Source: Patescibacteria group bacterium (GTDB lineage Bacteria; Patescibacteriota; Saccharimonadia; Saccharimonadales; 2-12-FULL-41-12). From it: DNA of 64,000 bases. The position numbers and the translations under genes are program-made. The stretch covers positions 315,004-379,003 of the forward strand of contig JBBTSC010000001.1 of assembly GCA_038064875.1 (NCBI GenBank). Direction: 5' to 3'. Position 1 is the stretch's first letter, and each line of letters starts with the position of its first letter. Shown piece by piece: positions 1-64,000 of the stretch. The notes beneath the pieces were generated by a model. The model was not told where the DNA came from. It ran no database searches and saw only the letters and a list, made by a program, of their open reading frames with translations.

Positions 1-744
1 GCTACAAAAGATATCGCACCAAATTGGTTGCTATCTGTACCCGACCCTAACGTCTCACTGGGGCACAAATGCGAGCCAGTCATGATAGAAGCTATCGTCC
101 GTGGCACACTACTCGGATCTGCATGGAGAGCCTACGAAAAGGGTGAGAGAGAAATCTCAGGCATACCAGTAGCGGATGGTCTTAGCGAATATCACATATT
201 TGAAACACCACTATTAACTCCAACCACAAAATCAGAAAACGACGAACCAATTACTTATCAAGAAATCATAGACCAAGGACTCGTAGACAAAGAGCACTTA
301 GACCAGATCAACGACTACGCACAGAAGTTATTTGCGCGTGGGCAAGAAATGGCCAAAGCCCGTGGATTGATCCTGGCTGACACAAAATACGAATTCGGAT
401 TCTTAAACGGCGAAATATATCTGATGGACGAAATCCATACACCCGACTCATCAAGATATTTTTATAAAGACAGCTACGACGCATACCTGTCTGGCAATAC
501 TGCTGGCAAACCAAAACAACTATCAAAAGAGTTCATGCGTGAATGGCTACTAGAAAAAGGCTTCTCAAACCAACCAGGAGAAACAGCTCCTGCCCTAGAT
601 GATGAAGTAATTGAAATGATCTCACAAAGATACATCGAACTATATGAAAAACTAATCGGCGAGAAATTTGTCCCAGACACCAGCGAGAACCCACTCGAGA
701 GGATCGAAGCAAATATTAATAAAGCATTGGATAATTCACAGTGA
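1..744 (+). CDS. purC: SAICAR synthetase, 5' end outside window
   Basis: Frame 1 is open from base 1, with no stop before the TTG at 28, so the gene is truncated by the window edge. Motifs LILADTKYEFG and MDEIHTPDSSRY are typical of PurC. The TGA stop overlaps the purB GTG (GTGA at 741-744). Confidence 0.85.
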   Translation, partial: ATKDIAPNWLLSVPDPNVSLGHKCEPVMIEAIVRGTLLGSAWRAYEKGEREISGIPVADGLSEYHIFETPLLTPTTKSENDEPITYQEIIDQGLVDKEHLDQINDYAQKLFARGQEMAKARGLILADTKYEFGFLNGEIYLMDEIHTPDSSRYFYKDSYDAYLSGNTAGKPKQLSKEFMREWLLEKGFSNQPGETAPALDDEVIEMISQRYIELYEKLIGEKFVPDTSENPLERIEANINKALDNSQ

Positions 745-2126
745 ACCTGGACGGCATTGATCCATTAGACGGCCGCTATTTTGACGCAGAAATCAGCAAA
801 CATCTATCAGAGAAAACTAGGATTATCTACCAAGCGAGGCTAGAAGGTGCACTTGCTAGCACTCTGGCTGATTGGGGAATTTGCGACAAAAGCCTAGCAG
901 ATGAAATCAACAAAGCAGCCAAAAACATAGACATAGAAAAAGTCCAGAAAGAAGAAGAGACGACTCGCCACGATATCAAAGCAATCGTCAACACGATCAA
1001 AGCAGAAATCAGTGACGAGGCAAAACCATACGTTCACTTTGGTGCTACGTCATACGACATCGTATCCAACGCCAGTGCTTTGCAGTTCAAAGACGCTATC
1101 CAAGAGTTAGTCTTGCCAAGGCTCGCTGAGCTTATAGAAACTTTGACTGGGCTGGCTGATACTTATAAATCCCAACCTCAAATAGGACGAACTCACGGTC
1201 AACACGCAGTACCAATAACTTTTGGCTTTGCTCTATCAGAATATGTATCTAGACTACGACTGAGCGGAGAAGCCCTACATGAACTTAGCCAGAACCTCCA
1301 TGGTAAATTCTCAGGAGCAGTCGGTGCCTACAACGCACTTAGTATATTCATAGACGATCCGATCAAATTCGAAAGAGATATCTTGAAAAAAATAGGTCTC
1401 CAACCATCAGAATCATCAACTCAAATAGTTCCTGCAGAAGTCATGATTCGCTTGCTTGACGAGCTTGCCATAACTAGCGGAATTATGGCCAACCTAGCCC
1501 ACGATATGCGGCACCTACAGAGGACTGAGATCAACGAAATCCGTGAACGATTCGAGGAAGGACAAACTGGCTCATCAACCATGGCCCACAAACGTAACCC
1601 ATGGAACTTCGAAAACGTGGTCAGTATGTCAAAGCAAGTTCTCGGACAAATAGTTAGCGCCAACCTCAATATTTCTAGCGAGCACCAACGGGATCTAACA
1701 GATTCTGCTTCTGCTAGATTCTACCCTATTGTATTAGCATCCGTTGCCTCTATGACAAAACGCCTCAACAATATAATGGGCAAAATCGAAGTTGATGAGC
1801 AGTCCATGCAGAAAAACCTAGAAATGACTGCCGGGGCAATAGCAGCCGAACCGCTATATCTATTGTTCGAAAAATACGGACACACATTGGCCCATGAGAA
1901 AGCTAAAAAACTAGCTCACACAGCCATAGACCTAGATCAACCTCTTGTAGATGTAATAACTGTTGATGAAGAGGCAAAAGCTTACTGGGATAAATTCAGC
2001 GAGAAGGAACAAGCCATCATCACGGCGCCTGAAAAAAACTACTTTGGTCTAGCTACCAAAAAGACTGAAATGATCGTAAAGAATTATAAAAAAAGTGAAT
2101 TCCGTAAACTGTATGGCAACACATAA
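741..2126 (+). CDS. purB: adenylosuccinate lyase
   Basis: 461 aa. Fumarate-lyase superfamily signature GSSTMAHKRNP and N-terminal DPLDGRY. Coupled to purC by a 4-nt overlap. Confidence 0.9.
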   Translation: MNLDGIDPLDGRYFDAEISKHLSEKTRIIYQARLEGALASTLADWGICDKSLADEINKAAKNIDIEKVQKEEETTRHDIKAIVNTIKAEISDEAKPYVHFGATSYDIVSNASALQFKDAIQELVLPRLAELIETLTGLADTYKSQPQIGRTHGQHAVPITFGFALSEYVSRLRLSGEALHELSQNLHGKFSGAVGAYNALSIFIDDPIKFERDILKKIGLQPSESSTQIVPAEVMIRLLDELAITSGIMANLAHDMRHLQRTEINEIRERFEEGQTGSSTMAHKRNPWNFENVVSMSKQVLGQIVSANLNISSEHQRDLTDSASARFYPIVLASVASMTKRLNNIMGKIEVDEQSMQKNLEMTAGAIAAEPLYLLFEKYGHTLAHEKAKKLAHTAIDLDQPLVDVITVDEEAKAYWDKFSEKEQAIITAPEKNYFGLATKKTEMIVKNYKKSEFRKLYGNT

Positions 2127-3972
2127 ACAAATTGCGATTTTAGATGCTGGTAGTCAATTTTGTGGGCAGATTGATAGAGTGGTCCACGAGCTGGATATTG
2201 ATTGCGATATTTTGCCTCTTGCCACTCCGTTATCAGATCTAGAAAAATACAAAGCTCTTATAATTTCTGGTGGGCCAGATAGTGTCAATGAGCTAGGATC
2301 AAAAGACTGTGATCCTGCAGTATTTACATCTGGTAAGCCAATACTTGGCATTTGTTACGGTATGCAACTTATTGCCAAACACCTTGGCGGATCTGTTGGT
2401 GACTCTGGCATGCGAGAAGATGGCAAGACTCAAACCACATTTTCCGACAACCCATTGTTTAAAAATATAGATTCAGATCAGCAAGTTTGGATGAGCCACG
2501 GCGACAGTGTCAATAAACTACCTGAAGGATTTGAAGTCATCGGAAAACACGGAGATTTTGTATCAGCTATAGCCAATGACCCAAAAAAGATTTATGGCCT
2601 GCAATTTCACCCAGAAGTACACAATACGCCAAAGGGTAAAGAAATTCTACGTAATTTTATATTCAATATTGCAGAACTCACCCCTGATTTTAAAGCAGAA
2701 GACCGCTTGCGAACAGTGCAGGAAGAAATCAAAAATATCATCGGAGACAAAGACGTTATCATGTATCTCAGCGGAGGAGTTGACTCCACCGTCATGGCAG
2801 TACTCATAGCCAAAACTATTGAAGACCCTCTCAAGATTCATGCCTACCACATAGACAATGGATTTATGCGCGCAGATGAGAGCAAAGCGGTAGAAAAAGT
2901 TCTCCATGACCTTGGCGTAGACGTCAATGTCATAAGCGCAGAAGACACGTTCCTAAATTCGACAACCACAATCGACGGCGTCAAGACAAAAAAACTATCT
3001 GAAGTTACAGACCCACAGCAAAAGCGCAAAATCATCGGTGATTGTTTTGCAACAATCCGCGAGGAAATAATCAAGGATAAAGAGTTGCCTTTAGATACCG
3101 TACTAGCTCAAGGAACTCTTCGGCCAGATATTATCGAGAGTGGATCAGATATGGCTGGTACGGGTCTAGATACGATCAAAACTCATCACAACGACACAGA
3201 TGGAATAAGAAAACTCCGCAAACAAGCACTAGTAGTAGAACCTCTGAAGTTCCTCTACAAAGACCAAGTACGAGTACTCGGACGTGACTTAGGATTACCA
3301 GACAGTATAGTAGACAGACATCCATTTCCAGGCCCAGGTTTGGCTATCAGAATCATCTGTTCTGACGGAACGATTAATAATCAATCTCAAATCAGCGAAG
3401 CCAACGCTAAGCTCCAAGACATCTTGAAAGATTCTGGAATAGAAGGCGATGTCTTACCTGTCCAAACTGTCGGTGTCCAAGGAGATGGAAGAACATACTC
3501 CCTGCTCGCCGTTATTCGGTGCGATAATCCTAATTGGCCTAAGCTAGCTGAATATACTCGCAAAATTACCAACGCAAAAATCGGTATTAACCGCGTCGCA
3601 TACGGATTCGTCAACAAACCACCACTTGCAGATCCTGTAGAAACTTTTCTAAACGACCAAACTACCACTGAGCTCAAAGAGGCTGACAAAATTGTCAGAG
3701 ATATCATCAACAACGATGGCTCAAAATTAGGAATTAGCCAGATGCCTGTCATATTGGTTCCTACTTCATTTGGTCAACCAGGCCAAAGATCTATCGCCAT
3801 CCGACCATTCATCACACCTGATTTCATGACAGGAGAAGCGGGCCTCCCAGGAATTGGAATGCCGAAAGAAACTATTAAAAATTGCGTTTCTCAGTTACTA
3901 GAACTAGACAATTTCAGCCAAGTATTGCTGGATTTAACAAGTAAACCACCAGGGACGACAGAATGGGAATGA
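2113..3972 (+). CDS. guaA: GMP synthase (glutamine-hydrolysing), long eukaryote-like form
   Basis: GATase-1 motifs GICYGMQ and QFHPEV, ATP-PPase P-loop SGGVDS, and IKTHHNDT, HPFPGPGLAIR and C-terminal DLTSKPPGTTEWE. Start placed at ATG 2113 (MATHKQIAILDAG) rather than the longest ORF at 2095. Confidence 0.9.
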   Translation: MATHKQIAILDAGSQFCGQIDRVVHELDIDCDILPLATPLSDLEKYKALIISGGPDSVNELGSKDCDPAVFTSGKPILGICYGMQLIAKHLGGSVGDSGMREDGKTQTTFSDNPLFKNIDSDQQVWMSHGDSVNKLPEGFEVIGKHGDFVSAIANDPKKIYGLQFHPEVHNTPKGKEILRNFIFNIAELTPDFKAEDRLRTVQEEIKNIIGDKDVIMYLSGGVDSTVMAVLIAKTIEDPLKIHAYHIDNGFMRADESKAVEKVLHDLGVDVNVISAEDTFLNSTTTIDGVKTKKLSEVTDPQQKRKIIGDCFATIREEIIKDKELPLDTVLAQGTLRPDIIESGSDMAGTGLDTIKTHHNDTDGIRKLRKQALVVEPLKFLYKDQVRVLGRDLGLPDSIVDRHPFPGPGLAIRIICSDGTINNQSQISEANAKLQDILKDSGIEGDVLPVQTVGVQGDGRTYSLLAVIRCDNPNWPKLAEYTRKITNAKIGINRVAYGFVNKPPLADPVETFLNDQTTTELKEADKIVRDIINNDGSKLGISQMPVILVPTSFGQPGQRSIAIRPFITPDFMTGEAGLPGIGMPKETIKNCVSQLLELDNFSQVLLDLTSKPPGTTEWE

Positions 3973-5189
3973 GCGGATCAGTAACAGTAGTTTTAGGGCT
4001 ACAGAGAGGAGACGAAGGCAAAGGTCGTTTTGTTGATGAGCTAGCCAGTAGCCACGACATAGTTGCTAGGTTCAACGGTGGCCCAAATGCTGGCCACACC
4101 GTAGTCCTACCAGACAACACCGAACTTGATTTGCACCTAGTGCCATCTGGAATTGCTCACTCAAATGTAGTCAATATTATTGGCAACGGATGCCTAATCG
4201 ACCCAATAAAACTATTAAAAGAATTCTCAGACATTGAAGCCAAAGACATCAAAGTAACTCCGGACAACCTAAAGATCAGTGCAAATGCTCACCTAATTTT
4301 GCCAAGTCATATTGAAGGCGACAAAGCTAGAGAAGTTACAGAGCAAGCTCAGGGCAGTACTAATTCTGGAATCGCCCAAGTATCTGCAGACAAATATTCA
4401 AGATCAGGAATAACTCTCAATCAAGCTCTTTCAAATCTTGATGCGCTTCTTGGAAAATCAAATCAAGAATATGTAGATGCTGTGAGACAATTAGAACAAT
4501 TTTCTGCAGACACAACTATATATATTAACCGGCAACTCACTGACGGTAAAAAAGTTCTTGCTGAAGGTGCCCAAGCCTTCTTGCTCGATATTGATCACGG
4601 AATGTATCCTTTTGTGACTTCATCAACCACGACAGTTGGTGGTGTCTGCACAGGGCTTGGTATTGCGCCAAAATATATCGACCAAGTTATTGGCGTGATC
4701 AAAGCTACTCAATCACACGTTGGTGGAGGTCCTTTCGTCACAGAAATTACAGATGAGAATCTACTTGGGCAACTTCGAGGCAAACAAACAGAAGTCGATG
4801 GAGAGTTCGGTACGACTACCGGACGAGCCAGACGAATGGGTCATCTTGATCTGCCACAAATCAAAAGAGCAATTATGGTAAATGGTATAACCCACTTAGC
4901 GATAACAAAGGTTGATTGTATCCCAAGATACGGTAATCAAATACAAATCTGTACCAGCTACAAAGACGTCGGTGATATTGCTCCAGTATCAGCTGATGCC
5001 TTAGATCAATCTACTCCTGAGTACGAAAATTTGCCATCATGGACAGAAGATATCTCAGTAATTGATGATTTTGATAGCCTGCCTGAAAATGCAAAAAACT
5101 ACATAAAATTTATAGAAGAAAAACTAACAACACCGATCTTCCGCATAGGCGTCGGCCCCAACCGAGACCAAGTCATCAAACTGTCTTAA
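3963..5189 (+). CDS. purA: adenylosuccinate synthetase
   Basis: GLQRGDEGKGRFVD, GGPNAGHT and GTTTGRARR motifs. An alternative start at ATG 3969 forms an ATGA overlap with the guaA stop. Confidence 0.9.
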   Translation: MGMSGSVTVVLGLQRGDEGKGRFVDELASSHDIVARFNGGPNAGHTVVLPDNTELDLHLVPSGIAHSNVVNIIGNGCLIDPIKLLKEFSDIEAKDIKVTPDNLKISANAHLILPSHIEGDKAREVTEQAQGSTNSGIAQVSADKYSRSGITLNQALSNLDALLGKSNQEYVDAVRQLEQFSADTTIYINRQLTDGKKVLAEGAQAFLLDIDHGMYPFVTSSTTTVGGVCTGLGIAPKYIDQVIGVIKATQSHVGGGPFVTEITDENLLGQLRGKQTEVDGEFGTTTGRARRMGHLDLPQIKRAIMVNGITHLAITKVDCIPRYGNQIQICTSYKDVGDIAPVSADALDQSTPEYENLPSWTEDISVIDDFDSLPENAKNYIKFIEEKLTTPIFRIGVGPNRDQVIKLS

Positions 5190-5203
5190 AGAAGATACAA
5201 ATA

Positions 5204-5232
5204 TTGACTTTTTGATTAATTTATGTTAATAT
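5204..5232 (+). promoter_or_regulatory. sigma-70-type promoter (TTGACT-17 nt-TAATAT)
   Basis: TTGACT at 5204-5209, a 17-nt spacer, then TAATAT at 5227-5232, directly after the purA stop and upstream of the 82-aa ORF. Confidence 0.5.
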
Positions 5233-5288
5233 ATTACAGTTTCGTTGAGGCAATTTTGCTTCCGAAGTACCTTGATAAGTAGCGTAGC

Positions 5289-5334
5289 GAGATGAGATAT
5301 AAGAACATAATTTTATGTTTTAATATCTCATCTC
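5289..5334 (+). promoter_or_regulatory. 46-nt near-perfect palindrome / leader hairpin
   Basis: gagatgagatat (5289-5300) pairs perfectly with atatctcatctc (5323-5334). An inner aacataa/ttatgtt pairing gives 20 of 23 positions complementary. It lies between the promoter and the RBS of the 82-aa ORF. Confidence 0.5.
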
Positions 5335-5371
5335 AGTATAACGAGTTGAAAACCAACAACAAGGAGAAAGC

Positions 5372-5620
5372 ATGTCTGGATCACAAAATCCTACAGCAGA
5401 AAACCAAAAACAAACTGCGTTTTTGGGGAAAGAAATCTTGGTTATGGCAAAGCCCTTCGGCGATGTCACATCAGCCGAGATTGATAAAGCTGAACAAGAA
5501 CTCGAGGCGATCTCGATTCCTGGCAATGCCAATTCGTTCGTCCCATGGGCCGACCCACTCATTCCTTTTGAATGCGAGTGTGGTGCAATCATCTATGCGG
5601 ACAGCGAACACGAACATTGA
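5372..5620 (+). CDS. small hypothetical protein (82 aa, FECECG motif)
   Basis: Strong SD AAGGAG 7 nt upstream of the ATG, its own promoter, and a GC-rich hairpin downstream. I recognise no family. Confidence 0.5.
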   Translation: MSGSQNPTAENQKQTAFLGKEILVMAKPFGDVTSAEIDKAEQELEAISIPGNANSFVPWADPLIPFECECGAIIYADSEHEH

Positions 5621-5636
5621 TCCAACCCCTGGATCA

Positions 5637-5677
5637 GCGGGCGCTTTAAGCGATTACATACGGCTTTTAGCGCCCGC
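5637..5677 (+). terminator. GC-rich hairpin downstream of the 82-aa ORF
   Basis: gcgggcgct (5637-5645) pairs with agcgcccgc (5669-5677) across a 23-nt loop. The U tract is weak (cttttacc), so this is not a textbook intrinsic terminator. Confidence 0.3.
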
Positions 5678-5806
5678 ACCGAACTTTTACCTTGTCAATC
5701 TTTGACTTTTTCAACACTTTTATACCAAACCTACTCTACCTATCTACCTTACTCTAGAATTGTGTGATTCTACTGAAGAGTTCAAAAGAACGAAAGTAAG
5801 AGTTTT

Positions 5807-6922
5807 TTAAGTTACGATTTGATCAAGCTTGTTTTGGTCTATTGCTGATTTGATTTCTATTGCTATTCTTTTGCCGTAGCTCATAGATTCGCCGTGCATG
5901 TATCCAGAATACGGAGTCGATGCTGTGCCTGGGCTACCAGGGATTCTCATACTGACATCAAAGATAAATATTTCCTCACTCGGTGGACCGGCAGTAACTG
6001 CACCTTGTAGGGCAAATGGCCCAACCATCCCTGGAGGATAAACACCCTCTACCGCTTCAACAAATTGTTCGCCGAGTTCATAAATTTTACTTAGTAATGA
6101 TTCTTTGACTGTAACTGCAATATGTCCGTTTTCAATGTATTTTGGCTGGACTTTTGCTAAAACTTTTCCTTGCTCTGAAGCCGTCAGACGGAGAAGTCCA
6201 TCGATATTTGTTTGCCTACGGATATCTGTACCCATAAGTTCAAGTCGTTTCTCAACGCCTGAGTAAAAAAAGTTTAAATTGATCATTGGACCCAAGACAA
6301 ATTCTTCAATCACTGGACTTTGGTCTGCAAAACTATTACCAAAACGTTTTTGCATTTCGTGCTCATACTCTCCTGCGTTATCCACCAAAAAGAAATCTCT
6401 CTCATAACTTCGTTCTTGCTCATTAGCCTTAACTATAACTAGACGATCAATATCTTTATAGTTTGCAAATTGCTTTGGTAATTTAATGCCGGCTTTTTCA
6501 AGCAAGAAATACTGGTTTTTTTCTTCATCACGTTCTTCTTTTTTGACCAAGATTCTATTGCCGAATATTGGCACCAAGAAAGTATTTTCTACCTGCTCAT
6601 AATCACAATAAACCCAGAAATATCGACTGTGTATAAAAATAGAGTTGCGAGATAACAACTCTTTTTGAACTACTTCGCTTGTCACATCTTTAAAACTATC
6701 AACTACTATAACATCGTCTACACATCCACGAACTCCGTCAGTCTTGTAATGTTTTTCGTAAACTTCGTGGCGTCCTTTTTGAGCAACAACAAGTGTACGA
6801 AAACCTTGGTCCTTAGCACCACGACAGACATCCAGCGCACTGTGACCACCAAGAGTCGCGATAGTAATTTCGCTTTTGTTATATTTGCTTAGTACTTCAG
6901 AGATATCTTGCTGAGTGATCAT
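5807..6922 (-). CDS. PurP-like ATP-grasp protein, divergent paralog
   Basis: N-terminal ITIATLGGHSALDVCRGAKDQGFRT matches the PurP N-domain signature. The C-terminal half (GPFALQG, FDVSMRIPGSPG, GKRIAIEIK) is a divergent version of PurP blocks. 4-nt overlap with the upstream purP. Confidence 0.7.
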   Translation of the reverse strand: MITQQDISEVLSKYNKSEITIATLGGHSALDVCRGAKDQGFRTLVVAQKGRHEVYEKHYKTDGVRGCVDDVIVVDSFKDVTSEVVQKELLSRNSIFIHSRYFWVYCDYEQVENTFLVPIFGNRILVKKEERDEEKNQYFLLEKAGIKLPKQFANYKDIDRLVIVKANEQERSYERDFFLVDNAGEYEHEMQKRFGNSFADQSPVIEEFVLGPMINLNFFYSGVEKRLELMGTDIRRQTNIDGLLRLTASEQGKVLAKVQPKYIENGHIAVTVKESLLSKIYELGEQFVEAVEGVYPPGMVGPFALQGAVTAGPPSEEIFIFDVSMRIPGSPGTASTPYSGYMHGESMSYGKRIAIEIKSAIDQNKLDQIVT

Positions 6923-7932
6923 CCAGTAACCTCGTCCAGTTTATCTTGCTCAATGGCGTTTTTAATTTCCCGAGCAATTCGCCGACCCGTGCTCATAGGC
7001 TCTGAATATCGAAGAGCTGTGTAAGGAGATCCGTCAACATATGGGTTAGATCCAGCTACGATTCGGGCAGAAATCTCAAAAACAAAATATTCCATGTCTG
7101 GCGTTACAACCATTTCCAAACAAAATGGACCAAACATTCCCTTTTCAGTTAGTTCTTTTGATTTGTCGACAACCTGCCGACCCATTCTGAAAAATTCTGC
7201 CAGCATGGACTCACGTGCGACAATCGGAATATTGCCAATGATGTTATATGAAGTTTGCAGATGAAGATCTAGCTGATCCTGCGCACTAATTCGGCCAATA
7301 GAGTCGACATTGGTCTCATATCTCTTATCCATACTCATGATTTCTAGCTCATCCGTAAGGGGTGAGTAGAAATAGTGAACATAGATAGGATTACCAATAA
7401 TATATTCTTGGATCATATACTTTACATCTTTGTGTTCTTGGATCTTGTCTTCAAATTCTGTTTTATTTTTAGCCAAAAAATAACCCTTGCCACCACCTGC
7501 ACCGTTGAACTTAATGATTGCTGGTCTGTCGATATCCTCCGCCTTATCAAAAATCTTCGGCATGGTGAGTCCAGAGTCTAGTAGCCATTGTCTTTGTTTA
7601 ACTCTACTTTCCTCGAGCCTGAGAACCTGTTTGTCGCCAAAATATAACATCTTATTTTGCTCCAGCTGATCGACTGAACACGCGGCAAATAGTGTCCCGT
7701 GTGGGATCAAAATAGCATTTTTATCAATAAGTTCTTGCTCTAGCCCATTGAAGTCTGGGTACTCATCTATACTGATTATCTCGTCAGCAACCCTGTAAGA
7801 TCTGTATGGCTCTTCGTATCCTTTTTTCACTACCGCGATCGTCTTGAACCCTTCGTCTTTCGCACCTTTGAGTATCTGTAGTGCGGAATGACTACCTAGA
7901 GTTGCAATACTGTAGTTTTTTGAATCTGCCAT
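6919..7932 (-). CDS. purP: 5-formaminoimidazole-4-carboxamide ribonucleotide (FAICAR) synthetase, archaeal type
   Basis: SIATLGSHSALQILKGAKDEGF, HYFYSPL, MDKRYETN, GNIPIVARES, GPFCLE, FEISARIVAGSN and MSTGRRIAREIK closely resemble the M. jannaschii PurP sequence as I recall it. Confidence 0.85.
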   Translation of the reverse strand: MADSKNYSIATLGSHSALQILKGAKDEGFKTIAVVKKGYEEPYRSYRVADEIISIDEYPDFNGLEQELIDKNAILIPHGTLFAACSVDQLEQNKMLYFGDKQVLRLEESRVKQRQWLLDSGLTMPKIFDKAEDIDRPAIIKFNGAGGGKGYFLAKNKTEFEDKIQEHKDVKYMIQEYIIGNPIYVHYFYSPLTDELEIMSMDKRYETNVDSIGRISAQDQLDLHLQTSYNIIGNIPIVARESMLAEFFRMGRQVVDKSKELTEKGMFGPFCLEMVVTPDMEYFVFEISARIVAGSNPYVDGSPYTALRYSEPMSTGRRIAREIKNAIEQDKLDEVTG

Positions 7933-7980
7933 ATTTTTAATATTCCAATAATAGTACCATTAATGGACGATAAGAGCAAT

Positions 7981-8922
7981 CTATAGGGACTCTAAATATT
8001 TGCGAATATTGAGCGCAGAAGTCGCACCTTCGCCTATAGCACTAGCAATTTGCATAGTTGCGCCACTGCGTACATCCCCAGCGCAGAAGACTCCTGAAAT
8101 GTTTGTCTCTAGGTTTTCATCCGTCTTAATCAGGCCGATCTCGTCAAATTCTATACCAGTGTTTTTCAAAAACCCTGTATTTGGTAGTAGCCCTATAAAT
8201 ACAAAAACCCCGTTAGTATCAAATTCAACTTTTTTGCCAGATTTTTTATCTGTGCCAACCACTTTATTTACTTTTCCATCATCGCCACCCACTATCTTGT
8301 CAGTAGTTGTATTCATATGAACTTTAATCTGTGGAAATTTGTCAAGCTCCTTAATGAGCACATCGCTGGCTCGAAATTTGTCACCACGGACTAATAGGTC
8401 AATGTGAGTAGCAAATTTGGTCAAGAAAATTGCTTCTTGAACCGCAGAATTACCGCCACCGACTACAACGAGCTTCTTGTCTCTATAAAATGCGCCGTCA
8501 CAGGTAGCACAATAATGCACACCCTTGCCATAGAATTCAGCTTCACCTGGGATTCCAAGTTTATTGTAATCACTGCCAGTAGAAATAAGAACTGCCTTTG
8601 CTTTGATGTCTCCATCTGTAGTTGAAACTGTTTTGTATTTGCCTGAATCCTTAATATTGAGCACTTCACCAAATTCTATCTTTGCCCCAAAACGTACGGC
8701 TTGCTGTTCTAGTTGTTCTGCAAGCTCCAGGCCTGAAACACCTTTCGCAAAGCCAGGATAATTATCTACCCAGTCAGTTGTAGCCGCTAGTCCGCCAATC
8801 ACTCCCTTTTCATAGAGTACGGTTGATAAGTCTTCGCGGGTAGTATAAATAGCAGCTGAAAGCGAAGCTGGCCCAGCTCCAACCATCAATACATCCCAAA
8901 TCTTTTCTGTCGTCTCACTCAT
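7981..8922 (-). CDS. trxB: thioredoxin-disulfide reductase
   Basis: FAD motif VGAGPASLSAAIY, redox-active CATCDG, and NADPH motif VVGGGNSAVQEA. Confidence 0.92.
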   Translation of the reverse strand: MSETTEKIWDVLMVGAGPASLSAAIYTTREDLSTVLYEKGVIGGLAATTDWVDNYPGFAKGVSGLELAEQLEQQAVRFGAKIEFGEVLNIKDSGKYKTVSTTDGDIKAKAVLISTGSDYNKLGIPGEAEFYGKGVHYCATCDGAFYRDKKLVVVGGGNSAVQEAIFLTKFATHIDLLVRGDKFRASDVLIKELDKFPQIKVHMNTTTDKIVGGDDGKVNKVVGTDKKSGKKVEFDTNGVFVFIGLLPNTGFLKNTGIEFDEIGLIKTDENLETNISGVFCAGDVRSGATMQIASAIGEGATSALNIRKYLESL

Positions 8923-8947
8923 TATTACTCCAATCTACTTAATTTAT

Positions 8948-9070
8948 CTTAGCTGAATATGGCAGGGTGGTGCAAGGAAACTTCCGAGTACTGGAGTAAG
9001 ATGTACAAGAAGTACATCGCACGAAGCACGCAGGAGTTGACGAAGCAACATCCGCCATACTTCAGCTAAG
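8948..9070. repeat. 123-bp imperfect palindrome (long hairpin) in the nrdH-like/trxB gap
   Basis: Outer arm cttagctgaatatggc (8948-8963) pairs with gccatacttcagctaag (9054-9070) with a 1-nt bulge. gggtggtgc (8965-8973) pairs with gcaacatcc (9045-9053). The central hairpin gatgtac-aagaa-gtacatc (9000-9018) sits exactly at the symmetry centre. The element is GC-richer than its flanks. Confidence 0.5.
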
Positions 9071-9314
9071 CTACGGCAGGGGCTAGTTTGGCTAAATTAT
9101 ATCCTATAATTACTTCTTTTTGATCGTCATCTTTTGTTACAACCGTTACTGGTACTGCAAGTTGTCCGCTAATTTTATAAGCTTCCTCAGCACGTTCTGG
9201 ATTTTCGTCCAAATTCACTTCTTGGTAGCTTTTATCTTTTGCCGTTAGCCATTTCTTTACCATAACACAGTATGCACAGGTGTTAGTTGTATAAATTGTT
9301 ATATCTTTTGCCAT
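9066..9314 (-). CDS. glutaredoxin-like protein (NrdH/YruB-like, CAYC active site)
   Basis: 82 aa. ITIYTTNTCAYCVMVKKWL is a thioredoxin-fold CxxC motif. It sits upstream of trxB on the same strand. Confidence 0.75.
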   Translation of the reverse strand: MAKDITIYTTNTCAYCVMVKKWLTAKDKSYQEVNLDENPERAEEAYKISGQLAVPVTVVTKDDDQKEVIIGYNLAKLAPAVA

Positions 9315-9354
9315 CTTTTTGCCTTTCTTTTTATTATCTTTTGGGTCTTATTAC

Positions 9355-9383
9355 ATTATATGTGGTGTATTTGAGATTGTCAA
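9355..9383 (-). promoter_or_regulatory. consensus sigma-70 promoter (TTGACA-17 nt-TATAAT) for nrdH-like/trxB
   Basis: On the minus strand, TTGACA occupies 9383-9378, followed by a 17-nt spacer and TATAAT at 9360-9355. Confidence 0.6.
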
Positions 9384-9401
9384 CTACCCTACATCTGGTG
9401 C

Positions 9402-9977
9402 TTATTGAGGCACATCTATAAGTTCGATGTCGAACACTAGGTCAGAATTTGCTGGTATGTCTGCACTTGGAGATTGTTCTCCGTAGGCCAAACTTGCAGG
9501 GATAATGATTCGTCTTTTGCCTCCAGCTTTCATTCCTGGGATTCCTTCTTGCCAGCCTTTTATAACACCGTCTAGAGACGCTGTAAATGGTTGACCTGAG
9601 TCTTTACTACTCTGGAAGATTTTGCCTGTGCTAGCAATTGCTCCTGTGTAGTGAGCTGTTACCTTACCGCCAGCTTTTACTTCTGCTCCAGTACCTGGTT
9701 GCGTATCAATAACTTCTAGTTTTTCGACTTTTGCTACTGGAGTAAAGTCTGCTAATTGTGTTCCTTGCAATTTATTTTCCCCTGCTTCCTGAGCAGCTTT
9801 CTGCTCGTTTAATTTTTGTTGAACTTCTGCTGGTAAATTATCCGTTGCTGATTTTTTATCTCCGCCTGTTGCTATTTCCCAAATCACGTAACCACTAAAA
9901 GCTAGTGAAGAAACCGCAAAGACAACAACAATTACCAAAATAAATATCCTTGTACTGTGCTCTTTAACCTTCGCCAT
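9402..9977 (-). CDS. FKBP-type peptidyl-prolyl isomerase, N-terminal membrane anchor
   Basis: N-terminal TM helix. FKBP core VTAHYTG...GKIFQSS...GVIKGWQEGIPGMKAGGKRRIIIPASLAYG. Confidence 0.85.
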   Translation of the reverse strand: MAKVKEHSTRIFILVIVVVFAVSSLAFSGYVIWEIATGGDKKSATDNLPAEVQQKLNEQKAAQEAGENKLQGTQLADFTPVAKVEKLEVIDTQPGTGAEVKAGGKVTAHYTGAIASTGKIFQSSKDSGQPFTASLDGVIKGWQEGIPGMKAGGKRRIIIPASLAYGEQSPSADIPANSDLVFDIELIDVPQ

Positions 9978-10008
9978 ATAAACCCCTCTAGATTTCTTAA
10001 CAAATCTA

Positions 10009-10017
10009 ATTATACCA
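10009..10017 (-). promoter_or_regulatory. extended -10 element TGGTATAAT upstream of the FKBP gene
   Basis: Plus strand attatacca is the reverse complement of TGGTATAAT. Confidence 0.4.
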
Positions 10018-10072
10018 ATTTAATATTGTCTAAGCTCTAATCTAACCAATTTTACAACGTTAGTTTTACAGG

Positions 10073-10687
10073 CTAGACCTGTATATCCATTCGATCTCTT
10101 ACGCACTGCTTAGCTTGAGATAACAATTGACTTACTCTACCCTCAGTAACCCCTAAATCTTCAGCGATTTCTGCAAGAGACAGATCCCTAAAGAAATAAT
10201 CTACTAGTACTTGCTTTAGTCTAGCGTCTCTTGAATCACTTTCATCAAAACAGCCTATCATCTCATCGGCAAAAACCTTATTAAGAACCTGGTCATTTCT
10301 ATTAGTATCAGCTAGATCGTGGTCACCAGCTACCTCTAAACTGATCCATCCACCTATGGTACGACCTTTTGAAACTAGATCGTGTTCAGTTTGGGTTCCG
10401 TTTTTTAGAGAATCTTGAGTTCTTCTTGACACGCCTTGTGCTATCATTTCTGATCTATAAAATTCACGCCTCTCCCCTACCATGGCACTAACAAGCATAG
10501 GCTCAAGCTCCTCTATAGGTTTGCCTGGGTTATTCTTAACCACACCAACGCCTCTGATAAAAGCTTGCTGGTGTATATCATCTCCATTATTGATATCCCT
10601 TGCAGAAAGAGTTTCTGCAATACCAACAATAAGATCTTCATGTGCAGGAGTAACTAGTACTTGCCCGCCTTCCTTAAAATTCGACAT
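10073..10687 (-). CDS. sigma-70-family-like protein (clear region 4 HTH, degenerate N-terminal part)
   Basis: C-terminal LVDYFFRDLSLAEIAEDLGVTEGRVSQLLSQAKQCVR resembles sigma region 4.2. DDIHQQAFIRGVGVVKN may be a degenerate region 2. Confidence 0.5.
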   Translation of the reverse strand: MSNFKEGGQVLVTPAHEDLIVGIAETLSARDINNGDDIHQQAFIRGVGVVKNNPGKPIEELEPMLVSAMVGERREFYRSEMIAQGVSRRTQDSLKNGTQTEHDLVSKGRTIGGWISLEVAGDHDLADTNRNDQVLNKVFADEMIGCFDESDSRDARLKQVLVDYFFRDLSLAEIAEDLGVTEGRVSQLLSQAKQCVRDRMDIQV

Positions 10688-10729
10688 AAGAATATAATTA
10701 TAACATAATTTGCATAATTATTCAATAGT

Positions 10730-11947
10730 CTATAGATATTTTTTGGCGAAATATAGAAAGACAGCGTTTGTCCATCCAAAGCCCTCTTGAGGTGGATATA
10801 ACCCTTCTTTTGGCTGATCCATAGGCTCAACTACATTGTAGGACTCTCTAAAGATTTCGTACTTATTAAAATAATTTATATTTGTAGTAAGCCATTTCTT
10901 AGCAATATTTTTAGCCATAACTTTGTGCCCATAACGATCTAAACCGTTAACAACAATCCAGTGGAGTGGCGCCCAGCCATTTGGGTAGGCCCACTGATAA
11001 TTATCATGCAATGATCCGAATTCCTCCGAAGTTGCGCTAAGCCCTCCTCTTTGCATAAATTTGTCTAAATTATCCACGAGCCGATCAGCTTGCTCATCAG
11101 AAGCCAGGCCAGACCAAAGAGCATAATAGCTCGCCAGTGACCAAACATCTGATAGCTCGTCTTTCTGGTAATTATAGTCAAAGAAAAAGCCTTTCTCTGC
11201 GTCCCAGAGATAATATGTGACTTTAGCGGCACGATTTTTAGCTCGCATTTTCCAAACTTCTGCTTCTGTTTCGTCTCCAAGTAGTTCTGCTATTTTCGCA
11301 AAGTCCATTTCATACTTATACAGTAGGCAATTCAAATCAATAGGTATATAGCTGAGACATTCATCATTAAATCTAGTGGTCATATCCCAGCCACTCTCTG
11401 CCTCTGCAAGCTGATCAATGACATTTATATCGTAATAACGACTCAGTCCATGGAAAACATTTCGCCAATTTGGGTGGGATTCATTGGTCCAAACTTTTTC
11501 GTATTCGTCTTTGGCAACTTCTGAAACCTTTTTGAGCCACTTATTGTCTTTCTTTATTTGATATATATCTAAGATGTAACTTGTCAGAAAAGGTGGCTGT
11601 GACCTACCTGTCAAATAATATCTGTTGCCATTGGGCACAGAGCCAAACCTATCTGCAAGATAAATCAAATCATCGAGCATCCCTTCAGCGAGCTCTGTCC
11701 TGCCAGACTTTATAAGACCTTGTGCTGTAAAATAACTGTCCCAGTAATACATTTCCTCAAAAGCGAACCCAGAATCATTTTCTGTAGATGGGATAATGTA
11801 CGGATAAGGCAGACCTATTAGAGTATCTCTGTCTTCTGGAAAGAATCTAAGGAGATCATCCCACTTTGTATTAATATATTTCAATGCTCGATCAACATCG
11901 GCAACTTCTATATCTTTACTGGTACTTACTTTTTGTTTTAGAGGCAC
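10730..11947 (-). CDS. GH37 trehalase-like glycoside hydrolase (cytoplasmic, short form)
   Basis: FEEMYYWDSYF, RSQPPFL, GWDMTTRF and QWAYPNGWAPLHW resemble the trehalase signatures. GTG start 29 nt after the pheT stop. Confidence 0.7.
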   Translation of the reverse strand: MPLKQKVSTSKDIEVADVDRALKYINTKWDDLLRFFPEDRDTLIGLPYPYIIPSTENDSGFAFEEMYYWDSYFTAQGLIKSGRTELAEGMLDDLIYLADRFGSVPNGNRYYLTGRSQPPFLTSYILDIYQIKKDNKWLKKVSEVAKDEYEKVWTNESHPNWRNVFHGLSRYYDINVIDQLAEAESGWDMTTRFNDECLSYIPIDLNCLLYKYEMDFAKIAELLGDETEAEVWKMRAKNRAAKVTYYLWDAEKGFFFDYNYQKDELSDVWSLASYYALWSGLASDEQADRLVDNLDKFMQRGGLSATSEEFGSLHDNYQWAYPNGWAPLHWIVVNGLDRYGHKVMAKNIAKKWLTTNINYFNKYEIFRESYNVVEPMDQPKEGLYPPQEGFGWTNAVFLYFAKKYL

Positions 11948-11976
11948 GTTTTATTATAGTAAACTTCTCAGGCCTA

Positions 11977-14451
11977 CTAGTCAACTAGGGTTTTTAGTAA
12001 ATCATTAACTTCGTTGGTGGTTAATGTCCGATCTGGATGCGACAACTCTATTTTGAAAGTCATATTCTTTTCATTTTTATCTTGAGGCTGATAGATACCA
12101 ACTGGAGATATTTCATACCGATAATCTGTTCTGTCTAAGGTCTGCTTGAGCCTAGATTCTACGTCTGCAAAGTTTGTATCTTGAGGTACGGAAATAGTAA
12201 TATCTTGTTCGGTAGAAGGATAGCGATTGAGAGGCTTGTAGTTTACTGTCGCCCCCACAACTTGCGCTAAAGGACCGAGGCCAAGCTCGAACCCTGCGGA
12301 GAAATCGGGTAATTTGAAAGCTTTTATAGTAGCGGAAGTATATTCCCCAATTCTGCCAATCAAATGCTCACCTGAGTAAACGGTAGCTGACCGACCCTTT
12401 TGGAAATAAACTTTGTTAGTTTCTTTTTGGTCATGGACTATAGGCTCAAATCTAAGATCAACAATTCCCAAGCTATCACAAAGTTGGTTCAGATAGATTT
12501 TTGCCTGGTAGTATGGAGCTCCAGAGATGTTTTTTGAAGCCTTTGGGTCAGCAGAAAACACAAAAGCAAGTCTCTCAAATTCTACTGGTAGATCTTCTTC
12601 AATGCGACCTTTTATATGTGATTTACCGATTTCAAACAAGGCAAATTTGTCATAGCTAGCCTTGACATTAGGATGTACTTTGTCGAGCAAGCTCGGTGTT
12701 AGTGACTGGCGGTAATATTGCAGATCAGGACTTAGTGCATTACGAAGTTTATACGAATCTTCTGGGTTCTGGCCAGCCTTTGTCAATAAATTTCCATGTA
12801 CAAAGTTATATGTGAGGATCTCATTTGCCCCAAGATTTGCTAAAATACTACGTATCTTCTTCTTTAGTTCAATATTCTTATTTGCTATAGGGGGGCTTGT
12901 GGTACGAGTTGGCAAAGTCTTTGGCAATCGATTAAAGCCATAGAGACGACCAACTTCCTCAACTATGTCTTCCGGTATTTCAATATCTGTTCGCCAGAAT
13001 GGTGCAGTAATGTTTAGTTCATCATTATTGGTATCTAGCTCAAATTCAACGTTGCGTAGAATTCCTGCCATAACAGAACCTTCGAGACTAAGCCCAAGCT
13101 CTTTGTTGATAAGCCCTATTTCCGCTCTTAGCTTATGACGATCGTCAATACTTTCATTAAGATATTTCTGATCAATCAATTCGCTTGCGACTTGACCACT
13201 AGCTAGTCGCTTGATGTCATCAACAACTTTGGCAATTACAGCAGGACACTGCAAAGGACTTTGCCCCTTAGTAAACCGTGTCGATGCGTCAGTGAAGATA
13301 CCATGTGCCATACATGTTCTACGTGTTGCATACATATCAAAGTTAGCGCATTCCAAAATAATGTTCTTAGTATTTGCATCAACTTCTGTGTCTTCTCCGC
13401 CCATAACACCACCAATTCCGATCAATTGCTTGTCCGTAGCAATCATAATGTCAGTAGATTTTGGTTCGATTACTTTGCCACCAAGAAGCTTGATTTTCTC
13501 ACCTTCTTTCGGAGCTCGAATGACTAATTTTGCTTCGTTACCAGAAAGAGCCTTCACTTTGTCGTAGTCGTAAGCATGCAGTGGCTGGGCAGTTAACATC
13601 ATGAAATAATTTGTTAGATCAACGACATTGTTAATCGGCTTTATGCCTACCCGCATCAAATTAATTTGCAACCAAAGCGGGCTTGGGCCTACCTGCACCT
13701 GACTTATTGCAACTGCCATGAACCGTGGTGCAAGCTCTGACAATTGATTGTCAACAGACAGTGAGAGCCCATTAGCTTGATCTATAGGTAGGGGCGTCAG
13801 ATACCAATCTGGACTTGTGTATTGTTGCCCTTGAATTCCTGCGATCTCACGCGCTACGCCCATCATGCCAAAAAGATCTGGTCTGTGGGTAAACATCTTA
13901 TTCTCAATATCTATTATATGGTCGTCTAATTTATAGACTTCTGATAAAGTCTGTCCAGGATTTGCCTGTTGGTCAATCTCTACAATCCCACTATGATCAG
14001 CACCGATTGCTAATTCTGACAAACTAGCAAGCATTCCGTTACTAACCTCTCCACGAATTTCCCGAGCCTCTAGCTTGAGAGGGTCTTTGCCATAAGTACT
14101 TGGTACGACCACATGTGGAGGTATCCAAACAGTCAATAGATCTACTCGAGCATTTGGCGCACCGCAAACAACCTGCACGTAACCATCATTATCTCGTTCT
14201 ACCTGCTTGTTAACTCCACCGTCATCAATTTTGCAAAGGCTTAATTTGTCAGCATTTGGGTGCTTCACGCATGATACGATTTTAGCTATCAGGATACCTT
14301 CATATTTTTTGCCCAGATCAACAACTTCATCAACTCCGCCAAGCTGCGTATTGATCTTCTCAACAAGTTCATCAATTCCATTAGGCATTGCTTCATCCGC
14401 ACAACCATTTAGCTTGTTAAAGAATCGGATATTTTCAATACTTACTTTCAT
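11977..14451 (-). CDS. pheT: phenylalanine--tRNA ligase beta subunit
   Basis: 824 aa. N-terminal tRNA-binding domain (KHPNADKLSLCKIDDGG), then B3/4, B5 and C-terminal anticodon-binding-like regions. Confidence 0.92.
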   Translation of the reverse strand: MKVSIENIRFFNKLNGCADEAMPNGIDELVEKINTQLGGVDEVVDLGKKYEGILIAKIVSCVKHPNADKLSLCKIDDGGVNKQVERDNDGYVQVVCGAPNARVDLLTVWIPPHVVVPSTYGKDPLKLEAREIRGEVSNGMLASLSELAIGADHSGIVEIDQQANPGQTLSEVYKLDDHIIDIENKMFTHRPDLFGMMGVAREIAGIQGQQYTSPDWYLTPLPIDQANGLSLSVDNQLSELAPRFMAVAISQVQVGPSPLWLQINLMRVGIKPINNVVDLTNYFMMLTAQPLHAYDYDKVKALSGNEAKLVIRAPKEGEKIKLLGGKVIEPKSTDIMIATDKQLIGIGGVMGGEDTEVDANTKNIILECANFDMYATRRTCMAHGIFTDASTRFTKGQSPLQCPAVIAKVVDDIKRLASGQVASELIDQKYLNESIDDRHKLRAEIGLINKELGLSLEGSVMAGILRNVEFELDTNNDELNITAPFWRTDIEIPEDIVEEVGRLYGFNRLPKTLPTRTTSPPIANKNIELKKKIRSILANLGANEILTYNFVHGNLLTKAGQNPEDSYKLRNALSPDLQYYRQSLTPSLLDKVHPNVKASYDKFALFEIGKSHIKGRIEEDLPVEFERLAFVFSADPKASKNISGAPYYQAKIYLNQLCDSLGIVDLRFEPIVHDQKETNKVYFQKGRSATVYSGEHLIGRIGEYTSATIKAFKLPDFSAGFELGLGPLAQVVGATVNYKPLNRYPSTEQDITISVPQDTNFADVESRLKQTLDRTDYRYEISPVGIYQPQDKNEKNMTFKIELSHPDRTLTTNEVNDLLKTLVD

Positions 14452-14999
14452 ACTAGCCCCAATACTAGACTCTTAAGAAGCGGGAATGTCTTATACGGCT
14501 GATTAAAACTTTCCGAGCCAAAGTGCCCTTCATTACGTATAATCTGAGTTCCACCTAGATGGTCAAACATAAGCCTACCCTGCTTGGCATCGCAACCCCA
14601 AGGATCTTCAACAGAATTAATGAAAGTTATGTCTCCCGCATTTTGTTTAATCTTATCCCAATTGTAGCTATTCTCCAGAACTGGATCTTTTTCTTCACCT
14701 GGAAAACGCATGGAGTAGCCTGCAACTAATATTGCTTGCCTGATACTGTGATCAATATTTTGCAACACGCTTAATATTAGAGGGGATCCAGCCGAGTGAC
14801 CCACCAAAACTGTCTCTTCATCAAAACTATGATTACTTAAGACTTTTGATATGAACTGTTCTATTGGCTCATGATTAATATCAGGATAGTATGGCAGTTC
14901 TACTTTATACCCATTTTTTTCTAGTTCATCCTTAAGCCATTGATACCAGAAGTTTTCAGGTTTTGAATCAGTCCCGTGAAAAATAATAGCGTTTTTCAT
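14448..14999 (-). CDS. YdeN/RBBP9-type alpha/beta serine hydrolase
   Basis: 183 aa. IIFHG...W...VGHSAGS nucleophile elbow and C-terminal GHF. ATGA overlaps with both the pheS stop (14996-14999) and the pheT start (14448-14451). Confidence 0.75.
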   Translation of the reverse strand: MKNAIIFHGTDSKPENFWYQWLKDELEKNGYKVELPYYPDINHEPIEQFISKVLSNHSFDEETVLVGHSAGSPLILSVLQNIDHSIRQAILVAGYSMRFPGEEKDPVLENSYNWDKIKQNAGDITFINSVEDPWGCDAKQGRLMFDHLGGTQIIRNEGHFGSESFNQPYKTFPLLKSLVLGLV

Positions 15000-16015
15000 G
15001 CGAATTGCCTCAAGAAATCTAGTTTTGCGCTTTGGAAGTGGCGGACATCTTCTATGCCGTATTTCATCATAATTAGTCGTTCAATTCCAAGACCCCAGGC
15101 AAAGCCACTATATACTTTTGGATCTATTCCACCCTCGCTCAGAACATTTGGATGGATCATCCCACAGCCAAGTAACTCAATCCAACCTGTTTGCGAGCAG
15201 ATGGAACAACCTTTTTTATCACAAAAAGGGCAACTTAGAGAGAACTCAAAGCTTGGCTCTGTGAACGGAAAATAAAATGGATTAACTCGGCTCTCAACCT
15301 TTTTGCCAAAATAACTAGACAGAAATTCTTCTAAAGTTGCGATGAGATTGCCAACATTAACATTTTTGGACACATAGACACCTTCAAGCTGATGAAAAGT
15401 ATGCTCGTGCCGTGCGTCCAAGTCTTCGTTGCGAAAAACTCTGTCAGCTACGACTACTGCAATCGGCTTGCCGGATTCAAGTTGCTCCTTTCGGGCCTTG
15501 TAGATTCGGTTCTGCATAGTGCTGGTGTGAGCAGGAGCTATTAGCCCTTCCTCTGTTATAAACGTATCGTAATCGTCTCTTGCTGGGTGATCTTCCGGGA
15601 AGTTAAGACTTGTGAACATATTATAGTCATTGTCTAGATATCGACTCTCCCACGTTTCAAATCCCATTTTAGAAAAAATGTCGTTAATCTTTGCAATTTC
15701 CCGCATTGTTGGGTGAACAGATCCCTCATTTGCGGGCAAAATTTCTGGCAAATCAGCATTCACATCCATTGGAGCAGTGATATCTATAGGCGTCTTTTCT
15801 GCTTCTTGCGACTGGTTTTGTTCAACTAATTCCTCAAGTTCTTTTTTTAGCTGGTTTATACCTTGGCCAAAAGAGGCGCGTTGATCATCTGGGAGTGTGG
15901 GCAAAATCGAATAGAGATCTTTGAGTTCTTTTGCACGCAAGATATTAACCGACTTGTCCTCATCCAGTCGCGCAATAAGCAGATCTTTAACCTGTTTTAT
16001 TCGATCATCGTTCAT
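14996..16015 (-). CDS. pheS: phenylalanine--tRNA ligase alpha subunit
   Basis: 339 aa. Class II motifs FPEDHPARD, RVFRNEDLDARHEHTFHQLEG and GFAWGLGIERL. Confidence 0.92.
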   Translation of the reverse strand: MNDDRIKQVKDLLIARLDEDKSVNILRAKELKDLYSILPTLPDDQRASFGQGINQLKKELEELVEQNQSQEAEKTPIDITAPMDVNADLPEILPANEGSVHPTMREIAKINDIFSKMGFETWESRYLDNDYNMFTSLNFPEDHPARDDYDTFITEEGLIAPAHTSTMQNRIYKARKEQLESGKPIAVVVADRVFRNEDLDARHEHTFHQLEGVYVSKNVNVGNLIATLEEFLSSYFGKKVESRVNPFYFPFTEPSFEFSLSCPFCDKKGCSICSQTGWIELLGCGMIHPNVLSEGGIDPKVYSGFAWGLGIERLIMMKYGIEDVRHFQSAKLDFLRQFA

Positions 16016-16060
16016 TTGTAGATATTATAACCTAAGTTGAAGTGATAGAATATAGAAGTA

Positions 16061-16555
16061 ATGGCAAATTTTAGTTTTGATATTGTATCTGATTATGATC
16101 TAGCAAAAGTCACCAACGCTGTGGAGCAGTCTCAGCGCGATATAGGAAATCGCTACGACTTTAAGGGCACGAGTGCTAACCTAGAGTTTGTAGATGATAA
16201 AAAGAGTGTCAAAATTGTTGGCGACAACCAATTTCATTTGGATAGCATTATAGAAATACTTCGTAAAAAATTAGCAGGTGCTGGTGTCAGCCAGAAAATC
16301 CTGGACATTTCAAATGAGCCGATAACCTCTAACCTTAAAATGACCTGGAATATTAGCTTCAAAAAAGGTCTTAACCAAGAAAACGCTAAGAAAATCACAA
16401 AACTTATTCGTGACAAACTCCCAAAAGTAAAAACCCAAATTCAGGGTGAAGAGATTAGAGTAACTAGCCAGAAAAAGGACGAGCTCCAAATAGCCATGCA
16501 GACAATCCGCGAAGCCGACTTTGACTTCCCAGTCGAATTTACTAACTTCCGTTAA
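16061..16555 (+). CDS. yajQ: YajQ-family nucleotide-binding protein (UPF0234)
   Basis: MANFSFDIVSDYDLAKVTNAVEQSQRDIGNRYDFKGT is the typical YajQ N-terminus. 164 aa. Confidence 0.85.
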   Translation: MANFSFDIVSDYDLAKVTNAVEQSQRDIGNRYDFKGTSANLEFVDDKKSVKIVGDNQFHLDSIIEILRKKLAGAGVSQKILDISNEPITSNLKMTWNISFKKGLNQENAKKITKLIRDKLPKVKTQIQGEEIRVTSQKKDELQIAMQTIREADFDFPVEFTNFR

Positions 16556-16578
16556 TGCTTATGGTATTATTTCACATA

Positions 16579-17021
16579 TGAATATAAAGAAATTTGATCA
16601 AGCTTTTATCGCTTTTGCTAGCAGGTGGTTTGATCCTCTGGCTCGTGTTGCACTCTTTATAATCTTTGCATATTTTGGCGCTCTAAAACTACTTGACCTC
16701 AGCCCAGCGCAAGATCTCGCGCTAGAGCTAGTAGACAAGACTGTTGGCCTACAGTATTTCGATCAGTTATTTTTCATCTTGGCGCTTTTTGAAGTAATCA
16801 TTGGGATCTTGTTTCTGATACCAAAGTTTACACGTGTTGTTATCTTATTGATGTTGATTCATATGATAATTGTATGTTCACCGCTACTCGTCACACCTGA
16901 TTCAGTCTGGCTAAAACCTTTTGTCCCAAATCTAGAAGGTCAATATATTATTAAGAACCTAGCTCTACTAATACTAGCCCTGGGTCTCGTATCTAGGACA
17001 AAACCGATAATTAACAAATAG
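16579..17021 (+). CDS. integral membrane protein (DoxX-like?)
   Basis: Four predicted hydrophobic helices. Start uncertain: ATG 16579, or TTG 16521 which overlaps yajQ. Confidence 0.45.
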
Positions 17022-17291
17022 TTACTGGCTTGATTCTATGGTACTCGTGAGGTTGTCTACAAATGGACCAATCAATGGTACTGTGTCAAATAGTGATAAG
17101 AACCAGATTATAACTGCTATGAATACTGTAGCTCCGATAACACCACCCGCGCCAAAGAACATTCCTCGAATAAAATTCTCCCAATGAAGCCTTTTGACAT
17201 CTATATAATCACTCGCAAAAAGCACTTCTAGCGCCTTCGCTACTTCTTTAGGGTTCTTAATAACTGGTTGTTTTTTATTTTTTTCTTCCAT
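17022..17291 (-). CDS. small membrane protein, hypothetical
   Basis: 89 aa with one or two TM segments (GGVIGATVFIAVIIWFLSLF). Last gene of the rmuC-nudix run. Confidence 0.45.
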   Translation of the reverse strand: MEEKNKKQPVIKNPKEVAKALEVLFASDYIDVKRLHWENFIRGMFFGAGGVIGATVFIAVIIWFLSLFDTVPLIGPFVDNLTSTIESSQ

Positions 17292-17299
17292 AACAAAGA

Positions 17300-17809
17300 T
17301 TATACCATCTTGCTTAATTTATTTTGCAAATATTCCAATGCATCTCTAACATCTGTGCTAGCAATTTCAGGTGCATCATCTAAAGTAGCCCACAAGTAAT
17401 CTGAGTGCTCATCGTTTAACTCTATTTTTGGCAAAGCATCAAATCGGTACTTATAGCCTATGCCGACATTTTTTGTACCGTATTTATCGCCGTATTCTTG
17501 ATAAAAAGAACCTATATACTCAAGTTTACTGATGTCTATATCAATATTCGCTTCTTCTTTTGCTTCTCTAGCCAGGCCTTCTTCTGCGGTCTCATTATTT
17601 TCCAAAAAGCCTGCGGGAACACTCCAGAAACCTTTCCTGGGCCGATAATCTCGTTTCATGAATAGATACTTGCCATCAAATTCAAAAAAGCCAAAAGCAG
17701 ATATAACAGGAGTATTGTACTTTACAAAATGCCCTTTTGGGCACTTTGCGAATTCACCTGAGCCATCAAGCTCAGCCCTACACTCTGGGCAATACAACCA
17801 CTTAGTCAT
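17300..17809 (-). CDS. NUDIX hydrolase with N-terminal zinc-ribbon-like motif
   Basis: Nudix box GFLENNETAEEGLAREAKEEANI and N-terminal CPEC...CPKGH. Overlaps the rmuC stop by 8 nt. Confidence 0.8.
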   Translation of the reverse strand: MTKWLYCPECRAELDGSGEFAKCPKGHFVKYNTPVISAFGFFEFDGKYLFMKRDYRPRKGFWSVPAGFLENNETAEEGLAREAKEEANIDIDISKLEYIGSFYQEYGDKYGTKNVGIGYKYRFDALPKIELNDEHSDYLWATLDDAPEIASTDVRDALEYLQNKLSKMV

Positions 17810-18884
17810 CAGTCACCGGTTTGTCTATTAAGAGTGGCTCCACGCCAGGATTTGAGTCTGCTATTTTGACTACATCTTTGTCTATTTTTTTCAGCTCTTT
17901 GTGAGCGTTGTTATAGTGATTTACTGTGGTACCCAGGCTACCGCCGAGCTTCGCCATGAGCTGGTCATAAGCAGAGATGTGCTTACCAAGCTGACCTACA
18001 CGTACCTGAATATCTTTGGCTTGTTCTTCTATCTGAAGGCTACGAAGGCCCTGCAAAACCGTCTGCAAATACGCCATGAAGCTAGTTGGGCTGACAATAA
18101 TAACCTTCTTCTCCACAAAAGCATATTCCATCAAATCTCTTGCATTAGCTCCGCTAACTCCAACTTTATTGATCAGCAAATCATAATAAATCGCCTCGCT
18201 AGGTATGAACATAAAAGCAAAGTCCATCGTGTTCTCGCTTGGTCGAATATATTTGGCAGTCTCATCAATCCGAAGTTTTAGATCCTTTTTGAATTCACTA
18301 ACAAATTGTTCTTTTTTAGTTTTGTCTTTTTCCTCAATCAATCGATTGTAATTCTCGAGAGAGAACTTTGAGTCTATCGGCAAAACTTTACTTTTTTCCA
18401 AGAAAATTACTGCATCAACTATCTCACCATTTTTGAATTTGTACTGTGACTGCCAACGATCTGGAGGCAAGACATTCTCTAGCACCTGGCTCAAATAGTA
18501 TTCACCCAAAACGCCTCTTTGCTTTGGATTAGACAAGACATTTTGGAGCGTTTTTAGCTCAGTGGCAACATCTTTAACTTCTCGGTTAGTCTCATCAAGT
18601 TTGGTTAGCCTGGTTGAAACTTCGGCTATAATTTTGGCGCTTTGTTCGAATTGTTTTTGTATAGAGCTATTAAGAGTAGCCTGATTCTTACTAAGTTTTT
18701 CGTTAATATTCTCATGCAAACTAGACTTCAGGTCTACTACACCTTTTTGCAGATTATCTAGATCAGTCTTTAGCAGTTGCGCCACATCATTTTGCGGTTG
18801 GCTCTTTTTAAAAGCAACCAACCATATGAGCACCAATACAAGTGCTATCAGCACAACCAGTAAAGCAATAAATACCCCGTTCAT
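17802..18884 (-). CDS. rmuC: DNA recombination protein RmuC
   Basis: N-terminal TM helix, a long coiled coil, and a C-terminal RmuC nuclease-like region (DFAFMFIPSEAIY...SPTSFMAYLQ). Confidence 0.8.
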   Translation of the reverse strand: MNGVFIALLVVLIALVLVLIWLVAFKKSQPQNDVAQLLKTDLDNLQKGVVDLKSSLHENINEKLSKNQATLNSSIQKQFEQSAKIIAEVSTRLTKLDETNREVKDVATELKTLQNVLSNPKQRGVLGEYYLSQVLENVLPPDRWQSQYKFKNGEIVDAVIFLEKSKVLPIDSKFSLENYNRLIEEKDKTKKEQFVSEFKKDLKLRIDETAKYIRPSENTMDFAFMFIPSEAIYYDLLINKVGVSGANARDLMEYAFVEKKVIIVSPTSFMAYLQTVLQGLRSLQIEEQAKDIQVRVGQLGKHISAYDQLMAKLGGSLGTTVNHYNNAHKELKKIDKDVVKIADSNPGVEPLLIDKPVTDD

Positions 18885-18907
18885 ACCTTTAACTATAGCA
18901 TTTTAGT

Positions 18908-19687
18908 CTACTCAGTAACAGAGTGAGCAATATGTATAACAATAGCGGTGATGACTATGCCGAGCATGAGCATCCCTGTGTTTTTAGCAAAACCAAAGTG
19001 TTTAGAGCTAGTCTTCTCTTCATGATGTATAGATGGGATAATGTCGCTCATCGCTAGGTAAAGCAAAAATCCTGCGCTAAGTCCAAGCAACCAGCCTTCA
19101 GGGATCGCATCATCACTGCCAAGTACATAGACGATAACTGCCGTAATAAGTGTAGTCAATGAACAAAGCACATTTATCACAATAATTTTTGACTTGGAAA
19201 GTCCACTCTTAAACATAATCCCAAAATCACCAATTTCTTGAGGTATCTCATGTAGCGCTACAACGATAGCTGTAACAATACCAGTAGGCACGCTGATCAA
19301 AAAAGCAGCTGCAATCGCTACTCCGTCCAAGGCGTTATGCACGGCATCACCAAAAATCAACATGTTTATAGGGACCGCGTTTTTTTGTTTCTCAGATTCA
19401 TCCTCAATATGGTGATGATGAAACCAGCGAATATAGTGTTCAATAAAGAAAAATACGACTATTCCAACCAGGACTGCACTCATCAAATCTTTTGTGACAA
19501 TCTTTTCTGAACCTTCAACTAACAAGTCGAGGAAAACTGCAGCCAGCAAGCTACCGGCCGCAAACGGTGTTGCGTAGTGGGTCAAAAATCTTTGTGTAAA
19601 TCTATTGTTGAGCAATAATATTCCGCCAACAAGCGAGAACAAACCACCTACTAGAGAAAAGAATATTACATATGATAACTCGTTCAT
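18908..19687 (-). CDS. ZIP-family divalent metal (zinc) transporter
   Basis: HEIPQEIGDFGI motif, a His-rich loop (WFHHHHIED), and 7-8 TM helices. Confidence 0.85.
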   Translation of the reverse strand: MNELSYVIFFSLVGGLFSLVGGILLLNNRFTQRFLTHYATPFAAGSLLAAVFLDLLVEGSEKIVTKDLMSAVLVGIVVFFFIEHYIRWFHHHHIEDESEKQKNAVPINMLIFGDAVHNALDGVAIAAAFLISVPTGIVTAIVVALHEIPQEIGDFGIMFKSGLSKSKIIVINVLCSLTTLITAVIVYVLGSDDAIPEGWLLGLSAGFLLYLAMSDIIPSIHHEEKTSSKHFGFAKNTGMLMLGIVITAIVIHIAHSVTE

Positions 19688-19727
19688 GTACGTAATTATA
19701 CTGATAGCATACTATTTTGCAAATTTG

Positions 19728-19752
19728 TCGCAATTTGTTAGAATTATTGCAA
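19728..19752. promoter_or_regulatory. candidate Zur/Fur operator (inverted repeat tCGCAAT-N11-ATTGCaa)
   Basis: tcgcaat (19728-19734) and attgcaa (19746-19752) form an inverted repeat in the 66-bp divergent ZIP/zur region. It abuts the zur ATG. Confidence 0.3.
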
Positions 19753-19753
19753 C

Positions 19754-20173
19754 ATGCATAGCAGTTCGAGCCTTGTCCAAATTCTAAAGAAAAATAAGCT
19801 TAGTCTAACTAAGCCACGTGAATCTGTGTTTAAATTCTTGGCAACTAACCAAAAGCCCCTAACTATCAAAGAGATTGCCCTTGGGATTCAGAATGTTGAT
19901 CGTGCGAGTGTCTATAGGACTGTCGAGTTATTTGAGAACTTAGGGATTATCAAAAAGGTTCATGTGGGATTCAAATACAAAGTTGAGCTCAGTGATATAT
20001 TTCAGCCACACCACCACCACATCTACTGCACCCAGTGTGGCCAGACATTTGCCTTTGAGGAACCTGAGTTTTTTGAAAAGTATATCGAGAGATTGGGCCA
20101 AAAATTTGAAGTTGAGATCAAAGATCACAGCTTTGAACTTGAAGGAATCTGCAAATCCTGCAAAAACAACTAG
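19754..20173 (+). CDS. zur: Fur-family metalloregulator (Zur-like)
   Basis: Winged-helix N-terminus (LTKPRESVFKFL), HHHHIYCTQCG and C-terminal CKSC metal sites. Divergent from the ZIP transporter. Confidence 0.8.
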   Translation: MHSSSSLVQILKKNKLSLTKPRESVFKFLATNQKPLTIKEIALGIQNVDRASVYRTVELFENLGIIKKVHVGFKYKVELSDIFQPHHHHIYCTQCGQTFAFEEPEFFEKYIERLGQKFEVEIKDHSFELEGICKSCKNN

Positions 20174-22002
20174 TTGTTTTTGGCGCGTTTTCGCTTATTA
20201 TGATCGAGTTCTTTTTTACGAAGACGAAGATTTTTTGGAGTAACTTCAAGTAATTCGTCATTCTCCAAAAAATCCAAACACTCTTCTAGGCTAAAAATTA
20301 CAGGGGGAGTCAGCTGGACAACACCGTCACTACTGCTACTTCGCATATTTGTCAGCTGTTTTGCGCGACAAGCATTTATTTCCATATCTTCCTGTCGAGT
20401 GTTAAGCCCGATAACCTGGCCTGCGTAGACCTTCACCCCTGCTTCAACGAAGCAAGTTCCTCGTGCTTCAACATTCTGCAAGGCATAAGGTGTAGTGACC
20501 CCGGCTTCATGTGCAATCAAAACTCCACTTCTAAGTTGTTGCAGAGGAGATCCAACAGGCTGATACCCAGCGCTTAGGCTATGCATGATAATCGTGCCTT
20601 TAGTATTGGTTAGGAGTAGACCTTTTGCCCCAAGGAGTGCTCTTGTCGGTATCTCATAGATTAGCTTAGTAACACCGCTTGGGTTGGCAAACTGTTCTTT
20701 TAGAGTGGCCCTTCTTGAGCCAAATTCCATCTGAACAGTACCGACGTGTTCTGCAGGTACCTCAATAATTACTTCCTCAACTGGCTCTTGGGTTTGCCCA
20801 TCTTTTTCAATAGTAACAACTTGTGGACGTCCAACCTCAAATTCATAACCTTCACGTCGCATCGTTTCAATTAGAACACTCAGATGCAACTCACCACGTC
20901 CGGATACTAAAAAGCCAATTCCCTCTTCTTCAACTCTAAGTCCTACATTTATTTCAAGCTCTTTATCTAAACGATCTTTTATCTGACGAGAAGTATTAAA
21001 TTCACCTTCTGTTCCTTTAAGCGGGCTAGTATTTGGACCGAGATATATCTTGAGCGTTGGTGCCTCTACTTCAATTACAGGTAAAGCCTCTGGGTTATCG
21101 ATGTCGGCTATAGTCTCGCCAATCTGTGCATCTGCTATTCCTGTCAACAGCACAATATCTCCCGCTACACCTTCTTTTACTTCAAATTTACCAACTCCGT
21201 GGCTCATGAATACTAAGTCAACTTTTGATTTTGCTATGTTACCATCTTTTTTACAAAGTGAAACCTGGGTTCCAGCAGTGACTTTACCCCTGGTTATTCG
21301 ACCTATTGAGTATTTACCCTTGAAGTTATCCCATGAAAGAGCAGTTACCAACATCTGGAAAGGCTTGTCTAGCTCAACCTCAGGTGCTGGTACCTTACTA
21401 ACAATAGCGTCAAAGATGCATTCTAGATCGCCGTCTTTTGATGGATCTTCTGGCAATTCATCCCATGCCTTACCGTCTCTGCCTATAGCATAGTATATTG
21501 GGTAGTGTAGCTGATCTTCGTGAACAGCCAACTCTAGGAACAGATCGGCGAGTTCATCCTCAACCTCTTTGACTCTAGATCCTGGCTTGTCGATCTTGTT
21601 GATAACAACGATTGGCTTTAGCTCTGAAGCAAGTGCTTTGCCAAGAACAAATTTTGTCTGAGGCATTGGGCCTTCCTGCGCATCGACAATCAGCAGACAG
21701 CCATCAGCAAGATTGAGAGTTCGCTCAACTTCACCACTAAAGTCCGCATGCCCAGGAGTATCGATAATATTAATTCTATGATCACCGTGTTGCACAGCAG
21801 TTACTTTAGCTGTGATCGTGATTCCGCGTTCTTTTTCCTGATCTCCGCTGTCCATGATCAAATCTTGGCTCATCTCAGCTTGATTATCTCGAAATGTCTG
21901 GCTCTGTTTTAGCAAGCCATCAACAAGCGTGGTTTTTCCATGGTCAACATGGGCAATAACGGCAATATTACGGATCTTTGCAGGATCCTGGGTGGCTAAC
22001 AT
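20170..22002 (-). CDS. typA: translational GTPase TypA/BipA
   Basis: [17 protein letters not shown] and NKID G motifs. 610 aa with EF-G-like domain order. Confidence 0.93.
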
Positions 22003-22085
22003 ACTATTTCCTTTAGTTTATTACGTAAATCTATACATAATTTTAACACGTAAACGCTTATTTTTCAACCTGATAAATCTGCTTC

Positions 22086-22937
22086 TTACAGTTCTGATTC
22101 AGCCTGTTCAATCACCGCTAAGAGAGTTTCACGAGCCTGTTTTATTGTTGCCTGAAATGTATCATTGTTGGCTTTTACAGCACTTTTGCGTTTTTCTACA
22201 AGTGCCTTTATCTCTGCACTCTTGTCAGTTGGTTTTGATTCCTTGATACCTGCTTTTATAGATTCTATTTGTGATTTTAGGTTTTGCTTGATCTTGTTGA
22301 TATCGCCACCGGCAGAACATTCTGCTTTTGCCTGAGAGACTGCTTGATCAAATTTTCCTCTGCTCTGTTCGTCTATGCTCTGATTGTCAGTTCTATAGCT
22401 AGCCAGAAGGGCTTCCATCCCAGCCTGAAATTCTGCAAACGCCTTGTCATTGGCTTCCCTACGTACCTGAATTGCACTCTTTATAGAAGTTATGTATTCC
22501 TCTATAGCTACTTTCTGGTCGTCTGTGCTGGCTCTAGCGCGGAGTTTGTCAAAGCTCTCTTCACGCTTTTTATCCCACTCAGACCGTTTCTTGGCGAGTT
22601 CCTTTTGCCGTTGTTCGGATTTCTTTGTTCGCTCTTCTGCGGTTGATTTCTTTTTGTCAGTGATGGTCGAACTTTTTTTACTCACACCAGTTCGAACTTT
22701 GCCTGCTATCTGGTCGATCGCTGAACATGTTTTTTCACGAGCTTGCTTTGCCTTCTCTTCCTTTTGCTGAGCTATCTTGGCAGATTTTTCAGCTTCTGCT
22801 TTCTTCTGTGCTTCTAATTTCTGAGCTTTTTGTTCATCAGTATATGTCTGTGAACTGCCGTCACCCACGGCAAAAACTGGAACGCTAATAAATACAACTG
22901 CGAAAAGTGATACAACTAGGCTAAAAATCAGCTTCAT
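22086..22937 (-). CDS. secreted Lys/Glu-rich coiled-coil protein, hypothetical
   Basis: Start placed at MKLIFSLVVSLFAVVFISVPVFA (signal peptide), preceded by SD GGAGGG. The rest is highly charged and helical. Confidence 0.5.
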   Translation of the reverse strand: MKLIFSLVVSLFAVVFISVPVFAVGDGSSQTYTDEQKAQKLEAQKKAEAEKSAKIAQQKEEKAKQAREKTCSAIDQIAGKVRTGVSKKSSTITDKKKSTAEERTKKSEQRQKELAKKRSEWDKKREESFDKLRARASTDDQKVAIEEYITSIKSAIQVRREANDKAFAEFQAGMEALLASYRTDNQSIDEQSRGKFDQAVSQAKAECSAGGDINKIKQNLKSQIESIKAGIKESKPTDKSAEIKALVEKRKSAVKANNDTFQATIKQARETLLAVIEQAESEL

Positions 22938-23220
22938 ATGCACCCTCCAAATCACTTGATATTTTTATTTCATCTGCCACTAAGCTCGCATCTTTATTTG
23001 CCAAATCGTCTTCAATCTTGAGCTCTTCTTCAAGTCCTTTATTAGTGATACCTTCTATCCCCTTGGCGTTTGATGCCTGAGACTGGTTGTTATTGAAAGT
23101 GACTTTTTGGTTTTGCCTAACAACGAAAATTGTTAGACCAATAAGAATAAGGAGTATCAGGGAGAGCAATGTGGTCTCAACCACTGCGAATCCTTTTTGA
23201 TTTTTCATAATATTTTTCAT
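22921..23220 (-). CDS. type IV pilin-like (prepilin N-terminal motif) small protein
   Basis: KGFAVVETTLLSLILLILIGL matches the G/F-x-x-x-E prepilin cleavage and hydrophobic helix pattern. 99 aa. Overlaps the next gene by 17 nt. Confidence 0.55.
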   Translation of the reverse strand: MKNIMKNQKGFAVVETTLLSLILLILIGLTIFVVRQNQKVTFNNNQSQASNAKGIEGITNKGLEEELKIEDDLANKDASLVADEIKISSDLEGAYEADF

Positions 23221-23303
23221 GTTGTTTTTATTTCTCTTTAAATGCGCTTATGATTATAGCAATAATTTTTATATCTTACAACGCCCCACAGCGAAAGTAA
23301 CGA

Positions 23304-24236
23304 CTAAATCCACCTTTTATACTTAAATACAGAGATGAAACTAATCATAGAGGCTAGAATCAAACCTAGAACAAACCAAAAGTTAGCAGGATCACCTTCG
23401 TTATTAAAAGGAAGTTCTACATTCATACCAAAAAGCCCGCCAATTATAGTTGGGATTGTTAAGAATATAGCTATTGAAGTCAGTCGACGGAAAGTTCGGT
23501 TCAAGTTGTTGGTTGCTATGACATCATACGCTTGCCGAATGTTAGCGACTGTCCTAACACGTGATTTTGATAGCTCAATTAACTCACTTGTGCCAAGCAT
23601 AATATCTTCTACCATGTCACGATCATCATCATAGAGTCGCATATACTTGCCACTTTCAAGCGCAGTTAGAACAAGCGCCTGCGGTTGCAAGGCTGCCAAA
23701 AATTCGTTTAGGTCTTCTTCTATCTCGATAAATCTCACTATCTGATCACTTGTTATCTCTGCAAGTCGTAGTTCAGATCTAAATTTAAGAATCTGTTTAG
23801 AGACCAAGTTCAGTTGAACGCGATACGATCTATTGATTTCCTCTAGTATGTGCAGGAAAGTCTTGGTTTTTTGGGTTGTCAGTATGTCCACAGAGCCATT
23901 AATTAGATTGTCCAGCACTTTATCTTGCGTACGCATGATAGTCACAATATTGCTGTCTGTATAGACGACCAAAAGTGGCTCAGTAGAAGTGTTATCACCG
24001 TCTGGGTGACAGTACCTGGTAAATACATAGGTGGCTTTGTCATCAGTCTCTACACGTGGCGCTTCATAGATATCAGTAGCATCTGTCAGAATGTCTTGAT
24101 CAAGTCCAAAAACTTCGACTAAATATTCAACATCTGACTTTGTCGGATTCACTACGTGACACCAACTACCAGCTTTGTGGGCATCAAGAATCTGCAATTT
24201 CCTTGAGCGAACAGTACTGAAATAATGAGTGATCAT
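23304..24236 (-). CDS. corA: CorA-family magnesium/cobalt transporter
   Basis: GMN motif (GGLFGMNVELPF) between two C-terminal TM helices. 310 aa. Confidence 0.85.
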   Translation of the reverse strand: MITHYFSTVRSRKLQILDAHKAGSWCHVVNPTKSDVEYLVEVFGLDQDILTDATDIYEAPRVETDDKATYVFTRYCHPDGDNTSTEPLLVVYTDSNIVTIMRTQDKVLDNLINGSVDILTTQKTKTFLHILEEINRSYRVQLNLVSKQILKFRSELRLAEITSDQIVRFIEIEEDLNEFLAALQPQALVLTALESGKYMRLYDDDRDMVEDIMLGTSELIELSKSRVRTVANIRQAYDVIATNNLNRTFRRLTSIAIFLTIPTIIGGLFGMNVELPFNNEGDPANFWFVLGLILASMISFISVFKYKRWI

Positions 24237-24279
24237 GTTACGTATTGTAGCGTAATGATTTAGCTTACGCTAGTTATTG

Positions 24280-25038
24280 CTATTTATTATTGATGAGTTC
24301 GTTTTTTAGCAAGAATCTTTTTATGTCTCGTCTGATCGGCGCTAGCCATCTAAATCCTCTGAGTAGTGCTGGGATTATCAACAAGTGTTCTAAGCTCCAA
24401 TAAATCTTGAGCTCAACCTCGTTTTCATCTTTCTCTAGCATATTAGCCAAGTTTATAGAATTTCGTGCTTCGACAAATTTATCAAATCGCCCATGTAATA
24501 GCAACACAGGAACACCAGCGTTTTTGGTATGACTAATTGGTAGCCATTTGCGAAGTTTGTCCTTGACGTCAAATATTGGACGGAGTTTTGGGTGAGGGTA
24601 GAAATCATATGGCCCAGCTAGACCAATAAATCCTTTTATGTTAGATTTTTTAACCCTGGCTTTGCCGATATACGACTTTTCAAGTGTCAACATCGCAGCG
24701 ATATATGCTCCAGCTGAGTGACCTGACAGCACAATATTTGTAGTCTCAACTCCATAATCTTTTATATTCTCTTGAACCCATTTCACTGCCTTAGCCCCAT
24801 CCTCTAGTATGTAGTTCCACCTAGATTCAGGGAACAGTCGATAATTCGGCAACACTACAGCTATGCCTAATTTAGTCAGTGATTTTGCGTATGTTTTGTA
24901 TGTTGCCTTGTCGCCAGATAGCCATGAACCACCGTGCCAAAAAATAATTGTAGATTTTGGATCCTTCCCAGGCAAATAGACATCTAGCTTTTGCCTGTCT
25001 TTGGTCCCATAAGGAATATCTTTATAAACTCTCGTCAT
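24280..25038 (-). CDS. alpha/beta hydrolase (esterase/lipase-like)
   Basis: HGGSW oxyanion motif, GHSAGA nucleophile elbow, and a later LLLHG...D. Confidence 0.7.
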   Translation of the reverse strand: MTRVYKDIPYGTKDRQKLDVYLPGKDPKSTIIFWHGGSWLSGDKATYKTYAKSLTKLGIAVVLPNYRLFPESRWNYILEDGAKAVKWVQENIKDYGVETTNIVLSGHSAGAYIAAMLTLEKSYIGKARVKKSNIKGFIGLAGPYDFYPHPKLRPIFDVKDKLRKWLPISHTKNAGVPVLLLHGRFDKFVEARNSINLANMLEKDENEVELKIYWSLEHLLIIPALLRGFRWLAPIRRDIKRFLLKNELINNK

Positions 25039-25070
25039 CTATACATTATACCCGAGACAGAGATTTCGCT

Positions 25071-26312
25071 CTAGTGAGTTATGAACGTAAGGGCGTGGCC
25101 AGTTTTACCAGCACGACCTGCACGACCGATTCGGTGCACGTAGTCATCATATGACTGTGGCACTGAGTAGTTGATCACGTGTGTAATGTCTTTTACATCG
25201 ATACCACGAGCTGCAACATCAGTTGCAACCAAGATCTTTGATTCATTCTTTTTAAATCGTTGCAAGGCGCGTTGTCGCTGTCCTTGGCTTTTACCACCGT
25301 GGATGTTGTCAGCTCTAAAGCCTCTAGCCACTAGTTCTTTTGCAAGGCGTTCAACGTTTCGCTGTGTCTCGTCAAAGACGATTACTTTTTTAACTTGATC
25401 ATCACGCAAAATACTATGAAGTTTGTCCATCTTTTCAGATGTACCATTGTATTTAACAACATTTTGATTAACATTTTCACTAGCTTGAGCGTTTTTAAGC
25501 ATGATAGTTACTGGCTCATTGGAGAAAGTTTGGATTAGACTTCGTACTTTAGCGTCAAGCGTCGCAGAAAAGAAAAATGACTGTCTGTTCTCACCTAATT
25601 TATTTAAGATCGCACGTACATCGTTGATGAATCCCATATCGAGCATTCTATCAACCTCATCAAGAGCAACCATGTTAAATGATTCAAGTTTCAAAGTGCC
25701 ACGCTCTACGTGGTCACCAATTCGTCCTGGTGTTCCGATGACAATTCGTGGATTTCGCTTAAGATCACGTAGTTGGTAACTCATAGATGATCCACCGATT
25801 AGCACTGCACCGAAAAGTCCGGCATTTCGCCCAATCTTTTGACATTCTTGTTCTATTTGTTGGGCTAACTCACGAGTTGGAGCAACAATCAAAGCTCGGC
25901 TATTCCTATCAGCAATAAGTCGTGAAAGCATTGGGATAGCAAAGGCAGCTGTTTTACCAGTACCAGTGTCGGCAATGCCGATGATATCTTTGCCAGTTAT
26001 CGCAACCGCAATTGTCTGATCTTGAATAGGAGTTGGAATAATATATCCCCGCTCTTTGAGATTTTGTTTGATCTTTTCTGAAATTTTAAAATCAGCAAAT
26101 GTATGAGTTGGAACATATTCCTCCTCAGCAGTTACTGGCTTTGCGCTTTTTACAAAACGCGCTGGGTCGATATATTGACCTCGGCGCTTGTTACCACCAC
26201 TAGGTCGACGCGAGAAGTTGCGTCGTTGTGAGTTTGATCGAAATCCTCCGCCAGAGCCAGAACGGCTTGGACCGGAACGAAATCGATTGTTTGAATTAGT
26301 ATATGAAGGCAT
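25071..26312 (-). CDS. DEAD-box ATP-dependent RNA helicase (motif II = DEVD) with N-terminal RG/S-rich tail
   Basis: Q motif, AxTGTGKT (ADTGTGKTAAF), PTRELA, DEVDRMLDMGF, SAT, VATDVAARGIDV and HRIGRAGRAG. Confidence 0.9.
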   Translation of the reverse strand: MPSYTNSNNRFRSGPSRSGSGGGFRSNSQRRNFSRRPSGGNKRRGQYIDPARFVKSAKPVTAEEEYVPTHTFADFKISEKIKQNLKERGYIIPTPIQDQTIAVAITGKDIIGIADTGTGKTAAFAIPMLSRLIADRNSRALIVAPTRELAQQIEQECQKIGRNAGLFGAVLIGGSSMSYQLRDLKRNPRIVIGTPGRIGDHVERGTLKLESFNMVALDEVDRMLDMGFINDVRAILNKLGENRQSFFFSATLDAKVRSLIQTFSNEPVTIMLKNAQASENVNQNVVKYNGTSEKMDKLHSILRDDQVKKVIVFDETQRNVERLAKELVARGFRADNIHGGKSQGQRQRALQRFKKNESKILVATDVAARGIDVKDITHVINYSVPQSYDDYVHRIGRAGRAGKTGHALTFITH

Positions 26313-26425
26313 AAAAAAAGAATCCTTTTCTATTTATTTAATTTAGTTATACTTGGTTGTTGCTGACAATTCCAAAGTATGACTTTTTTAAGTAAATAGA
26401 GGATTCATCACGAACAATTACGTAT

Positions 26426-26454
26426 ATATTAGCATAATCACAATTCAGTGTCAA
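26426..26454 (-). promoter_or_regulatory. sigma-70 promoter (TTGACA-17 nt-TAATAT) for the helicase gene
   Basis: On the minus strand, TTGACA occupies 26454-26449, followed by a 17-nt spacer and TAATAT at 26431-26426. This implies a leader of roughly 105 nt. Confidence 0.5.
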
Positions 26455-26457
26455 CCT

Positions 26458-27567
26458 TTAACTCTTTATCTTCTCCCAAGGGAATTCGGGGCGTCCGAAG
26501 TGGCCGTAGGTGGCAGTTTGTAGGTAGATTGGATTTTTTAGATCAAGTGTTTCTACAATATTTTTGACTGATGGATTAAGTAATTTGACTGCAAAAGCAC
26601 GGATTTTGTCTGTCGGAACTTTGTTCGTACCAAATGTATCTATAGAGAATTGAACAGGCTCTTTAGCTCCAATAAAATATGACAGTCCTATTTCTACTTC
26701 ATCCGCCAAGCCTTTCGCAACGATGTTTTTGGCAATATATCTGGCACCGTAGGCAGCAGATCTGTCGACTTTGCTAGGGTCTTTGCCACTAAATGCTCCA
26801 CCACCAACCCTAGCCAGCCCACCATAACCGTCAACTGCTATTTTGCGCCCGGTCAGTCCTGCGTCACTTTTGGGGCCTGGGGTATGCCAGACACCTGTGC
26901 CATTAACCACCAGGCCATTTTTAGGTACCGCGAAACCATAGTTTGCCAACACCGGTGTAATTACGTGCTCCAACAAGTCTTCTTGAATCTTGGCCAGCGA
27001 CAACCTTGGGTCATGGGGCACGGCTATAGTCAGATGATCTACCTTGACTGGCTTGTTGTCTATGTATTTGATCACGACCTGAGCTTTTCCGTCTGGGCGC
27101 AGATGAGGCAAAACGCCCGACTCACGTGCTGTGTCTATTGAATGGGTTAAGTCATGAGCTATAGCTACGGGTGTTGGCAAATACTTTTCTGTCTCGTTAG
27201 TTGCGTAGCCATAGATTATACCTTGGTCTCCAGCTCCAAAGTCGTCTACACCAACAGATATTTCTGGAGATTGAGCGTGTAGATAATTATCTATTTCTGA
27301 ATCCACATGAAATCCCCAAGATTTATCTGTATATCCTAACCGCTGGATTTGCTCGCGCGCTATAGCTACGAAATCTACCTTTGCAGTTGTATTGACCTCT
27401 CCTGCTAGTACCACTCTGTCTCTGGCTACTAGGGTCTCCACGGCTGTGCGACCATTTGGATCTTGGTGTAGCACCTCATCGACTATCGCGTCACTGATTT
27501 GATCTGCTATCTTGTCTGGATGCCCTGCGCAGACAGATTCACTGGTCTTTTTTGTTATTGTTGGCAT
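26458..27567 (-). CDS. metK: S-adenosylmethionine synthetase
   Basis: GHPDKIADQISD, GAGDQGIIYGYA and GGGAFSGKDPSKVDRSAAY motifs. Confidence 0.94.
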   Translation of the reverse strand: MPTITKKTSESVCAGHPDKIADQISDAIVDEVLHQDPNGRTAVETLVARDRVVLAGEVNTTAKVDFVAIAREQIQRLGYTDKSWGFHVDSEIDNYLHAQSPEISVGVDDFGAGDQGIIYGYATNETEKYLPTPVAIAHDLTHSIDTARESGVLPHLRPDGKAQVVIKYIDNKPVKVDHLTIAVPHDPRLSLAKIQEDLLEHVITPVLANYGFAVPKNGLVVNGTGVWHTPGPKSDAGLTGRKIAVDGYGGLARVGGGAFSGKDPSKVDRSAAYGARYIAKNIVAKGLADEVEIGLSYFIGAKEPVQFSIDTFGTNKVPTDKIRAFAVKLLNPSVKNIVETLDLKNPIYLQTATYGHFGRPEFPWEKIKS

Positions 27568-27710
27568 AAAAATATCCTTTCCCCTGAAACTGCGAGAAAG
27601 GATTTGAGATATTCATATCTTTCCTGCATAGCAGGGCTAGATTTAGCACCCAACTGAAAGGGTTGCTGGCAGGTCATTGGGCTAGGCCCCTCGCTACACT
27701 CTTGATATTA
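27568..27710 (-). promoter_or_regulatory. SAM-I (S-box) riboswitch plus expression platform in the metK leader
   Basis: The minus-strand RNA reads AUAUCAAGAG..GCGAGGGG.CUAGCCCAAUGAC..CAGCAACC...GGUGCUAAAUCUAGC...GAAAGAUAUGA, which matches conserved SAM-I blocks. It is followed by hairpin AUCCUUUC/GAAAGGAU plus U5, which covers the SD immediately before the ATG. Confidence 0.85.
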
Positions 27711-27753
27711 AATTGTTAAGTACCTATATTGTATCACCTCTTGGCAAGTTTTT

Positions 27754-27762
27754 TGGTATAAT
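27754..27762 (+). promoter_or_regulatory. extended -10 element TGGTATAAT upstream of tRNA-Gln
   Basis: TGGTATAAT ends 12 nt before the mature tRNA 5' end. Confidence 0.5.
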
Positions 27763-27774
27763 TGTCTAAGTCGA

Positions 27775-27848
27775 TGGGGATTCGCCAAGTGGTAAGGCTC
27801 TGGTTTCTGGTACCAGCATCGGGGGTTCGAATCCCTCATCCCCAGCCA
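27775..27848 (+). tRNA. tRNA-Gln (anticodon CUG), CCA encoded
   Basis: Cloverleaf read by hand: acceptor UGGGGAU/AUCCCCA, anticodon stem CUGGU/ACCAG with loop UUCUGGU, T arm GGGGG-UUCGAAU-CCCUC, discriminator G plus CCA. Close to E. coli tRNA-Gln as I recall it. Confidence 0.93.
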
Positions 27849-27955
27849 AGCATAAGCTTATTGTAATTATTATAGACTTTTCATATAGTAGTATAATTCA
27901 AAAACAAAAGAGTCCGTCTCAATAAAATTAACATGTGTATTTAATATGGCTAATT

Positions 27956-29674
27956 TCAGCGACCGCCCGGGCCGGCCCTAGGTACGATATGTCCATTTGC
28001 GATTTTTAGTGGTGACCCACCGTTAACTGAGACTATATAGACACCTGCTTCCGTACCAACTGATCCATAAAATATGACATTAGCGCCATTTGGCGTGGTA
28101 TAAAAGCTGTCAGAGACATTTGCGCCCTTTGTAAGCTGTTTCTCGTTAGACCCGTCAGGACTTGCCTTGAAAAGCTGAGAAAAACTGTCAATAACTCTTG
28201 TGAATACCCGTGTACTGTTGTCTTTGCTAGAGACAACTTGAAGTGTTTTTAATGCAGAGGCATCGTCTGATGTTTTTACAATTTTATCACTACCAAAATT
28301 AATGGAGAAAGTACCTCTATCAAAGTCGACAAGTGTGAGTGACCCAATGTTCTGACGATAAATATCAAATGGCTTTGCGTCAAGTTTCTTTTTTGCACTA
28401 CCATCTATATTCATTACAAAGAATCCAAAGTCAGGCTTATTAACATCTCCTAGTGAAAAGTATATCTTGCCTTCAGCTAGCAAATAAGATCCGTTTAGAG
28501 TAAATAAATCTTTTTTGCTCTTAGTTTCTGCGTTGTAAGCAATGACCTTTGAATCGTATGCCGGAGGAGTGCTTGTATCAGAGATCAGTGTATTGCCTGA
28601 CCAATTGACCTGACCTGGTCTCTCTTCAATTTTTTTAAGCTCACCAGAAGCAACATTTATAACGTAAAGCTCTTGTTCTAACCCTCCGTATTCTCCAACC
28701 CTCCCGTCACGACTAGCAACAAGTGCAACATACTCACCTGTAGGAGATGGATAAAGTGCGGTATTTTCATTCTCTTTACCTGACGCTTTCAGCACAACTC
28801 TCTCATTTTTGCCATCGAGATCAGAAGCATAAACATCGTACTTCTTTGATTTATTTGAGACAAAGAGCACTGTTCCGGACGGCGTAAGTATTATCTCTCT
28901 TAGCGGGGAATTGTCTACGACTTCTACGTCTTGAGTTACTGTATTAAATCCTTCTTTGCTCGTTGATAACGATAGCTTAGCTGAACCTGATGGCGACACA
29001 CGAGCATCTGCCTCACCTTTATTGTTAGTGAAGGATTCCACCCCTCCAAGAACAATCTTGGCATCTTTTATTGGCGCGCCAGAAACTCTGTCTTTAACTA
29101 TAAATGATAGCTTATACCCGCTACCGACTAAACGTATTGGCTCAAGCTTAGTTGTAGAAAAACGCACTAAAGTATCTTGCGTTTTAGACTCGTAGCCTGA
29201 CTTACTAATTTTTACTTTGTTCTTGCCAACCTTAACATTGTCAATTCTGGCTAACCCTTCTCCATCTGTTAAACTCTTTTTGCCTGCAATCTCTACGCTA
29301 ACGCCAGATATAGGCTGAAGAGTCTTATCATCAACAACCTCAACAGACACATCTCTTTTTACAAAAACTCCCAGCAGACTATACTTAAAATTTGTCAGAC
29401 TGATTACAAGTATCAATAACACTAGAACTATCCCTGCGGGTATGAAAAACTTCTTGTTTTTGAGTAGCGCTTTTATGCTAGTAAATCTTGATTTCTTTGC
29501 ATTATTTAGATCCGAAGGTTGTGGGCTATCTGGCTCAACTGCCATGGGCACGATCTCTGCCTGCGTGCTTTCATCAGCAACAACATTCTCATTCTTTGTT
29601 TCTAATTTTGCCTCATCTTCTACTATTTGAAGTGTCTTGTCTTCTTCACTATTTGTTTCTTTTAATTCTGCCAT
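27956..29674 (-). CDS. membrane-anchored envelope protein: Ig-like/carboxypeptidase-regulatory-like repeats plus TolB/PD40-like beta-propeller
   Basis: Start placed at MAELKE, preceded by SD GGGAGGG. Acidic cytoplasmic N-terminus, one TM helix, two repeats of the V.V.D..T..PI.GV.V type, then repetitive beta-strand segments (DGK..VF.S....D.Y). Confidence 0.55.
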   Translation of the reverse strand: MAELKETNSEEDKTLQIVEDEAKLETKNENVVADESTQAEIVPMAVEPDSPQPSDLNNAKKSRFTSIKALLKNKKFFIPAGIVLVLLILVISLTNFKYSLLGVFVKRDVSVEVVDDKTLQPISGVSVEIAGKKSLTDGEGLARIDNVKVGKNKVKISKSGYESKTQDTLVRFSTTKLEPIRLVGSGYKLSFIVKDRVSGAPIKDAKIVLGGVESFTNNKGEADARVSPSGSAKLSLSTSKEGFNTVTQDVEVVDNSPLREIILTPSGTVLFVSNKSKKYDVYASDLDGKNERVVLKASGKENENTALYPSPTGEYVALVASRDGRVGEYGGLEQELYVINVASGELKKIEERPGQVNWSGNTLISDTSTPPAYDSKVIAYNAETKSKKDLFTLNGSYLLAEGKIYFSLGDVNKPDFGFFVMNIDGSAKKKLDAKPFDIYRQNIGSLTLVDFDRGTFSINFGSDKIVKTSDDASALKTLQVVSSKDNSTRVFTRVIDSFSQLFKASPDGSNEKQLTKGANVSDSFYTTPNGANVIFYGSVGTEAGVYIVSVNGGSPLKIANGHIVPRAGPGGR

Positions 29675-30630
29675 CCGATTTCCCTCCCTGTTATTATGTT
29701 TATATTTAAGTGATCCATGCTGCCATAAGCCCAACACATTATGTCCAATAGGTCTTTCTCAGATCCATTTGGATCAAAAGGATTGCCTTGTCCGCGTGTC
29801 TGGCAATCACCATTATTATATTTGTCACTTGCTCCAAGCAGGTGCAAAGTCTCATGTATGAAAACACCTGTTGTATCTGCAAATTGCGCGTTTGTAAATG
29901 CACGGTGGCTACTAGGCATCGCGAAAGAACGAAATTTCTGTTTTTGTAAGTAAACATAGTGGACCATATCATAGTCAGCTTCAGGCACTTTGTTCTGTAA
30001 AGAGGTGTTTTGCAGTGCATCAATTATCTCTTGGGTGTTGCTCAAGTCTGCATTATCGCCAGTAATATCTGAAACTTGTTGGAACGGTCCGAAGAAATTA
30101 AATTCAATATTTAGAGTTGGGTTATTTCTGCGCGCCGCTTCACGTTTTAAGAATTCATTGATATAGACCAAACTTTCCTTTGAAGATTGACCTGCTGTGT
30201 ACTGAGCAATATCTTGGCCATAATCCATCCCAGATTTGTCAGAAACAAATACCACAGCCATTTTTGCGCTACCGACAGCCCTGATTTTATAAGAACATGA
30301 CCCTCCCAGTATGACTATCGCTTCGCGGTTCTTGAGTCGGGAACAATTATTCCTCACCTGAGCCGTCGTGAGACTGCCAGAATCAATCAGATTTTGTACT
30401 TTCTGATGTTCGGCCTGTTCTTTCTTTGCTGCATCTTCACTTAATTTCTTATTTTCCGCCACGATGCTTTCTAGTTTTTTTGCTTTTTCTTTTTCAAATG
30501 CTGTTATGCGTTGTTTTTCTTTATTGGTATTATGCTTTTCTAGCGCAATAGAAACTACTATTATGGATAAAATAGATAAAGCGCAGATGGTTACTATTAG
30601 GCTTTTCTTTTTATTTATATTCAGATGCAT
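29662..30630 (-). CDS. membrane-anchored putative zinc metalloprotease (HExxHxxGxxD, snapalysin-like motif)
   Basis: FIHETLHLLGASDKY near the C-terminus. N-terminal TM helix plus a coiled coil. Start uncertain (ATG 30630 chosen, no clear SD). Ends 12 nt before the next gene. Confidence 0.5.
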   Translation of the reverse strand: MHLNINKKKSLIVTICALSILSIIVVSIALEKHNTNKEKQRITAFEKEKAKKLESIVAENKKLSEDAAKKEQAEHQKVQNLIDSGSLTTAQVRNNCSRLKNREAIVILGGSCSYKIRAVGSAKMAVVFVSDKSGMDYGQDIAQYTAGQSSKESLVYINEFLKREAARRNNPTLNIEFNFFGPFQQVSDITGDNADLSNTQEIIDALQNTSLQNKVPEADYDMVHYVYLQKQKFRSFAMPSSHRAFTNAQFADTTGVFIHETLHLLGASDKYNNGDCQTRGQGNPFDPNGSEKDLLDIMCWAYGSMDHLNINIITGREIGWQN

Positions 30631-30751
30631 TTTATATAGATTACAATTAAGCATAAGTATATAGACCTGTGCGGTCAGTGTCAAAAGATATACTCTACTG
30701 AACACTCTTAAAGTGTTAGTCGACAATTATAGATAATCGAGGTAAAATTAA

Positions 30752-31138
30752 GACCAAAGTTATGGAAGCACACGACAAAGGATCAGAACAACAGCACCTA
30801 GTAGTTTCTACTATGGGGTTAACGAATATGAGAAAATTTGCATTGAATTACTCGGAGATAGTTCAGACGACTGGATAGCCCCAGATGAAGCAAAAGAAAA
30901 ACTGGACAGACTGGGCTATGATGAGTCTGATTGGCAGACAGTGCTTGACGAGAGCGGGGCGAGTCACCATTTAAGAGGACTGATGATAATAGCTCAAGGT
31001 GAGACTCCAAGGATTTCATGGGTCTTACAACTAAATTTTCGAGCCTTGGATTATGAACATGACCCCCATGCAAGACCTGTTTTTGACGATCCAAGGATGC
31101 AAACAGAAGCCTTGAGAGCCAAAATAGATAAACAGTAG
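30752..31138 (+). pseudogene. frameshifted or non-canonically initiated acidic ORF (about 103-129 codons)
   Basis: The frame is open from 30752 to the TAG at 31136-31138 with protein-like composition, but it has no ATG/GTG/TTG before 30941. ATG 30828 (SD GGGG upstream) is in the neighbouring frame and joins this frame through a 1-nt change in the A4 run at 30833-30836. Confidence 0.4.
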
Positions 31139-31169
31139 CTTACTGAATCATTTTGATGCTTATGCTATA

Positions 31170-31772
31170 ATGAGCACCCACATGAAGAGTATTAAGGAAT
31201 TTTTTACTAGTAACAAAAAGAGGGCCATCATAATAGTAGTTCTCGTCTTTGCACTATTGACTGCCGGTGGGTTTGCTATAAAAAATAATGACGACCAAAA
31301 AACTGATTCAAAAGATGATAATACACAAAATGAAACGGATACCAAAAAAGATGACCAGCCCGCATCTGAGCCTGCAAAAGATAGCCAGTCGAACAAAAAC
31401 CCTAGCCAAAGCTCGCCAGGTAGCACCGCTCCTGTGAGCTTCGCAATATCTTCCCTAAATGTACACAACCCAGAGTATTCATACAACAAAGATAAGCTAG
31501 GCAACACTGTTAGAGCATGCCAAGTGATTGCAGACATAACAGCCACAGCGCCTGGAACTGCAACATATTATTGGGACACATATCACCCTGAATACTTCAC
31601 CCCTTCGAATAGAGGACCGGACGAAACAGTAACTTTTGAAGGTAAAGGTACAAAAACCGTTAAATTAAATACCTATACTAATAACGATGATCGTCGATTC
31701 ACTTTATACGTAATTTCGCCAAACAATATTTCAAAAGCCACTGCAACCCAAGCCTGGTGTAAGGCGGACTAG
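31170..31772 (+). CDS. N-terminally anchored secreted protein, hypothetical
   Basis: TM helix (AIIIVVLVFALLTAGGFAI), a D/K/Q/S-rich linker, and a C-terminal domain of about 110 aa. The alternative start ATG 31182 would be nearly leaderless if TGCTATAAT (31163-31171) is the promoter. Confidence 0.5.
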   Translation: MSTHMKSIKEFFTSNKKRAIIIVVLVFALLTAGGFAIKNNDDQKTDSKDDNTQNETDTKKDDQPASEPAKDSQSNKNPSQSSPGSTAPVSFAISSLNVHNPEYSYNKDKLGNTVRACQVIADITATAPGTATYYWDTYHPEYFTPSNRGPDETVTFEGKGTKTVKLNTYTNNDDRRFTLYVISPNNISKATATQAWCKAD

Positions 31773-31806
31773 ACCCTTTCGTACTAATTCAAGAAACACC
31801 TAGCGA

Positions 31807-32421
31807 CTAAATTTTCTTGAGGGCAATATTGAACCATTTAGCAGTGCCAATCTGCTGATGATCTTCATAGATAAGTTCGGAATCATCTCCAGCCATGTCA
31901 ACAATAATCTTTGGGTTATAGTAGTAGAACATCCTATCTCCAAACCTATCAGTCTTTAGAGCCTCTTTATATTCATCTGCTTCTTTTAGTGATATATAGA
32001 AGATACCTCCACTACGAAGAGACTCAAGAGCTTTTGGAAAAACTTTTTCAAGATTTTCTCTGTCTATATGTAGTAGCGAGGCAAAGGCAAAAATAATATC
32101 TAAATCTTTGGGATATATGTAACTAAGTGCGTCAGCTAATACAAAGGATGCACCCGGTACCTTATTTTTAGCAACTTCGAGAAGACCTTTTGAAGGGTCA
32201 AAACCTTCGTACCAATCTACTAATTTAACTATTTCTTTGGCATCTCTACCTGTGCCACAGCCTATCTCGACAACCCTAACCGGTTGATTCTTGCCAACAA
32301 GTTCTAAGCCCTTTTTGATATCTGAGATTCTTGGCCCTTGCCCAAAATAATCTGAAAAATGCAAATCAAATTGATCTGCCGAATCATCATAAGTTTTTAT
32401 CGTGAGATCACTATGATTCAT
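31807..32421 (-). CDS. class I SAM-dependent methyltransferase
   Basis: Motif I VVEIGCGTGRDA. 204 aa. Confidence 0.8.
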   Translation of the reverse strand: MNHSDLTIKTYDDSADQFDLHFSDYFGQGPRISDIKKGLELVGKNQPVRVVEIGCGTGRDAKEIVKLVDWYEGFDPSKGLLEVAKNKVPGASFVLADALSYIYPKDLDIIFAFASLLHIDRENLEKVFPKALESLRSGGIFYISLKEADEYKEALKTDRFGDRMFYYYNPKIIVDMAGDDSELIYEDHQQIGTAKWFNIALKKI

Positions 32422-32436
32422 AGAGACAGTATATAC

Positions 32437-32832
32437 TCAAGATGGCCCTGGAACCTGATTTTCACCCAAAACTTCTCTGGTAATACTAACCACCTGGTCA
32501 GGATCTAACCTGCTCTTTACCAAATATCTTTTAGCACCCATTTGCATTGCTTGCATCAACAATTGATCGTCTTCGTGCGCAGACAACATAATTACTGGGA
32601 TATCTTTAGTCTCTTCGTTATCCTTTAAATCCCCTAGGGCTTCCATGCCATTACGATTGGGCATCATGACATCCATCAATATAACGTCAGGAGATTCTAC
32701 ACTTGCTTTTTCTACTATTGCAACTCCGTCACTCGCAACTACCACCTCAAAATCAGCCTCATCAAAAACCCTAGAATACAGTCGTTGTAATGTTGGGTCA
32801 TCTTCTACCAAGAGTAGTACTTTTGTTGCCAT
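32437..32832 (-). CDS. single-domain response regulator (CheY-like receiver)
   Basis: LLVEDD, DVILMDVMMPNRNG and PVIMLSA receiver motifs. No output domain. Confidence 0.85.
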   Translation of the reverse strand: MATKVLLLVEDDPTLQRLYSRVFDEADFEVVVASDGVAIVEKASVESPDVILMDVMMPNRNGMEALGDLKDNEETKDIPVIMLSAHEDDQLLMQAMQMGAKRYLVKSRLDPDQVVSITREVLGENQVPGPS

Positions 32833-32906
32833 GGATCCCCCCGATCACTTAGATTGCGCTTGTGGTTAATTATACACCTCTCAAAAATTTATTTCTATTA
32901 ATTTGC

Positions 32907-33182
32907 CTACACTCTATTTGCTGTAGCCAAAATTATGACCACTACTCCAAGTATTCTTCTAAAGTTATGCGTGCCGTAGAAAATCTCTAGCCATGACCAC
33001 GTAAATAACGCCCCAAATGATATAACAGAAAAAAGTGATTGCACCTGTCCGTCAGTGACTTTTGCAAGAACAAGACACAAAAGCCAAACAATAATTGGCA
33101 AATTCGGAGCTTGAAAATATTTATTACTCTGGTCCAATTTTTTAAAATTAAGGGCTTGTGACATATAGAAAATATAACACAA
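32907..33182 (-). CDS. small membrane protein, hypothetical
   Basis: Three hydrophobic segments. Start uncertain. Confidence 0.4.
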   Translation of the reverse strand: MCYIFYMSQALNFKKLDQSNKYFQAPNLPIIVWLLCLVLAKVTDGQVQSLFSVISFGALFTWSWLEIFYGTHNFRRILGVVVIILATANRV

Positions 33183-33302
33183 AGCCAGCTAGAACTACTG
33201 TCATAGATCTAACTCTTTTGATTAATCTAGCCTTGTTATTTTGCGCAATCTATTGTACTGTCAGAGAAGTAAGATATTTAAAACTTTGAGGGCTAATAAA
33301 TT

Positions 33303-33956
33303 ATGAGTGAAAAGCAAACAAAATCAGCACCAAGCCGACTAGAGCTGATCCAAAACGGAATCAAAAAACTATACAAAGTAAATAAAAAGTTCTCGATAAC
33401 ACTAATTGTACTTAGTATTCTCTCAGCATTTAGTCAATTTTCAGATACGTATTCTAAGCCAGGTGATCAGACCACAGGAGCTCAGGATGTAGCAATGACT
33501 AGCTCTGAGACAACTATTATTGCTATTGTCGCCACTATTTTAGTCCTGGCCGTTATCGCAGCTGGCGTAATAATAGAAGGTATGATTGCTTATGCCACAT
33601 ATAAAGCCATCGACAATAAAGTCCCTAGCATTTCTGAAGCATTTGAAGCTTCACAAAATAAATTCTGGGTAATACTATGGCTCAATGTAATAATATTCTT
33701 TAGAGTTCTTGGAGGCATACTACTACTCATCATTCCTGGAATTCGAGCTGGTCTTAGGTATACCATAGCGCCAATAGTACTCTTTGACGAAAATCTATCA
33801 GCCAAAGATACCGCCAACAAATCTCGGGAAATTGCAAAAGGCAATTTAAATTCCCTGCTCATCATGAATCTTGTTTCTGCTGTTTTATTCCCTATAACTT
33901 ATCTTGTATATTATGGAAGTTTGGTTACTATGTATCCTTTCTTCAAGTCAAAATAG
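33303..33956 (+). CDS. integral membrane protein, hypothetical
   Basis: 217 aa with 4-5 TM helices. I recognise no family with confidence. Confidence 0.5.
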   Translation: MSEKQTKSAPSRLELIQNGIKKLYKVNKKFSITLIVLSILSAFSQFSDTYSKPGDQTTGAQDVAMTSSETTIIAIVATILVLAVIAAGVIIEGMIAYATYKAIDNKVPSISEAFEASQNKFWVILWLNVIIFFRVLGGILLLIIPGIRAGLRYTIAPIVLFDENLSAKDTANKSREIAKGNLNSLLIMNLVSAVLFPITYLVYYGSLVTMYPFFKSK

Positions 33957-34060
33957 CGCCAGAGTGTAACTAGTGATAAATAAGCAATAGCATTATCTAA
34001 ATTTTTGTTGTATTATTGAAAAAGATACAAATCTAAATTATCAAGGAAAAGAGTAATATA

Positions 34061-34582
34061 ATGAAAAAACAAAGTCCGCTATTAGTGTTCATACTACCGT
34101 TTTTAACTTTCGGAATATATAGTATTTTTTGGTTCGCACGAACTCGTGGTGAAATGGTCAGAAAAGGTGCTAGTATCCCAACAACCTGGCTAATTATCAT
34201 ACCCATTATTCAGTTGTGGTATTACTGGAAATGGTCTGTAGGAGTAAATACAGTGACTCAAAAATTGGATAGCATCTTGGTGTTGTTAGTTATTCTACTC
34301 TTGGGCCCAATAGGCTCAGCCATCGTACAAGATTCTTTCAATAAAGTAGCTGATGGACCAACGCCGACAACTACCGACCCGCAGCCTGTAGCCGATGCCT
34401 CTAGTCTTACGCCTGACGTGTCCCCAGTGTCAACGCCGTCTACACCGGAAATTACTGAAGCCCCTGCACCTGTCGCCGAGCCAGAAGTTGCTTCTGCTCC
34501 AGAAGCTGAGCCTCAATCTGCACCAGAAACTCCGGACGCTCTAGAAGATAACAACGACGACCAAACTCAAAACCCAGCATAG
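34061..34582 (+). CDS. DUF4234-like membrane protein with Pro/Ala/Glu-rich C-terminal tail
   Basis: The N-terminal FGIYSIFWFARTRGEM pattern is typical of DUF4234 as I recall it. The C-terminus is low complexity (PEVASAPEAEPQSAPETP). Confidence 0.55.
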   Translation: MKKQSPLLVFILPFLTFGIYSIFWFARTRGEMVRKGASIPTTWLIIIPIIQLWYYWKWSVGVNTVTQKLDSILVLLVILLLGPIGSAIVQDSFNKVADGPTPTTTDPQPVADASSLTPDVSPVSTPSTPEITEAPAPVAEPEVASAPEAEPQSAPETPDALEDNNDDQTQNPA

Positions 34583-34673
34583 CTATAAATTTTACAATAT
34601 TATTCTTAGACAATCTCGCAAGATCTTTGCTAGAATTAGTAAGATGTTAAAAATGAGGGTCAAATAGATAAAT

Positions 34674-35705
34674 ATGCTTAAGACTGGGTACTTACATCTC
34701 AGCAATAAGCAAATTTTTTCAGGTAATCTACTGAATTGGAATGACCAAGCCATCTCTGGTGAAGTGGTTTTCAATACAGCAATGGCTGGCTATGTTGAGT
34801 CCCTCACCGACCCTTCTTACTCTAATCAAATTCTCGTATTCACTTATCCTCTTATCGGCAATTACGGCGTCCAGTTGAAAGACTTTGAATCTGCAAAAAT
34901 ACAAGTTCGCGGAGTTATCATGAACCAAATATCGCTCCATCCGAATCATGCTGATTCGAGTAAAAGCCTAAGCGAATGGTTATCAACTCAAAAAATTCCA
35001 ATACTTTATAACGTAGATACTCGTGCCCTGACACTTCATCTTAGGAGTAAAGGTGTTATGGGAGGTATTGTCACTGACAGCAACTCAAAACAAACTTTTG
35101 AGAAATTAGAACATGAATTTATCAGTGTAAAAAAGCCTAAGGTATACAATCCAAAATCAAAGAAAAAGATATTCTTAGTCGACTGTGGGGTTAAAGAAAA
35201 TATTATTAAATCAATAGTGGAGTACGATGTACAGGTCATCCGTGTCCCACATAACTACGACTACACTAACGAGGATTACGATGGAGTCCTTTTGTCTAAC
35301 GGTCCTGGCGACCCAACGGCTTACACTGAGACAATAGCAATCACAAAAAAGGCCATGTCGAGTGGCAAGTCAGTATTCGGCATATGCCTAGGTAGTCAGA
35401 TAATGGGGCTCAGTGCTGGTGCCAGAACGTATAAATTGAGGTTTGGTCACCGTGGCCAAAACCAACCATGCAAGGTTGAGGGTTGGGATCGATGCTATAT
35501 AACAAGCCAAAACCATGGATATGCTCTTGATGAAAAAACCCTGCCAAAAGACTGGAAAGTACTGTTCCGAAACTTAAATGATAATTCCATAGAAGGCATC
35601 GAGCACGCTTCAAAACCGTTTTTTTCCGTCCAATTCCACCCGGAAGCAAAGCCAGGGCCAACAGATACTGCTTGGTTGTTTGAAAGGTTCGTAAAATCAC
35701 TATGA
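34674..35705 (+). CDS. carA: carbamoyl-phosphate synthase small (glutaminase) subunit
   Basis: GEVVFNTAMAGYVESLTDPSY, GICLGSQ and FHPEA triad motifs. 4-nt overlap with carB. Confidence 0.9.
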   Translation: MLKTGYLHLSNKQIFSGNLLNWNDQAISGEVVFNTAMAGYVESLTDPSYSNQILVFTYPLIGNYGVQLKDFESAKIQVRGVIMNQISLHPNHADSSKSLSEWLSTQKIPILYNVDTRALTLHLRSKGVMGGIVTDSNSKQTFEKLEHEFISVKKPKVYNPKSKKKIFLVDCGVKENIIKSIVEYDVQVIRVPHNYDYTNEDYDGVLLSNGPGDPTAYTETIAITKKAMSSGKSVFGICLGSQIMGLSAGARTYKLRFGHRGQNQPCKVEGWDRCYITSQNHGYALDEKTLPKDWKVLFRNLNDNSIEGIEHASKPFFSVQFHPEAKPGPTDTAWLFERFVKSL

Positions 35706-38700
35706 GTAAAATTAAACATGGAATCAAAAAAGCACTCATACTGGGATCTGGCGGTCTGCGCATTGGTCAAGCCGGGGAATTTGACTACTCCGGATCGCAA
35801 GCCATAAAAGCTCTAAAAGAAGAAGGTATCTACACAATACTTATCAATCCAAACATTGCTACGGTTCAGACAGATAATGATATGGCAGACAAAGTGTATT
35901 TCCAACCTCTTCAACCAGAAGTGGTCACTAAAATAATTGAACAAGAGAGGCCTGACGCAGTCCTACTAAGTTTTGGCGGGCAAACTGCCCTGTCGCTCGG
36001 ACTTGAGCTATACGACCAAGGAGTTTTCGAGAAATTTAATGTAAGAGTCTTAGGCTCGCATGTCGATGTTATCAAAACAACCGAAGACCGAGATCTATTT
36101 AAGAAAGCTCTGGCGCAAATTGACGTAAAGACAGCCAAAAGCATGGCTGCAACAAATGTAGAGGCAGCTTGCAAAGCCGCAAAAAAGATTGGCTACCCTA
36201 TAATGATGCGGTCTGGGTTCAGCCTTGGTGGCCTCGGATCAGGACGAGTGGATAATGAGAAAGAACTTCGAGAAAAAGCGAGTGAAGTGTTCAATGCAGT
36301 CCCACAAATTTTAATCGAGGAATATTTAGCGGGCTGGAAAGAGATCGAATATGAAATCGTTAGGGATAGTAGCGGGAATACGATAGCAGTTTGCAACATG
36401 GAAAACTTTGACCCGATGGGTATCCATACTGGGGAGAGTATTGTTGTAGCTCCCAGCCAAACGCTAACAAATAACGAATACCAAATGCTCCGCGAAGTAG
36501 CGCTTAAGACAATTGATCACTTGGGAATAATTGGCGAGTGTAATATTCAATATGCGCTCAATCCTAAGACCGGGGATTATCGAGTTATAGAAGTCAATGC
36601 ACGACTTTCTAGGTCAAGCGCTCTTGCATCAAAAGCTACAGGATATCCACTCGCTTTTGTGGCTGCAAAGTTAATGCTAGGATACAAGCTCTACGAAATA
36701 AAAAATTCTGTTACTAAAAACACTTCTGCGTTCTTTGAACCAGCTCTGGATTATATTGCGCTCAAAGTACCCCGTTGGGATTTGGCAAAACTAAAATCAA
36801 GTGACCACAATATAGGATCTGAGATGAAAAGCGTCGGTGAAGTAATGGCGCTTGGACGATCCTTCCCAGAAGTTCTGCAAAAAGCAATTCGCATGCTTAA
36901 TATTGGAGCAGAAGGCTTAACTTCGCATCCGTATGACTTTGATGATCCAATTAGCGAAATAAAAGTTGCTACTGATCGAAGAATTTTTGCTATCTATGAA
37001 GCAATGAACAGCGGAAGAAGTGTTGAACAAGTTCATAATGATTCAAAGATAGACAAATGGTTCTTGCATCATCTGAAAGATATCGTAGATTTAAATAAAA
37101 GACTAAAAGATATAAATCCTGAAAAACTTCTTGAGGCCAAACGATTAGGATTCTCTGACAAAATTATCGCAGAGCGATCGAAAAAAAGTGAAAAGTCTGT
37201 TCGAAAACTACGTCAAGACAACAAAATAATACCTGCAATAAAATTGATTGACACACTTGCCGGTGAATTTGATGCAACAACAAATTACCTATACCTAACT
37301 TACCATGGTACGACTAATGACGTTACGCCTCTTGGCAAGAAGTCTTCTATGGTGCTTGGTTCTGGGCCTTACTGCATAGGATCTTCTGTGGAATTTGACT
37401 GGTGTGCGGTTAACACTGCAAAGACGTTGAGAAAAAATAAAATAAAAACTATCATTGTTAATTCAAATCCAGAGACCGTTTCCACTGATTTTGACAGATC
37501 GGACAGACTTTATTTTGACGAATTAACACATGAGAGAATATCTGATATCTTAGATTTTGAAAACTCTGGATATGTTATTGTATCTGTTGGTGGACAAATA
37601 GCGAATAATCTATCTACCAAGTTGGCTAATTCTGGCTACAAAATACTCGGTACGAGTGCGAAGAACATTGATCGCGCTGAAGACCGTCAAAAGTTCTCAA
37701 GTATGCTTGGAAAATTAAATGTAGACCAGCCAAAATGGATACACGCAAGCTCACTGTCTGTAGTCAAAAAATTTGCAAAAGAGACAGGTTACCCACTACT
37801 TATCAGACCATCCTATGTTTTGTCTGGTGGAGCAATGAACGTAGTCAACAACGACAGAGAAATGACAGAATATATAGCTCAGGCAACCAAGTTGTCGCCA
37901 GACCATCCAGTAGTTGTCTCAGAATTTATTCTTGGAGCAAAAGAACTTGAAATAGACGGTGTTGCTAAAGATGGGAAACTCGTCATCTACGCCATTTCTG
38001 AACATATAGAGAACGCGGGCGTCCACTCAGGCGATGCGACTATAATGTATCCTGCTCAGAGAATTTATCTTGAGACTGTTCGTGAAGCGAAAAGCATCAC
38101 AAAGAAGATAATAAAAAACTTAGATATAACTGGACCATTTAATATCCAATTTATTGCTAAAAATAATGAGATCAAAGTTATAGAATGCAATGTCCGTGCG
38201 TCAAGATCGTTCCCTTTTGTCTCCAAAACAAGTGGCTACAACTTTATACAGATAGCGACAGAAGCGATGATCGGCAAGCTCAAAAAACAAGAGTATAAGA
38301 CACTAGAACTTGACCATGTCGGAATAAAAAGCCCTCAATTTTCATACAACCGCCTTAAAGGTGCAGACCCAGTTGCTGGTGTAGAGATGGCTTCAACAGG
38401 CGAAGTTGCTTGCTTTGGCAAAGACTTAAATGAAGCTTTTTATAGATCATGGTTGGCAACTGATCAAAAAGTACAGGGAAAGAAGATTTTCCTAAGTATC
38501 CCAGACCAAGATAAATTCAAATTTATTGATGTGTCTGAAAAACTAGTGAACAATGGCTGGGAGATATACTCTACAAAAGGTACTTATGATTTTCTAAAGG
38601 CTAATGGCATCAAAGCAAAGTTACTCTACAGGATTCAAGAAAATAAGGAACCGAATATCAAAACATTTACTGACAAAGGTGAGATATCACTTGTCGTATC

Positions 38701-38878
38701 CGTACCTTCGCCCAATGACGTCAGTACACCACATGCTTATCGAATCCGTAGACTTGCCATAGATAACCATGTACCAATCCTGACCAATGCCCAATCCGGA
38801 AGAATCCTGCTGGATTGTTTAGCAGAAAATGGTTCGATGGCCAAAGAAGTCCACGACTCTAGTTACTATCTAAAATAA
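35702..38878 (+). CDS. carB: carbamoyl-phosphate synthase large subunit
   Basis: 1058 aa. Duplicated ATP-grasp halves (GQAGEFDYSG / GSSVEFDWC) and a C-terminal MGS-like domain. Confidence 0.95.
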   Translation: MSKIKHGIKKALILGSGGLRIGQAGEFDYSGSQAIKALKEEGIYTILINPNIATVQTDNDMADKVYFQPLQPEVVTKIIEQERPDAVLLSFGGQTALSLGLELYDQGVFEKFNVRVLGSHVDVIKTTEDRDLFKKALAQIDVKTAKSMAATNVEAACKAAKKIGYPIMMRSGFSLGGLGSGRVDNEKELREKASEVFNAVPQILIEEYLAGWKEIEYEIVRDSSGNTIAVCNMENFDPMGIHTGESIVVAPSQTLTNNEYQMLREVALKTIDHLGIIGECNIQYALNPKTGDYRVIEVNARLSRSSALASKATGYPLAFVAAKLMLGYKLYEIKNSVTKNTSAFFEPALDYIALKVPRWDLAKLKSSDHNIGSEMKSVGEVMALGRSFPEVLQKAIRMLNIGAEGLTSHPYDFDDPISEIKVATDRRIFAIYEAMNSGRSVEQVHNDSKIDKWFLHHLKDIVDLNKRLKDINPEKLLEAKRLGFSDKIIAERSKKSEKSVRKLRQDNKIIPAIKLIDTLAGEFDATTNYLYLTYHGTTNDVTPLGKKSSMVLGSGPYCIGSSVEFDWCAVNTAKTLRKNKIKTIIVNSNPETVSTDFDRSDRLYFDELTHERISDILDFENSGYVIVSVGGQIANNLSTKLANSGYKILGTSAKNIDRAEDRQKFSSMLGKLNVDQPKWIHASSLSVVKKFAKETGYPLLIRPSYVLSGGAMNVVNNDREMTEYIAQATKLSPDHPVVVSEFILGAKELEIDGVAKDGKLVIYAISEHIENAGVHSGDATIMYPAQRIYLETVREAKSITKKIIKNLDITGPFNIQFIAKNNEIKVIECNVRASRSFPFVSKTSGYNFIQIATEAMIGKLKKQEYKTLELDHVGIKSPQFSYNRLKGADPVAGVEMASTGEVACFGKDLNEAFYRSWLATDQKVQGKKIFLSIPDQDKFKFIDVSEKLVNNGWEIYSTKGTYDFLKANGIKAKLLYRIQENKEPNIKTFTDKGEISLVVSVPSPNDVSTPHAYRIRRLAIDNHVPILTNAQSGRILLDCLAENGSMAKEVHDSSYYLK

Positions 38879-40003
38879 TTAGGCGGCGACTGGCATAGCA
38901 GAATTCTTCTGCTTGTGACTTTTCAGGTACTTTTTGACCTGAGCTCTGCCTTTTGGAGCACTAGTTGCATTTTCTACAGTCCCCTCTATAACTGTAAGAA
39001 TATTTTGACCATACGCTCTGTGCAACTCAGCTTCAAGTTCTTCCATAGCAGGAGTTCCAGCAACAGGATCTTCATTTTCAAAATATGCTCTAACAAATAA
39101 CTCTGGATCAAGCTTGAATTTTCCGCTATAAATAAGATCAGTTAATATATCTCTTTCTTCAGGATAGCAAGCATTATGTTTTGGGTAACCATAAAGCCCC
39201 AGATTAATACGCTCTGTTTGAGCTTCATTAATTAACCTATTGATTGGATTACCTTTTGCATCATAGCGCTCAAGGCCCAATCTCGTCTCTTGAAATTTTC
39301 TTACAATCCTACCGGATGATGCTTCATCAACTAACTGTATGGATCTACCTGAAGTTGCATGGATAGCTTCGTGAGAAACAATACGATCGCGCAAGGTGAA
39401 AGCATCCTCATCTAGACCTATGGAAATATGAGAATCTACTAATGAGTATCTACCGTACGTGTATTTGCCAAATGGTTTATCATCTGTCTTTTTACTCATA
39501 AGAAGTCTCTGCATAAAGTCATAGTAGCCTACACTTGTACGTGCAAGACGTTCCTCAACAACACTAGTTGAAACAAATGGATACTTGTCTACAAGAAGAT
39601 TCCCGAATTCTTCAATGAGCTGATCCATGCGTCCGGCAAGTGCATCTGTTTCGGCTTCATAATGTTCAACATATCGTCTAAGCCACCGAGTAAATTTTTG
39701 ATCTCCACCGTTCCCTGGTGTTAGGTCGTCTAAGCCACCGAATTTCTCAATAATTGGAGCCATGGCTTGAGGATACCTATTCTGCATGATAATGAAATTA
39801 GATTTTACCCATCCAGGCGCTAAAGAGCCGGGCCCTAGTCGACCTAACACTTCCCTGCCAAATATCTGAATTTTTTCATTATTTTGTGACACATCATCTA
39901 AATGCTCCAAATACCTTGGGTCATTTACTGCTACTTGCTCGACATCAGGGTTTATAAGCTCAGGCAAGCGATCAGCCACCTCACCAGAATAAACTACACT
40001 CAT
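38879..40003 (-). CDS. hypothetical cytoplasmic protein with HExxH motif
   Basis: 374 aa. No signal peptide or TM helix. VSHEAIHATSG, plus NEAQTE about 50 aa downstream. Its stop abuts the carB stop (TAA|TTA). Confidence 0.45.
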   Translation of the reverse strand: MSVVYSGEVADRLPELINPDVEQVAVNDPRYLEHLDDVSQNNEKIQIFGREVLGRLGPGSLAPGWVKSNFIIMQNRYPQAMAPIIEKFGGLDDLTPGNGGDQKFTRWLRRYVEHYEAETDALAGRMDQLIEEFGNLLVDKYPFVSTSVVEERLARTSVGYYDFMQRLLMSKKTDDKPFGKYTYGRYSLVDSHISIGLDEDAFTLRDRIVSHEAIHATSGRSIQLVDEASSGRIVRKFQETRLGLERYDAKGNPINRLINEAQTERINLGLYGYPKHNACYPEERDILTDLIYSGKFKLDPELFVRAYFENEDPVAGTPAMEELEAELHRAYGQNILTVIEGTVENATSAPKGRAQVKKYLKSHKQKNSAMPVAA

Positions 40004-40071
40004 TATAGCGATATTATATAACTTTTATGAACTATTTACAATGATATATTATAAATTTTTTCGTCTTTAGA

Positions 40072-41439
40072 CTAGCCAATACAGACTGATTTGATATTAA
40101 CAAATTCTTTGATGCCGTAATGAGAGAGCTCGCGACCATAACCTGATTTCTTGACTCCACCAAATGGTACTTTGGGATCAGATTTTATATGTGAATTTAT
40201 AAAGACACATCCTGTATCTAATCTACTAGCAATTTCTTCAGCTTTTTGTTGATCTGCCGTAAACACGCTACCGCCAAGACCATAGATGCTTGAATTAGCT
40301 AACTCTATAGCTTGGTCAACACTATCGACAGCAATTATCGGCATAACTGGACCAAAGAGTTCCTCGGCCATAGCTGGCATATCTGGGTTCACATCAACAA
40401 GTACCGTAGGTTCATAATAATACCCCGTTTCACCCCAAGACTTACCTCCTGCGATGACCTTTGCTCCTGCTTCAACTGACCGCTCAACCTGGGCTTTAAT
40501 CTCATCAAACATCTTCTTGTTTGCCATTGGCCCTACTGTAGTAGCCGAATCTAGCGGGTCGCCAATTTTTAACTTTGCCACCTCGAACTTAACTTTTTCT
40601 ACAAACTGATCAAAAACTGGTTTCTCTATGATAAAACGTTTGGCAGCGATGCAACTCTGACCTGCGTTAAATTGCATCCTAGCTGAAACTGCAACCTGCG
40701 CTGCTTTGTCCAAATCAGCATCTGCCAGCACGATAAACGGATCGCTTCCACCAAGTTCCATAACTGACTTTTTAATTTCTTGACCAGCAGTTCCTGCCAC
40801 CGCCATCCCAGCTCGTTCACTACCAGTTAATGTTACTGCTTTGACCCTATCATCTCTTATGATCGATTCAACTTTTTGTGTCTCGATAGGTAAATTGTAA
40901 AATACACCCTCTGGCAATCCAGCTTCTAAAAACACATCCTCGATGGCCTGAGCAGAAAGCGCGACATTTGACGCATGTTTTAATAGCCCAACATTTCCTG
41001 CCATCAAAGCAGGCGCTGCAAAACGAAAGACTTGCCAAAAAGGAAAGTTCCAAGGCATAACAGCTAGCACAATTCCTATTGGGTCAAATCGTGCATAAGC
41101 TTTACCAGAGTCAACATCTATATGTTCAGGTGCAAGGAATGTGCTCGCATTTTGTGCATAATATTCACAAACTCCAGCACATTTTTCTACCTCAGCCTCA
41201 GCAGCAACAAGAGTCTTGCCCATCTCATCTGTAATAATTTTAGCTAGCTCAGATTTTTTTCTACGGAGTACCTCGGCTGTTTTATTTAAGTATTTTGCTC
41301 TCTCATCAAACCCAAGCCTTGACCACTGCTCGTAGGCACTTTGGCTCTTTGTAATACGGTCCTTTATAGATGCATCATCAAGTACATCAATTTCTGAAAA
41401 AACTTCGCCGTTTTTTGGATTTATTGATTGGAGCGCCAT
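40072..41439 (-). CDS. NAD(P)-dependent succinate-semialdehyde dehydrogenase (YneI/Sad-type ALDH)
   Basis: VMPWNFPFWQVFRFAAPALMAGNVGLLKHASNV, ELGGSDP and NAGQSCIAAKR closely match the E. coli YneI blocks as I recall them. Confidence 0.85.
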   Translation of the reverse strand: MALQSINPKNGEVFSEIDVLDDASIKDRITKSQSAYEQWSRLGFDERAKYLNKTAEVLRRKKSELAKIITDEMGKTLVAAEAEVEKCAGVCEYYAQNASTFLAPEHIDVDSGKAYARFDPIGIVLAVMPWNFPFWQVFRFAAPALMAGNVGLLKHASNVALSAQAIEDVFLEAGLPEGVFYNLPIETQKVESIIRDDRVKAVTLTGSERAGMAVAGTAGQEIKKSVMELGGSDPFIVLADADLDKAAQVAVSARMQFNAGQSCIAAKRFIIEKPVFDQFVEKVKFEVAKLKIGDPLDSATTVGPMANKKMFDEIKAQVERSVEAGAKVIAGGKSWGETGYYYEPTVLVDVNPDMPAMAEELFGPVMPIIAVDSVDQAIELANSSIYGLGGSVFTADQQKAEEIASRLDTGCVFINSHIKSDPKVPFGGVKKSGYGRELSHYGIKEFVNIKSVCIG

Positions 41440-41465
41440 ATATTCCCCCGACCTCTATGGTCTGT

Positions 41466-43106
41466 TTAAAGTTTACTTTCAACTCTGGCTTTGAGCCCAG
41501 AACCGAATTCTTCATTATTCATACTGTAGTCAATAGACAAATCTATAAGATGCACACCCTTTTGGTTAATGCATTTCTCTATAAGTGGCTTGAATTCTTT
41601 TGCTGATTCTACTTTGTGACCTTTTGCACCAAAACTATCTGCCAACTTAACAAAGTCTGGATTGCCAAAGTCCAAGCCAAATTTTGGCAAGTTCATGCCC
41701 TCTTGTTTCCATTTGATCATCCCGTAACCATTGTCATTGAGTATGATTACCACCATATCCAGCTTCAATCTAACTGCTGTCTCAAGATCTGCCAAATTCA
41801 TCATAAATCCACCATCTCCAGCAACGACAACCACCTTATTCTGTGGATTCAAAAGCTTGGTCGCGATCCCTACTGGTAACCCTGCACCCATGGTCGCAAG
41901 GGCGTTGTCGAGTAACACGCTATTTTGCTCATAAGCTGGATAATTTCTTGCTACCCAAATCTTGTACATACCATTATCTAGTGACAAAAACGCGTCTCTA
42001 GGCAGAGATTCACGTAGCTCATAAACAAATCTCTTTGGATGTATCGGAAAGCGCGGGTCATCAACATTACTGTTGATATCTTCAATCATATTTTTCTTTA
42101 TAGCAAAGTAATGCCTGAAATCCCACTTTGGCAAATCATCAAGTTGCTCAGATATTGCTCTTAGTGCTTGGGCAATATCACCTATAACCTCAATATCTGG
42201 CCTGTAAACATCGTCCATGTCAGCCGGATAGAAATTGATGTGGATAATTTTTTGGCTATTTTTAGCGAGAACGGGTGGCTTTTCGGTAATATCATGTCCA
42301 ATCATAATGATTAGATCAGCCGACAAAATAGCATGGTGCATAAAATCATGACTAGTAAGAGCGGTGGTGCCAAGGTACAAACGAGAACTTTCATCCTCTA
42401 CGCCTTTACCCATCTGAGAGGTTATAAAAGGAATACCTGTAAGTTCCAAGAACTTATGGAGCTCACCCCGCACCCATTTTCTGTTGGCTCCGGCTGCTAT
42501 CACTACCACTGGCATTTTTGCATTTTTGATAGCCAGCACTGCAGACTCTACTGTTGACTGATCAGCATCTGGCCGACGAACCTCGTGCCAAGGGATAGGA
42601 AGCGCATCAGTCTCTTCTTCTGCTATATCTTCTGGAAGTTCAATATGCACAGCACCCGGACGTTCATCTTCTGCAGTTCTGACTGCCTGATAAACGGTGG
42701 TTGCTATTCGGTCACCACTTACAATAGTTTCACTCATCTTAGTAATTGGTTTCATCATCCCGACAACATCTATAATTTGAAATTTACCTTGTTTGCTTTT
42801 TTTGATAGGTTTTTGGCCTGTTATAACAAGCAATGGCATTCCACCCAGCTGAGCATATGCTACCCCTGTAACCAAATTTGTCGCACCTGGCCCCAAAGTT
42901 GACAAGGCAACACCCACTCTCCCTGTCAGCCTACCAACCGTTGCAGCCATAAAAACGGCCGCTTGCTCATCTCTTGTTGTGATGAGCCTAATTGTTGAAC
43001 TACGAATTGCTTCTAAAAATGCTAAATTTTCCTCACCTGGTACTCCAAAAATATATTCTACTCCTGAAGCTTCTAAGCTTTCTACAAATAGTTCGGCTGC
43101 TCGCAA
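41466..43106 (-). CDS. thiamine-diphosphate enzyme of the acetolactate synthase/2-oxoacid decarboxylase family
   Basis: 546 aa. N-terminal GVEYIFGVPGEEN and TPP motif GDGGFMMN...NDNGYG. TTG start with SD GGAGGG 8 nt upstream. 26 nt upstream of the SSADH gene. Confidence 0.8.
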   Translation of the reverse strand: MRAAELFVESLEASGVEYIFGVPGEENLAFLEAIRSSTIRLITTRDEQAAVFMAATVGRLTGRVGVALSTLGPGATNLVTGVAYAQLGGMPLLVITGQKPIKKSKQGKFQIIDVVGMMKPITKMSETIVSGDRIATTVYQAVRTAEDERPGAVHIELPEDIAEEETDALPIPWHEVRRPDADQSTVESAVLAIKNAKMPVVVIAAGANRKWVRGELHKFLELTGIPFITSQMGKGVEDESSRLYLGTTALTSHDFMHHAILSADLIIMIGHDITEKPPVLAKNSQKIIHINFYPADMDDVYRPDIEVIGDIAQALRAISEQLDDLPKWDFRHYFAIKKNMIEDINSNVDDPRFPIHPKRFVYELRESLPRDAFLSLDNGMYKIWVARNYPAYEQNSVLLDNALATMGAGLPVGIATKLLNPQNKVVVVAGDGGFMMNLADLETAVRLKLDMVVIILNDNGYGMIKWKQEGMNLPKFGLDFGNPDFVKLADSFGAKGHKVESAKEFKPLIEKCINQKGVHLIDLSIDYSMNNEEFGSGLKARVESKL

Positions 43107-43207
43107 AGTACTATTCCCTCCATATTTGTTTTACCAAGTTTCACTATTATTATTATATAACTTTTATCTGATAATTGTTGCGCGTTGCAACTTTTTACAA
43201 CAAAGAA

Positions 43208-43236
43208 TAACCTCGCAACTAATAGCTACGAGGTTA
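43208..43236 (-). terminator. hairpin downstream of the aquaporin gene
   Basis: taacctcg (43208-43215) pairs with cgaggtta (43229-43236) across a 13-nt loop. A partially U-rich tract follows on the minus strand. Confidence 0.35.
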
Positions 43237-43251
43237 CTGATGCAGATACCT

Positions 43252-43878
43252 TTATTTTTTTGGTGTTGTTCCTGCTATTTGGTCATACAGCATAAAACCA
43301 ACTGCACTTCCGAAAAATGGCCCTACAATGTGTAGCCACGTAAAGCTAGCACTTGATAGAGCAACTGCAGGATTTAGAAAAGCACTGTAGCCAAAGAGAC
43401 TGGCAAAAAGTAGACCAATCAATAACGAGCCACCGACAAGCGCACCCGCTTCAAGACCTTGCTTCTTCTGGTTGACTACGGCTGCTACACCGAATCCGAA
43501 CAGAACCATGCCTAATGCTTCTAGTGAAAATGTCCTACTAAATGTCTCTGTAAAATTCTCTGCTACAGTGAACTGACTCGGAAGAACATCTGCCACACGC
43601 GCTGCGACTACAGCAAGTAGCGCCCCGACTGATTGCGCAATAACATATTGCACTGCAAGTGCCCCCTTGATCCTTCTTGTCGCCCACAGGCCAAAAGTAA
43701 CTGCAGGATTAACGTGTCCACCACTTATTGGACCGATTAATGCTACTCCCATTGCTAAAGCAAATGGACCAGCCAAACTAAACCCAACTCCTGCTGACGC
43801 TAAAACTGCTATCGTCAGTATGAAAGTTGCTATAAATTCAGCAGCCAGTGCTGAATAATTTGTTGTTGTCTTCGCCAT
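43252..43878 (-). CDS. MIP-family channel (aquaporin/glycerol facilitator-like)
   Basis: Two NPA boxes (GGHVNPAVT and FLNPAVAL). Six TM helices. 208 aa. Confidence 0.88.
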   Translation of the reverse strand: MAKTTTNYSALAAEFIATFILTIAVLASAGVGFSLAGPFALAMGVALIGPISGGHVNPAVTFGLWATRRIKGALAVQYVIAQSVGALLAVVAARVADVLPSQFTVAENFTETFSRTFSLEALGMVLFGFGVAAVVNQKKQGLEAGALVGGSLLIGLLFASLFGYSAFLNPAVALSSASFTWLHIVGPFFGSAVGFMLYDQIAGTTPKK

Positions 43879-43984
43879 GATATTCCCCTCTCATTTTTAG
43901 TGATATCATAAACTTATATATACACCCCTTGATATAACAAGTAAATAGATCTGTCAAAAATTAGCATGAGTTATCCACAGGCGC

Positions 43985-44974
43985 CTAAAGTATAACGGTG
44001 AACGTAGTTCCTTCACTCTTTTTACTAGTTACGGTAAGTGTCCCTTTGTGATTTTCGATTATTTCCTTGGCAATAGCCAGGCCAAGACCATGTCCTCCTG
44101 ACTGCCCATCTTTTTTGCGAGAATCGTCAGCTCTGTAAAATCTGTCGAAGATACGATCTATATCCTTGCGACCGATCCCCTTGCCATAATCTTTAATCTC
44201 AATCACCTGATGATCAGCTCTTTTAAATCCACGTATATCTACTTGAGATTTTTCATCACTGTACTTTATCGCATTATCTACTAAAGCTAGAACCGCTCTT
44301 TCAATTAGTTGCTGGTTGCCCCGCACTACACCTAAATCTTCAATGTCTACATTAATCTGTATTGATTTTTTTAGTGCTATAGATTCAGATGTTTTTACGA
44401 CAGAACTGATAACTTCATTTAGACTAACTTCTCCTTTATTGAGAGAATTTGCTTGTACTGATAGTGTAAGTAGCCCTTCTGTTAAATTAATAAGTCTATC
44501 TACCTCTTCTAGATTACTTTGTATTTGAGCCTTTGCTTCACCAAGTTTATTTTCTGAATTGTCTAGAAATATCTCATTTTCTATTTTCATAGCTGACAAT
44601 GGAGTCCTCAGATCATGAGCTGCATCAGCTGTGAATTGTTCTAACTTTTCTTTTGACTCCTCTATTGGCTTAAGTGTCTGCAGTGCAAAAAGGTAGGAGA
44701 GAATACCGCCGAAAGAAAGCAAGATGGCATTCACTACAATTAATCTTATGACCAAGCTGGAACGCAAATCGTCAAGAACTCGCTCTCTAATCTCTCTGTC
44801 AATTATTTGAATTTCTCTCCCGATTTTTAGTCCTGGCTGAGGATTTCTTGTGAGTCCGTGCTCAACTTCACGCAAACTTGTATTATAAAAAGCCACACTA
44901 AAAACAAAGCAAATACTAGCTAGAATTGTTAGGTATAGCAAGGCGAGCTTTAAGGCATTTCTGTTGAGTGTCAT
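43985..44974 (-). CDS. sensor histidine kinase (HisKA + HATPase_c)
   Basis: H box FTADAAHDLRTPL, N box LVDNAIKY and G box GGHGLGLAIAKEI. Two N-terminal TM helices. Confidence 0.88.
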   Translation of the reverse strand: MTLNRNALKLALLYLTILASICFVFSVAFYNTSLREVEHGLTRNPQPGLKIGREIQIIDREIRERVLDDLRSSLVIRLIVVNAILLSFGGILSYLFALQTLKPIEESKEKLEQFTADAAHDLRTPLSAMKIENEIFLDNSENKLGEAKAQIQSNLEEVDRLINLTEGLLTLSVQANSLNKGEVSLNEVISSVVKTSESIALKKSIQINVDIEDLGVVRGNQQLIERAVLALVDNAIKYSDEKSQVDIRGFKRADHQVIEIKDYGKGIGRKDIDRIFDRFYRADDSRKKDGQSGGHGLGLAIAKEIIENHKGTLTVTSKKSEGTTFTVIL

Positions 44975-44978
44975 CTAA

Positions 44979-45659
44979 TCATTTCTCTCCAAAGTAGTAC
45001 CCAAAACCTCTTTTTGTATGGATCAATGCGCCCAATTCAGAAAATGGTTTTTCGATCTTTTCTCTCAAATAATTTATATAAACCTCTACGGTACTTGGCA
45101 GTACATTGCTATCAAAATCCCAGACATTTTCTATAAGTGCCTCTTTACTAACAACAATGTCAGGATGCCTCATGAAATATTCCAGAAGGGCAAACTCTTT
45201 GCTGGATAATTCAATCTCTTTATCTGCGCGATGCACAGTTTTTTTCCTAACATCTAGGCTTAGTCCGGATATTTCTAGTACTTCTGAGAGTCCTGCCTTT
45301 GGCCTACGAAGTAATGCTCTCACTCGTGCTAAAAGTTCAAGATATGAAAATGGTTTTGCCAAATAATCATCTGCTCCGGCATTAAGTCCCTCTGCTTTAT
45401 CGAGTATTTTGTCTTTTGCTGTTAAAAATAAGACTGGTGTTTGATTGCCAGATTTTCTTATCTTCTTTAATAACCCAAGACCATCTACTCCGCCCGGGAG
45501 CATTCGATCTAGTATTATCAAATCGTAATTAAAACTATCGATGTACCCATCCGCTTCTTCCGTATCATAGCCAATATCAACCGCATACGACTGACGGCTT
45601 AAACCTCTCTTGATGGCACCTGCTATCTTCTGATCATCCTCAACTACGAGTATCCTCAT
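44979..45659 (-). CDS. OmpR-family DNA-binding response regulator
   Basis: Receiver domain (ILVVEDD, LIILDRMLPG) plus a winged-helix output domain (RGFGYYF). Confidence 0.9.
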   Translation of the reverse strand: MRILVVEDDQKIAGAIKRGLSRQSYAVDIGYDTEEADGYIDSFNYDLIILDRMLPGGVDGLGLLKKIRKSGNQTPVLFLTAKDKILDKAEGLNAGADDYLAKPFSYLELLARVRALLRRPKAGLSEVLEISGLSLDVRKKTVHRADKEIELSSKEFALLEYFMRHPDIVVSKEALIENVWDFDSNVLPSTVEVYINYLREKIEKPFSELGALIHTKRGFGYYFGEK

Positions 45660-45734
45660 ACGCTTATTATACCTCCTTGGTCTTCGTACCGCATCTATCG
45701 TACGGCACGAAGATACTTTTATATAGCCTTTATA

Positions 45735-46217
45735 TCAATCTCTTTTATGCATTATCATCGGACCACCATGCCCGCCTGCTCTGTCCGGCCGAATCAAACT
45801 AAGGTCTATCTTGTTTTCTTTTGCCCATTTCTCAAGAGCTTGATGATTCTTCTCCATCTCTGCCTTGCGTTCTTCTTCTGTTAGATCGTTATCTTTGTTA
45901 GCTTCTCTTTGTTGCTTCATCTCTTTGAACTTGGATTCAATCTTGGACTTCTGGTCAGTTGTAAGTTTGCCTTCGTCAACTAGCTTTTGTAATTTGTCGC
46001 TCATAGCCTTTTCATGTTCAGCCCGACGACTTGCATGTTCTTCATCAAAAACTTTCTTAACCTCATCTTTATCGAGATTAAATTTTGTTGCTATTTTGTC
46101 TACCAGCGTGTCACCACTACTCGATGTCTGAGCAGATGTTAACCCGACGAATCCTAAGCTACTCATACCCACAACGCCTAGAGTTCCTATTGTTGCTAAC
46201 TTTTTATTTATTGCCAT
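45735..46217 (-). CDS. secreted helical protein with LTxxQ motif (Spy/CpxP-like?)
   Basis: Signal peptide ending in SAQT. Charged helical body containing KLTTDQKSKIE. Located upstream of the RR/HK pair on the same strand. Confidence 0.45.
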   Translation of the reverse strand: MAINKKLATIGTLGVVGMSSLGFVGLTSAQTSSSGDTLVDKIATKFNLDKDEVKKVFDEEHASRRAEHEKAMSDKLQKLVDEGKLTTDQKSKIESKFKEMKQQREANKDNDLTEEERKAEMEKNHQALEKWAKENKIDLSLIRPDRAGGHGGPMIMHKRD

Positions 46218-46352
46218 TTATTTTCCTTTCGTTAGTTGATGACCTTGATATAGTATTCGTCAAATCTTAGAATGAGCTTATGCAGACAAAGTATGGGGTC
46301 AGTTTTTCTTTTCACAGATGTAGTGAATTTGAGATACAATAAAGGAACTAAA

Positions 46353-47309
46353 GTGAGAGAGAAAATATTCAGGATACACGGGAAAACTAAAGACGTTGCT
46401 CGGGACACTAGTTGGCAACGCCTTATTTTAGCGTGCCTCATCCTAGCTTTACTTTACCTGCTTCTGATAAAGAGAGTTTTTTTGACCCCAGATCTGATCT
46501 TTGTCTTCTTTTTGGCAATTTTTGCTACCCTCAGTGAGACAAAAGAGTTCTTAAAGCGATTTTTACCGATTTTTAGTCTGTTGCTTGTATATGAATTTTT
46601 TAGAGGATTGGCCGACTGGCTTAACGGCACAGTGCACTTTACAGAAATGATTAACTTTGACCGCTGGATGAGCGCGGGAACACTACCAACATATTGGCTA
46701 CAACAACACCTCTGGCACGGACAAGTCCAGTGGTACGACTTTTATTTTTATTTTATATACATGCTACATTTTGTGGCACCACTCGTTTTTGCTGTTATCC
46801 TCTGGAAATTTCACTCAAAGCATTATTGGAGATTCATATTCGCGCTTGTGGTACTAAGTTTTGGAGCGTTCATAACATATTTGATTTATCCTGCAGCGCC
46901 ACCTTGGATGGCTAAAGATCTAGGATATATTGCTGAACCAATAACTCGAATTTCGTCGAACATATGGTATGCCATGGGGGTCGATAATTTTTCTGAAGTT
47001 TATCAAAGACTACCTGCTAATCCAGTGGCTGCGGTGCCTTCACTACACTCAGCCTATCCTCTTTTAGTTTGCCTATTTCTGATCCGAATTCTTGGCTTTA
47101 GAAAAACAGGCTGGACACTTTTCTACCCAATCACTATGTGGATCGGTGTTGTCTACATGGCAGAACACTATGTGATTGATGTATTACTTGGAGCACTGTA
47201 CGCAATTATCGCTTTTGCTCTCTCACAAAACGACACACTTTACAATTACTTGAAAAAGACCATAATGAATATCAGGATTAACGGATTGACCAAAATAAAA
47301 AAATTATGA
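46353..47309 (+). CDS. PAP2-superfamily membrane protein (Aur1/IPC-synthase-like PAP2_C)
   Basis: AAVPSLHSAYPLL and YMAEHYVIDV motifs. Multiple TM helices. Start set at GTG 46353 (SD AAGGA 6 nt upstream) rather than ATG 46272. Confidence 0.6.
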   Translation: MREKIFRIHGKTKDVARDTSWQRLILACLILALLYLLLIKRVFLTPDLIFVFFLAIFATLSETKEFLKRFLPIFSLLLVYEFFRGLADWLNGTVHFTEMINFDRWMSAGTLPTYWLQQHLWHGQVQWYDFYFYFIYMLHFVAPLVFAVILWKFHSKHYWRFIFALVVLSFGAFITYLIYPAAPPWMAKDLGYIAEPITRISSNIWYAMGVDNFSEVYQRLPANPVAAVPSLHSAYPLLVCLFLIRILGFRKTGWTLFYPITMWIGVVYMAEHYVIDVLLGALYAIIAFALSQNDTLYNYLKKTIMNIRINGLTKIKKL

Positions 47310-47755
47310 AAGAACCAAGACCACTCCCAGAAGGTAGCTTAGCAGAACGAACTAGGATAGCTCGTGAATATACTGATAGAGTTACTCGCATTGCTGGCCT
47401 AAGCCAGAGGGAGCCTCTGATTCATGAAGGCTTTGAATACACAGCTGAACCAAATCTAACCACAAATGTTGCAATAGAAGGCCCAACTCTATTCATAAGG
47501 CCAGTTGGAGCCGAGGAAGACAAAATTGAAAAATTCGAAATGCATTTGCAAACAGTAACTCTTAGTAGATACGTTGAAGATGTTCCGACAGTATGGGGAA
47601 GAGCTTTTGGTAATCTACTACACAAATCAGGAATTGAGAAAGAGAGAAGTCTCAAACTAGAGCAAACTGAGTTAGACTCTCATGGTGTAGCAACGCTTTC
47701 TAAGAGACTTGCGAAAGTCATAGAAGATAGTACTAAGCTAAAGTCTGTTGAATAA
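47306..47755 (+). CDS. hypothetical protein
   Basis: 149 aa and soluble. ATGA overlap with the PAP2 gene. No family recognised. Confidence 0.45.
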   Translation: MKEPRPLPEGSLAERTRIAREYTDRVTRIAGLSQREPLIHEGFEYTAEPNLTTNVAIEGPTLFIRPVGAEEDKIEKFEMHLQTVTLSRYVEDVPTVWGRAFGNLLHKSGIEKERSLKLEQTELDSHGVATLSKRLAKVIEDSTKLKSVE

Positions 47756-47758
47756 ACT

Positions 47759-48904
47759 TCAAGAACGAAGGCTTAGTGCTGACTGTTCGACTGACTGGAG
47801 TATTGGTTCAAGTTCAGTATGCGCTCTAGCATCCGCCAAGTGCCTCAACAACCATGGCATCATGCCGTACATTTCTATCTTTCCGTATTGTAATGCAGCC
47901 CATCGCGGACCCACCGGAGTAACACAAACAGGCTTTTTAACCCGATAACTCTCTGGGTCTTTGCCTTCTATCTTTCTGACTAAATTTTCACCTACGAATT
48001 TAGCGTCATTCATAGCTGTTTGAGCAAACCCAGCATAAGGAGTATTCGCATTATCACCAAGTATGTATATACCATCTTCAGCTTCCAAATAAGCATTCAC
48101 TGCCACATGGCGATTGTGCATGACAAAGTCATTTTCCGCAAAAAATGGATTATTTGACATTCCTGCTGTCCATACCACACAAGTAGATTCAATTTTTTTA
48201 CCATCTATCGTTAAGTGGTTTATATCTTGTCCCTGGACATGCGCATTAGTCATAACCTTTACGCCTAAGTTATTGAGTCTCCTCTTTAGACTTCTTGACA
48301 TTGACTTGCTACCCCTAGGCATTAACCTATTTGCCGCCTCTATCAATGTAACTTTGAATTTAATGTCTTTACCTGCCTGATTAGCTAAACCTCTTATATA
48401 CCCAGGCAGAGCCCCGGCTAGCTCAATACCAGTTGGCCCACCACCAACAATTAGATAGTTGTGGTCTTCTTTTTCTTTACTGGCTATTTTTGACTTCACA
48501 TGCGCCTTGAACTTCTCAACTTCCTCTTTTGACTTGATGCCATATGAGTATTTGTCTAAACCTTCTATTCCAAAATAGTTTGTTACCACGCCAAGTGCTA
48601 ACACCAAATAATCATAATCGTATGATTTACTATTTCTGCAAATAACTTTCTTTTCCTTTTTATCAAGACCCGTTACTTTGTTATGGACAACCGTCACTGC
48701 AGTGTCCCCAAAAATGTCTTCTAACGGGATTATTGATTCTCTCGTGAGACCAGTAGTTGCGCTGTGATAAAGCGAGGGATAATAGCAGAAATAATCCCGC
48801 TCTGAGATTAAAGTAATCTCAAATCTATCGTCATCAGCTAAATCATGCGCTAACTTTACTCCACCGAACCCACCACCGACGATAACTAGCTTTGTTTTTT
48901 TCAA
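47759..48904 (-). CDS. type II NADH dehydrogenase (NDH-2)-like flavoprotein
   Basis: Two dinucleotide folds: KLVIVGGGFGGV and LIVGGGPTGIELAG. Confidence 0.82.
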   Translation of the reverse strand: MKKTKLVIVGGGFGGVKLAHDLADDDRFEITLISERDYFCYYPSLYHSATTGLTRESIIPLEDIFGDTAVTVVHNKVTGLDKKEKKVICRNSKSYDYDYLVLALGVVTNYFGIEGLDKYSYGIKSKEEVEKFKAHVKSKIASKEKEDHNYLIVGGGPTGIELAGALPGYIRGLANQAGKDIKFKVTLIEAANRLMPRGSKSMSRSLKRRLNNLGVKVMTNAHVQGQDINHLTIDGKKIESTCVVWTAGMSNNPFFAENDFVMHNRHVAVNAYLEAEDGIYILGDNANTPYAGFAQTAMNDAKFVGENLVRKIEGKDPESYRVKKPVCVTPVGPRWAALQYGKIEMYGMMPWLLRHLADARAHTELEPILQSVEQSALSLRS

Positions 48905-48961
48905 TTATTGTTCCTTTTTGTTTTATTTATTTCACGAAATATTATATCATAAAGGTTAAGC

Positions 48962-50620
48962 ATGAGCATAAAACAAAAAATTATCGATTCTGGATTTCGT
49001 GGTGAAATAGACAGTAGTCAAGCAACCCTTGATACCTATAGTCATGATGCCAGCATGTTCGAAATTATCCCCGAGTTTGTTGTAAGCCCCGTTGACTATG
49101 AAGATGTAAAAAGACTCGTGAAGACAGTATCGACCAACAAGAAAAAGCTCCCCAAACTATCCCTAACTGCCAGATCAGCAGGAACTGATATGGCTGGTGG
49201 CGCAATCAACGATTCAATCATCGTTGATTTCAATAAGCATTTGACCAGAATTGGTCAAATAACTTCAGACTACGCAAAAACACAGCCTGGGGTATTTTAT
49301 CGAGATTTTGAAAAAGCCACCCTGAAATATGATGCGCTGATGCCTTCGTATCCTGCCAGCCGAGAACTTTGCACTGTAGGTGGCATGGTCGCTAACAACT
49401 CGGGCGGAGAAAAATCGTTAGAGTTCGGCAAAACTGAAAAGTTTATTAAAGAACTTCACGTAGTCTTTGCTGACGGCAATGAATATGTAGTAAAACCAAT
49501 CACAAAAAAAGAGCTCAATAAGAAAATCGCTCAGAACAACTTTGAAGGTGATATTTATAAAAAAGTTTTTGACGTGGTCGAGAAAAATTATTACCAGATC
49601 AAAAAAGCCAAGCCAACTGTTAGCAAAAATTCAATGGGCTACAATCTCTGGAACGTCTGGGACCGAGAGACCGAGATATTTGATCTAACTCAGCTAATTG
49701 TTGGGTCTGAAGGAACCCTTGGATTTGTCACCGATATTACATTTAGATTAGTCCCCGCACCAAAACATTCCGGTACACTAGTGATGTTCCTTAGAGACCT
49801 CGGCGATCTTGGCCAACTTATTAAAGACGTGCTCAGGCACAAACCAGCGACTTTTGAAGGATTTGATAACTACACTTTGATGTTAAGTTTTAAGCTCTTC
49901 TTTTTCTTCCACAAAAGGCTTGGCTGGCCACAAACTATTAAGCTTGGCTTGCAACTTTTGCCAAGCGCACTAAAACTTTTCAGAGGCATACCTAAAATGG
50001 TACTTTTGATCGAATTTACTGGAGAAACACCCGAAGAGGTAGCGCATAAAGTTCATGAGATGCGCCTAGATCTGCAGAGAAAAGGGTATGGACACGAGTC
50101 GCTTTTTGAAGAAGACGAGACCGAAGCAAAAGAGAAAAAATTCTGGATTATGCGCCGTGAGAGCTTTAATCTACTCAGACAAAAAGTTAAAGACAAGCAC
50201 ACCGCACCATTTATTGATGACCTAGTGGTTAACCCTGAACATTTACCTGAGTTCTTGCCGAAACTTAGAAAAATTATCAAAAAGTACAAATTACTTGCTA
50301 CTGTTGCAGGTCATATGGGTGATGGCAATTTTCATATCATCCCACTGATGAAGCTGGAAGATCCTGCGGAGAGAAAAAAGCTACTGCCTTGCATGCGCGA
50401 AGTTAATGAATTGATATTGTCATACGGTGGATCATTGAGTGGAGAGCATAACGATGGGCTTGTACGTGGTCCGTGGCTAAAAGATCAGTTTGGCGAAGAA
50501 ATTCTAAAACTATTTAAAGAGACTAAAGAAATTTTTGACCCTCATCATATCTTCAACCCTCACAAAAAAGCCAATGCCACCTGGGAATATTCCCAAAAGC
50601 ACATCCGCGCTAAATTCTAA
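48962..50620 (+). CDS. FAD-linked oxidase (GlcD/D-lactate dehydrogenase family)
   Basis: FAD_binding_4-type N-terminal domain (RSAGTDMAGGAI, GGMVANNSGG) and C-terminal GSLSGEHNDG. Confidence 0.78.
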   Translation: MSIKQKIIDSGFRGEIDSSQATLDTYSHDASMFEIIPEFVVSPVDYEDVKRLVKTVSTNKKKLPKLSLTARSAGTDMAGGAINDSIIVDFNKHLTRIGQITSDYAKTQPGVFYRDFEKATLKYDALMPSYPASRELCTVGGMVANNSGGEKSLEFGKTEKFIKELHVVFADGNEYVVKPITKKELNKKIAQNNFEGDIYKKVFDVVEKNYYQIKKAKPTVSKNSMGYNLWNVWDRETEIFDLTQLIVGSEGTLGFVTDITFRLVPAPKHSGTLVMFLRDLGDLGQLIKDVLRHKPATFEGFDNYTLMLSFKLFFFFHKRLGWPQTIKLGLQLLPSALKLFRGIPKMVLLIEFTGETPEEVAHKVHEMRLDLQRKGYGHESLFEEDETEAKEKKFWIMRRESFNLLRQKVKDKHTAPFIDDLVVNPEHLPEFLPKLRKIIKKYKLLATVAGHMGDGNFHIIPLMKLEDPAERKKLLPCMREVNELILSYGGSLSGEHNDGLVRGPWLKDQFGEEILKLFKETKEIFDPHHIFNPHKKANATWEYSQKHIRAKF

Positions 50621-50621
50621 A

Positions 50622-51836
50622 TCATCTAACCAGGATAAATGTGTTCTTGCCCTTTTTGATCAAAGAAATTTCTTTTATCTCTACGTCTTCACCTATCTTT
50701 TGCCCGTTGATACTAACTGCACCACTTTCTAATAGTCGACGGAATTCTCCCTTTGAGTCAAGCAATTCTTTTTCCACTAATCTGTCACTCAAGGTACCGA
50801 AAGATATTTCTGGAATTTCTTTTGCTAATAGATTTATCTCATCCTGATCAAGCTGATTGATGTTGCTGTTATCGCCAAAAAGCACTTCGGTCACTTTCCT
50901 TACTGAATTTGCCCTCTGCTCACCATGAACTATTTTAGTAACTTCTTCTGCCAATCTCTTCTGAGCAATTCTGGACGATTTATCCTTTGAAAATTCAGTT
51001 ATTATTTTATCAATTTCCGCTTTATCGAGTTCAGTATAGATCTTTAGATAATCTTCTACACCTTGGTCATCTACATTGAGCCAAAATTGGTAGAACTTGT
51101 ATGGGCTTGTTTTTTGCTCATCGAGCCAAATAGCGCCGTCCTCTGACTTGCCAAATTTCACACCCGTAGATTTATTGATAATAAGTGGCATGGTTATCAC
51201 GTGCACTTCCTTGCCCTCAACTCTACGTACTAGGTCAACGCCTGACAAGCTATTCCCCCACTGATCACTACCTGCTAGTTGCAATGTAACACCGTGGTCT
51301 TTGTAAAGTTTTAGAAAATCATAACCCTGAAGCAACGTATAGCTAAATTCAGTATAGGTAATTCCCGCGCCACCCTCACCAATTCGCTTTGCTATATAGT
51401 CACGTTGAACGAGCGGTGTCATAGAAAAATGCTTACCGGTATCTCTTAGGAAATCCAACAACCGTATATCTTTGAACCAGTCTAAATTGTTAACTAATTT
51501 GAAATCTTGCCCAGAAAATATTTTCTCTATTTGACTTTTTGCCTTTGCCACATTAGACGCAACTGTTTTCTCATCTTGCAAAGGACGTTCTTTATCCTTA
51601 CCTCCTGGATCACCGATAAGACTAGTGGCCCCACCTGCTAACAGAACAGCCTTGTGCCCATGTTTAATAAACAGCTTATCTAACATCATAGCTGCAAGGT
51701 TTCCTACCGTCTGAGAATCTGCTGAGGCGTCAAAGCCATGGTAAAAAGTCAGTTTTTTCTCATCTAAATACTTAAGGTCAGCGATTGTCGTGTCTTGAAC
51801 AAAACCTCGCCAAGCTAACTCTTCTGATAATTTCAT
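50622..51836 (-). CDS. tyrS: tyrosine--tRNA ligase (HIGH motif degenerate: TVGN)
   Basis: FYHGFDASADSQTVGNLA aligns to the bacterial YCGFDPTADSLHIGHLA. GGATSLIGDP, KFGKS and a C-terminal S4-like domain are present. Confidence 0.9.
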   Translation of the reverse strand: MKLSEELAWRGFVQDTTIADLKYLDEKKLTFYHGFDASADSQTVGNLAAMMLDKLFIKHGHKAVLLAGGATSLIGDPGGKDKERPLQDEKTVASNVAKAKSQIEKIFSGQDFKLVNNLDWFKDIRLLDFLRDTGKHFSMTPLVQRDYIAKRIGEGGAGITYTEFSYTLLQGYDFLKLYKDHGVTLQLAGSDQWGNSLSGVDLVRRVEGKEVHVITMPLIINKSTGVKFGKSEDGAIWLDEQKTSPYKFYQFWLNVDDQGVEDYLKIYTELDKAEIDKIITEFSKDKSSRIAQKRLAEEVTKIVHGEQRANSVRKVTEVLFGDNSNINQLDQDEINLLAKEIPEISFGTLSDRLVEKELLDSKGEFRRLLESGAVSINGQKIGEDVEIKEISLIKKGKNTFILVR

Positions 51837-51868
51837 AGATATATTCTACCATGTTAGACTTGAGATAT

Positions 51869-52687
51869 ATGAAGATCGGCATTCAGGGCGAGAAATTTTC
51901 TTGGCATTATCTTGCGTCGCAAAAGCTATATGGTAAAAATATAGAAATACTATTCTACAAAGAGTTTAGTGATGTGTTTAGAGCACAAGACAAGGGCGAT
52001 ATAGATTTTGGCTTGGTCGCCATAGAAAACTCAGTGTATGGGTCTATTGTTCCTGTGTATCAGGAATTGTCGAAGAGAAATTATTTTATAAATGGTGAGG
52101 TCAAACTGCAAATCAACCAGTGCTTGCTAGCTCTTCCATCGACAAAACTAGAGGAAATAACAGACGTATATTCACATCCTGTGGCACTCAATCAGTGCCA
52201 TGCATGGCTTGAAAATAATTTACCACAAGCAGATCAGCACGCATACTTCGACACAGCAATGAGCGCCATCAAAGTATCAAAATCATCAGATAAAATATCA
52301 GCTATCGGACCTGCAGAACTTGCAAACGACCTGGATCTTCAAATACTGGCTAGAGATATTAACGTAGGGTCAAATTATACAAGATTCATATCTTTCTCCA
52401 ACTCAAAAGACGTTGCTGACGATGCCAACAAAACCTCTATCATACTAACCACATCTCATAAAGAAGGAGCTTTATATGATGCTCTGGGTTGTTTTGCCAA
52501 AGAAAAAATCAATCTCACAAAACTAGAATCACACCCTGTAACGGGGCGCGCTTGGGAATATCAATTCTACATTGATCTAGACTGCCGGTTCAACCAAAAA
52601 AAATTCAAATCCGCTGAGAAAAATCTGATCAATCAAGGTGCAAAGGTACAGGTTATTGGCTGTTTCTTGGCTGACGACATGCTATAA
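51869..52687 (+). CDS. pheA: prephenate dehydratase (PDT + ACT domains)
   Basis: MKIGIQGEKFSW, AIENSVYGSI, TRFISF and a C-terminal ACT-like region. Start placed at ATG 51869. Confidence 0.85.
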   Translation: MKIGIQGEKFSWHYLASQKLYGKNIEILFYKEFSDVFRAQDKGDIDFGLVAIENSVYGSIVPVYQELSKRNYFINGEVKLQINQCLLALPSTKLEEITDVYSHPVALNQCHAWLENNLPQADQHAYFDTAMSAIKVSKSSDKISAIGPAELANDLDLQILARDINVGSNYTRFISFSNSKDVADDANKTSIILTTSHKEGALYDALGCFAKEKINLTKLESHPVTGRAWEYQFYIDLDCRFNQKKFKSAEKNLINQGAKVQVIGCFLADDML

Positions 52688-52688
52688 T
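52680..52688 (+). promoter_or_regulatory. extended -10 element TGCTATAAT overlapping the pheA stop
   Basis: TGCTATAAT lies 19 nt upstream of ATG 52707. Confidence 0.35.
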
Positions 52689-52706
52689 ATCAGTAGTAGG
52701 ATACCT

Positions 52707-53768
52707 ATGAGGGCAAAACATAAAACTTTTTTTATACGCAATACGCGTGCAGGTGAACTTCAGGAAATATTTTTTGTTTCTGCGATTACTAGTTTGCTAT
52801 TAGTGAGATTCTATCTAAGCCAAACAGGATTCCCTCAACTTGGCAACGGAAATCTCCACATCGCACACATGCTCTGGGGAGGCTTACTAATGTTCGCTTC
52901 TATTACTATTTCGCTTGCATTTTTGGGCTACAGGACTCAAAGGCTAGCAGCACTAGTTGGCGGAATTGGCTTTGGCGTATTCATCGATGAACTTGGAAAA
53001 TTTATCACTGAAGATAATAATTACTTTTTTAAACCAACGGTTGGCCTCCTTTACGCAATATTCGCCATAATCTTCATTATCTTCAACTATATGAGCAAGC
53101 GAGATAACTTCACAAACGAAGAATACCAAGTAAACGCAATTTACAGACTGGAAGAGTCGATACTTAGACATTTAGATAAAGATGAAAAAAATCGAATTTT
53201 AGAGCTAATATCCAAAGCAAATCAAAAAAATAAATTCACGATAAAGTTAAAAGAAATAACGAATTCACTAAACGTAGACCACCATCTAGACGAGCCAAGA
53301 GGTATAAAAAAATTATGGAATCAATTCGATAATTTATATGAAAGATTCTGGCTTGGTCGTAACTCAAATCACTTGGTTGGGCTTATTTTTATATTACAGA
53401 TTATTTTGATTGCTTTTCTAAACATATTCACGATATACCACAATATAAACGACATTAGCACTATCTTCACCAGTGATATAACCTATGACCAGGAGCTCAT
53501 AATTGCTCAAGTCATAACTTCAATAATCTCAGGGCTAATAGTAATATATGGGATATTTAAGCTTAGCTCATCCAGATTAGAAGCTTTCAAATTATTTAAG
53601 CTAGCAATTCTAATAACTCTATTCTTGACCGAATTTTTCTTATTCTTGAGAGTTGAGTTCTCCGCATTACCTAACTTCTTCTTTAACTTACTGCTACTCG
53701 GCATGGTGAGCTACGTCATAGACAAAGAGACAAGGCTAGAATTTAAAAGTAAAAATGAGCTACAATAA
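52707..53768 (+). CDS. polytopic membrane protein, hypothetical
   Basis: About 8 TM helices. Start at MRAKHK. Confidence 0.5.
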   Translation: MRAKHKTFFIRNTRAGELQEIFFVSAITSLLLVRFYLSQTGFPQLGNGNLHIAHMLWGGLLMFASITISLAFLGYRTQRLAALVGGIGFGVFIDELGKFITEDNNYFFKPTVGLLYAIFAIIFIIFNYMSKRDNFTNEEYQVNAIYRLEESILRHLDKDEKNRILELISKANQKNKFTIKLKEITNSLNVDHHLDEPRGIKKLWNQFDNLYERFWLGRNSNHLVGLIFILQIILIAFLNIFTIYHNINDISTIFTSDITYDQELIIAQVITSIISGLIVIYGIFKLSSSRLEAFKLFKLAILITLFLTEFFLFLRVEFSALPNFFFNLLLLGMVSYVIDKETRLEFKSKNELQ

Positions 53769-53786
53769 AGGTATAGGAGGGAAAGC

Positions 53787-54392
53787 GTGTTTCAATTAGA
53801 GGGATTGCCCTACGACTACAAAGATCTAGAGCCATATATCGACGCTGAGACCATGGAAATACATTATGGCAAGCACCACCAAACCTACGTGGATAAGCTC
53901 AACAGTGCCCTTAAAGATTTTCCAGAATTAGCTGACAAAAAAATTGAAGAGCTGGTCAGTTCTATCAGTGCTCTCCCTGAATCAGTCCAGACAGCGGTAA
54001 GAAATAACGGTGGTGGTCACTATAACCACTCTCTTTTTTGGAATTTCATGACTCCCGATCAAAGCAAAAAGAATATCTCGTCTGAAATTAGTGATGCTAT
54101 TAATAACACATTTGGTAGTATTGAGGACTTTAAAGGCAAGTTTGAAGAGAGTGCAATACTCAGATTTGGATCTGGATGGGTGTGGCTCGTGAGCAAAGAT
54201 GGAAAGCTAGAGATCATAAGCACCGCGAACCAAGACACGCCACTTGAGCTTGGATATAGCCCCCTACTTGGACTTGATGTTTGGGAGCATGCGTATTATC
54301 TAAAATATAAGAATCGAAGACCTGAATACATACAAGCTTGGTGGAATGTAGTTAACTGGAGCGAAGTCGCTCAGAAATTATCCCAGAACTAA
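53787..54392 (+). CDS. sodA: Fe/Mn superoxide dismutase
   Basis: [22 protein letters not shown] and [21 protein letters not shown] start with SD AGGAGGG. Confidence 0.93.
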
Positions 54393-54394
54393 AG

Positions 54395-55369
54395 ATGATC
54401 GTAATCATAGTTATACTTTTAATTTTGTTATCGGCAATCTGCTCCGGTCTGAACATAGCTATTATGTCACTGAAAACCAAGGAGCTTGAACGCCAGGCAA
54501 AGCTAGGAAACAAAGACGCAAAGAAAGTCTATGGATTTAGGAAAAATCCACACCTAACCCTAGCCAGCATACTCCTATCCTGCGTGGCTCTAAACTCTGC
54601 GACAGCCCTTGTCCTAGGAAACAAGCTAAATGGCCTTTTAGCAGGTCTTATTAGCACCCTACTGCTTGTAGTATTTGCAGAGCTTATGCCTCAGGCAATT
54701 TTTACCAAGAACGCTCTGAAAATTTGCGCCAAATTCAGTCCCTTCATGAGAATTATGGTCTTTGTGACTTACCCCGTTGCTAAACCCCTCCAAATATTTA
54801 TGGATAGGTTATTTGGAGCTGACGAAGAACATCGGCTACATAGTCGTCGAGAGCTAGGACTTATGATCAATGAGCACCTAGGCCATGACGCTTCTAGTGA
54901 ACTAGATGAAGACGAAGTAGAGATCATAAGAGGAGCTCTACAACTCAGTGAGAAACAAGTTGAAGAGATAATGACCCCAATAGAAGAAGTCTACTGGCTA
55001 GATATTGATAGCTCTATTGATGAAACTAAGATAGATGAAATTAAACTAAAAAGTTATAGCAGGATTCCTGTATTCAACAAAGATAGGACTATTTGTCATG
55101 GTATTGTCAGAATGAAAGACATGGTAGATGTTGACTTTGACGAAACAGCTAAGAGAGTTAGCTCTCTACGCATTTTCCCGGTCAAAACAGTGGGTAGCAG
55201 AACGGCTCTTGATACAATGTTACGTAAATTTATTGTCGCCAGAACGCACCTTATACCAATAGAGAAAAGTGACGAAATAATTGGGATAATAACTATCGAG
55301 GATTTAATAGAAGAAATTATTGGTCAGGAAATAATAGACGAATCCGACCACATATTAAAACGAACTTGA
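54395..55369 (+). CDS. CNNM/DUF21 transporter with CBS pair (CorC/HlyC family, no C-terminal CorC domain)
   Basis: DUF21 TM region followed by tandem CBS-like segments. 324 aa. Confidence 0.78.
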   Translation: MIVIIVILLILLSAICSGLNIAIMSLKTKELERQAKLGNKDAKKVYGFRKNPHLTLASILLSCVALNSATALVLGNKLNGLLAGLISTLLLVVFAELMPQAIFTKNALKICAKFSPFMRIMVFVTYPVAKPLQIFMDRLFGADEEHRLHSRRELGLMINEHLGHDASSELDEDEVEIIRGALQLSEKQVEEIMTPIEEVYWLDIDSSIDETKIDEIKLKSYSRIPVFNKDRTICHGIVRMKDMVDVDFDETAKRVSSLRIFPVKTVGSRTALDTMLRKFIVARTHLIPIEKSDEIIGIITIEDLIEEIIGQEIIDESDHILKRT

Positions 55370-55382
55370 GATAAAAGACTTC

Positions 55383-56024
55383 TTAAGAACTTTTTTCTTT
55401 GCGCCACTTGGCTATTTCGGCGTGATTGCCACTCAATAGTACATCAGGGACCTGCTGATCATCATAAACCTCAGGGCGTGTATAATGCGGATGCTCTAGA
55501 TTATCACCATCTGAGAAACTCTCTTCTTCTGCGCTGGTCTCTCCGCCGAGAACTCCTGGCAATAATCTGACTACACTATCTACCAATACAAGCGCTGGCA
55601 ACTCTCCGCCAGTCAATATGAAGTCTCCAATTGAAAACGGCTGATCTACATACTTCATCACTCTTGCATCTTCGCCTTCGTACCTACCACAAACTATTAT
55701 CATGCCGTTGGCTTCTTTTGCTATAGATTTGCTCATATTTTGATCGAGTTTTTTACCTTTTGGTGTTGTTAGATAGACCAACGCCTGTGGATCTTTAGAT
55801 TTTGCATGCATGATGGCCTTATGCAGTGGCTCCACCATTAAAAGCATGCCGTCCCCACCACCATATGGAGTGTCGTCGACTTGTTTTCTCGGGCCGAGTC
55901 CAAAATCACGTAGGTCAATATATTCAAATTCAACCACACCGATGTCTGTAGCTTTCCTCATCATAGAGGTAGAAAGATAGCTCTTAGCCGGGTCATTAAA
56001 AAGACTTATTATCTGTATTTTCAT
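55383..56024 (-). CDS. trmD: tRNA (guanine37-N1)-methyltransferase
   Basis: VDDTPYGGGDGML, CGRYEGED and ILTGGELPA motifs. Confidence 0.9.
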   Translation of the reverse strand: MKIQIISLFNDPAKSYLSTSMMRKATDIGVVEFEYIDLRDFGLGPRKQVDDTPYGGGDGMLLMVEPLHKAIMHAKSKDPQALVYLTTPKGKKLDQNMSKSIAKEANGMIIVCGRYEGEDARVMKYVDQPFSIGDFILTGGELPALVLVDSVVRLLPGVLGGETSAEEESFSDGDNLEHPHYTRPEVYDDQQVPDVLLSGNHAEIAKWRKEKSS

Positions 56025-56065
56025 ATATACATCTTACCACCATCTTTGTCTTATAAATACAAACT

Positions 56066-56074
56066 TGATATAAT
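56066..56074 (+). promoter_or_regulatory. extended -10 element TGATATAAT
   Basis: Located 32 nt upstream of ATG 56106. Confidence 0.35.
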
Positions 56075-56105
56075 AGTTGATCCAAGTGCAAGAATATTAT
56101 AGATT

Positions 56106-56450
56106 ATGGAAAAAAGAGAAATACCTGAACCCATCAAAGCCCTAGCCGAAGAACTTATCGCGAAGCCCCGGATTTTGAAAGAATATAGCGGAGGAAACAG
56201 CACGTCTTTTATGATAAGAACTCGGGGATTCTCTATGCCTATGTCAGGCCCAAGCATTCAACAACAGATGGAAGACATTAAAACGGCTATACATGAGCAT
56301 CCTAGTGCACAGTTTGATCCAAATTGGGAAATTGACCACATTGAAGAACTTGAGAGAGGAGATGCCAGAAGAAAATATATATTTAGACCTTTCGCACTCC
56401 AAATAATATTAAAGCCGACTGATTTGGCTAAGATAAATGGTGGATTTTAA
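56106..56450 (+). CDS. hypothetical protein
   Basis: 114-aa ORF with no SD and no recognised family. Its own extended -10 element lies upstream. Confidence 0.4.
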   Translation: MEKREIPEPIKALAEELIAKPRILKEYSGGNSTSFMIRTRGFSMPMSGPSIQQQMEDIKTAIHEHPSAQFDPNWEIDHIEELERGDARRKYIFRPFALQIILKPTDLAKINGGF

Positions 56451-56564
56451 AAACCCTACTTTTCAGTAGGGCTCTCACATAAGACTCCCATTCAACCTTA
56501 GCTTTTGGTTAAACGCTCGCAGACGAAGTCAAATCTCTTTGTAACTTCTATAACAATTATACCA
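56449..56564 (-). ncRNA. candidate small RNA (about 100 nt) with its own promoter and intrinsic terminator
   Basis: On the minus strand: TTGAAT-16 nt-TGGTATAAT (the -10 at 56561-56556), then about 80 nt, then hairpin CCCUACU-GAAA-AGUAGGG (56471-56454) followed by UUUUU (56453-56449). The GNRA loop and U tract exist only in the minus-strand reading. Confidence 0.35.
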
Positions 56565-56656
56565 CGAAGGATGGTTGATTCAAGCATAAGTAATTTATGA
56601 TTATATACTCTTTTTGACAATTATATTATTTCTTGCTATTGTAATACTTAATAATT

Positions 56657-57226
56657 ATGAATAGATTATCTGCTAAAGAAGGACTTCGCCAGGTTGCGCT
56701 ATACGGTTTAACCGTTGGCGGATTTGCTGTTGCTCTTGCAGGGTGTAGCGAAACAAAAAAAGTCCTACCATCAAGTGCTCAGTGTTCTGATATAGCAAGA
56801 AGTACCAGTGAAAACCCAGGACGCACAAGCGACTATGCGCTTATAGCAACTGCGGATGAATGTGCAAAAATAAAAAGAACTAGATTATTTGCAGAATGTC
56901 CTGGAGGCCAAGATATCAATGCAAAAGTAGATACAGAGTTCTCAGCTACGCTAACATGTCAAGGCGATGGATCGAATCCTAGAATATATAGGATGAGTGA
57001 TGAGTGGCAAAGTTCCACGATTCCTTCTGCTGATTTTGCAAAAGGAATGATTGAAAAATACCCAAACAGCACATTAGTTGAAGTAACAACCCCAAACACA
57101 GAGCCTTTAGATTCAAATAATGGTGGATTTACTTTTGATTATTATGGTACCGACCCCGTAGTTATGCACACAGATGAGAAACTCCCTATACTAGGGATAG
57201 CTTCTCTAAGACCTGGTTCTGAATAA
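56657..57226 (+). CDS. putative lipoprotein, hypothetical
   Basis: Lipobox VALAGC after a hydrophobic signal sequence. Six Cys in the mature part. Confidence 0.55.
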   Translation: MNRLSAKEGLRQVALYGLTVGGFAVALAGCSETKKVLPSSAQCSDIARSTSENPGRTSDYALIATADECAKIKRTRLFAECPGGQDINAKVDTEFSATLTCQGDGSNPRIYRMSDEWQSSTIPSADFAKGMIEKYPNSTLVEVTTPNTEPLDSNNGGFTFDYYGTDPVVMHTDEKLPILGIASLRPGSE

Positions 57227-57233
57227 AGACTTT

Positions 57234-57683
57234 TTAGACGTCTAGATCATCAAGCTCGGCAAGTTCTTGCCGAGTTTTATCGTAGCTAGAAGTTTCGCTT
57301 GGTTTTTCTTCTTCTGGCTCTTCGCTGGAAGCTTTTTCTTCTGTAGGTTCTGCTTTCTCATCAGAAGCTGTCGCATCACCCCAACCACCAGAATTTTCTG
57401 AAGATTCGCGTCTCTCAGTTCTTTCCGGGCGTGGCTCACCGTTATCAACTATTTTCAAATTATATCGAGCTTCATTTTTAGTGCCAAGTGCTCTTAGAAG
57501 TGTTCTCAGACTCTGCGCAGTTGCACCTTTTTTGCCAATAACTCTTCCTAGATCGTCAGGTGAGACCGTAAGCTCTAAAAGAACACCTTTCTCATCAATT
57601 GTCCGGACTACCTGGACCGCATCTGGATTACTGACTAGTGACTTTACTACAAACTCAACAAATTGCTGATCAATACTGTTCAT
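57234..57683 (-). CDS. KH-domain RNA-binding protein (KhpA/YlqC-like) with long acidic C-terminal tail
   Basis: LGRVIGKKGATAQSLRTLL contains the GxxG KH motif. The C-terminal ~70 aa are E/S/P-rich. Confidence 0.8.
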   Translation of the reverse strand: MNSIDQQFVEFVVKSLVSNPDAVQVVRTIDEKGVLLELTVSPDDLGRVIGKKGATAQSLRTLLRALGTKNEARYNLKIVDNGEPRPERTERRESSENSGGWGDATASDEKAEPTEEKASSEEPEEEKPSETSSYDKTRQELAELDDLDV

Positions 57684-57717
57684 GAATTACTCCTTGGTTG
57701 TTAATCTATCAATCTAA

Positions 57718-57726
57718 ATTATAGCA
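57718..57726 (-). promoter_or_regulatory. extended -10 element TGCTATAAT between rpsP and the KH gene
   Basis: Plus strand attatagca is the reverse complement of TGCTATAAT. Confidence 0.35.
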
Positions 57727-57773
57727 AAGTATGCTAATGTTTAACAACTACTTAGAAAGCTCTATCTGTCGAA

Positions 57774-58268
57774 TTATTTTTCTTCAGCCGGTTCTTCAGA
57801 TGCAGGCTCGGCTTCAGTAACTTCTTCAGCCTTTTCTTCTGCTGGTTCTTCAGTAGCTACTTCAGGCGTCTCGTCACTTTTAGATTCGGTTGCAGGTGTT
57901 GCGTCTTCTGCTTTTGGCTCTTCAGCTTCAGCTGGTTTTTCCTCAACTGGTTCCGCTGGACGATTCTTCCGAAGTTTTTCAGGATTTTTAACAGATTTCT
58001 TTGCGGGTTCATCGATTTTAACCCACTTTGGAATCTTTATGCCCTCAGATTTGAACAAAGCGACTACACGACCACTCGGATGTGCACCGTTGTCCAGGTA
58101 TTTCTGGGCTAAGTCTTTCTTGAGTGCAACTTCTTTGGTGTGAGGGTTATAGTTGCCAAGCATAGCAATAACCTTACCACTTGTTGGTGTTTGTCTCTTG
58201 TCTTGAACAACCATTCGATAGGTTGGGTAGCCTTTTCGGCCTAGCCGTTGCATTCTGATGCTTAACAT
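57774..58268 (-). CDS. rpsP: 30S ribosomal protein S16 with about 80-aa acidic PAEE-type C-terminal extension
   Basis: MLSIRMQRLGRKGYPTYRMVV is the S16 N-terminus. The C-terminus repeats EEPAEEK-type units. Confidence 0.92.
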   Translation of the reverse strand: MLSIRMQRLGRKGYPTYRMVVQDKRQTPTSGKVIAMLGNYNPHTKEVALKKDLAQKYLDNGAHPSGRVVALFKSEGIKIPKWVKIDEPAKKSVKNPEKLRKNRPAEPVEEKPAEAEEPKAEDATPATESKSDETPEVATEEPAEEKAEEVTEAEPASEEPAEEK

Positions 58269-58336
58269 AAATTAGAACAAAATCTCACTTTCCTGATGAT
58301 ACATTAACGTTTTGATATATAATCTTACCTGTAATT

Positions 58337-59077
58337 TTAACTTTTCTTCCTCTGATTGTCAAGATTGATATTATCTTGAACACTTCTGTAATACTCTAGA
58401 GCCTCTGCCGCTGCCTTCTGTTGGGCAATTTGCTTGCTCGGTCCCACGCCCTGACCGCGCAGTTTTTCACCCACAAATACACCCACGGTGAACGTTTTAT
58501 CATGGTCTGGACCATCTTCATTTAGAACACGATAAGCTGGTGTAAAACCTTCTATACTTTGGGAAAGTTCTTGTAAATAACTCTTTGAATCCATCCACGA
58601 ACCAGTTGCCAAGATTTCTGGTAATGTCACAACCAATGTGTCCATAATAAACTTTTTACTGACATCATAACCCTGATCGAGATAGATTGCGCCGATCACC
58701 GCCTCATATGTGTTAGCTAATATCTGCGCTCTTGCTCTATCAGAGCCTCTCTTTTCACCCCGGCTTAGGCGCAGTAGTGGCTCAAAGTCGAGTTTTGTAG
58801 CTGCATCACCAATGCTTTCTGTCCTCACCAAGGCACTACGCCAGTTAGTCAGAATTCCTTCAGCCTCTTTATAGCTAAGGTAAAGATACTCGGTAACTAC
58901 GAGTTCAAGTACTGCATCTCCTAGAAACTCTAATCTTTCATTATGCTCTTTGACCGTTTTTTTGTGCTCATTTAGATAAGATCTATGTGTGAAAGCTGTT
59001 ACTAGGATATTAATGTCGTTAAAATTTACCTTAAGTTTTTGTTTAGAAAATTCTAAGTATTTTGAAACATCGAACAT
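58337..59077 (-). CDS. rnc: ribonuclease III
   Basis: Signature ERLEFLGDAVLELVV and a C-terminal dsRBD (GPDHDKTFTV...GPSKQIAQQKAA). Confidence 0.9.
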   Translation of the reverse strand: MFDVSKYLEFSKQKLKVNFNDINILVTAFTHRSYLNEHKKTVKEHNERLEFLGDAVLELVVTEYLYLSYKEAEGILTNWRSALVRTESIGDAATKLDFEPLLRLSRGEKRGSDRARAQILANTYEAVIGAIYLDQGYDVSKKFIMDTLVVTLPEILATGSWMDSKSYLQELSQSIEGFTPAYRVLNEDGPDHDKTFTVGVFVGEKLRGQGVGPSKQIAQQKAAAEALEYYRSVQDNINLDNQRKKS

Positions 59078-59079
59078 AA

Positions 59080-59583
59080 CTATAACTTCTGATCTCTTAT
59101 CTTTTTAAGTCCAATCAAAATCAGCTTTCCGATATCTTCATACTCAATTTTATCTAGTGCCTCATTCGCAGGGAACCATTTAATCCCATTCATCCACTCT
59201 TCTGGTTTTAATTTAGAGCTGTCGCCTTCTGCTCGTACCAAAAATATTTCTGTAGTCATCAGTACCAGACTAGTCACACGACGATAACGGAAATTGATTT
59301 TACCTAAATAGCTGAGAACTGTCATTTCCTGAAGACCTGTCTCTTCACGTATTTCCCGCTCTGCAGTTTGCTTAGCTGTCTCGCCCTCCTCAATATGCCC
59401 TTTGGGTATAGTCCATCTATTTTTTGCATCTTGGATTAGTAGAATTTCTATTTGATTTTTTTGATCACGACGAAAAATCATACCACCACTAGTTGGCTCC
59501 TTGACTACTTCTTTGATGATAAAATTTTTCCTCGGGAAGAATTTCTTAATCTTGTCGATATTCGTTTTTGGCTTTTTAGCCAT
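59080..59583 (-). CDS. NUDIX hydrolase
   Basis: Nudix box GHIEEGETAKQTAEREIREETGL. Lies 2 nt upstream of rnc. Confidence 0.8.
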   Translation of the reverse strand: MAKKPKTNIDKIKKFFPRKNFIIKEVVKEPTSGGMIFRRDQKNQIEILLIQDAKNRWTIPKGHIEEGETAKQTAEREIREETGLQEMTVLSYLGKINFRYRRVTSLVLMTTEIFLVRAEGDSSKLKPEEWMNGIKWFPANEALDKIEYEDIGKLILIGLKKIRDQKL

Positions 59584-59607
59584 GATATCCTCCAGATCTG
59601 TTAATTA

Positions 59608-60063
59608 TTATTTTTTGGCTTTATCGCCAAATTCGTCAGGCTTTAGTTGCTTCAGAAAACTACCCAGCACTCCATTAACGAATTTGGAAGAATTATCACC
59701 ACCAAAATTCTTTGCTAACTCTACCGCCTCGTTGATAACAACTTTTGGTGGTACATCTTGGTGGTATTGCAGTTCGTAAGCACCGATCTCTAAGATTGTT
59801 CTGTCAATCCTGGCTATTTGCTCAATCGGCCAATCAGGGGCTAATGGTTGCAACTGTTTGTCTAGTCTACTAGCAAGCCGGTGAACGTTCACTATTAAAC
59901 TCTTAGCAAATTCTTTGTCGTTGACCGCCGATTTATACCTATCAATGTTACGATCAAATATCTCATCGATATCAACACTTTCGTCTTCGGCACTTTTACG
60001 AAAATCAAATTCATATAAAGTTTGAAGGACTATTATTCTACTAAGATGCCTGTTCGATGCCAT
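59608..60063 (-). CDS. nusB: transcription antitermination factor NusB
   Basis: [17 protein letters not shown] and [26 protein letters not shown], the typical NusB blocks. Confidence 0.85.
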
Positions 60064-60123
60064 ATTGTTAATTCTACTTCTGCTTTTATTTTACTTTTAT
60101 TTTACTAAAAAATCCAGTTTGGC

Positions 60124-60264
60124 TCAGGCTTTTGGAGATTCTTTTTTGGTTGTGAAGGCCTTGATCGGACTTTTTGCATTAACTGCACGTGCCAATTTAA
60201 GCGCAAGATGGCTACGTCGAAGTCCAGTCTTACGATGGCTTGTTCGCTTTTTTGGTTTTCCCAT
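60124..60264 (-). CDS. rpmF: 50S ribosomal protein L32 (46 aa, absent from the ORF track)
   Basis: Hand translation of the minus strand gives MGKPKKRTSHRKTGLRRSHLALKLARAVNAKSPIKAFTTKKESPKA. The PKKRTS...RRSH.AL core is the L32 signature. It lies antisense to the spurious 60065..60289 ORF. Confidence 0.8.
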   Translation of the reverse strand: MGKPKKRTSHRKTGLRRSHLALKLARAVNAKSPIKAFTTKKESPKA

Positions 60265-60347
60265 ATGGTATGTCCCTTTCTATCCTTGAGCCCTAGGCTC
60301 TTCTTGGATTTGCAACTTTATTTCATAGCAATTATAGCGTAGAAGTC

Positions 60348-62777
60348 TCAGATAACGAAATTAACTAGCTTGCCTGGAACGAATATAACCTTCTTGATTG
60401 ACTTACCTTCCAGGTGTTTTGAGACATTATTTTCAGACCTGGCTTGATTTTCGATAAACTCTTTGTCAGAATCTTTACTTACCTTAATTGTCGCACGAAG
60501 TTTTCCGTTGACCTGAATCACTATATTGATATTTTCCTGCTCAAGATACTTATCATTATGAGTTGGCCAGCTACCAACCTGTACGCTAGATTTATTGCCT
60601 AGCTGAGTCCACAGTTCGTCAGCAATATGTGGGGCAAATGGTGCAACACAGGCGACTAAACTACCGAGGGTCTCTTGCCAAGCTGTATTTTTTGCAAGAG
60701 AAGTTGTCTTTAATTTGTAGAGGTCATTAACCGCCCCCATAGCACTGGCAATAGCCGTGTTATATCGATTTTCTTCGATATCTTCACTCATTTTTTTGAT
60801 GGTCGAGTGAGTTATTCGCAAGAGTTCTTTTTCAACCTTTTGATCAACAGAAACTTCTTTTGCCTCAAGATATTCCTGTACGAGTGTCCAGAGTCTTGAT
60901 AAGAATCTATAGGTTCCCGGCACGCCTTGTGAATCCCACCGTGCGCCGAATTCTAGTGGCGCAGCGAACATTAGATATGTCCGAAGTGCGTCAGCACCGT
61001 ATCCTTGATCAATAATCTCAAGTGGATCAACGCCGTTGCCTTTTGACTTACTAAAGGCGCTACCGTCGGTGGCTGTTACTTTGCCGTTGAAAAGCATATG
61101 TTTGAACGGCTCTGGATTATCGACAATCCCAATTTTGGTGAAGAATCTGGCGATAAACCTCGCATATAGCAAGTGAGCTGTCGCATGGTCTCCACCGTTA
61201 TAGAAATCGATCGGCGCCCATTTGTTGGCAATATCTGAGTCAAAAATTTTCTTCTCGTTCTTTGGGTCAAAATATCGGTACATATACCAACTGCTACAGA
61301 TATATGTGTCGAGTGTGTCTGTTTCTCTCTCACCCTTGCCACCGCACTCAGGGCAATCCACTGTGAGCCAATCTTTGGCCCGGGCCAAGGCGCTTCGTCC
61401 GTCACCACTTGGCTGGAAATCATCAAGCTCTGGTAGTATTACAGGCAACTGATCATCCGGCACAAGAACTGTCCCACATTTTTTGCAGTTTACTATTGGG
61501 ATCGGTGCACCCCAGTACCTTTGACGGCTCACACTCCAGTCGCGCATTTTGTAATTAACTTTTTCTGTCCCAAATTTTTTAGTAATTTGCTCTCGTGCCT
61601 CAGATGAAGCTACTCCGTCAAATTCATCAGAATTCATCAAGACACCTTCTTCGTGAGTACATTCGTCGTCATCGGCACTATTCTTAATTACTCTGATTAT
61701 TGGCAGATCAAATTTCTTTGCGAATTCATTGTCACGTTCATCATGGGCTGGTACCGCCATGATTGCACCTGTTCCGTAACCCGTTAATACATAGTCAGCG
61801 ATCCAGACAGGAATTTCCTCCTTATTTACCGGATTTATAGCATACGCACCAGTGAACACTCCTGTCTTTTCTTTGCTTGCTTGACGCTCAATCTCAGACT
61901 TTTGCTGGGCTTCTTTTATATACTCATCGACTTTAGATTTTTGAGAATCTGTAGTGATTTTTGAGACCAGTTCATGCTCTGGTGCCAGCACCATAAAGGT
62001 TGCACCAAACAATGTATCCGGGCGTGTGGTAAATACTTTGATTGAATCTTTACTGTCTTTAACCTTGAAGTCAACTTCTGCGCCGACACTTCGCCCAATC
62101 CAGTTTTTTTGTGCTAACTTAACACTCTCTGTCCAATCAAGTTCATCAGTAGCTTCCAACAGTTCATCTGCATATTCGGTAATTTTGAAAAACCATTGCT
62201 TGACTTCTTTTTTCTCAACTACCCCATCATCTGCACCATCATGTCGCCAACACTTTCCATCTATCACTTGTTCGTTTGCTAGAACTGTCTGACATTTATC
62301 ACACCACCACTGCATCCGCGCATCTTGATATGCAAGTTTGTTCTTGTACATCTGAGCAAAGATCCATTGCGTCCATTTGTAATATTCAGGAGTATGGGTA
62401 GCAATTTCTTTAGACCAGTCATTGCTCCAGCCCATGGCTTTGTATTGCTTGTGATAGCTCGGGATAATCTTTGACATACTCTGCTGTGGAGACACCCCGG
62501 CTTTGATAGCATAATTCTCCGCAGGCAAACCAAATGAATCCCAACCAACAGGGTGATAACTTTCATAACCTTGTTGCCTCTTAAATCTAGCCTTCACATC
62601 GCTGATCGTGTAGTTCATGGCGTGACCAATGTGGATTCCTGCGCCACTTGGGTAGTTGAACATACTCATGGCGATATATTTAGGCTTTGAGCTATTCAGA
62701 TCTGCTTTGTAAACGCCTTTTTCTTCCCAAATTTTCTGCCATTTGGGCTCAACATCTTTCGGATTGTATCTCTGCAT
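60348..62777 (-). CDS. leuS: leucine--tRNA ligase
   Basis: 809 aa. HIGH (GIHIGHAMNY), CP1 editing region, and a KMSKS-like FSKSKGNGVDP. Confidence 0.95.
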   Translation of the reverse strand: MQRYNPKDVEPKWQKIWEEKGVYKADLNSSKPKYIAMSMFNYPSGAGIHIGHAMNYTISDVKARFKRQQGYESYHPVGWDSFGLPAENYAIKAGVSPQQSMSKIIPSYHKQYKAMGWSNDWSKEIATHTPEYYKWTQWIFAQMYKNKLAYQDARMQWWCDKCQTVLANEQVIDGKCWRHDGADDGVVEKKEVKQWFFKITEYADELLEATDELDWTESVKLAQKNWIGRSVGAEVDFKVKDSKDSIKVFTTRPDTLFGATFMVLAPEHELVSKITTDSQKSKVDEYIKEAQQKSEIERQASKEKTGVFTGAYAINPVNKEEIPVWIADYVLTGYGTGAIMAVPAHDERDNEFAKKFDLPIIRVIKNSADDDECTHEEGVLMNSDEFDGVASSEAREQITKKFGTEKVNYKMRDWSVSRQRYWGAPIPIVNCKKCGTVLVPDDQLPVILPELDDFQPSGDGRSALARAKDWLTVDCPECGGKGERETDTLDTYICSSWYMYRYFDPKNEKKIFDSDIANKWAPIDFYNGGDHATAHLLYARFIARFFTKIGIVDNPEPFKHMLFNGKVTATDGSAFSKSKGNGVDPLEIIDQGYGADALRTYLMFAAPLEFGARWDSQGVPGTYRFLSRLWTLVQEYLEAKEVSVDQKVEKELLRITHSTIKKMSEDIEENRYNTAIASAMGAVNDLYKLKTTSLAKNTAWQETLGSLVACVAPFAPHIADELWTQLGNKSSVQVGSWPTHNDKYLEQENINIVIQVNGKLRATIKVSKDSDKEFIENQARSENNVSKHLEGKSIKKVIFVPGKLVNFVI

Positions 62778-62800
62778 AGGGATATTTTAACAGATATCAA

Positions 62801-63706
62801 TTAGTTTTGGGTATTTGAGGCTAGTTCTATTAGATAATCAACAAAACCCGTCATGCTCATACCTGACACTTGGGCTGACTTTGGGAATAGGCTTTGAGTA
62901 GTCATACCAGGCATTGTATTAACCTCCAGGACATACATTTGGCCTCGCTGATCAATGATAATATCTACCCTGGACAAGTGACGACAACCGAGTATATCAT
63001 GGGCTTTCTTTGCAACCACTTGGGCATTTTTCTGCAAATCTGATGCAACATTTTCACTTGGACAAATCTCTTGGGTTTTTCCGTTATACTTATTGTTATA
63101 GTCAAAAAATTCGCCCTCCGGAGGTACAATTTCAATCAGCGGTAATTCCTTGCCCTCAAGTACCGGGACTGTAACTTCCACGCCAGATATGAAATCCTCA
63201 ACCATCATACTGCCATGCGTATCAAAAGCCTTTTTTATCTGATCTGTTCTAGGATCATCTGGTCTGACATCAATAAAAGTATTTAGACTTGACCCTCCAT
63301 CATTAGGCTTAACCACATGTCTTTTATTTATAAAGTCGCTTTCCTGATATTGCTGATAGGTGAGAGCTCCGAAATCAGGAACCAATATGTTTTGTGATTT
63401 TAGCAATTCCTGAGTAGCCTTTTTATCAATACAAATTTTGCTGGACCGAGAATCTGATCCTAAATATTTTATATTGGCTTTCTCTAAAATAGACTGAATC
63501 TGACCGTCTTCACCCCCAACTCCGTGCAAAATAGGCAACGCGACATCAAAATTTGCTAGGTTATCGTTGAGCCACTGTTCCCCGCCATCCCAATCATAGA
63601 AGAACTTATCATGAATAGTACTTATAGCGTCAAATATACTCCTGGAAGACTTCAGCGAAACCTCACGTTCGTTACTTATACCGCCACCGATTACTAATAT
63701 TCTCAT
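62801..63706 (-). CDS. ddl: D-alanine--D-alanine ligase
   Basis: MRILVIGGGISNEREVSLKS, ILHGVGGEDGQIQ and a C-terminal EVNTMPGMT ATP-grasp motif. Confidence 0.9.
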   Translation of the reverse strand: MRILVIGGGISNEREVSLKSSRSIFDAISTIHDKFFYDWDGGEQWLNDNLANFDVALPILHGVGGEDGQIQSILEKANIKYLGSDSRSSKICIDKKATQELLKSQNILVPDFGALTYQQYQESDFINKRHVVKPNDGGSSLNTFIDVRPDDPRTDQIKKAFDTHGSMMVEDFISGVEVTVPVLEGKELPLIEIVPPEGEFFDYNNKYNGKTQEICPSENVASDLQKNAQVVAKKAHDILGCRHLSRVDIIIDQRGQMYVLEVNTMPGMTTQSLFPKSAQVSGMSMTGFVDYLIELASNTQN

Positions 63707-64000
63707 TTTGCTTTAAAACTCTTCTTTTTCTTATTTATCCAGTCCTTAGATTGACGGACTAAATTCATACTATCATCTTTATTGGCCAGGATATATTTGA
63801 CTGCTTCTTCCAGATAAACTCCGTTTTGCGATCCTTTAAACAGTAACGCCGTGTCTTTAAGATCCTTGCCTGCAAGGTATTCCCCTATCTCATAAGGCGT
63901 GTTGAAAGCTTTGGTATTTTTTTTGCCAGAGGTATTCATAGCATCTTGAATATACTTATTAGCGTCAGGACCAATCGTCAACACTTCGCTGAAATCTTTT
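63703..64000 (-). CDS. murF: Mur ligase C-terminal fragment (MurF-like), 5' end outside window
   Basis: The frame is open to the window edge. LLFKGSQNGVYLEEAV resembles the MurF C-terminal (L)VKGSR...E block. ATGA-type overlap with ddl, which matches the common murF-ddl order. Confidence 0.55.
   Translation of the reverse strand, partial: KDFSEVLTIGPDANKYIQDAMNTSGKKNTKAFNTPYEIGEYLAGKDLKDTALLFKGSQNGVYLEEAVKYILANKDDSMNLVRQSKDWINKKKKSFKAK

Follow-up and report, generated by a model that had tools for sequence, protein, structure and literature searches.

Two PurP-family genes in a bacterial purine locus

Two adjacent genes in a groundwater member of the Saccharibacteria (CPR/Patescibacteria) pose a question: what does a pair of archaeal-type PurP proteins do in a bacterium? 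The most recent survey of purine steps 9 and 10, in 1,403 complete genomes, found PurP to be restricted to archaea (Cruz et al. 2019), and no link of PurP to CPR/Patescibacteria was found in the literature that we searched. The DNA analyzed here is a stretch of 64,000 nucleotides, hereafter “the window.” An earlier note, made from its sequence alone, took the two genes for a duplicated archaeal PurP and proposed folate-independent IMP synthesis.

Both open reading frames lie on the minus strand: copy 1 at 6919–7932 (337 aa) and copy 2 at 5807–6922 (371 aa). The stop codon of the former and the start codon of the latter overlap by 4 nt as ATGA (6919–6922, minus strand; junction GG-ATGA-TC), and a Shine-Dalgarno-like GAGG motif precedes the ATG of copy 2 by 7 nt. 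These coordinates and the junction, as originally described, were confirmed by reading the sequence, as was the convergence of the pair on a plus-strand block of purine genes. This block consists of the 3′ part of purC, for SAICAR synthetase (28–744; Pfam SAICAR_synt and NCBIfam; the complete gene of 313 aa on the source contig starts to the left of the window), purB, for adenylosuccinate lyase (741–2126; Lyase_1 and ASL_C, TIGR00928 E = 1e-94), guaA, for GMP synthase (2113–3972; GATase and GMP_synt_C; NF000848 at 459 bits, above the cut-off; 619 aa in the gene call of the source contig), and purA, for adenylosuccinate synthetase (3963–5189; PF00709 E = 1e-131). None of the related loci has a homolog of the 82-aa open reading frame between purA and copy 2 (5372–5620), which is probably spurious.

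On the other side, a thioredoxin reductase gene, trxB (7981–8922, minus strand; TIGR01292 E = 2e-100), lies 48 nt upstream of copy 1 and is probably co-transcribed with it. A glutaredoxin-like gene (9066–9314, minus strand; PF00462) would be the first in a putative grx-trxB-purP(II)-purP(III) transcription unit. A sigma-70 promoter-like site, TTGACA-17-TATAAT (9355–9383, minus strand), matches the consensus at 12 of 12 positions; it was recognized by consensus alone, and the total count of such sites across the region is not above the shuffled expectation. Because the trxB cluster (c43) directly adjoins the cassette upstream only in L008, its members in L026 and L041 being non-adjacent, trxB is no conserved partner of the pair. 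A permissive Rfam scan around the locus returned nothing credible for a ZTP or purine riboswitch.

Archaeal DNA joined chimerically to a bacterial contig, through an error of assembly or binning, would also place such genes here, and the closest relatives outside the Saccharibacteria do carry archaeal labels. However, the same arrangement occurs on seven independently assembled contigs, including a 765,891-bp NCBI MAG contig, with bacterial genes on both sides; PheST, sigma-70, LigA, MurC/Ddl and a SAM riboswitch mark the contig as bacterial. The composition is uniform across the window, and the cassette recurs in dozens of further Saccharibacteria loci. On the uniform composition and the repeated independent contigs, we rejected a chimeric assembly, the chance of which we consider negligible.

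Family membership and signature residues

Both copies are PurP-family ATP-grasp proteins. The two PurP domains are present in order and at full length in each: DUF1246 (PF06849; E = 3e-37 for copy 1, 4e-39 for copy 2) and DUF1297 (PF06973; E = 1e-70 and 2e-57, respectively), all far above the Pfam gathering scores. The NCBIfam PurP models (E = 8e-120 and 1e-85) and the PurP structures in the PDB (E = 2e-102 and 1e-71) are likewise matched far beyond chance, which upholds the original reading of PurP-family proteins of archaeal affinity in a bacterial purine locus. Also present are the motifs that had prompted this reading, namely IATLGSHSAL/IATLGGHSAL and GAKDEGF/GAKDQGF in the two translations, HYFYSPL, MDKRYETN, GNIPIVARES, GPFCLE and MSTGRRIAREIK in copy 1, and NLNFFYSGVEKRLELMGTDIRRQTN and FDVSMRIPGSPG in copy 2. 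The NCBIfam equivalog cut-offs (NF009778–NF009783) are missed by both proteins, copy 1 scoring 400 vs. 580 bits and copy 2 288 vs. 556. PGAP names copy 1-type proteins formate-phosphoribosylaminoimidazolecarboxamide ligase and copy 2-type proteins “DUF1297 domain-containing protein.”

The structural comparisons point the same way. The best PDB match of copy 1 is P. furiosus PF1517 (346 bits), with residues 8–335 aligning with 2r84. For the AF2 model of copy 2 (pLDDT 83.6, pTM 0.84), the top Foldseek matches were all nine PurP chains (TMq 0.67–0.83), followed by other ATP-grasp enzymes. Copy 2 finds its best solved structure in MJ0136 (M. jannaschii PurP I, EC 6.3.4.23, PDB 2r7k–2r7n), both in sequence (E = 1e-71) and in fold (2r7l, TM 0.83). 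The fold, the domain architecture and the formyl contacts of this protein are common to both copies; unlike them, it is a single-copy, stand-alone enzyme of another paralog group, is experimentally active and is the only characterized PurP. PurK structures were among the next-best fold matches. PurT and PurK are ATP-grasp ligases too and form an acyl phosphate from formate or bicarbonate, but the identity is only 10–16%, and they act on other substrates and lack DUF1246 and DUF1297.

We then compared the ligand-contact residues given in Brown 2011 and Cruz 2019, using M. jannaschii numbering. The formyl contacts His27 and Arg314, for which 100% conservation among archaeal PurPs was reported (Brown 2011), are H15 and R290 in copy 1 and H27 and R326 in copy 2; across the 80 related loci described below, their conservation is 95% or higher in either type. 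K156, R228, E265 and S266 are invariant in both. Position 258 is Asn234 in copy 1 (hence N-type) and His267 in copy 2 (H-type), this histidine being at least 95% conserved across 80 H-type orthologs. The suspicion that copy 2 is different was therefore well placed, as a substrate-contact residue is changed. In the loop at 161–165, copy 1 has GAGGGKGYF, which is of normal length and Gly-rich, with Gly replacing the first basic residue of (K/R)GG(K/R)G; this GGGKG variant is common to several CPR orthologs. In the HMMER alignment, the loop of copy 2, NEQERSYERDFF, is two residues longer than GARGGRGYF and has no Gly, and the family-wide H-type motif is xxAxxxxER(A/G)FF. The Ser94 position is occupied by Thr in copy 1 and by Tyr in copy 2 and its nearest relatives, and E310 is Asp in the H-type.

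Assignment to paralog groups

In cluster II of the archaeal PurPs, His258 is perfectly correlated with a loop that is longer by two residues and in which Gly is scarce or absent (Brown 2011). The dichotomy between N258 with a Gly-rich loop and H258 with a long loop was strict in the 71 representatives that we compared, and neighbor-joining (NJ) separated the two types in 100 of 100 bootstraps. In this tree, copy 1 groups with PF1517, P0289 and P0376, with MjPurP outside; copy 2 falls inside the H-type clade (100% bootstrap), and group I includes neither copy. From their sequences, we assign copy 1 to PurP II (N258-type, cluster Ib) and copy 2 to PurP III (H258-type, cluster II), the latter on the published diagnostics and its clustering with H258-type representatives. 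Both paralog groups are ancient, and archaea have them together (Brown 2011, Cruz 2019).

The individual comparisons comport with this assignment. PF1517 (P. furiosus PurP II, Zhang 2008/Cruz 2019; cluster Ib, Brown 2011; PDB 2r84–2r87) aligns end to end with copy 1 at about 52% identity. The two proteins are alike in length (334 vs. 337 aa), in Asn258, His27, Arg314 and the Gly-rich loop, and in having a PurP III-type partner; they differ in that the host of copy 1 is a mesophilic bacterium and in its GGGKG loop and its Thr for Ser94. Copy 2 shares His258, the long Gly-poor loop and a PurP II-type partner with archaeal PurP III (cluster II; e.g., P. furiosus PF0421), but its host is bacterial and it has Tyr at the Ser94 position. 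The resemblance to Methanocaldococcus PurP that had been proposed holds at the level of the family but not of the subgroup: copy 1 is closer to the functionally unclassified PF1517, and the M. jannaschii protein belongs to group I.

The cassette in CPR bacteria and DPANN archaea

How widespread is this arrangement? With a 13-sequence H-type alignment, 80 related loci were found, each from a species representative. Both full-length genes are adjacent on the same strand in 64 of them, N-type first in 63 and in reverse order only in L085. The partners overlap or are spaced by at most 10 nt in 22 of the 27 bacterial loci vs. 13 of the 37 archaeal ones; other small genes lie between them in 13 of the 37 archaeal loci. 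Loci labeled Thermoplasmatota have an H-type gene without an N-type gene within 10 kb.

Purine genes are frequent neighbors: guaA was found at 36 loci, purA at 17, purF at 15, purC and purB at 13 each, purL at 12, purE at 11, and purM and purD at 10 each. One operon (L033) reads folD-purM-purL-purQ-purE-purC-purB-N-H-guaA. DPANN operons hold nearly the whole purine pathway, and there the cassette sits between purB and guaA, in the purH slot, i.e., that of the enzyme for steps 9 and 10. PurH itself is unrelated in fold and chemistry and depends on folate. In five Gracilibacteria/Peregrinibacteria loci, the cassette has a full-length PurH within a few kilobases, and in L037 (Saccharimonadales) its neighbor is an AICARFT-only gene, without a cyclohydrolase domain; thus, the cassette is not simply a replacement for PurH. 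Folate genes, too, recur in relatives beside the cassette or the H-type gene: a purN-like gene, folD, glyA and the gene for MTHFS (5-formyl-THF cyclo-ligase).

The two partners are equally constrained by purifying selection, with mean pairwise identities of 62.5% (N) vs. 64.8% (H). Their distances are correlated (Mantel r = 0.75; none of 999 permutations reached this value), and we conclude from this co-evolution and from the conserved pairing that both genes are inherited, and transferred, together. These data bear directly on the duplication envisaged in the earlier note. In such a model, one archaeal-type purP gave rise to a tandem pair in this bacterium; one copy would keep the M. jannaschii-like function and provide folate-independent IMP synthesis, and the other would have diverged recently toward a new substrate. 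The genes are indeed adjacent, on the same strand, 34% identical and both of the PurP family, and the window has no purH. However, both copies resemble their respective archaeal paralog groups more than they resemble each other, the same pair occurs in 64 of 80 CPR and DPANN loci, and the partners evolve at the same rate; the folate genes of the relatives also count against this model. The complete separation of the H and N types marks two ancient paralog groups that move together, and we regard a tandem duplication as highly improbable.

Has the pair crossed between the domains? The relatives of copy 2 at 54–65% identity are CPR sequences mixed with those of Woesearchaeota/Nanoarchaeota. Bacteria were monophyletic in 0 of 100 bootstraps in the N and H trees alike, which points to inter-domain transfer. 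A clade of Saccharibacteria and Woesearchaeota-A had 86% support in the N tree but only 38% in the H tree, and Saccharibacteria monophyly had 41–42%; both are NJ trees of modest internal support. Most of the archaeal labels are kept as deposited because the flanking genes sampled at these loci (Lon, PLD, PfkB, GyrB, SHMT and similar) are not domain-diagnostic; those of the Thermoplasmatota are corroborated by an archaeal ThrRS editing domain. As judged from these trees, an exchange of the pair with DPANN archaea is probable.

Proposed function of the pair

We consider it rather probable that the locus is a bacterial copy of the archaeal PurP II and III pair: a translationally coupled N-then-H cassette, shared with DPANN archaea via inter-domain transfer, whose proteins act together. 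Neither PurP II (PF1517) nor PurP III (PF0421) of P. furiosus is active by itself, and a heterohexamer has been proposed; PurP III is present in every archaeon with PurP II (PMC6486802, PMC3261824). By analogy, the N-type and H-type proteins would most likely form a hetero-oligomer, with trimers of each type as Cruz et al. proposed for archaea. A physical complex is speculation at this point, although the translational coupling, the conserved gene order and the Mantel correlation lend it indirect support.

Such a pair would formylate AICAR to FAICAR with formate and ATP through formyl phosphate, as M. jannaschii PurP does, and the resulting IMP would be fed to the adjacent purA and guaA products. 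From the N-type subunit would come the canonical P-loop for nucleotide binding and, through Asn258, the contact to the AICAR carboxamide. The H-type subunit retains the ATP-grasp Lys, the formyl contacts and the 5′-phosphate contact Ser266, with a remodeled lid loop (the ER motif), His258 and Asp for Glu310. Given this mixture of retained and altered residues, it would serve either as an additional active site of altered type, perhaps with FAICAR as its substrate, or as an obligatory activating subunit.

A bolder version of this proposal, which we deem unlikely, is that PurP II and III make up an obligate two-component enzyme that by itself carries AICAR through to IMP, with formylation by the N-type protein using formate and ATP, and with the H-type protein binding FAICAR and promoting ring closure. 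If true, this would identify the “missing” IMP cyclohydrolase for Crenarchaeota, Pyrococcus and DPANN archaea as well as for these CPR bacteria, and the mesophilic bacterial cassette would be the first version directly testable by E. coli purH complementation.

Must the proteins act together at all? Copy 1 alone might be a formate-dependent FAICAR synthetase, with copy 2 catalyzing another step, most attractively FAICAR to IMP; Brown et al. speculated that copy 2-type proteins are the missing IMP cyclohydrolase (Brown 2011), and the pair corresponds in part with the absence of purO and purH2. Searches of the window and about 9 kb beyond each end (about 83 kb of the genome) are compatible with this view: tblastn with E. 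coli PurH found no PurH-like sequence, and the PurO/IMP-cyclohydrolase Pfam family was absent, in agreement with what had been noted for the window. These 83 kb and the purB-N-H-guaA operons of DPANN archaea alike have no purH, purO or PurH2-like gene. Three recurring neighbor ORFs of the DPANN operons, considered as cyclohydrolase candidates, were rejected, as they do not look enzymatic: of u219, u133 and u252, one combines a Pro-rich sequence with a coiled coil, another is a small protein of the coiled-coil type and the third is a surface protein with a signal peptide, and the window holds no homolog of any of them. The H-type protein is changed exactly at the AICAR-carboxamide contact (N258H) and in the nucleotide loop, yet it is conserved like the N-type, and L037 pairs the cassette with a protein that lacks the cyclohydrolase domain. 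Against independent enzymes stands the retention by the H-type of Lys156 and an acidic metal-site residue (Asp at 310), which a hydrolytic cyclase would not need. To our knowledge, the ATP-grasp fold is also without precedent as a cyclohydrolase. Moreover, the N-type homolog PF1517 has no FAICAR synthetase activity alone (PMC3261824), the phyletic pattern is imperfect (Brown 2011), and the pair coexists with PurJ in Archaeoglobus and with PurO in Thermococcaceae (PMC6486802). On balance, we find independent enzymes unlikely.

Even if the chemistry is as we favor, the physiological role could be salvage. The cassette would then mainly recycle AICAR/ZMP, from histidine biosynthesis or the host cell, to IMP for purA and guaA, a role suited to an episymbiont whose de novo pathway is incomplete. 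In many Saccharibacteria loci (L012, L013, L015, L017), purA, guaA and pyrF are the only purine neighbors; Korarchaeum has the pair and purB without a de novo pathway (PMC3261824); and purF, purD and purN/T were absent from the 83 kb of the source genome. However, purL-purM-purE and purC-purB are directly adjacent in this genome, which argues for a de novo pathway whose remaining genes are probably elsewhere, and the near-complete pathway of the DPANN operons argues likewise. We therefore doubt a mainly salvage role.

The formyl donor might be something other than free formate, such as formyl-folate or another activated one-carbon unit. This idea of Zhang et al. for PurP II, as reported in PMC6486802, would explain why the P. 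furiosus proteins were inactive in the formate assay, and it fits the recurrence of glyA, folD, purN and 5-formyl-THF cyclo-ligase genes in relatives. Yet PurN alone accounts for folate genes in purine operons, and the residues that contact the formyl group in MjPurP are conserved in both types. ATP-grasp chemistry, moreover, activates a carboxylate as an acyl phosphate. A different donor thus seems very unlikely to us. The folate-independent IMP synthesis proposed in the earlier note is nevertheless not established, because the P. furiosus homologs are inactive alone, folate genes and PurH or AICARFT genes lie near the cassettes of relatives, and the genome was inspected over only about 83 kb.

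Significance

For annotation, the EC 6.3.4.23 ligase name given to copy 1-type proteins is over-confident, and the DUF1297 name given to copy 2-type proteins is under-informative. No comparative evidence to date argues more strongly for PurP II and III working as a unit than this strictly ordered, overlapping N-then-H cassette of minimal genomes, and the mesophilic bacterial version is testable in E. coli, unlike the proteins from hyperthermophiles. The pair bears, too, on the IMP cyclohydrolase sought in many archaea. Judging by the sequences compared here, it is common in Saccharibacteria and other CPR bacteria and is phylogenetically interleaved with that of DPANN archaea, which extends the gene set common to these two groups of ultra-small episymbionts by a core biosynthetic module.

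PurP II and PurP III in a bacterial locus

The two minus-strand genes, copy 1 (6919–7932 (-), 337 aa) and copy 2 (5807–6922 (-), 371 aa), meet at the junction GG-ATGA-TC, in which the TGA stop of copy 1 and the ATG of copy 2 share 4 nt; GAGG occurs 7 nt ahead of this start codon. Both proteins matched DUF1246 (E = 3e-37 for copy 1, 4e-39 for copy 2) and DUF1297 (1e-70 and 2e-57). They also matched the NCBIfam “formate-phosphoribosylaminoimidazolecarboxamide ligase” models (8e-120 and 1e-85) and missed all of the equivalog cut-offs by far (400 vs. 580 bits and 288 vs. 556 bits). An earlier note had described two overlapping ORFs of the PurP family, convergent with a plus-strand purC(partial)-purB-guaA-purA block; these descriptions held, and every peptide motif that it quoted is present in the translations.

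That note also regarded the pair as a duplication: are these two genes copies of one another? They are only 34% identical, and the literature recognizes four archaeal PurP groups: group I, which includes M. jannaschii MJ0136, the sole enzyme for which FAICAR synthetase activity has been demonstrated; group II (cluster Ib), with P. furiosus PF1517; group III (cluster II), with PF0421; and group IV, specific to Thermococcaceae. Groups II and III always occur in the same genomes (PMC6486802, PMC3261824). According to Brown et al., the formyl contacts His27 and Arg314 (M. jannaschii numbering) are invariant everywhere; the AICAR carboxamide contact at position 258 is Asn throughout cluster I and His throughout cluster II; and the cluster I P-loop, (K/R)GG(K/R)G, gives way in cluster II to one that is two residues longer and almost free of Gly (PMC3261824).

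We searched exhaustively with copy 2 as the query and scored 71 full-length representatives by these diagnostics. The dichotomy was strict: Asn258 was accompanied by GA(K/R)GG(K/R)G(Y/F)F (N-type) and His258 by xxAxxxxER(A/G)FF (H-type), and the H/N split was recovered in 100/100 neighbor-joining (NJ) bootstraps. Copy 1 has Asn and the loop GAGGGKGYF, and it groups in the NJ tree with PF1517, to which it is 52% identical; its best PDB match was 2r84 (E = 2e-102). Copy 2 has His and the loop NEQERSYERDFF (+2 residues) and falls in the H clade. Its AlphaFold2 model (pLDDT 83.6, pTM 0.84) adopts the PurP fold, with M. jannaschii PurP (2r7l) as the best fold match (TM 0.83); PF1517 and T. kodakarensis PurP came next, ahead of other ATP-grasp enzymes. 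The segment of lowest confidence, 170–174, is the remodelled loop. No PurP III structure was present in the PDB copy searched. On these sequence diagnostics and the tree placement, we assign the pair to PurP II and PurP III rather than to a local duplication; recent duplication of one gene is contradicted by the tree.

These protein families are known, and PGAP and IMG already label the proteins. The latest dedicated survey confined PurP to archaea (PMC6486802), and in our literature search no publication connected PurP with CPR bacteria.

Genomic setting

The window is bacterial DNA: it encodes bacterial-type PheS/PheT, a sigma-70-family protein, NAD-dependent LigA and MurC/Ddl, and its metK is preceded by a SAM riboswitch. 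The latter, a SAM-I element at 27612–27711 (-) (52 bits, above gathering), immediately precedes metK (26458–27567 (-)); a tRNA-Gln(CTG) is found at 27775–27848 (+). A chimeric assembly was excluded: composition is uniform across the window, and an identical copy 1 is present on seven contigs from independent assemblies, including a 765,891-bp NCBI MAG contig (“Patescibacteria group bacterium”) and Hainich groundwater 0.2-µm assemblies. In the nearest species-representative genome, Candidatus Saccharibacteria RIFCSPHIGHO2_12_FULL_41_12, both proteins are 85–87% identical to ours.

The source contig carries purL-purM-purE, divergent from purC-purB-guaA-purA, which is convergent with copy 2-copy 1-trxB-grx. 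We read 83 kb (the window extended by 9.2 kb to the left and 9 kb to the right) and found no purH, purO, purN, purT, purF, purD or purK; tblastn with E. coli PurH likewise returned nothing, in keeping with the earlier report of no purH or purO in the window. The PurL (L003:3553–7353, left of the window) is a large fused protein of 1266 aa, whereas related DPANN operons have split purL and purQ; around the cassette that they share, the purine genes thus differ in origin. GuaA (2113–3972 (+)) has 619 aa, about 100 more than related DPANN GuaA (511–512 aa) and against 512 positions in the NCBIfam model. Because GMP_synt_C matches it in two separate stretches, an insertion in its C-terminal part is suggested.

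A sigma-70 promoter-like site at 9383–9355 (-), which by consensus match alone scores 12/12 (TTGACA-17-TATAAT), stands upstream of the glutaredoxin-like gene grx. It may drive grx-trxB and both PurP genes, which would plausibly be transcribed together as grx-trxB-purP-purP, with the PurP pair distal. Among the related loci, trxB immediately precedes the cassette in L008, the closest relative, and in no other. Between purA and copy 2, which are convergent, lies a 617-bp spacer (5190–5806) that gave no Rfam match; it contains a terminator-like hairpin (5426–5404 (-)) and only non-conserved ORFs, among them one of 82 aa (5372–5620) without a homolog in any related locus. Elsewhere (40072–43106, 47759–50620, 53787–54392 and 10730–11947), the window holds what seems, for a CPR genome, a large oxygen/stress-related set, namely Fe/Mn superoxide dismutase, an NDH-2-like flavoprotein, a D-lactate dehydrogenase-like FAD-linked oxidase, a TPP enzyme and aldehyde dehydrogenase, trehalase and aquaporin.

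A conserved two-gene cassette

Scanning one genome per prokaryotic species yielded 514 relatives of copy 2, and we examined the best 80 of these 514 loci. Both full-length genes were adjacent on the same strand in 64 of the 80, with the N-type gene upstream in 63 of the 64 (L085 is reversed). Among the 27 bacterial loci with both genes, spacing was 10 nt or less in 22 and more than 200 nt in one; among the 37 archaeal loci, the corresponding numbers were 13 and 13, with small genes inserted in most of the latter. H-only loci were mostly truncated contigs or loci labelled Thermoplasmatota. Seven of the latter (L048, L065, L066, L070, L072, L084, L087) have the order thrS (archaeal editing domain)-PurP III-type-5-formyl-THF cyclo-ligase (MTHFS), and within 10 kb they lack a PurP II-type gene.

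Constraint on the two partners is equal (mean pairwise identities of 62.5% among N-type and 64.8% among H-type proteins), and their distance matrices are correlated (Mantel r = 0.75; 0/999 permutations as high). In the same best 80 of 514 loci, recurrent neighbors were almost all purine genes: guaA (36), purA (17), purF (15), purC and purB (13 each), purL (12), purE (11), purN-like, purM and purD (10 each), purQ (7) and folD (6). In DPANN operons such as L033 (glyA-like/folD-purM-purL-purQ-purE-purC-purB-N-H-guaA), the cassette takes the slot expected of purH. We are highly confident that the cassette is devoted to the AICAR-to-IMP stage of the purine pathway. Less probably, it could serve salvage, handling AICAR from a host or from histidine synthesis, a role that would suit the many Saccharibacteria loci at which purA, guaA and pyrF are the only neighbors. 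Woesearchaeota purine operons (L027, L029, L036, L076) also contain HAD-family hydrolase genes (HAD_2, weak NT5C-like matches; e.g., L027:5529–6170), lying between purE and purC and between the two PurP genes.

Distribution across CPR bacteria and DPANN archaea

Among the best 80 of 514 loci, relatives of copy 2 at 54–65% identity were a mixture of CPR (Saccharibacteria/Saccharimonadales, Parcubacteria, Gracilibacteria, Peregrinibacteria, Peribacteria) and DPANN (Woesearchaeota, Nanoarchaeota, Naiadarchaeum), along with TPA bins bearing doubtful “Methanosarcinales” and “Thermoplasmatales” labels. The window proteins resemble Woesearchaeota orthologs (60% and 62% identity) about as closely as those of other Saccharibacteria (62% and 65%). 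In NJ trees of the two partners, with most taxon labels as deposited, bacterial monophyly was recovered in 0/100 bootstraps for either partner; Saccharibacteria plus one Woesearchaeota clade had 86% support in the N tree and only 38% in the H tree, and the CPR and DPANN sequences as a whole were set apart from other archaeal H-type representatives with 99% support. The simplest reading of these trees is that the cassette moved more than once between DPANN archaea and CPR bacteria. Domain-diagnostic genes were sought in the flanks of the loci, and none was found except the archaeal ThrRS editing domain in the Thermoplasmatota loci. Three cassette-bearing sequences that group with the Saccharibacteria type have non-CPR labels or an unusually large genome (L024, the 1.9-Mb chromosome OY969576.1; L025, a 557-kb contig labelled Nevskiaceae; L021, a 5.5-kb contig labelled Chlamydiae); they may be misclassified bins or may reflect a wider bacterial range.

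Folate metabolism and PurH

The earlier proposal of folate-independent IMP synthesis is not supported as stated. In four Saccharibacteria-type loci (L018, L020, L024, L028), PurN-like genes (best NCBIfam match PurN, below its cut-off) directly adjoin the cassette; folD and glyA are co-operonic with it in DPANN loci, and full-length bacterial PurH, about 50% identical to that of E. coli, is encoded 2–4 kb away in five loci (L052, L058, L064, L075, L081). The cassette thus occurs alongside folate metabolism and in some cases alongside PurH, so that two AICAR formylation routes share one locus. The five PurH-bearing loci are from Gracilibacteria/Peregrinibacteria (e.g., L058:6192–7724), and they mirror the ten archaea already known to combine purP II, purP III and purH (PMC6486802). 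The physical linkage of folate genes could also signify a formyl donor other than formate; against this, the formyl contacts are invariant.

How the pair may work

In both proteins the ATP-grasp Lys156, His27/Arg314 and Ser266 are retained, along with numerous further invariant residues common to the two. The H-type differs systematically by G159E and G162R in the P-loop, N258H, E310D, Y229R, E230Q and H210N, and many invariant residues of its N-terminal domain are its own. [quoted passage not shown] From the weak interface of the PF1517 hexamer and the constant co-occurrence of II and III, Cruz et al. proposed a hetero-oligomer that combines trimers of the two types (PMC6486802).

The two proteins could be independent enzymes, the H-type being the missing IMP cyclohydrolase. 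A cyclohydrolase is indeed absent from the operons, and the unknown co-operonic ORFs look non-enzymatic. Moreover, one Saccharimonadales locus has, between the cassette and purL, an AICAR-transformylase-only protein (L037:12138–13214 (-); PF01808) without the IMP cyclohydrolase domain, for which a separate cyclohydrolase would be needed. However, the archaeal phyletic pattern is imperfect, and the H-type keeps its ATP-grasp catalytic residues. We favor joint action, which fits the inactivity of the single P. furiosus proteins, the translational coupling and the co-evolution: copies 1 and 2 would act together, probably as a hetero-oligomer, formylating AICAR with formate and ATP through formyl phosphate, and the resulting IMP would be supplied to purA and guaA. 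That PurP II and III jointly form an AICAR formylation enzyme feeding IMP is, on balance, the likelier case; that the cassette is an obligate hetero-oligomeric FAICAR synthetase we judge to be an even call.

The pair described here is a new bacterial member of a known pair, PurP II + III. What it chiefly contributes is comparative evidence that the pair is obligate, together with a mesophilic version amenable to genetic testing.
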